In this document: positions 1-41,346 of the stretch, piece after piece
Layout of the letters: every line of letters begins with the position of its first letter
Numbering within the stretch: position 1 is the first letter of the stretch
From: Anthoceros angustus
Lineage: Eukaryota; Plantae; Anthocerotophyta
Direction: 5' to 3'
Assembly: GCA_010909165.1 (NCBI GenBank)
Contig: VJWM01000357.1
Location: forward strand, 1 to 41,346
DNA length: 41,346 nt
Notes under the pieces: model-generated
The model's database searches: none
The model's input: the letters and a program-made list of their open reading frames with translations, nothing else
Told to the model about the DNA's origin: nothing
Program-made: the position numbers and the translations under genes

Positions 1-32
1 GAGGTATATGGCATGTGCAACAGGAGAAGGAG

Positions 33-133
33 GGCACATATGCGGCAACGATCCCATCGACACCGGATCCCCCAGAACTCAGCGCCTTGGGCCGGATGAC
101 TGGATGGGTGACCTCCGGAAGTCCTGGTTGCAC
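33..133 (+). rRNA. 5S: 5S rRNA gene copy 1 (indel-degraded)
   Basis: CACCGGATCCC..AGAACTC..CCTTGGGCCGGA..GGATGGGTGACCTCCGGAAGTCCTGG followed by TTTT; TATAT at 5-9. Confidence 0.85.
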
Positions 134-897
134 TTTTCATAAAATTCCTTTTATTTTAAGCTACGCCACCATAATAGCGAAATTTCATTCTAGTCTCTAT
201 ATATGTGTCGGATCAGCATGACAAAATCCGTCCTTAGTGGACTTAAATAAAATTCTTCTTCTTCTTCTTCTTCTTCTAGAGAGAGTTCTTTGCAAACTCT
301 TCTTTCCCCTTTTCGTCTCCAATTTTATGCATGCTAACAATCAGAACAACGATAATTTACTTTATTTAAGTCCACTAAGGACGATTCGCCATGGCACTCA
401 TTTGATAGAGTTACACTAAGGGCATTATGACAATTAACCGCTATTCCGAGTCTTTTGAAACTAGTCTTGAAGCACAATCAAATATCCGCAGTTGAAAAGT
501 TGAATATGTTATGCTTTATTTCCCACATTTGTTTCAAGCAACCTCCGCAATAATAGGGTCGAAAGAGAAAACCCACCCCAAAGTGAAGACCAAGTGTCGT
601 GAATAGATTGATAAACATCATGAATGCGAGGAACACAAGTGTTCTTCGCCTCAACATTTGTTGCATAAATTGACCTTTTGTGGCTTTGATGTAGCATCTA
701 TCGGGCCTCAACAGACTGAGAACACTAAGATGACAATCATCCTCATTAGGCTTGAGACAAGTGAAGATAGAGGAAGCACTTTCCAGTTTGAAACGATGCA
801 AAAACTGTAGGTCTTTAGTGGGTAAGAGAGAAGACCAGATAGGACAAATAGGTGACAACAGGTAGGCAAATAGGTAGTCAACAGGAAGTATAGCTCA

Positions 898-1403
898 CCA
901 AACCAAACCAAACCAAACCAAACCAAACCAAACCAAACCAAACCAAACCAAACCAAACCAACCAAACCAAACCAAATCCAAACCAAACCAAATAAACCAA
1001 ACCAAACCAAATAAACTAAACCAAACCAAACCAAACCAACCAAACCAAACCAAACCAAACCAACCAAACCAAACCAAACCAACCAAACTAAACCAAACCA
1101 AACCAAACCAAACCAAACCAACCAAACCAAACCAAACCAAACCAACCAAACCAAACCAAACCAACCAAACCAAACCAAACCAAACCAAACTAAACCAAAC
1201 CAAACCAAACCAAACCAAACCAAACTAAACCAAACTAACCAAACCAAACCAAACCAAACCAAACCAAACCAAACCAAACCAAACCAAACCAAACCAAACC
1301 AAACCAAACCAAACCAAACCAAACCAAACCAAACCAAACCAAACCAAACCAAACCAAACCAAACCAAACCAAACCAAACCAAACCAAACCAAACCAAAAA
1401 ACC
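898..1403 (+). repeat. (CCAAA)n tract, unit 1
   Basis: Direct reading; occasional CTAAA and ATAAA variants. Confidence 0.97.
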
Positions 1404-1818
1404 CTTTTTGGCACTCTACGGCCTCGCCATGCCATGATATCCGCCACGATCGCACACTCAATCCAACTTCATTCCACCTCATCAATATATAGGCCAAACA
1501 AGTTTGAGAAGATGGATTCCATGGCTATCCATATTGCTAGGTAAATCCAAGAGGCATGCCATGAGGTAGTGCAAAGCAGCATGGCGGACTCCCATATTAC
1601 AAGGTAATCAAGAGGCATGCCACGAGGCACCGCTGATCTCCAAACGAAAACCTAATATTCCGTGAACAAAATCATACTTGGAAGTAATTGTCGTGCATGA
1701 AAAGGGCCACCATCCTCGCGACCCGCGAGAAAAGAGGGGCACCGTGACGGCGAGGCCGCGCCATGTGGAGGTGGAAGCAATGTGTGAGGTATATGGCATG
1801 TGCAACAGGAGAAGGAGC

Positions 1819-1919
1819 GTGTGCGGTCATACCATCGACAACCCACTCACCCATCGAACTCAGCAAGCCTTGGGCCGGATCAAGATCGGATGGGTGACCT
1901 CCGGAAGTCCCGGCTGCAC
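1819..1919 (+). rRNA. 5S: 5S rRNA gene copy 2
   Basis: 5' GTGCGGTCATACC, box C GGATGGGTGACCTCCGGAAGTCC, 3' GCTGCAC then TTTT. Confidence 0.85.
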
Positions 1920-2736
1920 TTTTCTATAAAATTCCTTTATTTTAAGCTACGCCTCATAATAGCAGTTAAATTTCATTCTAGTCTCTCTATATATGTGTCG
2001 GATGCCATGAAAAAAATCCGTCCTTAGTGGACTTAAATAAAATTCTTCTTCTTCTTCTTCTTCTTCTAGAGAGAGTTCTTTGCAAACTCTCTTTCCCCTT
2101 TCGCCAATTTTATGCATGCTAACAACGTATAGAACAACGATAATTTACTTTATTTAAGTCCACTAAGGACGGATTTCCGCCATGGCACTCATTTGATAGA
2201 GTTGCTAAGGGCATTATGACACCAACGCCATTCGAGTCTCGCTTGAAACTAGTGAAGCACAATCAAATATCCGCAGTTGAAAAGTTGAATATGTTATGCC
2301 TTTATTTCCCACATTTGTTTCAAGCAACCTCCGCAATAATAGGTCAAAAGAGAAAACCCACCCCAAAGTGAAGACCAAGTCGAATAGATTGATAAACATC
2401 ATGATGGGATGAGAGGAACACAAAGTGTTCTTCGCCTCAACACCCTTGTTGCATAACTGCAAATTGACTCCTTTGTCGGCTTTGATGTAGCATCTATCGG
2501 GCCTCAATCGAGACTCGAGACCCAACACGAAGATGACCGTAATCATCCTCATTAGGCTTGAAAGACACATGGGTGCTAAGATAGAGGAAGCATGTGTCTT
2601 GACTTGGAAACGATGCAAAACTGCTTGTAGGTCTTCGCCTTAGTGGGTAAGGGAGAGAGAGACACTGTATAGGACAAATAGGTAGTCAACAACAAAAAGG
2701 TAGGCAACAGGTAGTCAAATAGGTAGGCATAGCTCA

Positions 2737-2961
2737 CCAAACCAAACCAAACCAAACCAAACCAAACCAAACCAACTCCAAACCAAACCAAACCAAACCA
2801 AACCAAACCAAACCAAACCAAACCAAACCAAACCAAACCAAACCAAACTAAACCAAACCAAACCAAACCAAAAACCAAACCAAACCAAACCAAACCAAAC
2901 CAAACCAAACCAAACCAAACCAAACCAAACCAAACCAAACCAAACCAAACCAAACCAAACC
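2737..2961 (+). repeat. (CCAAA)n tract, unit 2 (short)
   Basis: Direct reading. Confidence 0.97.
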
Positions 2962-3360
2962 TGGCACTCACGGCTCGCCTTGCTATGATACATCCGCCAC
3001 GATCCGCACACTGCAATCCAACTTCATTCCACCTCATCAATATATAGGCCAAACAAGTTTGAGAAGATGGATTCCCATGGCGACTACCATATTGCTAAAA
3101 TCCAAGAGGCATGCCATGAGGTAGTGCGTCAAAAGCATGGATGGACTCCCATAAGGTAATCAAGAGGCATGCCACGAGGGCACCACGATCTCCAAACGAA
3201 AACCTAATATTCCGGAACAAAATCATACTTGGAAGTAAGTCGCATGAAAAGGCCACCATCCCCGCGACCGCCCGCGAGGGAGGCACCGTGACGGCGAGGG
3301 GTGCGCGTGTGGAGGGTGGAAGCAATGTGTGAGGTATATGGCATGTGCAAGGAGAAGGAG

Positions 3361-3449
3361 CGCAGCGGTCATAGGCAACGAAAGGATCCCATCAACCGAG
3401 AACGCCTGGATCAAGATCGATGGGTGACCTCCCGAAGTCCTGGTCGCAC
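3361..3449 (+). rRNA. 5S: 5S rRNA gene copy 3 (shortened)
   Basis: GCGGTCATA..GGATCCCATC..GATGGGTGACCTCCCGAAGTCCTGG then TTTT. Confidence 0.75.
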
Positions 3450-4137
3450 TTTTCTATAAAATTCATTTTAAGCTACGCCACCATAATAGCGATTTCTTCA
3501 GTCTCATATATGTGTGCCACATGTTACAGTGGACTTAAATAAAATTCTTCTTCTTCTTCTTCTTCTTCTAGAGAGGTTTGCAAACTCTTCTTGTCTCCAA
3601 TTTTATGCATGCTAACAATGATAGAACTTACAATTTACTTTATTTAAGTCCACTAAGGACTGATTCAGGCACTCATTTGATAGAGTTATAACATTATGAC
3701 TTAACCGCTATTCTTTCGCTTGAAATCTAGTGTGAAGCACAATCAAATATCGCAGTTGAAAGTTGAATATGGCTATTTACATTTGTTTCAAGCAACCTCC
3801 GCTAATGGGTCAGAAAAGAGTCACCCCAAAGTGAAGACCAAGTCATTTGATAGATTGATCATCATGAATGGGACAGAGGAACACAAAGTGTTCTTCTCAA
3901 CACTTGTTGCATAATGTGATCCTTTGTCGGCTTTGATGTAGCAAGCCTCAATCCGAGATGGAGACAAATAAAGATGACTAATCATCCTCATTACTTGAAA
4001 GACACATCTAAGATAGAGAAACATGTGTTTCACTTGAAGATAAAACCGCTTGTATCTTCGCATAAAGAGAAGACATAACAAATAGTAGTCAACAACAAAA
4101 AAGGTAGGCAATGTAGTCAAATGGTAGGCATAGCTCA

Positions 4138-4587
4138 CCAAACCAAACCAAACCCCAAACCAAACCACCACTCTCCAAACCAAACCAAACCAAACCCCAA
4201 ACTAAACCAAACCACCAAACCAAACCAAACCCTCTCCAAACCAAACTCCAAACTCACCAAACCAAACCAAACCTCACCAAACCAAACTCCAAACCAAACC
4301 CCAAACTAAACCAAACCCCAAACTCTCCAAACTAAACCAAACTAAACCAAACTCAAATCAAACAAACCAAACAAACCAACCAAACCAAACCAACTCCAAA
4401 CCAAACCAAACCAAACCAAACCAAACCAAACCAAACCAAACCAAACCAAACCAAACCAAACCAAACCAAACCAACCAAACCAAACTAAACTAAACTAAAC
4501 CAAACCAAACCAAACCAAACCAAACCAAACCAAACCAAACCAAACCAAACCAAACCAAACCAAACCAAACTAAACCAAACCAAACCC
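4138..4587 (+). repeat. (CCAAA)n tract, unit 3
   Basis: Direct reading; degenerate left half. Confidence 0.95.
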
Positions 4588-4967
4588 TTTTTGGCACCAC
4601 GGCCGCCTAAGTGCCATGATACATCACGATCTCACATTAATCCAACTTCATTCCACCTCATCAATATATAGGCCAAACAAGTTTGGAAAGATGGATTCCA
4701 TGGCATCACCATATTGCTAGGTAAATCCAAGAGGCATGCCATGAGGTAGTGCAAAAAAAAGATGGCGACCCCATATTACAAGGTAATCAAGAGGCATGCC
4801 ACGAGGGCACTGATCTCCAAACGAAAACCTAATATTCCAAAGAACAAAATCATACTTGGAAGTAATTGTCGGGCATGAAAAAGGCCACCATCCTGCGACC
4901 GCGAGAGAACCGTGACGGCGAGGCCGCGTGGAGGCAATGTGAGGTATATGTGCAACAGAGAAGGAGC

Positions 4968-5052
4968 GCAGGTACCATGCAACGACACGATCCCATCAAC
5001 CGCTAAGCCTTGGATCGGATCGGGATGGGTGACCTCCGAAGTCCTCCGCACC
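4968..5052 (+). rRNA. 5S: 5S rRNA gene copy 4 (shortened)
   Basis: GATCCCATCA..GGGATGGGTGACCTCCGAAGTCC..GCACCC. Confidence 0.75.
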
Positions 5053-5712
5053 CTTTCAAAAAATTTTTATTTTTACCGCCTCATAATAGCGCTTTCATTC
5101 TAGTCTCTATATATGTGTCGGATCACATGACAAAAATCCGTCCTTAGTGGACTTAAATTCTTCTTCTTCTTCCTTCTAGAGAGTTCGCAAACTCTTCTTT
5201 CGTCTCCAATTTTTATGCATAACAACCGCAGAACAACTCAATTTACTTTATTTAAGTCCACTAAGGACGGATTTCGCCATGGCACTCATTTGATAGAGTT
5301 ACACTGTCATATGACAAACTTATTCTAGTCTCTTTTGAAACTAGTCTGTGAAGCACAATCAAATATCCGTTTGAAAAGTTGAATATGTTATCTCTTATTT
5401 CACATTTGTTTCGCAATCCCGCAATTCGTGAGAGCCCACCCCAAAGTGAAGACCGTCGTCAGAATAGATTGATAAACATTTCATGAATGTAGGAACACTT
5501 CTCCTCAACTTTGTTGATCTCAAATATTTTCCGGGCTTTATGAAGCATTCATCGTCTCGAGACTATGAGACAGACGACCCAATCATCCTCATTAGGCTTG
5601 AAAGACACATCCCTGAGAGGAGTCCTTAAACGATCAAAAAGTGTGGTCTTCTCAGAGAGAGGAGACCATACATATAGTCAACAACGGAGGCAAATATGTC
5701 TGGTAGGCTTGA

Positions 5713-6136
5713 ACCCCCCCCAAACCCCCCCCTCCAAACCAAACCCCCCAAACTCCAAACCCTCAACCCCAAACCAAACCAAACCAAACTCCAACCAAAC
5801 CAAACCAAACTTCCAAATCCAAACCAAACCAAACCAAACCAAACCAAACTCACCAAACCAAACCAAACTAAACCAAACCAAACCAAACCAAACCAAATAC
5901 AAACCAAACCAAACCAAACCAAACCAAACTAAACCAAACTAAACCAACCAAACCAAATCCAAACCAAACTAAACCAAACCAAACCAAACCAAACCAAACC
6001 AAACCAAACCAAACTAAACCAAACCAACCAAACCAAACCAAACCAAACCAAACCAAACTAAACCAAACCAAACCAAACCAAACCAAACCAAACCAAACCA
6101 AACCAAACTAAACCAAACCAAACCAAACCAAACCCC
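5713..6136 (+). repeat. (CCAAA)n tract, unit 4
   Basis: Direct reading; C-rich degenerate left edge. Confidence 0.95.
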
Positions 6137-6532
6137 TTTTTGGCACCCACGCCTCGCCAAGTGCCATGACATCCGCCACGATCCACACTCCGCAATCCAA
6201 CTTCATTCCACCTCATCAATATATAGGCCAAACAAGTTTGAGAAGATGGATTCCATGGCATCACCATATTGCTAGGTAAATCCAAGAGGCATGCCATGAG
6301 GTAGTGCAAGCATGGACTCCATATTACAAAATCAAGAGGCATGCCACGGGCACCGATCTCCAAACGAAAACCTAATATTCCATGAACAAAATCATACTTG
6401 GAAGTAATTGTCGCATGAAGGGCCACCATCCCCCGCGACCCGCGCGAGAAAAGAGGGCACCGTGACGCGGCGGGGCGCGCGCTGGTGGAGGGTGGAAGCA
6501 ATGTGTGAGGTATATGGCATGCAACAGAGAAT

Positions 6533-6619
6533 GGGTGCGCATACAGGCAACGACACCGGATCCCATCAACTCAGTTAAGCTGGCCGGATCAAGATGGATA
6601 TGACCTCAAGTCCTGGCAC
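6533..6619 (+). rRNA. 5S: 5S rRNA gene copy 5 (shortened)
   Basis: GGGTGCG..CACCGGATCCCATCA..CAGTTAAGC..TGACCTC..AAGTCCTGG. Confidence 0.75.
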
Positions 6620-7205
6620 TATAAAATTTTTATTTTAAATTCTCTCATAATAGTGCTTAAATTTCATTCTAGTCTCTATATATGTGCCGGATCAAATCCG
6701 TCCTTAGTGGACTTAAATCTTCTTCTTCTTCTTCTTCTAGATCGCATTCTTCTCTCCAATTTTATGCATGCTTCTCACAGAACCTCTTTACTTTATTTAA
6801 GTCCACTAAGGACTCCGGCACTCATTTGATAGAGTTACAAAGGCATTATGACAAATTATTCTATCTCTCGCTACTAGGGCACAATCAAATATCCGTTGTT
6901 GAGAGTTGAATCTGATTTCCCATTTGTTAAGCAACTGCCTTTTGAGAGCCCACTGAAGACCAAGTGCCATAGAATAAATTGAAGTTGGAACGTGTTCGGC
7001 CTCAATTGTTGCATAACTTATTCATTGTCTGCTTTATTCATCTCAATTAGTGAGCAACACAAGATGACAAATCATCCTCATTAGGCTTGAAAGACACTGC
7101 AAGATAGAGAATACATGTTTCTGGGAGAAACAAAACCCATTCTCACTGTTAAAGAGAGGAGACCTAGCAAATTGTCACTGGTAGGCTGGTAGTCTACATA
7201 GCTCA

Positions 7206-7603
7206 CCCCCCTCCCTCCCCAAACCCCCTCCAAATTCACCTCCCTCATTCTTCCACCCTCTCTCCCTCCCCAAACCAAACTTCCACCAAACCCCAAACCA
7301 AACCAACCCCAAACCAAACCAAACCTTCCACCCCAAACTCCAAACCAAACCAACCAAACCAAACCAAACCCTAAACCACCAAACCAAACCAAACCAAACT
7401 AAACCAAACCAAACCAAACCAAACCAAACTAAACCAACCAAACCAAACCAAACTAAACCAAACCAAACCAAACCAACCAAACCAAACCAAACCAAACCAA
7501 ACCAAACCAAACCAAACCAAACCAAACCAAACCAAACCAAACCAAACCAAACCAAACCAAACCAAACCAAACCAAACCAAACCAACCAAACCAAACTAAA
7601 CCC
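7206..7603 (+). repeat. (CCAAA)n tract, unit 5
   Basis: Direct reading; C-rich degenerate left edge. Confidence 0.93.
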
Positions 7604-7992
7604 TTTTTTTCTACTACCGCCTGCCATGATACATCCGCCACGATCCGCACACGCAATCCAACTTCATTCCACCTCATCAATATAGGCCAAACAAGTTTGG
7701 AGAAGATGGATTCCTCATGGCATTACCATATTGCTAGGTAAATCCAAGAGGCATGCCATGAGGTAGTGCAAAAAAAGCATGGACTCATATTACAAGGTAA
7801 TCAAGAGGCATGCCGAGGGCACCGCTGATCTCCAAACGAAAACCTAATATTCCGGAACAAAATCATACTTGGAAGTAATTGTCGTGCATGAAAAAGGCCA
7901 CCATCCTCGACCGCCGCGAGAAAGAGGGGCACCGTGACGCAGGCGGGGCGCATGTGAGGGTGGAAGCAGTGGCGGGTGCAATGAGAAGGAGC

Positions 7993-8070
7993 TGCAGCGG
8001 TGTGGCAACGACACCGATCCCAGAACTCCGCAGACTTGGCCATATCGGATGGTGACCTCCAAGTCCCGCT
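7993..8070 (+). rRNA. 5S: 5S rRNA gene copy 6 (most degraded)
   Basis: CAGAACTCCGCAG..GGATGGTGACCTCCAAGTCC, at the expected position in the unit. Confidence 0.7.
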
Positions 8071-8719
8071 TCTATAAAAATTTTAAGACGCCACCATAAT
8101 AGCGCTTAAATTTCAAGTCTTCTATATATGTGTCAATGCCATGACAAAATCACCTTAGTGGACTTAAATAAACTTCTTCTTCAGAGAGTTCTTTGCAAAC
8201 TCTTCTTCCCCTTTATCTCCAATTTATGCATGCTAACAATGCAGAACAACGACAATTTACTTTATTTAAGTCCACTAAGATGATTTCATGGCACTCTTGA
8301 TGTGAGTTACAAGGGCATTAAGACACAATCATTAGTGCCTGAAACTAGTCTTCACAATCAAATATCCGCTTGATTGAATATGTTATTTTATTTCACATTT
8401 GTTTCAAGCAACCTCCTAATACAGCACCCCAAAGTGAAGACCAAGCTCAGAATAGATTGATAAACATCATGAATTTACACTCTTCCTCAACAGTGCATAA
8501 TCCGCAAATTCCCTTTCGGCTTTGATTCCATCTATGTAATAGTGAGACCCAACAAAGATGACCCGTAATCATCCTCATTAGGCTTGAAAGACACATGGGT
8601 CAAGATAGAGAGGAAGCACAAACCGCACTTCGATGCACTGCACACTTAGTGGGTAAGAGAGAGAGGAGACCTCAAATGGTAGTCAACGGTAGGCAAATAG
8701 GTAGTCAAATATTAGCTCA

Positions 8720-9173
8720 CCCCAAACCAAACCCCCCAACCATAAACCAAACCCCCCAAACCCAAACCAAACCCAAACCAAACCAAACCACTCCCCACTT
8801 CCAAATCCAAACCACCCTCACCCTCCTCCCCAAACCAAACCAAACTCCCCCCAAACCAAACCAAACCAAACCAAACCAAACCCAAACCAAACCAAACCAA
8901 ACCAAACCAAACCAAACCAAACCAAACCAAACCAAACCAACCAAACCAAACCAAACCAAACCAAACCAAACCAAACCAAACCAAACTAAACCAAACCAAA
9001 CCAACCAAACCAAACCAAACCAAACCAAACCAAACCAAACCAAACCAAACTAAACCAAACCAAACCAAACCAAACTAAACCAAACCAAACCAAACCAAAC
9101 CAAACCAAACCAAACCAAACTAAACCAAACCAAACCAAACTAAACCAAACCAAACTAAACCAAACTAAACCCC
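8720..9173 (+). repeat. (CCAAA)n tract, unit 6
   Basis: Direct reading. Confidence 0.95.
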
Positions 9174-9548
9174 TTACACTGCCGGCTGCCATGATACATC
9201 CGCCACATCCACAGCAATCCAACTTCATTCCACCTCATCAATATATAGGCCAAACAAGTTTGGAAGATGGATTCTGGCGTATCACCATATTGCTAGGTAA
9301 ATCCAAGAGGCATGCCATGAGGTAGTGCAGCAAGATGGACTCTATTACAAGGTAAATCAAGAGGCATGCCACGAGGGCACCGCTGATTCCAAACGAAAAC
9401 CTAATATTCCGTGAACAAAATCATACTTGGAAGTAATTGTCGCACGGGCCACCATCCCGCGACCGCCCTGAGAAAAGAGGGGCACCGTGACGGCGAGCGC
9501 GCTGTGAGGGTGGAAGCAATGTGTGAGGCATGCAACAGGAGAAGGAGC

Positions 9549-9630
9549 GTGCGGCGTCCAGGCAACGACACCGGATCCCATCAGACCTTGGGCCGGATCG
9601 ATCGGGATGGGTGACCAAGTCCTGTCGCAC
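9549..9630 (+). rRNA. 5S: 5S rRNA gene copy 7 (shortened)
   Basis: CACCGGATCCCATCAGA..CCTTGGGCCGGA..GGGATGGGTGACC then TTTTT. Confidence 0.75.
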
Positions 9631-10329
9631 TTTTTCTATAAAATTCTTTTATTTTTGTTACCATCATAATAGCAGCTAAATTTCATTCTAGTCTCTCTAT
9701 ATTTGATCAGCATGACAAAAATCCGTCCTTAGTGGACTTAAATAAAATTCTTCTTCTTCTTCTTCTTCTTCTAGAGAGAGTTCTTGCAAACTCTTCTTTC
9801 CCTTTTCGTCTCCAATTTTATGCATGCCAACATAGAACAACGCAATTTACTTTATTTAAGTCCACTAAGGATTTGATTCCATGGCACTATTTGATAGAGT
9901 TACACCAAGGGCATTATGACAAACCGCTATTCGAGTCTCTGAAACTAGTGTTTTCAAATGCAGTTGAAAAGGAATATGTTATGCCTTATTTCCACATTTG
10001 TTTCAAGCAACCTCCAATAATTGAAAAGAGAAAACCCACCCCAAAGTGAAGATCGATAGATTGATAAACATCATGAATGGGACAGAGGAACAAAGTGTTC
10101 TTACCTCAACACCCTTGTTGCATAACTGCAAATTGACCTTGTCGCTTTGGATGATATCTATCGCCCCAAGAGAGAGTAACACAAGATGACAATCATCCCC
10201 ATAGTTGAAAGACACATGGGTGCAAGATAGAGAGGAAGCACAATCCAAACGATGAAAAACTGCTTGCTTAGTGGGTAAGGGAGAGAAAACCTTAACAAAT
10301 GTAGTCAACAACAGTGTTAGTCTAGGCAT

Positions 10330-10818
10330 CCCCTCCAAACCAAACCAAACCAAACCCCCCAAACCAAACCAAACTCCAAACCAAACCAAACCAAACCAAA
10401 CCAAACCCCCCAAACCAAACCAAACCAAACCAAACCAAACTCCAAACTCCAAACCTCCAAACTAAACCAAACCAAACCCAAACCAAACCAAACCAAACCA
10501 AACCAAACCAAACCAAACCAAACCAAACCAAACCAAACCAAACCAAACTAAACCAAACCAAACCAAGTAAACCAAACTAAACCAAACCAAACCAAACCAA
10601 ACCAAACCAAACCAAACCAAACCAAACCAAACCAAACCAACCAAACCAAACCAAACCAAACCAAACCAAACCAAACCAAACCAAACCAAACTAAACCAAA
10701 CCAAACCAAACCAAACCAAACCAAACCAAACTAAACCAAACCAAACCAAACCAAACCAAACCAAACTAAACCAAACCAAACCAACCAAACCAAACCAAAC
10801 CAAACCAAACCAAACCCC
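10330..10818 (+). repeat. (CCAAA)n tract, unit 7
   Basis: Direct reading. Confidence 0.95.
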
Positions 10819-11223
10819 TTTTTGGCACTCTACGCCCATGCCATGATACATCCGCCACGATCCGCACACCGCAATCCAACTTCATTCCACCTCATCAATA
10901 TATAGGCCAAACAAGTTTGGAGAAGATGGATTCCCATGGCATCACCATATTGCTAGGTAAATCCAAGAGGCATGCCATGAGGTAAAAGTAAAAGCATGGC
11001 GGACTCCCATATTAAGGTAATCAAGAGGCATGCCACGAGGGCACCACGATCTCCAAACGAAAACCTAATATTCCGTGAACAAAATCATACTTGGAAGTAA
11101 TTGTCGGCATGAAAAGGGCCACCATCCCTGCGACCGCGCGAAAGAGGGGCACCGTGATGGCGAGGCCGCGCGTGGAGGTGGAAGCAATGTGAGGTATATG
11201 GCATGTGCAACAGGAGAAGGAGC

Positions 11224-11310
11224 GTGCTCATAGTGGGCAACGACACCGGATCCCATCGAACTCACAAGCGCGGATCAAGATCGGGATGGGTGACCTCCCA
11301 AGTCCCGCAC
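11224..11310 (+). rRNA. 5S: 5S rRNA gene copy 8 (shortened)
   Basis: CACCGGATCCCATCGAACTC..GGGATGGGTGACCTCCCAAGTCC then TTTT. Confidence 0.75.
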
Positions 11311-12051
11311 TTTTCTATAAAAATTCTTTTATTTAAGTTACCACCTCATAATAGTTAAATTTCATTCTAGTCTCTATATATGTGTGTTATGAAAAATCCG
11401 TCTTAGTGGACTTAAAAAATTCTTCTTCTTCTTCTTCTCTTCTAGAGAGTTCTTTGCAAACTCTTTTCCCCTTTTCGGCTCCAATTTTATGCATGCTAAC
11501 AAGACAGAACAACGACAATTTACTTTATTTAAGTCCACTATGACGATGGCACTCATTTGATAGAGTTACACTATCATTATGACAATTAACCGCTATTCGA
11601 GTCTCGCTGAAACTAGTCTTGCACAATCAAATATCCGGCAGTTGAAAAGTTGAATATGTTGCCTCTTATTTTCACATTTGTTTCAACCTCCCGCAATAGG
11701 GCCGAAAAGAGCCCACCCCAAAGTGAAGACCAAGCCGAATAGATTGATAAACATCATGAATGATGAGGAACACAAAGTGTTTGGCCTCAACACCCTTGTT
11801 GCATAATCAATTTGACTCCTTTGCCGGCTTGGATGAGCCCATCGCCTCAAAGAGAGAGACCCAACACTAAGATGACCAAATCATCCTCATTAGTTTGAAA
11901 GACACATGGGTGCAAGATGAGAAAGCAGTGTTTCCTTGACTTGGAAACGATTAAAAACTGCTTGTGGTCTCAAGTGGGTAAGAGAGAGGAGACCATAGGA
12001 CAAATAGGTAGTCAACAACGGTAGGCAAATAGGTAGTCAACAGGTAGCTCA

Positions 12052-12503
12052 CCATACCACTCCAAACCCCAAACCAAACCAAACCCCCCAAACCAAACCA
12101 AACCCCAAACTCCCCAAACCAAACCAAACCAAACCAAACCAAACCAAACCAAACTAAACCAAATCAAACCAAACCAAACCCAACCAAACCAAACCAAACC
12201 AAACCAAACCAAACCAAACTAAACCAAACCAAACCAAACCAAACCAAACCAACCAAACCAAACCAAAAACCAAACCAAACCAAACCAAACTAAACCAAAC
12301 CAAACCAACAAACAAACCAAACCAAACTAAACCAAACCAAACCAAACCAAACCAAACCAAACCAAACCAAACCAAACCAACAAACAAACTAAACCAAACC
12401 AAACCAAACTAAACCAAACCAAACCAAACCAAACCAAACCAAACCAAACCAAACCAAACTAAACAAACCAACAAACCAAACCAAACCAAACCAAACCAAA
12501 CCC
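12052..12503 (+). repeat. (CCAAA)n tract, unit 8
   Basis: Direct reading. Confidence 0.95.
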
Positions 12504-12910
12504 TTGGCACCCACGGCTGGATACATCCACGATCCGCACACTGCAATCCAACTTCATTCCACCTCATCAATATATAGGCCAAACAAGTTTGAGAAGATGG
12601 ATTCCATGGCGATCACCATATTGCTAGGTAAATCCAAGAGGCATGCCATGAGGTAGTGCAGTCAAAAGCAGCATGGCGGACTCCATATTACAAGGTAAAT
12701 CAAGAGGCATGCCACGAGGGCACACGATCTCCAAACGAAAACCTAATATTCCATGAACAAAATCATACTTGGAAGTAATTGTCGCATGAAAAGGGCCACC
12801 ATCCCCTGCGACCGCCGCGAGAAAAGAGGGGCACCGTGACGTGCGAGCCGCGCGCGGTGTGGAGGGTGGAAGCAATGTGAGGTATATGGCATGTGCAACA
12901 GGAGAAGGAT

Positions 12911-13002
12911 GGCGCGGTCACCAGGGCAACGACACCGGATCCCATGAACTGCAGAAGCGCCTTGGGCCGGATCAGACATGGGACCTCTCCTGGTGCTGCA
13001 CC
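12911..13002 (+). rRNA. 5S: 5S rRNA gene copy 9
   Basis: GCGGTCACCAGGGC..CACCGGATCCCAT..AAGCGCCTTGGGCCGGA..TGGTGCTGCACCC then TTTT. Confidence 0.8.
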
Positions 13003-13635
13003 CTTTTCTATAAAAATTTTTTATTTTAAGCGCTCATAATAGCAGTTAAATTTCATTCTAGTCTCTATATATGTGTCGGATCCATGACAAAAACCGTCCT
13101 TAGTGGACTTAAATAAAATTCTTCTTCTTCTTCTTCTTCTAGAGAGAGTTCTTGCAAACTTCTTTCCCCTTTTCTCTCCAATTTTTATGCATGCTAACAA
13201 TCGTATAGAACAACCATACAATTTACTTTATTTTAAGTCCACTAAGGATTGATCATGGCACTCATTTGATGAGTTACACGCATTATGACAAATATTTAGT
13301 CTCGCTTGAAACTAGTCTTGAAGCACATCAAATATCAGGAAAAGTTGAATATTTCGCTCTTATTCCACATTTTCATCCTCCAATTGTGGAGAAAACCCAC
13401 CCCAAAGTGAAGACCATTTAAATAGAGACAAACATCATGAATACAGAGAAACTATCAACATTGTTAAGCAATTTGAGATAGATTTGATCAGACAGCAACA
13501 TAAGATGACAAAATCATCCTCATTAGCTTGAAAGACACTCTAAGAAAACTGTGTTTCTCATTTGAAAGCAAAACTATCTCGCATAAGAGAGAAAACTGAT
13601 CTGTAGTCAACAACTTCTTAGTCATGGATAGCTCA

Positions 13636-14110
13636 CCCCCCCAAACCAAACCAAACCAAACCCCCCCCAAACCAAACCCCCCCCAAACCAACCCCAAACC
13701 AAATAAACCAAACCACCCCAAACCCCAAACCCCCCAAACCAAACCAAACCAAACCCCAAACCAAACCAAACCCCAAACCCCAAACCAAATAAACCAAACC
13801 AAACCAAACCAAACCAAACCAAACCAAATAAACCAAATAAACCAAACCAAACCAAACCAAACCAAACCAACCAAACCAAACCAAACCAAACCAAACCAAA
13901 CCAACCAAATAAACCAAACCAAACCAAACCAAACCAAACCAAACCAAACCAAACCAAACCAAACCAACCAAACCAAACCAAACCAAACCAAACCAAACCA
14001 AACCAAACCAAACCAAACCAAACCAAACCAAACCAAACCAAACCAAACCAAACCAAACTAAACCAAACCAAACCAAACCAAACCAAACCAAACCAAACCA
14101 AACCAAACCC
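13636..14110 (+). repeat. (CCAAA)n tract, unit 9
   Basis: Direct reading. Confidence 0.95.
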
Positions 14111-14509
14111 TTTTTGGTTCTCGCCTAAGTGCCATGATACATCCGCCACGATCCGCATAATTAATCCAACTTCATTCCACCTCATCAATATATAGGCCAA
14201 ACAAGTTTGAGAAGATGGATTCCATGGCATCACCATATTGCTAGGTAAATCCAAGAGGCATGCCATGAGGTAGTGCAGTCAAAAGCAGCATGGGACTCAT
14301 ATTACAAGGTAATCAAGAGGCATGCCACGAGGGCACCGCTGATCTCCAAACGAAAACCTAATATTCCTGAACAAAATCATACTTGGAAGTAATTGTCGCA
14401 TGAAAAGGGCCACCATCCCTGCGACCGCCGGAAAAGAGGGGCACCGTGACGCGAGGGGTGTGGAGGGTGGAAGCAATGTGAGGTATATGGCATGTGCAAC
14501 AGGAGAAGG

Positions 14510-14614
14510 AGCGGCCATGCTGGGGCAACGACACCGGATCCCATCGAACTCCGCAGTAAGCCTTGGGCCGGATCAAGATCGGATGGGTGACCTCCGGAAG
14601 TCCTGGTGCTGCAC
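14510..14614 (+). rRNA. 5S: 5S rRNA gene copy 10
   Basis: CACCGGATCCCATCGAACTCCGCAGTAAG..GGATGGGTGACCTCCGGAAGTCCTGGTGCTGCAC then TTTT. Confidence 0.88.
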
Positions 14615-15415
14615 TTTTCTATAAAATTCCTTTTATTTTAAGCTACCTCATAATAGCGCAAATTTCATTCTAGTCTCTATATATGTGTCGGATCATGACA
14701 AAAATCCGTCCTTAGTGGACTTAAATAAAATTCTTCTTCTTCTTCTTCTAGAGAGAGTTAAACTCTTCTTTCTCGTCTCCAATTTTATGCATGCTAACAA
14801 GCAGAACAACGACAATTTACTTTATTTAAGTCCACTAAGGACGGATTTCGCCATGGCACTCATTTGATAGAGTTACACTAAGGGCATTATGACAATTAAC
14901 CGCTATTCGAGTCTCGCTTGAAACTAGTGTGAAGCACAATCAAATATCCGGCAGTTGAAAAGTTGAATATGTTGCTCTTATTTCCCACATTTGTTTCAAG
15001 CAACCTCCGCAATAATAGGGTGAAAAGAGAAAACCCACCCCAAAGTGAAGACCAAGTCGTAAATAGATTGATAAACATCATGAATGGGATGAGGAACACA
15101 AAGTGTTCTTCGCCTCAACACCCTTGTTGCATAACTGCAAATTCTGGACTTTTCGGCTTTGGATGTAGCCATCTATCGCCTCAATCGAGACTTGAGACCC
15201 AACACGAAGATGACCCGTAATCATCCTCATTAGGCTTGAAAGACACATGGGTGCTAAGATAGAGAGGAAGCATGTGTCCAGACTTGGAAACGATGCGAAA
15301 ACCTTTGTAGGTCTTCACTTAGTGGGTAAGGGAGAGAGAGGAGACTGTATAGGACAAATAGGTAGTCAACAACAAAGGTAGGCAAATAGGTAGTCAAATA
15401 GGTAGGCATAGCTCA

Positions 15416-15603
15416 CCAAACCAAACCAAACCAAACCAAACCAAACCAAACCAAACCAAACCAAACCAAACCAAACCAAACCAAACCAAACCAAACCAAA
15501 CTAAACCAAACCAAACCAAACCAAACCAAACCAAACCAAACCAAACCAAACCAAACCAAACCAAACCAAACCAAACCAAACCAAACCAAACCAAACTAAA
15601 CCC
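15416..15603 (+). repeat. (CCAAA)n tract, unit 10 (shortest, nearly pure)
   Basis: Direct reading. Confidence 0.97.
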
Positions 15604-16026
15604 TTTTTGGCACTCTACGGCCTCGCTAAGTGCCATGATACATCCGCCACGATCCGCACCCGCAATCCAACTTCATTCCACCTCATCAATATATAGGCCA
15701 AACAAGTTTGGAGAAGATGGATTCCATGGCATCACCATATTGCTAGGTAAATCCAAGAGGCATGCCATGAGGTAGTGCAGCAGCATGGCGACTTATATTA
15801 CAAGGTAATCAAGAGGCATGCCACGAGGGCACCGCTGATCTCCAAACGAAAACCTAATATTCCAAAGGAACAAAATCATACTTGGAAGTAATTGTCGCAT
15901 GAAAAGGGCCACCATCCTGCGACCGCCCGCGCGAGAAAAGAGGGGCACCGTGACGTGCGAGGGCCGCGCGCGTGTGGAGGGTGGAAGCAATGTGAGGTAT
16001 ATGGCATGTGCAACAGGAGAAGGAGC

Positions 16027-16133
16027 GTGGCGCGGTCCCCAGGGCAACGACACCGGATCCCATCAGAACTGCAGTTAAGCGCCCTTGGGCCGGATCAAGA
16101 TCGATGGGTGACCTCCGGAAGTCCTGGTGCACC
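16027..16133 (+). rRNA. 5S: 5S rRNA gene copy 11
   Basis: CCAGGGCAACGACACCGGATCCCATCAGAACT-GCAGTTAAGCGCCCTTGGGCCGGA..GGGTGACCTCCGGAAGTCCTGGTG. Confidence 0.9.
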
Positions 16134-16212
16134 TTTTCTATAAAATTCCTTTTATTTTAAGCTACGCCAGCCTCATAATAGCAGTTAAATTTCATTCTAG
16201 TCTCTATATATG

Positions 16213-16424
16213 TGTCGGATCAGTGCCATGACAAAAATCCGTCCTTAGTGGACTTAAATAAAATTCTTCTTCTTCTTCTTCTTCTTCTAGAGAGAGTTCT
16301 TTGCAAACTCTTCTTTCCCCTTTTCGGTCTCCAATTTTATGCATGCTAACAAATATAGAACAACGACAATTTACTTTATTTAAGTCCACTAAGGACGGAT
16401 TTCCGTCATGGCACTCATTTGATA
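16213..16424. repeat. Spacer foldback: ~41-bp inverted repeat (extendable to ~50 bp) around a 112-nt (CTT)n-containing loop; example from unit 11, present in all units
   Basis: Left arm 16222-16262 AGTGCCATGAC-AA-AAATCCGTCCTTAGTGGACTTAAATAAA is the reverse complement of right arm 16375-16415, with 2 mismatches. Confidence 0.92.
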
Positions 16425-16969
16425 GAGTTACACTAAGGGCATTATGACAATTAACCGCTATTCGAGTCTCGCTTGAAACTAGTGTGAAGCACAATCAAAT
16501 ATCCGTGTTGAAAAGTTGAATATGTTGCGCTCTTATTTCCACATTTGTTTCAAGCAACCTCGCAATAATAGGGTGAAAAGAGAAAAACCCACCCCAAAGT
16601 GAAGACCAAGTCGTAAATAGATTGATAAACATCATGAATGGGACGGAGGAACACAAAGTGTTCTTGATCTCAACACCCTTGTTGCATAACTGCAAATTGG
16701 ACTCCTTTTGCGGCTTTGGATGTAGCCATCTATCGCCTCAATCCGGCGGTGAGACCCAACACGAAGATGACCCGTAATCATCCTCATTAGGCTTGAAAGA
16801 CACATGGGTGCTAAGATAGAGAGGAAGCTGTGTTTCCCGGACTTGGAAACGATGCAAAAACTGCTTGTAGGTCTTCACAGTGGGTAAGGGAGAGAGGAGA
16901 CCGGTATAGGACAAATAGGTAGTCAACAACGGTAGGCAAATAGGTAGTCAAATAGGTAGGCATAGCTCA

Positions 16970-17479
16970 CCAAACCAAACCAAACCCCAAACCAAACCAA
17001 ACCAAATAAACCAAATAAACCCCAAACCAAATAAACCAAACCAAACCAAACCAAACCCCCTAAACCAAACCCCAAACCAAACCAACCAAACCCCAAACCA
17101 ACCAAACCAAACCAAACCACCAAACTAAACCAAACCAAACCAAACCAAACCAAACCAAACCAAACCAAACCAAACCAAACCAACCAAACCAAACCAAACC
17201 AAACCAAACTAAACCAAACCAAACCAAACCAAACCAAATAAACCAAACTAAACCAAACCAAACCAAACTAAACCAAACCAAACCAAACCAAACCAAACCA
17301 AACCAAACCAAACCAACCAAACCAAACCAAACTAAACCAAACCAAACCAAACCAAACCAAACCAAACCAAACCAAACCAAACCAAACCAAACCAAACCAA
17401 ACCAAACCAAACCAAACCAAACTAAACCAAACCAAACCAAACCAAACCAAACCAAACCAAACCAAACCAAACTAAACCC
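16970..17479 (+). repeat. (CCAAA)n tract, unit 11 (longest)
   Basis: Direct reading. Confidence 0.97.
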
Positions 17480-17865
17480 TTTTTGGCACTCTACGGCCTC
17501 GCCCAAGTGCCATGATACATCCGCCACGATCCGCACACCGCAATCCAACTTCATTCCACCTCATCAATATATAGGCCAAACAAGTTTGGAGAAGATGGAT
17601 TCCATGGCGTATCACCATATTGCTAGGTAAATCCAAGAGGCATGCCATGAGGTAGTCAAAAGAAGCATGACTCCCATATTACAAGGTAAATCAAGAGGCA
17701 TGCCACGAGGCACCGATCTCCAAACGAAAACCTAATATTCCATGAACAAAATCATACTTGGAAGTAATTGTCGCATGAAAAGGGCCACCATCCCCTCACA
17801 TCACCGAGAAAAGAGGGGCACCGTGACGTGCGAGGCCGCGCGTGGAGGGTGGAAGCAATGTGAGG

Positions 17866-17870
17866 TATAT
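17866..17870 (+). promoter_or_regulatory. TATA-like element about -29 from the 5S start (example; present in most units)
   Basis: GGTATATGGC lies ~29 nt upstream of the 5S start, matching the known upstream TATA of plant 5S genes. Confidence 0.75.
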
Positions 17871-17893
17871 GGCATGTGCAACAGGAGAAGGAG

Positions 17894-18003
17894 CCAGCGG
17901 TACCGGGCAACGACACCGGATCCCATCAGAACTGCAGTTAAGCGCCCTTGGGCCGGATCAGTACTGGGATGGGTGACCTCCGGGAAGTCCTGGTGCTGCA
18001 CCC
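17894..18003 (+). rRNA. 5S: 5S rRNA gene copy 12 (best preserved)
   Basis: CACCGGATCCCATCAGAACTGCAGTTAAGCGCCCTTGGGCCGGATCAGTACTGGGATGGGTGACCTCCGGGAAGTCCTGGTGCTGCACCC aligns nearly position-for-position with plant 5S, including box A and box C. Confidence 0.93.
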
Positions 18004-18007
18004 TTTT
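18004..18007 (+). terminator. Pol III oligo-T terminator after 5S (example)
   Basis: TTTT directly follows GCACCC, with further T runs ~15-25 nt downstream; seen in most units. Confidence 0.75.
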
Positions 18008-18761
18008 CTATAAAATTCCTTTTATTTTAAGCTACGCCAGCCTCATAATAGCAGTTAAATTTCATTCTAGTCTCTATATATGTGTCGGATCGCCATGAAA
18101 AATCCGTCCTTAGTGGACTTAAATAAAATTCTTCTTCTTCTTCTTCTTCTAGAGAGAGTTCTTTGCAAACTCTTCTTTCCCCTTTTCGTCTCCAATTTTA
18201 TGCATGCTAACAATCGCATAGAACAACGACAATTTACTTTATTTTAAGTCCACTAAGGACGGATTCCATGGCACTCATTTGATAGAGTTACACGGGCATT
18301 ATGACAATTAACCGCTATTCAGTCTCGCTTGAAACTAGTGCCGAAGCACAATCAAATATCCGCAGTTGAAAAGTTGAATATGTTGCTTATTTCCCACATT
18401 TGTTTCAAGCAACCTCCGCAATAATAGGGTCGAAAAGAGAAAACCCACCCCAAAGTGAAGACCAAGTCGTAAATAGATTGATAAACATCATGAATGGGAT
18501 TGAGGAACACAAAGTGTTCTTCGCCTCAACACCCTTGTTGCATAACTGCAAATTGGACTCCTTTTGGCTTTGGATGTAGCCATCTATCGCCTCAATCGAG
18601 TGAGACCCAACACGAAGATGACCCGTAATCATCCTCATTAGGCTTGAAAGACACATGCGAAGATAGAGAGGAAGCACTCGCGATCAACCTACCCACTAGT
18701 GGGTGGAGAAAAGACTTACAAATTGAAACTGGCTGTGTCAGTGGATCTCATCTCCTAAACT

Positions 18762-19136
18762 CCCCCCCCCCAAACCAAACCAAACCAATCCAACCCCCTC
18801 CAAACCAAACCAAACCAAACCAAACCAAACCAATCCAAACCAAACCAAACCAAACCAATCCAAACCAAACCAAATAAAATAAATCCAAACCAAACCAAAC
18901 TCAAACCAAATAAACCAGTACCAAACCAACCAAACCAATCCAAACCAAACCAAACCAAACCAAACCAAACCAAAAACCAAACCAAACCAACCAAACCAAA
19001 CCAAACCAAACCAAACCAAACCAACCAAACCAAACTAAACAACAAACCAAACCAAACAACAAACCAAACTAAACCAAACCAAACCAAACCAAACCAAACC
19101 AAATAAACCAAACCAAACCAAACTAAACCAAACCCC
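18762..19136 (+). repeat. (CCAAA)n tract, unit 12
   Basis: Direct reading; many variant pentamers. Confidence 0.95.
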
Positions 19137-20399
19137 TTTTTTGGCACTCTACGGCCTCTATGCCATGATACATCCGCCACGATCCGCACACCGCAATCCA
19201 ACTTCATTCCACCTCATCAATATATAGGCCAAACAAGTTTGGAGAAGATGGATTCCATGGCGTACTACCATATTGCTAGGTAAATCCAAGAGGCATGCCA
19301 TGAGGTAGTGCAAAAGCAGCATGGCGGACTTATATTACAAGGTAATCAAGAGGCATGCCACGAGGGCACCGCTGATCTCCAAACGAAAAACCTAATATTC
19401 CAGTGAACAAAATCATACTTGGAAGTAATTGTCGTGCATGAAAAAGGGCCACCATCCCCTGCGACCGCCCGCGCGCGCTACGGCGAAGGCTAAGGCTAAG
19501 GCTTTGTATATATGCTTCTAAGTCATGGACACCCATCCCAGGTATGATTGGAGACAAGGACGCTTAACCTCGACGTTCTCTTGCGTTCGTGGATAGCTGC
19601 ACTATTGTGGTACCCTGGTGAGGGAAAGAAGTTTGCTGTATTTGTAACACTTCTTCATTAACGTCGACGCCCACAGAGCCAATGGCTCAATCGTAAGTTT
19701 CTTACGCCTTTGTGCATAATCGCGTTTCATCCATTAGCACGAATTGCGTCGTCAGATTTATGATTCACGATCAAGGGAGTCCCAAGTGGTGATCTCTAAT
19801 ATCCATCTATGGGGTATAGCCGACACGACGCCAGCTGAGTGAGAGCCTGCTTGTCTCATAAGAACTCAGAAGTGAGTGACCGCTTCAGAGCCTGGGGTGC
19901 CCCCAATATCAAGTGGAAGACGAGAACGTGCTACACATCTATGCACTCAACAAAATAGTCAGCGACCTGATTCTCGTAGGAAGAAACTCGCTACACCTCA
20001 AGTTCCCCGGAAGGGAATCACTCTCTGCAAACAGAAACGTTGACAGTTACCAGTTGCGGGACGAAAAGGACAGCATTGCCATGCAAACAAGGGACGTGGT
20101 AAGATGTGGCATTCCACAGAAACGAACAGAGTCAAAACCAAAAACACGCGAGGCGATGACTCAGATTATGGGTGGTGATCTATTAGAATTGTCGGCACGG
20201 GTTCAAGGACAATCATGAGCTGGAGAGAGAGGAAAGAGAACGGGAATGGGAAGGATGCCCCGGGTGACCGGCGAGGTGAACTATCGAATTGAGGTCGTGT
20301 GTGAACTTTGCATCGGTTCGTATGGCTTCTGCTTGGCGTGGCCCTGGAGAGGCATTCCATGAGGTTGACGTATCCTTGGCAAGTCATTCCACGTTTGCT

Positions 20400-21990
20400 C
20401 CCTGCATATATGCTGGGATGTAAGCACGGTTTTACTTTCATAGGTCAGTACGATGCTGCGTTACCTGGCGCAGGTGTTTCAGGGAAACACGTGTCGTTTA
20501 GATGTGCCATCTTGGAATGCCATGTTCTTGGGGTACCACCAGATAAAGTTATGGTGAGGAGGCTGCTGCTGTTCTGGTCAAGGATGCAAGACAAGGGTCA
20601 AGGGTGCAAGACATGGGTCAAGGATGCAAGAGAAGGGTCAAGTTCCGAATGAGACAACATGTGCTGGTGAGATCCACCGACGCAGATGTTAGTCACAACA
20701 AAACTTGGATGTGATTTGTAGGAAGGAAACACGCTTGTGGATGCGTATGCAAAATGTGGGGACCTCCAGGAATGAGTCAAATGCTTGAATACTTGCCTCT
20801 CAAAAATACTGTGGTCCCGGGGCACACCATGATCTTGGGGTATACCTCCCATATCCACAAGGCTGAACAGGAAGTCTGCTCCTGTACTCACAGATGCAGC
20901 AGGAAGGTGTGGTCCCGAGTTACCGCACATATGCTGGTGTCCTTAAAGCTTGCCGTAGCCTGGCAGCATGGGGTGGGCGAAATGGTGGGCCTGCACTTGG
21001 AACAAGTGTGAGAGAGCAATGCCTGCGGACTGTGAAAGCTGTCCATTCGGATGTTGTGAAGGGTAAGTGCAAGTCGGACGTGTTTGTGGCCAACATGCTT
21101 GTGGATGCATACTCAAAGTGTGGAAGTGTAGAAGATGCTAGACAGGTGTTTGATAACATGCCTGTCCGTAGATGTGGGGATGGGTTGACGTTCCTCCAAA
21201 TCCGAACAGAGCTTGCCTGATGGTACTAGCTTTCGCAGGCCTCAGATCCGGAAGGTGCGTAACGGCTGGAACCGTTAGCAAGCTGTGACACAGGGGGCAA
21301 GCGTGGCGCCAGGTGGCCAGATATTTGTGCCAACCCTGCTATCGATTTCGTCCATGGTTCGGTGGATATGTATGCAAGTTTGGCAGCTTAGAAGACGCTC
21401 GAAGAGTATTTGAAGGACTTGATTAAAGATGAGGTGACTTGGAGTGCTGTAATCTCGGGGTATTCCCTGCAGGGCATGGGCCAGGAAGTCTTCTCTGTAC
21501 AGGGCTATGCAATTTAAGGACTTCCTGGTCCGCACCCAAATGTGGGGCATTTGTTTGCGTTCTGCAGGTATGTTCACGTGTGAGCTCTCCTTCTTTGGAG
21601 ATGGGGAAACAGGTTCACACGAGTCACAGAACGAGGCGTTGCATCATCCTGATGTGTGTTTTGGACAACAGTTTGGTAGATATGTATGCGAAGTGTGGAA
21701 GCTTGGAACTTGCAGAGAGAGTGTTTCACAAGAAGAGGGCATCGCTGTACCCAACTCCATGATTTTTGTATGCCTCCTGCAGGCATGTTCAGATGTTTCA
21801 GCTTTGGTAAGGGAGCTACCTGCACGCATAGAAGAAATAGGCCTTAAATGTTTTGCTCGTTGGCAGTCTAAAAGACATGTATGGGAAGTAGGGGAGCATG
21901 TGTGATGCACAGCTGGTGTTTGAGGCATTGCCTGATGTGCCCTGGAACGCCCTCATTGCAGGAAACAGCGTCTAAGGAGACAACCAAGAC
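20400..21990 (+). pseudogene. PLS-class pentatricopeptide repeat (PPR) pseudogene or frameshifted gene
   Basis: Typical motifs spread over several frames with stops: SWNAMFLGY, GNTLVDAYAKCGDL, MQQEGVVPSYRTYAGVLKAC, VFVANMLVDAYSKCGSVEDARQVFDNM, VTWSAVISGY, NSLVDMYAKCGSLELAERVF, PWNALIAG. Confidence 0.9.
20576..20642 (+). repeat. 20-bp tandem repeat x3.3 (GGTCAAGGATGCAAGACAAG) inside the PPR remnant
   Basis: Direct reading; unit length is not a multiple of 3. Confidence 0.85.
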
Positions 21991-22469
21991 TTCTTTACAG
22001 CCCAGATTTTTTTTTTAATTTGGTATTTTGAAAATAAATCAAAACAACCTCGGGGGAGAAATCTTGAGCAAGGGTTCTGATTCCCCTATGTTACACATCG
22101 TATCATCCCAACAGGAAGAGACTATACTCTACAGCCTCTACAGCCCAGATGGCAGGACTTTCTGTTGTGTAGTATCGGTATGCTGCCAGTCCTACAAGTC
22201 TGCTGTACGAAGGGCGTGGAGGGATTATTATCTTTGTACTGTAAAAATTTGTCCAGAGGTTGTCAATTAGCGTTTTTGCTCTAGCATTTATATAAGAAAC
22301 TAGTGAGAATAGTACGCCCCAGGAGTCGGTCTTATCTGTCATCTCTATGCTGTATGCCTCTGGTGCCGGAGGGGCAAGAGGAAGGAAAATATTATTTCTA
22401 TTAAAGTCCATCAAGGACGGCATTTCCGTCATAGGACTTGTACTTCGGTAGCTTGAATCCTTGCTAGAA

Positions 22470-22615
22470 TTGCTAGGTACAACTTGCTGAGCTCCGTTCT
22501 ACGGCTAGCCCAACTTACTACATACAGCTTGCAGAGCAACGAAGCTTAGCTGCAGCGAAGGCTGGCCCAACTTGCTAGGTACGAACTTGCAGAACAACGG
22601 AGCTTAAGCTTCAGC
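22470..22615. repeat. Degenerate ~57-bp tandem duplication with a partial third copy
   Basis: GGCTAGCCCAACTT..CTTGCAGAGCAACGAAGCTT at 22503 and GGCTGGCCCAACTT..CTTGCAGAACAACGGAGCTT at 22560. Confidence 0.75.
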
Positions 22616-22833
22616 CCTCTATTAGATCCAGTCTTCCTTCTCGGGTTTCCTTTCGCTTTTTCATGCCTGCTATCTACTTGGGGGCGATTCAATCAAAATC
22701 AAACCCTCTCTAGAAGATATAATAGTTATATGATCGAGATCGACGATGTTCGCAGCATCTACATAGTGTGCACCTTCGACATTGCGTTATGTCTGACACT
22801 AGGCTTCGGTTTTTCTCACGGTTCGATTGAAGG

Positions 22834-23912
22834 CTAACTGGGATCCGTAATGAACTTGAAGATGACATGTGTCCAGGAAGTGTGGTGAATCAAATGGTCG
22901 TAAAATTCAGGGGCAATTTGGCGCACCCTGTGGAGCCTGCAGCCGGGGATTCTGGGAAAATCGTGGTGCTCGTTGTGGTAGCCAACATTCCAAGCCAGGA
23001 TGTTTAGAGGCCCGTAGTAGGAATACGTCTCCTGGCCATGGGCAACCACATAGTGCTCGGATATGAAGTGGCCGGCAATAGGATGCATTCCGCTTCCAAA
23101 GAACGTGGACAGCATGAGATACACGAGGGACCGCCACCCGGAGTAGTAGAGCAACCAGACGTCGAAAGCCAGCTGCGTACACAGGTTGGCCGCCTCCCCC
23201 GGTCTCTTCGGGTTCAAGAAGAGCGCCCGCGAGCCGTACACAAGAATCTGGAGGTTTACCCACAGCACCTTCATGAGCACGTTGCTCACCATCCTGCCCT
23301 CGGCGTAGCTCGGGATATCCATATCCTGGCCTTCGATCCCTGTGTATCTGTGATGCTCCAGATGGTACTTTTGGAACGTGACCGCAATTGGGATGCCGAT
23401 GGGAAAGTTGGCAAGCAGTGCTAGCACTCGGTTGCCTAAGGGAGTCACAAACGCCAGATTGTGGCTCAATTCGTGTATTCCAAGAAACAGGTTGTGGTTC
23501 AGAAACGCTCCGAACATGTAAGCTAGGGCAATCAACGCGGGCCAGCTCGCGTTTTGGCAGGCAATCGCAGTCCATACTTGCAGAAGAAACACAGCCAGGA
23601 TCTGCGCAAACCGGACTCCAGCAGTATCAATTTAGATCCGTGCCGTTTGATACGAAAATTGAACCATTTCGTGGAGTCATGCAACCGCTCCAAGCCCTTA
23701 TTAGTTCTCAAGCACAATCAGCATGCACAGAGTTGGAATCCAACCGAGTGGAGGATTTAAGCCCAGGTCGTCACCTGCGGACAAGTCCAGGGGTCCGGGC
23801 CGAAGAGCTCCTTGATCTCAGGGTGCGCAGCCAGAATCTGCTTGCGCCTGGAGGCATGCGGCTCATCGGTCTCAGTCCAGAGGAAATCGTCGCTCGCTGG
23901 CTGAAACACCAT
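22834..23912 (-). CDS. DES1: Sphingolipid delta-4 desaturase (DES1/DEGS-like); exon 1 23912-23775, GT-AG intron 23774-23602, exon 2 23601-22834
   Basis: Exon 1 gives [46 protein letters not shown] (Lipid_DES-type N-terminus). It splices in frame to [10 protein letters not shown]. His boxes HELSH, HLEHH and HNEHH and the motif [10 protein letters not shown] are present. The C-terminus looks frameshifted (see findings). Confidence 0.95.
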
Positions 23913-25257
23913 CACACCACGAGCTAGCAGATGCGCAGGCCCGCACCGCTGAAGAGAATTGGCAGCTAAGCGGATAAATTTGACGAGACTCGTGCAGAGT
24001 ATTTATATGCCGACCCCGCCTGCCAGCATCGGCAATCCCGGAAGCCGAATGCTGCAATGGTAAACAGATGGTGATCGCCTTGCACGTTGTTGAACATGTC
24101 GCAGCGCCCTCACTTCGATCCGGGCCGAACATTCCACATGCCAATCGCCAGCCGGGTTTCCGGTCTCCTCCATGACTATTGTCTCAGAAGTGCCACGTGG
24201 AGTGGCGTTTTGTACCGGCTGCAGTGGGTCGCCGGATGGGATTTAGACGGTAGCAGGTTTCTGGCTCTAGTGGCCAAGTTGCCGCCGTCTCTGGTTTCTA
24301 TGACTTCGGCCTCCCGTCTGTTGTCGGTTTTGTAAACTCTGAGAGAGCTTCGGCTGGTTCCAAGCCAATGCGGAATTGTTCGGTTGTATACAGTGTACCG
24401 AAACACAAGAGGGTCTCCTTGTTTTGGATCTTATCGAGACCCCGTGTGTCGCTCTCGGTACCCATATCGCCGCGCCTTCTTGGCCGCAAGAAGGCGCCGA
24501 TGCCCTTCTCAAAGCGGGCAGAAAACTGAAATGTCTTGTCGGCACGGTTACGCAATGACACCAGCGCAAGGATTGGAACCTTCGACTCTGTAGCGAGGTC
24601 TATAACAACGATGCTTCGTTGAATGGACGTCCATACTTAGGAGCCATGTTTTATGGGGCGTAGGGTGCACATTGAAAACTCCACGATTAAGCGGCATGTG
24701 GGCGGATCAATACAGGATGGGGGTATCATCTTTCACGTCCCTTGCCGGCCAAATGTGTGTTCCCCCGTGGGCGCGCTGGCCTTCTATGGCGTCTCCGGCC
24801 CAAGATCAGGTCTTCGGCAGATTCGGTGTAAAGATAATCCGTTAAAAAAATATAAAAAATTTAAGTGAACCTTGGCCTATAGAATATCATACCAAAGAGG
24901 ATAGAGAGTGTTAAAAAATTGCGTTACACTTTCTATCCTCTACCATAAAAGAAAAGAATCCAGAAATCGTTTGGGTTCAAAGAGAAAAGTTGATTGTGTC
25001 CGCTTTGGTAGTTGATTGAAATTAAGGGTTGTACCAAACCGGACACCCCACTACACTTTATGCTATTCTCCTCCTCATTATTATTTTCGAGCTCCGGTTG
25101 GGTTTGTGGTAGGCTTAGAGCGGGTTTCCATGAACCCGAGCCCAGGCCAGTCTTGACAAAACGACACAGGCTTTCCTGAGGTCGGGTGCCTTGTCCTATA
25201 GTTGAGCAAACCTAGCAAATTACCAGGTTTATTTTTAGGAACGATAAGCGAGCATCA

Positions 25258-25500
25258 ACCCGAGATGACTGCCACATTAGCATGTGTGCCTTAAGTGCCA
25301 TGATGATACATACATTTAACATACATCTTTTCCTCCTCACCCTTGGCAGCAAGTGTGTACCCTGTTCGACTCCTAGTTTCTGACCCAAGATGACTGCCAC
25401 ATTAGCATGTATGCCTTAAGTGCCATGATGATACATACATTGAACATACGTCTTTTCCTCCTCACCCTTGGCAGCAAGTGTAATTGCTACTCCTAGTTTC
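25258..25500. repeat. ~125-bp direct tandem duplication
   Basis: GATGACTGCCACATTAGCATG..CACCCTTGGCAGCAAGTGT..CTCCTAGTTTC starts at 25264 and again at 25389. Confidence 0.92.
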
Positions 25501-26557
25501 GCTTCCCACCCGATCGTCACTCCCACCCCAAGCCGTACCCTGTTTCAAGCTCAGGCAAAATGCGCGTAGCACTCGAGGCTTAGAGATCAGACGCTCATTT
25601 CATGGCTGACATGCAAGCTACTCTTTCTGTTATGGCTATGACTCCTGCCCTCAGAGATGCACTTGACATTATTGGTCAGGGTTTTTGCTTTCACTTGAAA
25701 TCTGCTAGAAAGGCACTCTCATGTTGAACTACTTGCCTTGGAGGAGGAGGTTAACACAATGATCGAACATATTCTTGTCATGGTTGAGCCAATGAATGGC
25801 TTGTTATTTTCTTTGATCTCTTCAGAAGAATTGACACCAAGATCTTTTGTAGGTCTACAGCAAGGAATATGGTACATTAAACCGGGTGCTCCTGGATGCT
25901 GATCTATTTATGAGCAATATGTCATAGTGGATGACCAACCATGGTTTAAGAACATCACGAGGTTTGCTCCTGCTACATTTATCTACATTTGTGGGCAAGT
26001 TCATGATGAGCTACAATCCACTTCAGTGCCAGGTTTCTCTCAAATTGTTAGAGAATTCTTCTAGTCCGTGAACAAGTGGCTGTAGCTCTTCGTCGGATGG
26101 CCTATGGGGATTCGTTTAAATCTCTAGGTGAACAGTTTGGGATTGGCTTTGCCGCTGCATTCAAGTGCAGCCGATGGTTCACAGTGGTACTTCTCAAGTG
26201 TGCTGGGCACCACCTTCAGTGGCGCAATTTAGCTCAGCAGCAGTCCATAAAGCAAGGATTCCATGATCAATAAGGCTTCTCCAATTCCTTGGGTGCTATT
26301 GATGCAACCCATTATTCTATAGAAACACCAGTTGGCGAAGAAAAATTCGTTTGGTATGGTTAAGGTTTGACCATGGCAATGCAAGCTATTGTGGGTCCAA
26401 ATAAACGCTTTCTTGATGTCGTAACAGGTTGGCCTAGTAAAGCCAATGACACAAGAATTTTGGTGAATCCGTTTTCTACAGAGCAGTAGTGGCAGGCACT
26501 CGCTTAAATGGGCTCAAGGAAAACATTCTCGGATATGAAGTGGAGGAATATATATTG

Positions 26558-28974
26558 AACACGATAATTTTTGAAGGGGGGGATATACTGACCCCCTTCG
26601 GCCGAGACAGCACCCCCTTGTCACGAAGAACACCTTACCTAGAACAGCATATGTGCCCTACTTTGATAATGCACACACCTTTCTCGAGGTCATATCTTTG
26701 ATAAAAGATGCACTTCAAGTCTACCCGAGAACCGGAGCATGAGGGTGTGGCTTATGCTTTAGTAGAATGCATAGAGGGCGCCATTTTCATATGTTTATTA
26801 CAACCGAAAACTTTTACTTTCAAGTGGTGAACACAATGAACACAATCCTGCATTAGCGGGAGTCTCATTTAAGTGGTCGTGAGAACATTGCAACAAACAA
26901 TCAAGAAGGAGGAAGTGGTCATCAAGATCGGCTAATAGCCATTCAAGAGTGCGGCCCGGCGACTCATCCATGCCTTGCGCAAAATCGTCAAGTACCACCG
27001 CCATATTCGAGGCGGTCCATATCCTCCGCCTCGTTGTCGCTCTCCTCCATTGCTTGCTCGCCTTCAATAGTATCATTCTTGGGCCTCACGACGGTGTCGA
27101 TCCGCCACAAAAGATCTAGGGTCTCCGACCTCATCCAAAAGGTCGCCCGTGGTCTTCAACCTTCCGCACTCAATGCAACCACTTGGGCTTTAAGGCAATG
27201 CCAACGTCCTTAAAATGAACAAAGTTAGTTGCCCATGCGCCCATGCAAGCATCCTTAAAATCAACAAAATTGAACTATTGAGGAGGCACGAGGTTTGAAC
27301 ACGAAACCTATTCGTTACTACACTTATTTCCCAAACACTAGACCAACAGTCCATGGTTGAGTTACTCTTGAGGCGCTAAATATTTATTTTGAAGACAGGA
27401 GGAGGGGCGGGCCGGCCGGCCCATGGGTAGGGGCAGGTGTTAGGGGAGGGGCGCTGGCCGGCCGGCGCCATGGGCAAGGCATGGCGTGTTGGGGGGCGCC
27501 ACGGCCGGCCCAAGGCGCAGTGGGGGCGCCGGCCGCGCCATGGGGTGGTGTGCTAGGGGAGGGGCGCGGCCGGCCGGCGCCATGGGGTGTGTTAGGGGAG
27601 GACGCCGGCCGCCCCATGGGCGTGGTGTAGGGAGGGGCGCCCCGGCGCCAGGGCAGGCGGTATGGTTAGGGCGGGCCGCCCATGGGTAGGTGTGTTAGGG
27701 GAGGCGCCTGCCGGCCGCCCATGGGCGTGTGGGGGAGGGGCGCGGCCGGCCGGCGCCATGAGAGTGTGGGGGAGGCGGCCTCGGCGCCTTAGCACCATCC
27801 TGCATACGGTGAAGCTAGGGGGACAAGAAGGAACGGCAGTATCCTATCACCGATGGAAGGTGTGGCCCATTTGCGAGAAGGGTTAAAAGATTTGCATCCA
27901 TAGGTGACTGAAGAGTATAAGTGGTGGGAAGCCCGTGGACCGGAAGGAGATTGCTATCGCTAGTGGAGAATAACATTGGGCTAGTGCTACACCCTTGGAA
28001 GTGGTTTTCACGTGCAAGTGGATCATACACCGACCACTTCAAGTGCGGATGAAGCTTTGCTAGATGAGGCATTATTGAGGGACCTCCACCGCGTGATATG
28101 TATTTGGGGGCATATCAAAATGCGGGAAGGCAACCGCGGAAATGGCAGATGAATGGGGACATAACGGAACCGAGAGGGATGTTTCCGCAAAGGCTGCAAT
28201 ACGGACATGCATACAGCCATTCGGATTGGGAGGTCATTGACGTGAAGCTAAACGCACCACGACCTCACTTTCTTATCCACTAGTATCGGACCGAGCACAT
28301 AGATGCGTATGAAGGGAGATATGTGCGGAACACATAGTCCGGTGGTAACCCATCGGTCCAATCTTGGAAAAAGGGAATAAGATCCATTACCTAAAAACAT
28401 CTGGAGGTATTTGTGAAGTCATCACATATTATGGGTTTGTGTTGAGCAGCGGAAACATCATGTCACGGTGGACAAAAAGCGATAAGGGATAAGCTCTGCG
28501 AAGTTTTACAACTGCGGTGAAAGTGTCGCTGAAGATAGTGATGACAATGGAGGAGAAGGCTGGACCAAGTGATGACGATGGATTGAACTACGGGGATGAG
28601 TGGCGAAATCTCGTTTTCCGGGGTCCCGAGTTAATGTTGTAAGTCCAGTTCTTGATGTTTACGTGTTAGGAAATACCACGTCGTGGCTTTTGTGGTGTCA
28701 TAACAAAACCACATTTCCATCCCAAAGCGAGTTCTGATCGTTCTTGCCCGGCGAGAAGCGGCCTTCCTCCGTTCCTACTTTGCATTATTTCCCTAGGTTG
28801 GAGTTTGCGACCACCATTGGCCACAAACATTGCTAGATGGAAGTAGTAATTTTTGGGTGACACCTTTTTTTTGTTTTCGAATGCCTTCAAAATGCATTTT
28901 AGGGCCCATCAAAACCCCTTTGATTATTTGCGGGCCCTTCGAGATTATTAACCCCCTTCAAAAATTATCGTGTT
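26558..28974. mobile_element. 2,417-bp TIR DNA transposon (non-autonomous or decayed), 23-bp perfect TIRs, 4-bp TSD ATTG; superfamily unassigned
   Basis: AACACGATAATTTTTGAAGGGGG (26558-26580) and its exact reverse complement (28952-28974) are flanked by ATTG at 26554-26557 and 28975-28978. Removing the element and one TSD restores GAA TAT ATA TTG GGA GAT GTA GGG = EYILGDVG in frame. Confidence 0.93.
27398..27790 (+). repeat. GC-rich degenerate minisatellite (~35-40 bp unit, about 10 copies)
   Basis: Recurrent GTGTTAGGGGAGGGGCGCGGCCGGCCGGCGCCATGGG-like unit. Confidence 0.88.
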
Positions 28975-29544
28975 ATTGGGAGATGTAGGGTATCCGCTCA
29001 TGCCATAGTTGGTCGTGTCGATTGCAGGAATAGGTCTTTGTCAAATTGAAGAAAATTTCAACTACAAGCATTCTTCCACCCGAATGGTGGCCGAACATGC
29101 TTTTGGGGACTTAAAGGGACAATGACGTATATTGGGGAGGAAGACATGGAGGTGTAACTTAAGGTATTTGGCTAAACTGACATATGCTTGTTGCATATTA
29201 CACAACATAGGGATTGACAAAGGAGATCTTCCAGAGGAGTATCTTGTTCAAGATTATGTGCACCCACCGTATAGAACCGGTATGGAGAGACCACTTGGAG
29301 ATCCATCAGGACAAGCTATAGTAGAGGTGTTGAAGGCTTTTTTAAGTGCTTAGGCATGTTACATAATATTTTGTGACATGCTTGTAACAGAACCAGATAC
29401 ATTTCTAGTCAATGGAGGCAAGATTCTTGCCTGATGATTTAGTTGGGTTGCTCCCCAAGATTTAGTTTCAGTTCTTACCATTTCTAGGACTTTCTACAAG
29501 TGTCACACTCTACCATATCTACTTCTCTTTCTGATGTTGGTGGA

Positions 29545-30466
29545 GGATTGCCTATCCAAGTAATCTAATTCCATCACCAATTCCAACAAGGGCTTTAATG
29601 TATCCATGAAGCTCTTTAGAAATCTACTTTACGGGTCTCAGTCAACAACTCGAATTTGGTCTCGAATGCTAAGCTCTAGTGCGTAACAATTTCCCTCGTT
29701 ACATCCATACTAGCAGAAGGAGGTTGTTATTTTTCTCCCGCGAGACAATACCTTGTGGCTTGACGATATTCTTGTTCCATCTTATACCCGGAGGTTTGAA
29801 AGTGAGATTGCTTCTTGAGAAGCGAGGTTGAAGCACAATTGTTCCCCACCTTGATTAAAGCCGAGTTGGACTTGGTTGTGGGAATAAGTCATGTCATTAC
29901 CACCACCTACAATTTAATAATAAGCACACGCCTTATGAAAAAAACCAGACTTGAAACCAATAGCCAGGAGTGGATGGAAGACCTGAAGCTTAAGAAACCC
30001 TCACTGGAAACATTAGGCTTAGTCATGGGGAAGCTTTGGCGGACTGTGGAGTCCATGAGTAGATCTTCTGGATCAATATCCTTTCCTTCTGGCAACCTTC
30101 ATAACCTGCGGTTATAAACGGAAGTATAGAAATTTGTTGGCAGTCTCTTGTACCTCTTGTCTTAAATGGAGAGGTCTCAATACGAACTCTTCCCAGAGCC
30201 AAGGTGTCGCTCGTGATCGAATATCTTCTTCCAATCTATATGCAGGGATTCCCACTTGTCTTGACACTCCTTTGCTGTGCGTTTGATATTCCTCTTCTGT
30301 ATATCTGTAACAATCTTGGCCCAACGTAGCCAGCTTTATGTTTTTCCTTGTTCCCTCCAGATAACATTCTTTGCAGGTCATCTCTTTGTTCAGTTTGGAG
30401 AACCAATATTTCAGCTTCAGTCCACAAGACCCGTTTCCTTAAAGGCTCCTCAAAGACGAGACTCAT
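29545..30466 (-). pseudogene. Myb/SANT (trihelix-like) DNA-binding ORF of the Harbinger element, decayed
   Basis: MSLVFEEPLRKRVLWTEAEILVL, then after a frameshift RWAKIVTDIQKRNIKRTAKECQDKWESLHIDWKKIFDHE. It is convergent to the transposase, matching the known two-ORF PIF/Harbinger layout. The 3' limit is approximate. Confidence 0.8.
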
Positions 30467-31249
30467 TTTACAACTTGGGATGGAATGCTGGATGGCACCT
30501 CAAAAAGGTTTGACGTGGGCCGAGGCAGGTTGTGAATGGGCTTGGCACGGGCTTAATCTAGGTTCGCATAAACCCGAAACTGGATAAGAAAAGCTGATGT
30601 GACGAAAGAGACAAAACTCAAACATGCTGAAATGAGTAAATGAACCGTTTTCGAGTCGGGGAGTGTGGAAGACCACATGTGCACTAACCCCGCTCCCAAG
30701 TGTCAGGATGAACGATTTTTTTTTGTTTTGGATGTGTTAGAATAGCAAAGTGCTTTGAGAATCGTCGAGTCGGTCTTTTATCTGAATGGTCCTTGGCCCT
30801 TGGAGATAATAATAATTTTTCGATCCTTAGGTTTGACCCGGAGGTGGGAAGAAATAAGTCCTTGGGTATTGGGAATTTTAGAATAAAAGGTGTCTATATA
30901 TGCTAGGGATGCTCACAATATGCCAGTTGAGTAGTCAAGTGGGGTGGTGGCTAGTTCCACCACGGTGGCAGCAGACGTCTGAGACGAGGGAGTTTACAAC
31001 CCTAGTGGCGGAGGCGGGACTACGATCGGTCGGGCGCATGGCGGGAGAAGGGCACCCGGCACGCGGTCGCGACTTTCGGGAGGGCGTCGGGCGGGCTGCG
31101 GCAAGAAGGCGCGCCTGGCCACCAAATCTGCATCTCGGCGGGAGGAAGGAGCGAGAGCAGGCGGCGGAGGAAATCGCGCGAGGCGTGGAAGGAGGCAGCG
31201 GCGTCTGATTTTTGACAGTCTGCGGGGTCGAGGTTTTGTTTTGGGAAAC

Positions 31250-32950
31250 AACGAGAGAAGGAGATGGCGCCCAGTGCCGAAATCACCTGCGGTGGACATG
31301 GACCCTTTGGAAAGTGAGGTGGCGGCTGGTGCGCTGGGCACAAGTTCATGGAGAAGAAATGGTGTTCTGACGATGCATTGGTGCAAGAGTCGCCCGGCAA
31401 CCAGTCGCAAGAGGGTGGCCGAGGAAAAGGCAGCAGGCGGGATTTGGCCCTCTTTCGGCGGTGTATGGGCGAGCATCGGAAGATGGGAGCTTGGTGATTG
31501 ACCCCGTGAAGAAGACCTTGAGAGGCTGCGGACGCTCATGAAGCACAGGGAAGTGAGTGAACAATGGTGGGTGACTCGCCAACTCGTGTCTGCTTGTTGG
31601 TGGGATTAGCCAAATGGATTTTGTGTTTCCTCTGAGCCTGGATCATATGGCGGATCACTTCTTGGTTTTTCTTCACGAGGTGGTCAAGGGTACACAAATT
31701 GATTGGGGAAGGATGATTTTGAAAGAGCCCGTGAGGAGAAGGCGACTTACTCTCCTTCCCTCGGCCCTCCTTGATTTCACCTTTTCCGATTCATGTATTT
31801 GCATTCCGGTGTTTAACTGAGTTGAAGTCGTGTCCGCCCGCATGGTTGGAAGCCGGCCGTGAACTCAAGGTAGAAGAGGAGGAATTTAAGGAGGATTCTG
31901 CAAGGATTCCAAAGCTTGGGGATGCGCCTCGAAGGTCTAAGAGGGTGGGGAAGTTTCCAAGGGTAAGAAGAAGGGCTACGACGAATCGAAAAAAGGGGAG
32001 GACACCAAGCAGAGGAGGAACCCACAGCCACACCTGTGGTCACTGTGTCAAGACTAGCAGAACGCTGTAAAGGAGGGAAAATAAAGGGAAAGTTGCTCCT
32101 CCTGTGATGAACGCCGCCGCTAGGGGAGAATGGAGCGGGAAGAGGCAAGGCATCAACCCCAGGAGAGGAGGGGTTAACTTCAGCCAAGACCGCAACGGAG
32201 CTCCGGATATTTTTGGCGACATTTCACCGAACCGTCTACCGAGGTGGGGATAGGAGACACCGCCGACACGAGAATTGTTGTGGAGGCGGATGGGCAAAGG
32301 GACAGCCCAATTTGGGGATTTGGTTTGACTTCGCCATGGCTCGACGCAGCGGATCTCCTCGATCAAGCCCATGGCTCTCACCGGCCGAGTGTGCAAGGCC
32401 AGGAGAAGTTGCTCAAGGAGAAGTTGGAAAGCCCGGAAGGCGAGAGCAAGGCGGCCGAGGAGCGCAGACGGAGTGCGGCGGCCTTATGCAAGGCATGAGG
32501 AGCTTAAGGGACATGTCCACTCAACAGAGGCCTTAGTAAATCAGTCAAGGGGCGATGCTACAATTGAAGAGCTTCAAGATGAGGTCTCATGAGTCCAGAG
32601 CTGTGGAAGCGATGGCGCCTTGGAGAAATTCAAGAAGTGAGAGATACAAGCGGAAAGAGACGAGGGCCAGAGTCAAGAGAGAGGTGGCCAAACCGAAGAA
32701 AGGCCGAGCGACAGCCACCGCAGGAGCCGAAGCAACCACCGTGGGGGAAGTAACCACCACGGTGGCTAAACCAGCCACCGTCGTGGAACGTGGAACTGAG
32801 GTGGGGGAAGTCACCGACAGGAGTGTCGCAGATGGAGGGACAGATCTCCTGGAGAATCAACAGCAGCCGGCCCAGGATTGTCCACGGGAGGAGAGGGTAA
32901 GGACCTCTGTATCAGAAGGGCGTATGGGTAGATGCATGGTTTGGTGCTCA
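31250..32950 (+). pseudogene. Decayed ORF resembling retroelement accessory (non gag-pol) proteins
   Basis: Coding-like fragments FLHEVVKGTQIDWGRMILKE, LISPFPIHVF and a charged coiled-coil (EKLLKEKLESPEGESKAAEERRR). The resemblance to Gypsy/Tat accessory ORFs is from memory only; no LTR, PBS or pol was seen. Confidence 0.35.
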
Positions 32951-33190
32951 CTTTGGTGCGTAACGGTTGAAACATCCTTCTTTTGTCCTCTTATATTGAA
33001 TATAATTTTATATAATTGATTTCGTTTCCAAACGGTCTAGTATTTTTATTGATGATAGTATTCTTATGTATGTATCTGAGGTTAAAATATGAAATTAGAT
33101 TAGGAAAAAGACCTTGAAAAAATGCCTTAGTCCGGGATGCTAAGACGGCAATGTCCTCGACACTTGTCCATTGTGCCATGTTATTTTACT

Positions 33191-33222
33191 AACCGGGGAG
33201 CGAAGGAACCGGGGAGCGAAGG
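33191..33222. repeat. Perfect 16-bp tandem duplication (AACCGGGGAGCGAAGG)x2
   Basis: Direct reading. Confidence 0.9.
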
Positions 33223-33899
33223 AGGAAAATGGTCCGATTTTTGGCGCCCCACCACCAGACCGCCAGTTGTTAATTTTATGGGTCGACATCAAGCATCTCG
33301 CTTTCATCAAGTACTTCAAACACGGAAACCGTGCGAGCATGGCTCATGGGTGATGCCGATGGCGCCTAGTGGGTGCATTCAAGCCACAAACAAGTTGGCT
33401 CGGAGGTAGGCATCTACACGCAATAATCCGCCAATAGATGCACGCGGGCTCGTGAATAGCCATTTGCGCACTGAGTCACATGGGTGGGTGAAATCAACCA
33501 TGTAGACTGGGTCCAAGCTAGATGTTTAGGGTTTGGTCTCACGGGCGCGCATGGTTGCCGCAGTGCCATGTGAAGACATCGTTGTGTGAAAGGTCGCTCA
33601 AGATCGGGCTTGGTGACTCTAGCCGCGCACGCATTTTTTCGGCCCCTCAAAGAGGTATGGCCTTCACGAAGCCGAGGCGAGCATGGGCCGAGGCAGAGCG
33701 AGTGTGCAGAACTGAGTGGCGAGCAAGTCCTGGAAGGATGATGCAGTGTGATAAGTGGGGCTATCAAGAAAGCGGGGAGAGAGGGGGATGCGGTTGGACG
33801 GGCGAGGATCAAGCAAGGCTTGGGGATGTTGACCGCCTCTCACGGACCTCAACACAACGAGTCAAGAAGTGGAGAGCAGCAGCTGGGCCTTGAGCGAAT

Positions 33900-36720
33900 C
33901 GGGAGCGTGGAATGCTCACTTCGTGTGAAAGAGGGTGGCTCGAAATTGGTCAACATTTCTTGCATCTCACTTCTAGATACACCTCTGCGAGCAAACAAGA
34001 CATCTTGGCGCTCTTTGGCCGGCTGCCACTGTTGAAAGAGTATCGGGCTGAGACTGCAAAGACCGCAAGGATAGCGAGGTGGCGCAATGATCATGCGAAC
34101 TTGAAGGTTGCATGCTCAAGTTTGAAGTGCAATTTGGAGACCATTTGCCGGAACACGCTCTTCAACATGATTCGTCTAAAGATATCAAAGGAGCCACCTT
34201 GTTTTCCTCGTCTCGCCAAATAGAGTCAGGAGGCATCAGACGAGCCTTGGGTTCTCCAAGGAGATGCATGGTGAAATATCTCGGTGTGGTGTGTAGGAAG
34301 ACACGGAGGACATGCAGCAGTGGTATGTGAAAGACGAATTGTTCGTTTTGGGAACTCGCCCGACCATCATCAAACACCAAGGACACAAAGTTCGAATCGC
34401 CCAAAGTGTTCATCACACATATCACTCATTTCGATATGTCTCAGTTTGTCTGTGATATGTCCGATTCTATTGATTTGCTATCAATCACTTTTCCCCTTGC
34501 AAGGCCGTGTTAAGGTAATCGATGTTCAAAGATGTTGTTCCACAATGCTCTTGGGGTGCATGTTGGGCATGATTTGCGTTAATGCATCTCAAGTTTTGGT
34601 TCCTCCCTCCTGTCACCGCCATTCAAGACTTTTTGTCGCACCCTTTGGTCACCCTCGACTCGGGCCTCTTGGCATCCAGCCTCCCAAGACACAGGGTCAC
34701 GGTGGTGGACATGTGCAATGACAGTGCCCACCACGTGTGGACACTTGCTTGGTCCCGCATGGTGTCATGGTCACCTCAAATGTAACATGGTGACTACCGG
34801 CAATTTTATGTGACTCTATGGTCTTGTTGTAATCACATGGCCACGACATCGGTATATTCGACAGTGCTACTTGTCCCGATGGTCATGCACGTAGGTGGCC
34901 AGCTGCTCGTCCGGAGTGGGCTTGGGGTCATGTCCTTGGGATACGTGGTAGGGTCACTTTCCTATGACCCATCGCCCACTGGGAATATACAAGCAAGCTC
35001 GACACAAGTCGTTGTGGTGTCTGCATGAGTTCTATCTCCGCTTTTGTCGAGCACGACGTCCATGTTGGGCAAAGGACATTTGAGAAGTTGAAGCCTTTTA
35101 CGTGAAGAGTTTGGTGAACGTAATCTTTGCTGTAGATATCACGAGATGGCATTTTAAAGGATGCTTTGAATGGCCGCGGGTTCGCCTGTGATTCACTCGT
35201 GGCCATTGCCTTTGTTCCTGATGGTATGTGCTATCGAGCCACCAAGCCTTCCATGTATGCCCACTCGCGCAATGCTGAGGGAGCTATGTGAGCGTTGTGT
35301 CCCCGGATGAAGCTGGCATGCCCTTGCATGCCTGCAGGGGGCTTGTGACAGATGTGGGATTCCCAAGCTTTTGTTCTGTCCATCGAGACCTCAGAGATTC
35401 AACCACAAGTTCTTGTTGTTTCCGATGTGGTTGGTCGAGACGATGGGAATGATAAGAAACGTATCAAGCTTGTGTTCATGGAAACACACCCCTCGTTTGT
35501 GTTTCACTTCAAGGTAAAGCTCAAGGAGTTTGTGCCATGATTTTGTGCAACGTGGCAAGGGATAGAGTTCGCAATTTGGAATGGTTTCCACAAGACAAAG
35601 TTGTTTCGCTCATGGACTTCTCCTAACTATGCATTTGGTGTCCGTAATGAGATACACTATGCAATCGCAAAATGATCGGTGTATCAATCTTCGTGTTGGT
35701 GTTCTACCACATAGCTCGGATGCATGATCCCCTGCATCCATCGAGAAATACTACCATTTTACATTAGTGATGATCTTGTTCATGACACGCTGTTTGTGCA
35801 ACATTGCTTGCTCAAGCACCGCAATGGATGCGGATGGTTTCGACCGGGAACATTGGTGTCGGATGCCAAGCCTTGCCAAGCTATTCGCTACCCAAGCCTC
35901 ATGGGTGTAACATGCCCGTCATACTTTGGGAGTGGCCATGGGAAGGGGAGCACGATGGTGCGGATCTTGAAGCGATCACACGGCTGGAGTCATCTCCGAA
36001 GCTAAGCGAATGCGGATGTTGTGGAGGTCCGCAACTACCCGGCAGAAGTTCATATGCCTCAGCATGGGGTGCATGTTTTTGGTTAATTGGCAAAACATGA
36101 AAACAGGAGGGCCAAGCATGGTTGTGATCCTATTCTCGGTTCCAAGACAATGCATGCCACAGTAGCATGGACCCAACGCAAGCTGATGCGGCACCGCATG
36201 CTTTTGTGTTGGCTTAGAGAGCAACCATTCAAGTGGAGGCCCACACTCGCTGATGCCTGTGAGGATCAAACCTCATGCCTGAGCATTGGTCCTCACAGAA
36301 TTCAAATGCAATCACGCGAACATTGTTGGAGGATGCGGTCCTCCTTCCCTCCCGCTAATCTCGGAAAATGACATCGCCGACGTCTTGATGTGTCGACATG
36401 GCGATGTCCTCAAGTCGGGACAACTTCCTTGTACTTGCCGACCATGAAGATGAAGGTCGAGCTTTTACCTACTCATCAAATTTAAGCACACATTGCTTCA
36501 CGATTGCCCATGGTCTAATGTCACTTACAAAGCGGGGATTCGTGGTCGTGGTCCCATTACACTGCAAGAGGACTGTCACATGCGGATATGGACAACGGAC
36601 CGCATTCTCCAGCCCATATTGTTCGGACATGCAAGTTTGAAATGGAGGTGCAAGATGGTGATGACCTTTTGTTTGTGCTCACAAAGAGGCCTCTGTGAAA
36701 GGTGTTGTGCAAGAAAGTGT
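33900..36720 (+). pseudogene. Decayed large DDD transposase, Sola-like (probably Sola2-type)
   Basis: Collinear fragments across frames: SFWE..RPSSNTKDT; GQRTFEKLKPF(Y)VK..RYHE; ACLQGACDRCG; KRIKLVFMETHP; VVSLMDFS*NYAFGVRNEI; FYISDDLVHDTLFVQHCLL; VSDA; YFGSGHGKG/EHDGA; DNFLVLA..KFEM. The subtype is recalled from motifs, not searched. Confidence 0.7.
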
Positions 36721-37880
36721 ACAAGATGCTTCCGTCATGGGCCCTTGAATGTCACTTGCATACTTGTCAATGAAAGACCCAAGGATGATATGATAAATCC
36801 ACTGGCTTGAAATCCACTGTGGAGCACATGAGTCGTGCATAATTCTGTCTCCTCTGGAATCGTTCGTCTATGTCTCGATTGATAACGCTGCATATGCTTG
36901 AAACCGGCGGCTAGTGTGATGTGGAACATGACCAAACACGGCAGCCATGTCTGCATCCTGTGACCCATACATCGATACTTCCACGCGTCCCCATGAGCTA
37001 CCTACCGTGGCCATAATGTCCCAACATGTGGGTAGTGATTAATCATGGACCCACGCAGCAGCAAGTAAGGCAAGTCTTCAATGTGGCAACCTTCATATTC
37101 GATGCACACTGCGCATCATGTCATTGAACTCAATCGACATTTGTCTTCCCCTTGAGCCACGCGGCATTGTGCACCAACTTGTTCTTGTCCTTTGCGTGGC
37201 TCCGGGTTCTCCGCGCCATGGCATCCGTGGTTGAGGCCGGAGGGATGGTGGATGCCTTAGGCATCCACCCGTGCCACCGACTTGGTTGCGCTTAGACGCC
37301 GCCTGCTGGTCGAGGCACTTCCCCATTCCCGTGTATGGCGGTGAACTATTTGCAACGCGAGGTAAAAGCACTGATACCACCGGATGCGCAAGAGGGAATT
37401 GTTGCCCTATGAGGAGGGGCGAGTGCCCGCCTCCATCAGATGTGGGAGGGAGACGAGCCTCTCCCACCTCCTCCCGCAGGATTCGCGGTGCATGCAACAT
37501 GGGCGTGGTGGATTGAGGAAGGCCAAGGCAACGCCAATCCTCTCTGCAGAGGCACGACCAATGCCATTTGTGTATTTGCTTGCCATCCTCAATCCACAGT
37601 GAGGGTCAGGACAAGCTTGGGTCTTGCTAGGCATTGTCGTGGTCTAGTAGTTCACGATTGTAAATGAATAGGACATCTTGTGCTCCAAATCTAGAAGTTC
37701 ATGTTTCGATCGATGGTTAGGAATGGTGTCCGCTTTAGATTCAAGCTTCTTTGGATTCCATCCCTTGTGTGTTCAAAGCATTATGATAATGCAACCAAAC
37801 CAGATCAACTCGATGTCACATCAATCTAAGCTGCCACGATGGATCGAACTTATGAAGATAGCTTTACCAATGAGGAGGCT

Positions 37881-37922
37881 TAATTATTCAGTCTTAATTA
37901 ATCAGTCTGAATTAATCAATCA
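37881..37922. repeat. 14-bp degenerate tandem repeat x3 (TAATTAATCAGTCT)
   Basis: Direct reading. Confidence 0.7.
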
Positions 37923-38127
37923 TGCTCAATGGAAAGGATCGCTTGTCGCCAGCCCCTGCGGAGTGTTCGTGGAGCTCGCATGCCAGTTTCAACGTTGTCC
38001 AAAACGGTATTCAACTACATCGAGCAGCCACACACACCGATGTACCGCTGCCGCCTTGTGCCCTCCAAAACTCTGCACGCATATATCAAACATTTGCCTG
38101 CCGCCTTCTTCATGTTGCCCTGTTTCG

Positions 38128-38830
38128 TTAGATGCTCCAACCATACTGTGTAGGACCAAGCCAATACAATTGCTTCTTCTTATCATCCGCTTGTCTTTCT
38201 CGCACCTTCACCATTTCGAACTTGGTGGCAACTATCATGAGCGATACGAGTTGGCACACCACGCTCCTTAATCCATCGCTTGATATAGACCGTATGCTTT
38301 TTGGTTCTCGCCATAATATAAAGCCCTTGCAACAGATTCTCCTCGCTCCGGCCCCAACCCCATACAAGATTCGGTGTAGTCCTCTTGCAAGGGCTCCCAT
38401 GTCGACACGCACTTGAGAACATAGAACAAAACTTCTCCTTGTTATTTGGAAGTGCAAGAACCATGAAGTTATCCCCCACATCCGATGCCGCATCATGTTC
38501 TACACCGGAGGGCACGAAATCCTCCACGCCACTTTTTCCACGCCTCCCTTAGCGTGCTTTGAGAGTGGCTTCCGTTTCAATGGTCCAGCCTTCGCCCGCA
38601 CACCCATGGGATTATGCCTTGTCGACCACAGTGGCATAACCAGCTTTGGGTCTCCCTCCTCGAGCTTGGTGCACTGTCACCAACTTCTCCTTCTCAATGA
38701 CCTTGGCATGAAGCATGTGGGTGACCACGCCGATCTTAGTGGCATCCCGGTCACGGCAAAGTGCCACCGAGCACGAGAACCGACCACGTGCTCTGGCATC
38801 GGGTCATGGCAAAGTGCCATTAGTGCACAG
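38128..38830 (-). pseudogene. Second, diverged copy of the C-terminal domain of the Sola-like transposase
   Basis: VVGSRARWHF..TCF..W.QC, VGDNFMVLALPNNKEKF, LLQGLY and IVATKFEM parallel the + strand copy (DNFLVLA..KFEM). No catalytic-core motifs were seen upstream. Confidence 0.6.
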
Positions 38831-41346
38831 AAGTGACCACTTCTTGTCGAGTGTCCACCGGCACACATATCCCCATGTCCACTTGGCTGCACTTGCCGCA
38901 TCCAAAGGTGCGGCATCCACATGTGGCCTAGGGGCTGCAACATCCGCTTGAATAACTCCCATCTCATGGCAGAGTGCCATGGGTACTTCGTTTTTCTCCT
39001 TCACAACTACACAATGCGCACTTTTAGGGTGTCAAATTCCACATCCGTAGGGCTTCCCTTCAAGCTCCACTCTTGCTGCACAATCAATAAGATCAAAACC
39101 CTCCGTTGAAAGGCTTAACCGGCAATGGCTCGTGCATGTTGATGCCTCACCCATTGTGCACAAACTCGTGGAAGAGCGTTCTTCAACCAGTTGTTCTCAC
39201 TTGTTGCTCCTAGAGTTGGGGCTGCCACAACACATGTTGCCACATAAGGTGCATCATCTTCAACTCATCGGTGGTGGCGGGATGCTCGCCACATAGTCAC
39301 CGCCGAGGGTTTTGCCAACAATTGTGTGACATCGCACCCGAGTTCGACATCATCCATGGACCAGCATTGTTCCCCATTGGAACGACAAGGTCGTGTGTAA
39401 AACATATTTTGCATTTCCATGGGCGACGGGTGGTGTTCGCTCATCGGAATAGGTAGCCGAGCATGTGGTGGCGTTGGTGACATGGGTATCTTCAAGTGTG
39501 TAATGGAGAGCGGGCAAGCTGCTATATGTGCCTACAATAAAGGTGCAAGCAACACTCACGAGAAGGATAAGCAGACACAAAAAAAAGGGTCCAAGGTTCA
39601 ATGCGACACCGGTGACTCTAGCATGTTCTTCCTGCTCACGGTGTTCTCACTTTGTCGTGGCAATGGAGTGTTTCCCCAACCCTCCGGCAAAACGTGCATC
39701 CATGCTTTCGTAGTCCCCGAGAAGTTCAATGTATTCCGTCCGCCCTCTTCTTCATCTATATGCCATGAGTCATTGGGGCATGGTACTTATAAAAGGCCAC
39801 CCTCTTGATTTAATCCATCTTGGGTGCACATCAAGGTTGCACCCCGTGAGGGGGACACGGAGGCTGTAACGCTTGGAACAAACAAGCATCGTGGAAGCAA
39901 TGCCCGCATGGCAAGAAGACACCATTACATGAGAACCACACAAACGCAACACCGTGTAACTCAGGGGCGCACTTGAGTGGCTAGGAGCCGGAATCCATCG
40001 TGGAATTGAGCCATCCATCTTCCTCATTGCATGTATGCGTTTAAGCATCGCCTCCTTGCCGATTGACATCGTTGTTCAAGCTCTTCCCTATTGGCGTGAG
40101 GGCGCTCGCGGCCTGTAATAGCATGCCTCGAACGGCTATGCCTTCGCCTGTGAACCGAAATTACCTTGTAGGTTAGACCTCGCAGAAGGCAACAAGGCAG
40201 AGTGCTGGAAAGTCAAGAGGTGAGCAAACCTGTTCGTTCTTTGCTTGGTCGCCATCCAGTTGTGCACAAATAAGCTCAGCCACAGCAAGCTTCGCGTTAG
40301 TCAACTTGGAATGCTCCTCCAGTGCCTTTGCTGTGAAACGGGCTTCTTCGTCGGATAACCTTGCAAGCTCTAACATCAGTTGAGATTGGACCTTGGTCTG
40401 CACACTCATCGTCTCCCAATTTGGCAAATCCAATGCATCTGGAAGCAAGGAGGGAAATTAAAACCGTGATGCACCGGATGATCACGTGACCAAGAACTCA
40501 TGGGAGGTGACCACCGGATAGTACCACGGGTCACGGGCCATGAGTGGCCGACCACCGCTTTAATGCGGTGATCGTGGTGTATGAGTGGGCACCTCACCAC
40601 CGACTTCAGATGATGGTCAGTGACCATATGCCCAAGCACACAAAATCGAAAACGGTCAAGCATTGATGAATCCACATTGTGACCATGTGAATCGTATCAA
40701 GACACACCACCAGTGCCCATATGGGATGTAACCCATGTGATACAACCAGCTTCAACGCTTAGCCCGTGACGTGCCCATAACAGGATCCAAACATTCGTGC
40801 ACACATGCAGCAAGACACGTCGATGGAAAAACAATGAAACTCATTGAAGGGTTGAATTGGAAGCCCGCCAAGAATGTGCCCGCATCACCCACAACCCACA
40901 ACACTCACAACCACCACTAAATTAGCATGGTCCCGCTGATTCCAATAAAAAAACCCGAGTCTGGAGAACTCTAAAATCAGGAGAACAAAACATCCAAGTA
41001 AGTCACACCAAGCCAGATGGAAGCATGAACAAAACTACCCAGGACGCAGCATGCCCAACCTTTCCCCACCCGACTGCAGATCAAACCCACAACGCACGAC
41101 ACATCTACCTTCCGCACGCTGAAAACATGGCAAACTGAACCATGGCTTAAAGCTGGCGGCCATGGACAAGATGATGACCTTTCTCCACGCTTGGCACCTC
41201 AAGATCATCCACAACCGGCATCACTATACCCTCCGCCTCCCATCCCGCTTCCTCCCGAACATCCCTAGCAACCTCGGGCTTGGTGTGTTGGCTTCTGGCC
41301 TGTGACCTAGTGGCCTCGGAGCCACCATGTGGCCGCACGGGGTTAG

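Follow-up and report, generated by a model that had tools for sequence, protein, structure and literature searches.

Which kind of transposon interrupts a decayed PIF/Harbinger transposase gene in Anthoceros angustus, and is it a new family? We addressed this question in the window, meaning the whole 41,346-nt stretch of contig VJWM01000357.1 that was analysed. The insertion is a non-autonomous cut-and-paste DNA transposon that probably belongs to the Sola superfamily, with Sola1 as its most likely type.

The insertion and its host gene

The boundaries of the element and the surrounding host features are as follows.

25903..29350, + strand: host, a decayed PIF/Harbinger transposase gene (DDE_Tnp_4), split at 26557/28979 (Pfam pieces and rejoined frame)
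26554..26557, no strand: left target-site duplication (TSD) ATTG (direct read; same as 28975-28978)
26558..26580, + strand: left terminal inverted repeat (TIR) AACACGATAATTTTTGAAGGGGG (23/23 complementary to 28952-28974)
28952..28974, - strand: right TIR (complementarity and shuffles)
28975..28978, no strand: right TSD ATTG (direct read)
30180..30335, - strand: remnant of a second host gene, for a Myb/SANT-like DNA-binding protein (Pfam Myb_DNA-bind_4, E 1.5e-6, 29 bits against a cut-off of 27)

An earlier note on this DNA had described perfect 23-bp TIRs and an ATTG duplication, and both were confirmed. The two arms are complementary at 23/23 positions, and complementarity ends at exactly 23 nt. 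A search of the window for the 23-mer with up to three mismatches returned just two sites, which are the two arms, and matches occurred in 0/100 shuffles. The note's description of a TIR transposon with a 4-bp, non-TTAA TSD was also borne out, with ATTG on both sides. The chance of a 4-nt flank match is 1/256, and the ends were taken as fixed; a 5-bp duplication, TATTG, is formally possible, given the T before the left ATTG and the T that ends the right arm, and leaves the terminal A unpaired. No direct repeats of 8-11 bp were found in the flanks, where the repeat length is 4 (or 5) bases only, and neither TA nor TWA is present at the junctions. The ends and the duplication are real, far beyond chance.

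Deletion of 26558-28978 (the element and one ATTG) gives a single frame, ...LGYEVEEYILGDVGYPLMP*, and the rejoined host frame reads ...EEYILGDVGYPL. The rejoined reading frame confirms that excision exactly restores the host frame and its conserved motif, as had been claimed. The insertion site lies in the catalytic core, just ahead of the conserved LGD.GYP motif, and the Pfam DDE_Tnp_4 match is collinear across it (26364-26486 corresponds to profile positions 29-61, and 29009-29122 to positions 102-129); both pieces fall below the curated cut-off because they are short. The host frame contains several stops and frameshifts. The Myb_DNA-bind_4 gene is the expected partner in a two-gene Harbinger element, and a search for the inverted ends of the host Harbinger found none.

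The element is younger than the Harbinger gene because it is nested within it, so the relative age proposed in the earlier note stands. Its use of the intact TIRs as evidence of age does not: 27 bp alone are compared, and intact ends therefore say little about absolute age.

Element interior and the rest of the window

Within the element, the following features were delimited.

26558..28974, no strand: body of the non-autonomous element, 2,417 bp (longest stop-free frame 118 aa)
26592-26598 and 26613-26619, - strand: AAGGGGG, the inner TIR motif, in two inverted subterminal copies (motif search of the window)
27387..27394, + strand: internal copy of the TIR motif TTTTGAAG (motif search)
27400..27780, no strand: GC-rich array of tandem repeats, unit length ~37-42 bp, core GGCCGGCC/CCATGG (TRF rows 27527-27777; repeat families D2-D5, D14)
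28885-28892, - strand: mirror copy of TTTTGAAG (motif search)

Stop-free frames and Pfam revealed no transposase gene in the 2,417-bp element, which lacks coding capacity. Pfam searches of 15 interior pieces at E<=1 gave chance-level matches alone (E 0.06-0.3, well short of the curated cut-offs), Rfam gave no match to the element at E<=1, and comparison with the rest of the window showed no similarity. All four AAGGGGG sites in the 41-kb window (4/4) belong to the two TIRs and to 26592-26619, with a shuffle expectation of 9.2 per window. Likewise, 4/4 sites of TTTTGAAG in the window lie inside the element, plus-oriented in its left half and minus-oriented in its right half. GC content is 0.60 across 27-28 kb, the region of the array. 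A tRNA-like look of 27275-27350 was unsupported by ARAGORN or Rfam. We class the element as a non-autonomous TIR transposon because no frame exceeds 118 aa and Pfam and Rfam gave no match, and because of its GC-rich tandem array and the repetition of its end motifs in subterminal positions.

No more copies were detected in the window with the TIR at <=3 mismatches, a 14-mer at <=2, whole-element blastn, or a scan for paired AAC..GTT ends flanked by a 4-bp TSD. In public metagenome contigs a TIR 20-mer produced five single matches. These are attributed to chance: all five stop short of the full TIR, lack a second arm and are otherwise dissimilar. A TIR 19-mer had 0 matches in viral contigs and 19 unpaired matches in prokaryote MAGs, near chance expectation. 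At the protein level, a word search with the 92-aa ORF yielded no copies, and exact look-up of 10 window ORFs in the protein collection found 0.

Two regions outside the element bear on a possible transposase source.

34165..34425, - strand: stretch that may be left over from a Sola1-type catalytic core, at a distance of 5.2 kb from the element (by-eye resemblance, weak)
35290..36002, + strand: neighbouring transposase gene, decayed and frameshifted, of a DUF7869-like family, outside the element (homologues P0124-P0127)

The Sola-like transposase that the earlier note had placed ~5 kb away is real, but it is decayed, placeable only as DUF7869-like, and has no sequence tie to the element. The gene at 35290..36002 and its homologues have the motifs YYISDD.HD.LFVQHC, SDGCAGQFK and FFGSGHGKG in common; P0125 matches 35619-35954 by tblastn (E 2e-13) and lies near the DUF7869 cluster in the Atlas (0.93, 197/256 features). 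Pfam gave no match to this gene, and a profile search with a 96-aa fragment of it returned just three spurious Cys-rich repeat proteins (zf-C4, CBM_14, DUF3473). Its inverted ends were searched for and not found, and sequence comparison showed no DNA or ends common to the element and this remnant. At 34165..34425, the series LGD..VFDD..QNEQ..F.M..G..K..D.IW is by eye collinear with LGD..VQVDN..ENKNN..FMMVGHTH..IDQIFS of the Sola1-1_Ec32 transposase; Pfam gave no match here.

Among ~45 further stop-free pieces (20.9-23.6 kb and 31-40.5 kb), Pfam detected no transposase, ParB or methyltransferase domain and matched only a fatty-acid desaturase and a PPR gene. A search for the motif [DNS]PP[YFWH] yielded nothing convincing. 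The closest matches of the window DES1 are from Sphagnum and Diphasiastrum, at ~70%.

Superfamily assignment and alternative readings

Features described for Sola elements are a DDD transposase, TSDs of 4 bp, termini that vary greatly, TIR lengths of 11-1124 bp and a size of 2-9 kb or more; the elements are present in the moss P. patens and rare among flowering plants (PMC10741241; PMC9033089). The earlier note had argued that no group is a clean fit for AAC ends combined with a non-TTAA 4-bp TSD. This is contradicted by the curated autonomous element Sola1-1_Ec32 of Ectocarpus, whose termini are AACCG-CGGTT and whose TSD is 4 bp long (PMC12477816 Suppl. 3). The argument for novelty is not supported, as AAC...GTT ends with a 4-bp TSD are already described in Sola1; the ends and the 4-base duplication match this described group, and the element is therefore an ordinary if uncommon find. 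The note's other suggestion, a non-autonomous partner of Sola-type transposases, is most likely right, with a 4-bp TSD and AAC...GTT ends as in Sola1-1_Ec32. Because the searches described above turned up no autonomous copy with the same termini, the link to a Sola transposase depends on context, on the length of the TSD and on three matching terminal nucleotides.

Classification on such grounds has precedent, in that gene-less elements in the curated Ectocarpus library are classed provisionally by terminal motif and TSD (PMC12477816). The Repbase rule for gene-less elements takes equal TSD length and termini with <=1 mismatch to a classified element over positions 1-11; measured in this way, the element falls outside the insect reference, the Sola1_NA end. 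An AWWT target preference is reported as a hallmark of Sola1, from insects (PMC3845634), and Ectocarpus Sola1 TSDs are biased toward a final A (PMC12477816 Suppl. 3). The ATTG target fits neither, although a single site is weak evidence.

A non-autonomous member of a TIR lineage undescribed at the family or superfamily level, served by a non-Sola transposase and resembling Sola1 by coincidence in its 4-bp TSD and AAC ends, is an unlikely source of the element. An autonomous partner was not found in public metagenome, viral and prokaryote contigs or in the protein collection; the ATTG target is outside the Sola1 AWWT preference; three terminal bases only are in common with Sola1-1_Ec32; and the TIR likeness to insect Sola1 is weak (p ~0.03 uncorrected). 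All of these agree with an undescribed lineage, whereas the 4-bp non-TTAA TSD, the AAC...GTT ends and the occurrence in a non-seed plant all match the described group.

Membership in another short-TSD group (Ginger1/2, CMC/Chapaev, IS481EU, PHIS variants or MuDR-like) likewise has a low probability. Their TSD ranges overlap 4-5 bp (Ginger1/2 4-5 bp, CMC/Chapaev 2-4, IS481EU ~4, PHIS variants 0-4, MuDR-like 4-10), and one copy cannot fix the TSD distribution of a family; the terminal signatures of Ginger, IS481EU, CMC, piggyBac/Kolobok and PHIS, however, are absent. Ginger1/Ginger2 and IS481EU resemble the element as TIR elements with 4-bp duplications (4-5 bp in Ginger2), but they have TGT...ACA or TNT...AYA termini and, in Ginger2, a TATA target, whereas the element has AAC...GTT and ATTG. 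The 4-bp duplication is also seen in piggyBac/Kolobok, where the TTAA target is obligate and piggyBac ends are CC..GG; the element again has an ATTG target and AAC..GTT ends. CMC (CACTA/Chapaev) elements have CAC ends and a 2-4 bp TSD, while in this element CAC begins at base 3, and the preceding AA/TT belong to its TIR because they are inverted, not direct. The GG or AG ends and 3-bp TWA/ANT/CWG targets of PIF/Harbinger (PHIS) do not occur in the element, and its flanks repeat only 4 (or 5) bases, as opposed to the TSDs of hAT (8 bp), Mutator (9-11 bp) and Tc1/Mariner (TA).

There is also a slim chance of a land-plant lineage separate from Repbase Sola1-3, with a remotely Sola-like transposase and maybe a ParB-methyltransferase gene, whose non-autonomous arm consists of AACAYGATAATTTT/4-bp-TSD elements; if so, the element would be one of the earliest members to be delimited in a plant DNA-transposon group that is still undescribed. 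That the locus is no transposon at all, being a chance inverted repeat, break-repair filler DNA or an assembly artefact, agrees with the single copy in the window but is highly improbable, given a perfect 23-nt inverted repeat in 0/100 shuffles and, as a signature of transposition, a flanking 4-nt direct repeat with exact in-frame restoration of the host motif.

Proposed mobilisation and comparison with known Sola1 elements

For a gene-less element of Sola1 type, mobilisation would occur in trans through the DDD transposase of autonomous relatives. Its putative binding sites are the 23-nt TIRs together with the subterminal motifs that recur in the element (AAGGGGG and TTTTGAAG). Once bound, the enzyme would excise the element and insert it through a 4-bp staggered cut, the repair of which would create the ATTG duplication; in this way a copy may have landed in the older PIF/Harbinger transposase gene.

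The insertion is of little importance by itself. It is cleanly delimited, and its empty site can be reconstructed. Annotation benefits in that the termini and TSD length of a gene-less family are fixed by it; in plants, Sola elements seldom receive an annotation and readily stay labelled "unknown TIR". From a collection of such insertions, one could work out the termini of plant Sola1 and its target preference, as well as the autonomous elements that mobilise the copies, possibly ParB-methyltransferase carriers.

Among known systems, the insect Sola1 MITEs (Sola1_NA_BM/RP, PMC3845634) are Sola1 derivatives that likewise lack genes and have a 4-bp TSD, and their ends share ACxxG..T.ATTTT.GAA.G.GG with the element. 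They differ in being 250-700 bp long with an AWWT/AWDT target. The likeness of the insect end GGACCGTTTATTTTGAAAGTGG to the element end is weak and no more than marginally above chance, its alignment score being reached in 549/20,000 shuffles (p ~0.03 uncorrected).

Sola1-1_Ec32 is a two-gene element of 21.5 kb with a 282-nt TIR, in contrast to the 2.4 kb, 23-nt TIR and missing transposase gene of the present element. Its termini, AACCG-CGGTT, compare with AACAC-GTGTT here, and identity is shown for the first three bases only. The top blastp match of its protein is Sola1-1_PPa of the moss Physcomitrella (PMC12477816 Suppl. 3). The element resembles Sola1, the group of Sola1-1_Ec32 and Sola1-1_PPa, in its 4-bp non-TTAA TSD, its AAC...GTT ends, a TIR length within 11-1124 bp and its occurrence in a non-seed plant.

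Termini, target duplication and interior of the element

The element spans positions 26558-28974 (2,417 bp), begins with AAC, ends with GTT and is organized as follows:

26554-26557: left copy of the target-site duplication (TSD), ATTG
26558-26580: left terminal inverted repeat (TIR), AACACGATAATTTTTGAAGGGGG
about 27400-27780: GC-rich tandem array in mid-element, with units of ~37-42 bp
28952-28974: right TIR, complementary to the left arm
28975-28978: right copy of the TSD, ATTG

The two arms are perfectly complementary over 23 nt, and alignment of both ends demonstrated that their likeness breaks off exactly at base 23. With up to three mismatches allowed, the TIR 23-mer was absent from the rest of the 41-kb window, and dinucleotide-preserving shuffles produced no match (0/100). 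From this single copy, a 5-bp duplication, TATTG, is formally possible, as a T both precedes the left ATTG and closes the right arm; on that reading, however, the terminal A would have no pairing partner. The flanks contain no direct repeat of 8-11 bp.

Between the 4-bp ATTG duplications, the longest stop-free frame is 118 aa. Fifteen interior pieces searched against Pfam (E<=1) yielded no meaningful match, the Rfam search of the region (E<=1) yielded none, and the ORFs had neither relatives nor exact copies in the protein collection. Nothing else in the window resembles the element, and when metagenome, viral and prokaryote contigs were scanned with the TIR, only chance matches were obtained. 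It is a non-autonomous TIR transposon, and its family carries the end-sequence label AACAYGATAATTTT. Two short TIR-derived motifs occur in the window only within the element, each at four sites: AAGGGGG in both TIRs and as inverted copies at 26592-26598 and 26613-26619, and TTTTGAAG in both TIRs, at 27387 (plus) and at 28885 (minus), so that the latter lies on the plus strand in the left half and on the minus strand in the right half. This layout is that expected of subterminal transposase-binding repeats, suggesting a putative binding role.

The decayed Harbinger host

The insertion splits a transposase gene at about 25903-29350 (plus). When 26558-28978 is deleted, the flanks rejoin in frame, reading ...LGYEVEEYILGDVGYPLMP followed by a stop, and Pfam DDE_Tnp_4 is collinear with stop-free pieces on both sides:

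26364-26486, plus: DDE_Tnp_4 piece, profile positions 29-61, under the gathering score
29009-29122, plus: DDE_Tnp_4 piece, profile positions 102-129, under the gathering score
30180-30335, minus: Myb_DNA-bind_4 remnant, Pfam E 1.5e-6, over the cut-off

Both DDE_Tnp_4 pieces fall under the gathering score because they are only about 40 aa each, and the gap of ~40 profile positions between them is filled by ~45 junction-spanning residues. In transposases of this kind, LGD.GYP is established as the site of the second catalytic Asp. The reading frame contains several stops and frameshifts. Taken together, the DDE_Tnp_4 pieces and the Myb_DNA-bind_4 remnant indicate that the host is a decayed two-gene PIF/Harbinger element; a search for its own ends found none. 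An earlier note had described inverted ends with an ATTG duplication, nested in a Harbinger transposase. Both points are borne out, the former by the 23-nt perfect arms with ATTG on either side and the latter by the frame-restoring excision with DDE_Tnp_4 on both flanks.

Directly upstream of the Harbinger remnant, 25258-25481 holds a tandem duplication of two 99-nt copies, 96% alike and 125 bp apart.

Neighbouring transposase remnants and other window contents

Further features of the window are as follows:

14507-14617, 16034-16134 and 17890-18004, plus: three 5S rRNA genes
20700-21900: PPR repeat gene(s), decayed or intron-split
22837-23631, minus: intact-looking sphingolipid delta-4 desaturase exon, FA_desaturase E 5e-23
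31000-33000: GC-rich (0.56) stretch with long open frames overlapping in several frames
34165-34425, minus: possible Sola1 core
about 35290-36002, plus: frameshifted transposase remnant, from word-search homologues and tblastn

At about 1.5-1.9 kb the 5S unit is of unusual length, and its long spacers are packed with AAACC/AAACT pentanucleotide arrays (window 1-19400). Pfam PPR_2/PPR matched at 20867-21217, and LVDMYAKCG occurs three times. The desaturase was most similar to a Logan protein (74%), followed by Sphagnum (69-71%) and Diphasiastrum (70%) sequences; none of the proteins in the collection is closely related to it. With its PPR gene, desaturase and 5S rRNA genes the window is land-plant DNA, probably of a non-seed plant. 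The 31000-33000 stretch had no Pfam match and looks non-coding.

Four short proteins from ENA, Logan and JGI data, P0124-P0127, were retrieved by a word search that used the 96-aa segment 35715-36002. In their alignment, the YYISDD.HD.LFVQHC and FFGSGHGKG blocks are invariant; an SDGCAGQFK block is also present and is decayed in the window copy. P0125, which carries DFAENY..QSMHW upstream of the aligned blocks, matched the window at 35619-35954 (tblastn, E 2e-13) and in the Atlas adjoins a DUF7869 cluster (score 0.93, 197/256 features); a literature search found no paper naming DUF7869. Neither the remnant nor P0124-P0127 matched Pfam, and a large profile search with the fragment returned spurious repeat proteins only. 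A 2017 report described Sola catalytic domains without Pfam models (PMC5751038).

The curated autonomous Ectocarpus element Sola1-1_Ec32, reported to combine a transposase with a ParB-methyltransferase gene, has the transposase core ...MMDGANQSNFVVP...VQVDNTVAENKNN...FMMVGHTHIQIDQIFS (PMC12477816, supplement), which differs from the motifs of the 35290-36002 family. On the minus strand, 34165-34425 reads LGDSNFVSLVFDDGRASSQNEQ...FTMHLLGEPKARLMPPDSIW, 5.2 kb from the element; by eye, it appears to resemble that core, with its motifs in the same order, and it may be the Sola-like transposase that the earlier note placed ~5 kb away. Pfam returned nothing for this piece. Neither remnant has DNA or ends in common with the element, and proximity is the sole link of each to it.

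Superfamily assignment

Several groups with short duplications do not accommodate the element: Ginger/IS481EU has TGT/TNT ends, which AAC...GTT do not match; piggyBac/Kolobok requires a TTAA target, and the TSD is ATTG; elements of the PHIS groups end in GG or AG and have 3-bp targets, unlike this one; and CMC has CAC ends, whereas the AA/TT outside CAC belong to the TIR here because they are inverted.

Members of the Sola superfamily code for a DDD transposase, have TSDs of 4 bp and mostly measure 2-9 kb; their termini vary greatly, the TIRs ranging from 11 to 1124 bp, and they are found in the moss Physcomitrella but are not common among flowering plants (PMC10741241; also PMC9033089). Sola1-1_Ec32 has AACCG-CGGTT termini with a 4-bp TSD, in contrast to the GGCGG-CCGCC ends of Sola2-1_Ec32, and the same Ectocarpus library classes gene-less elements provisionally by terminal motif and TSD (PMC12477816, Suppl. 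3). This literature contradicts the earlier suggestion that no described group accommodates AAC termini together with a 4-bp TSD other than TTAA. By the library's practice, this gene-less TIR transposon is placed, with moderate confidence, as most likely a non-autonomous element of Sola1 type.

Two differences speak against calling it plainly Sola1: the element has no more than three terminal bases in common with Sola1-1_Ec32, and the ATTG target, a single site, fits neither the Sola1 hallmark AWWT (PMC3845634) nor the bias of Ectocarpus TSDs to end in A (PMC12477816). An insect Sola1 MITE end, GGACCGTTTATTTTGAAAGTGG (PMC3845634), aligned to the TIR with free end gaps at a score reached in 549/20,000 shuffles, a likeness that is suggestive only; a second insect end gave no signal.
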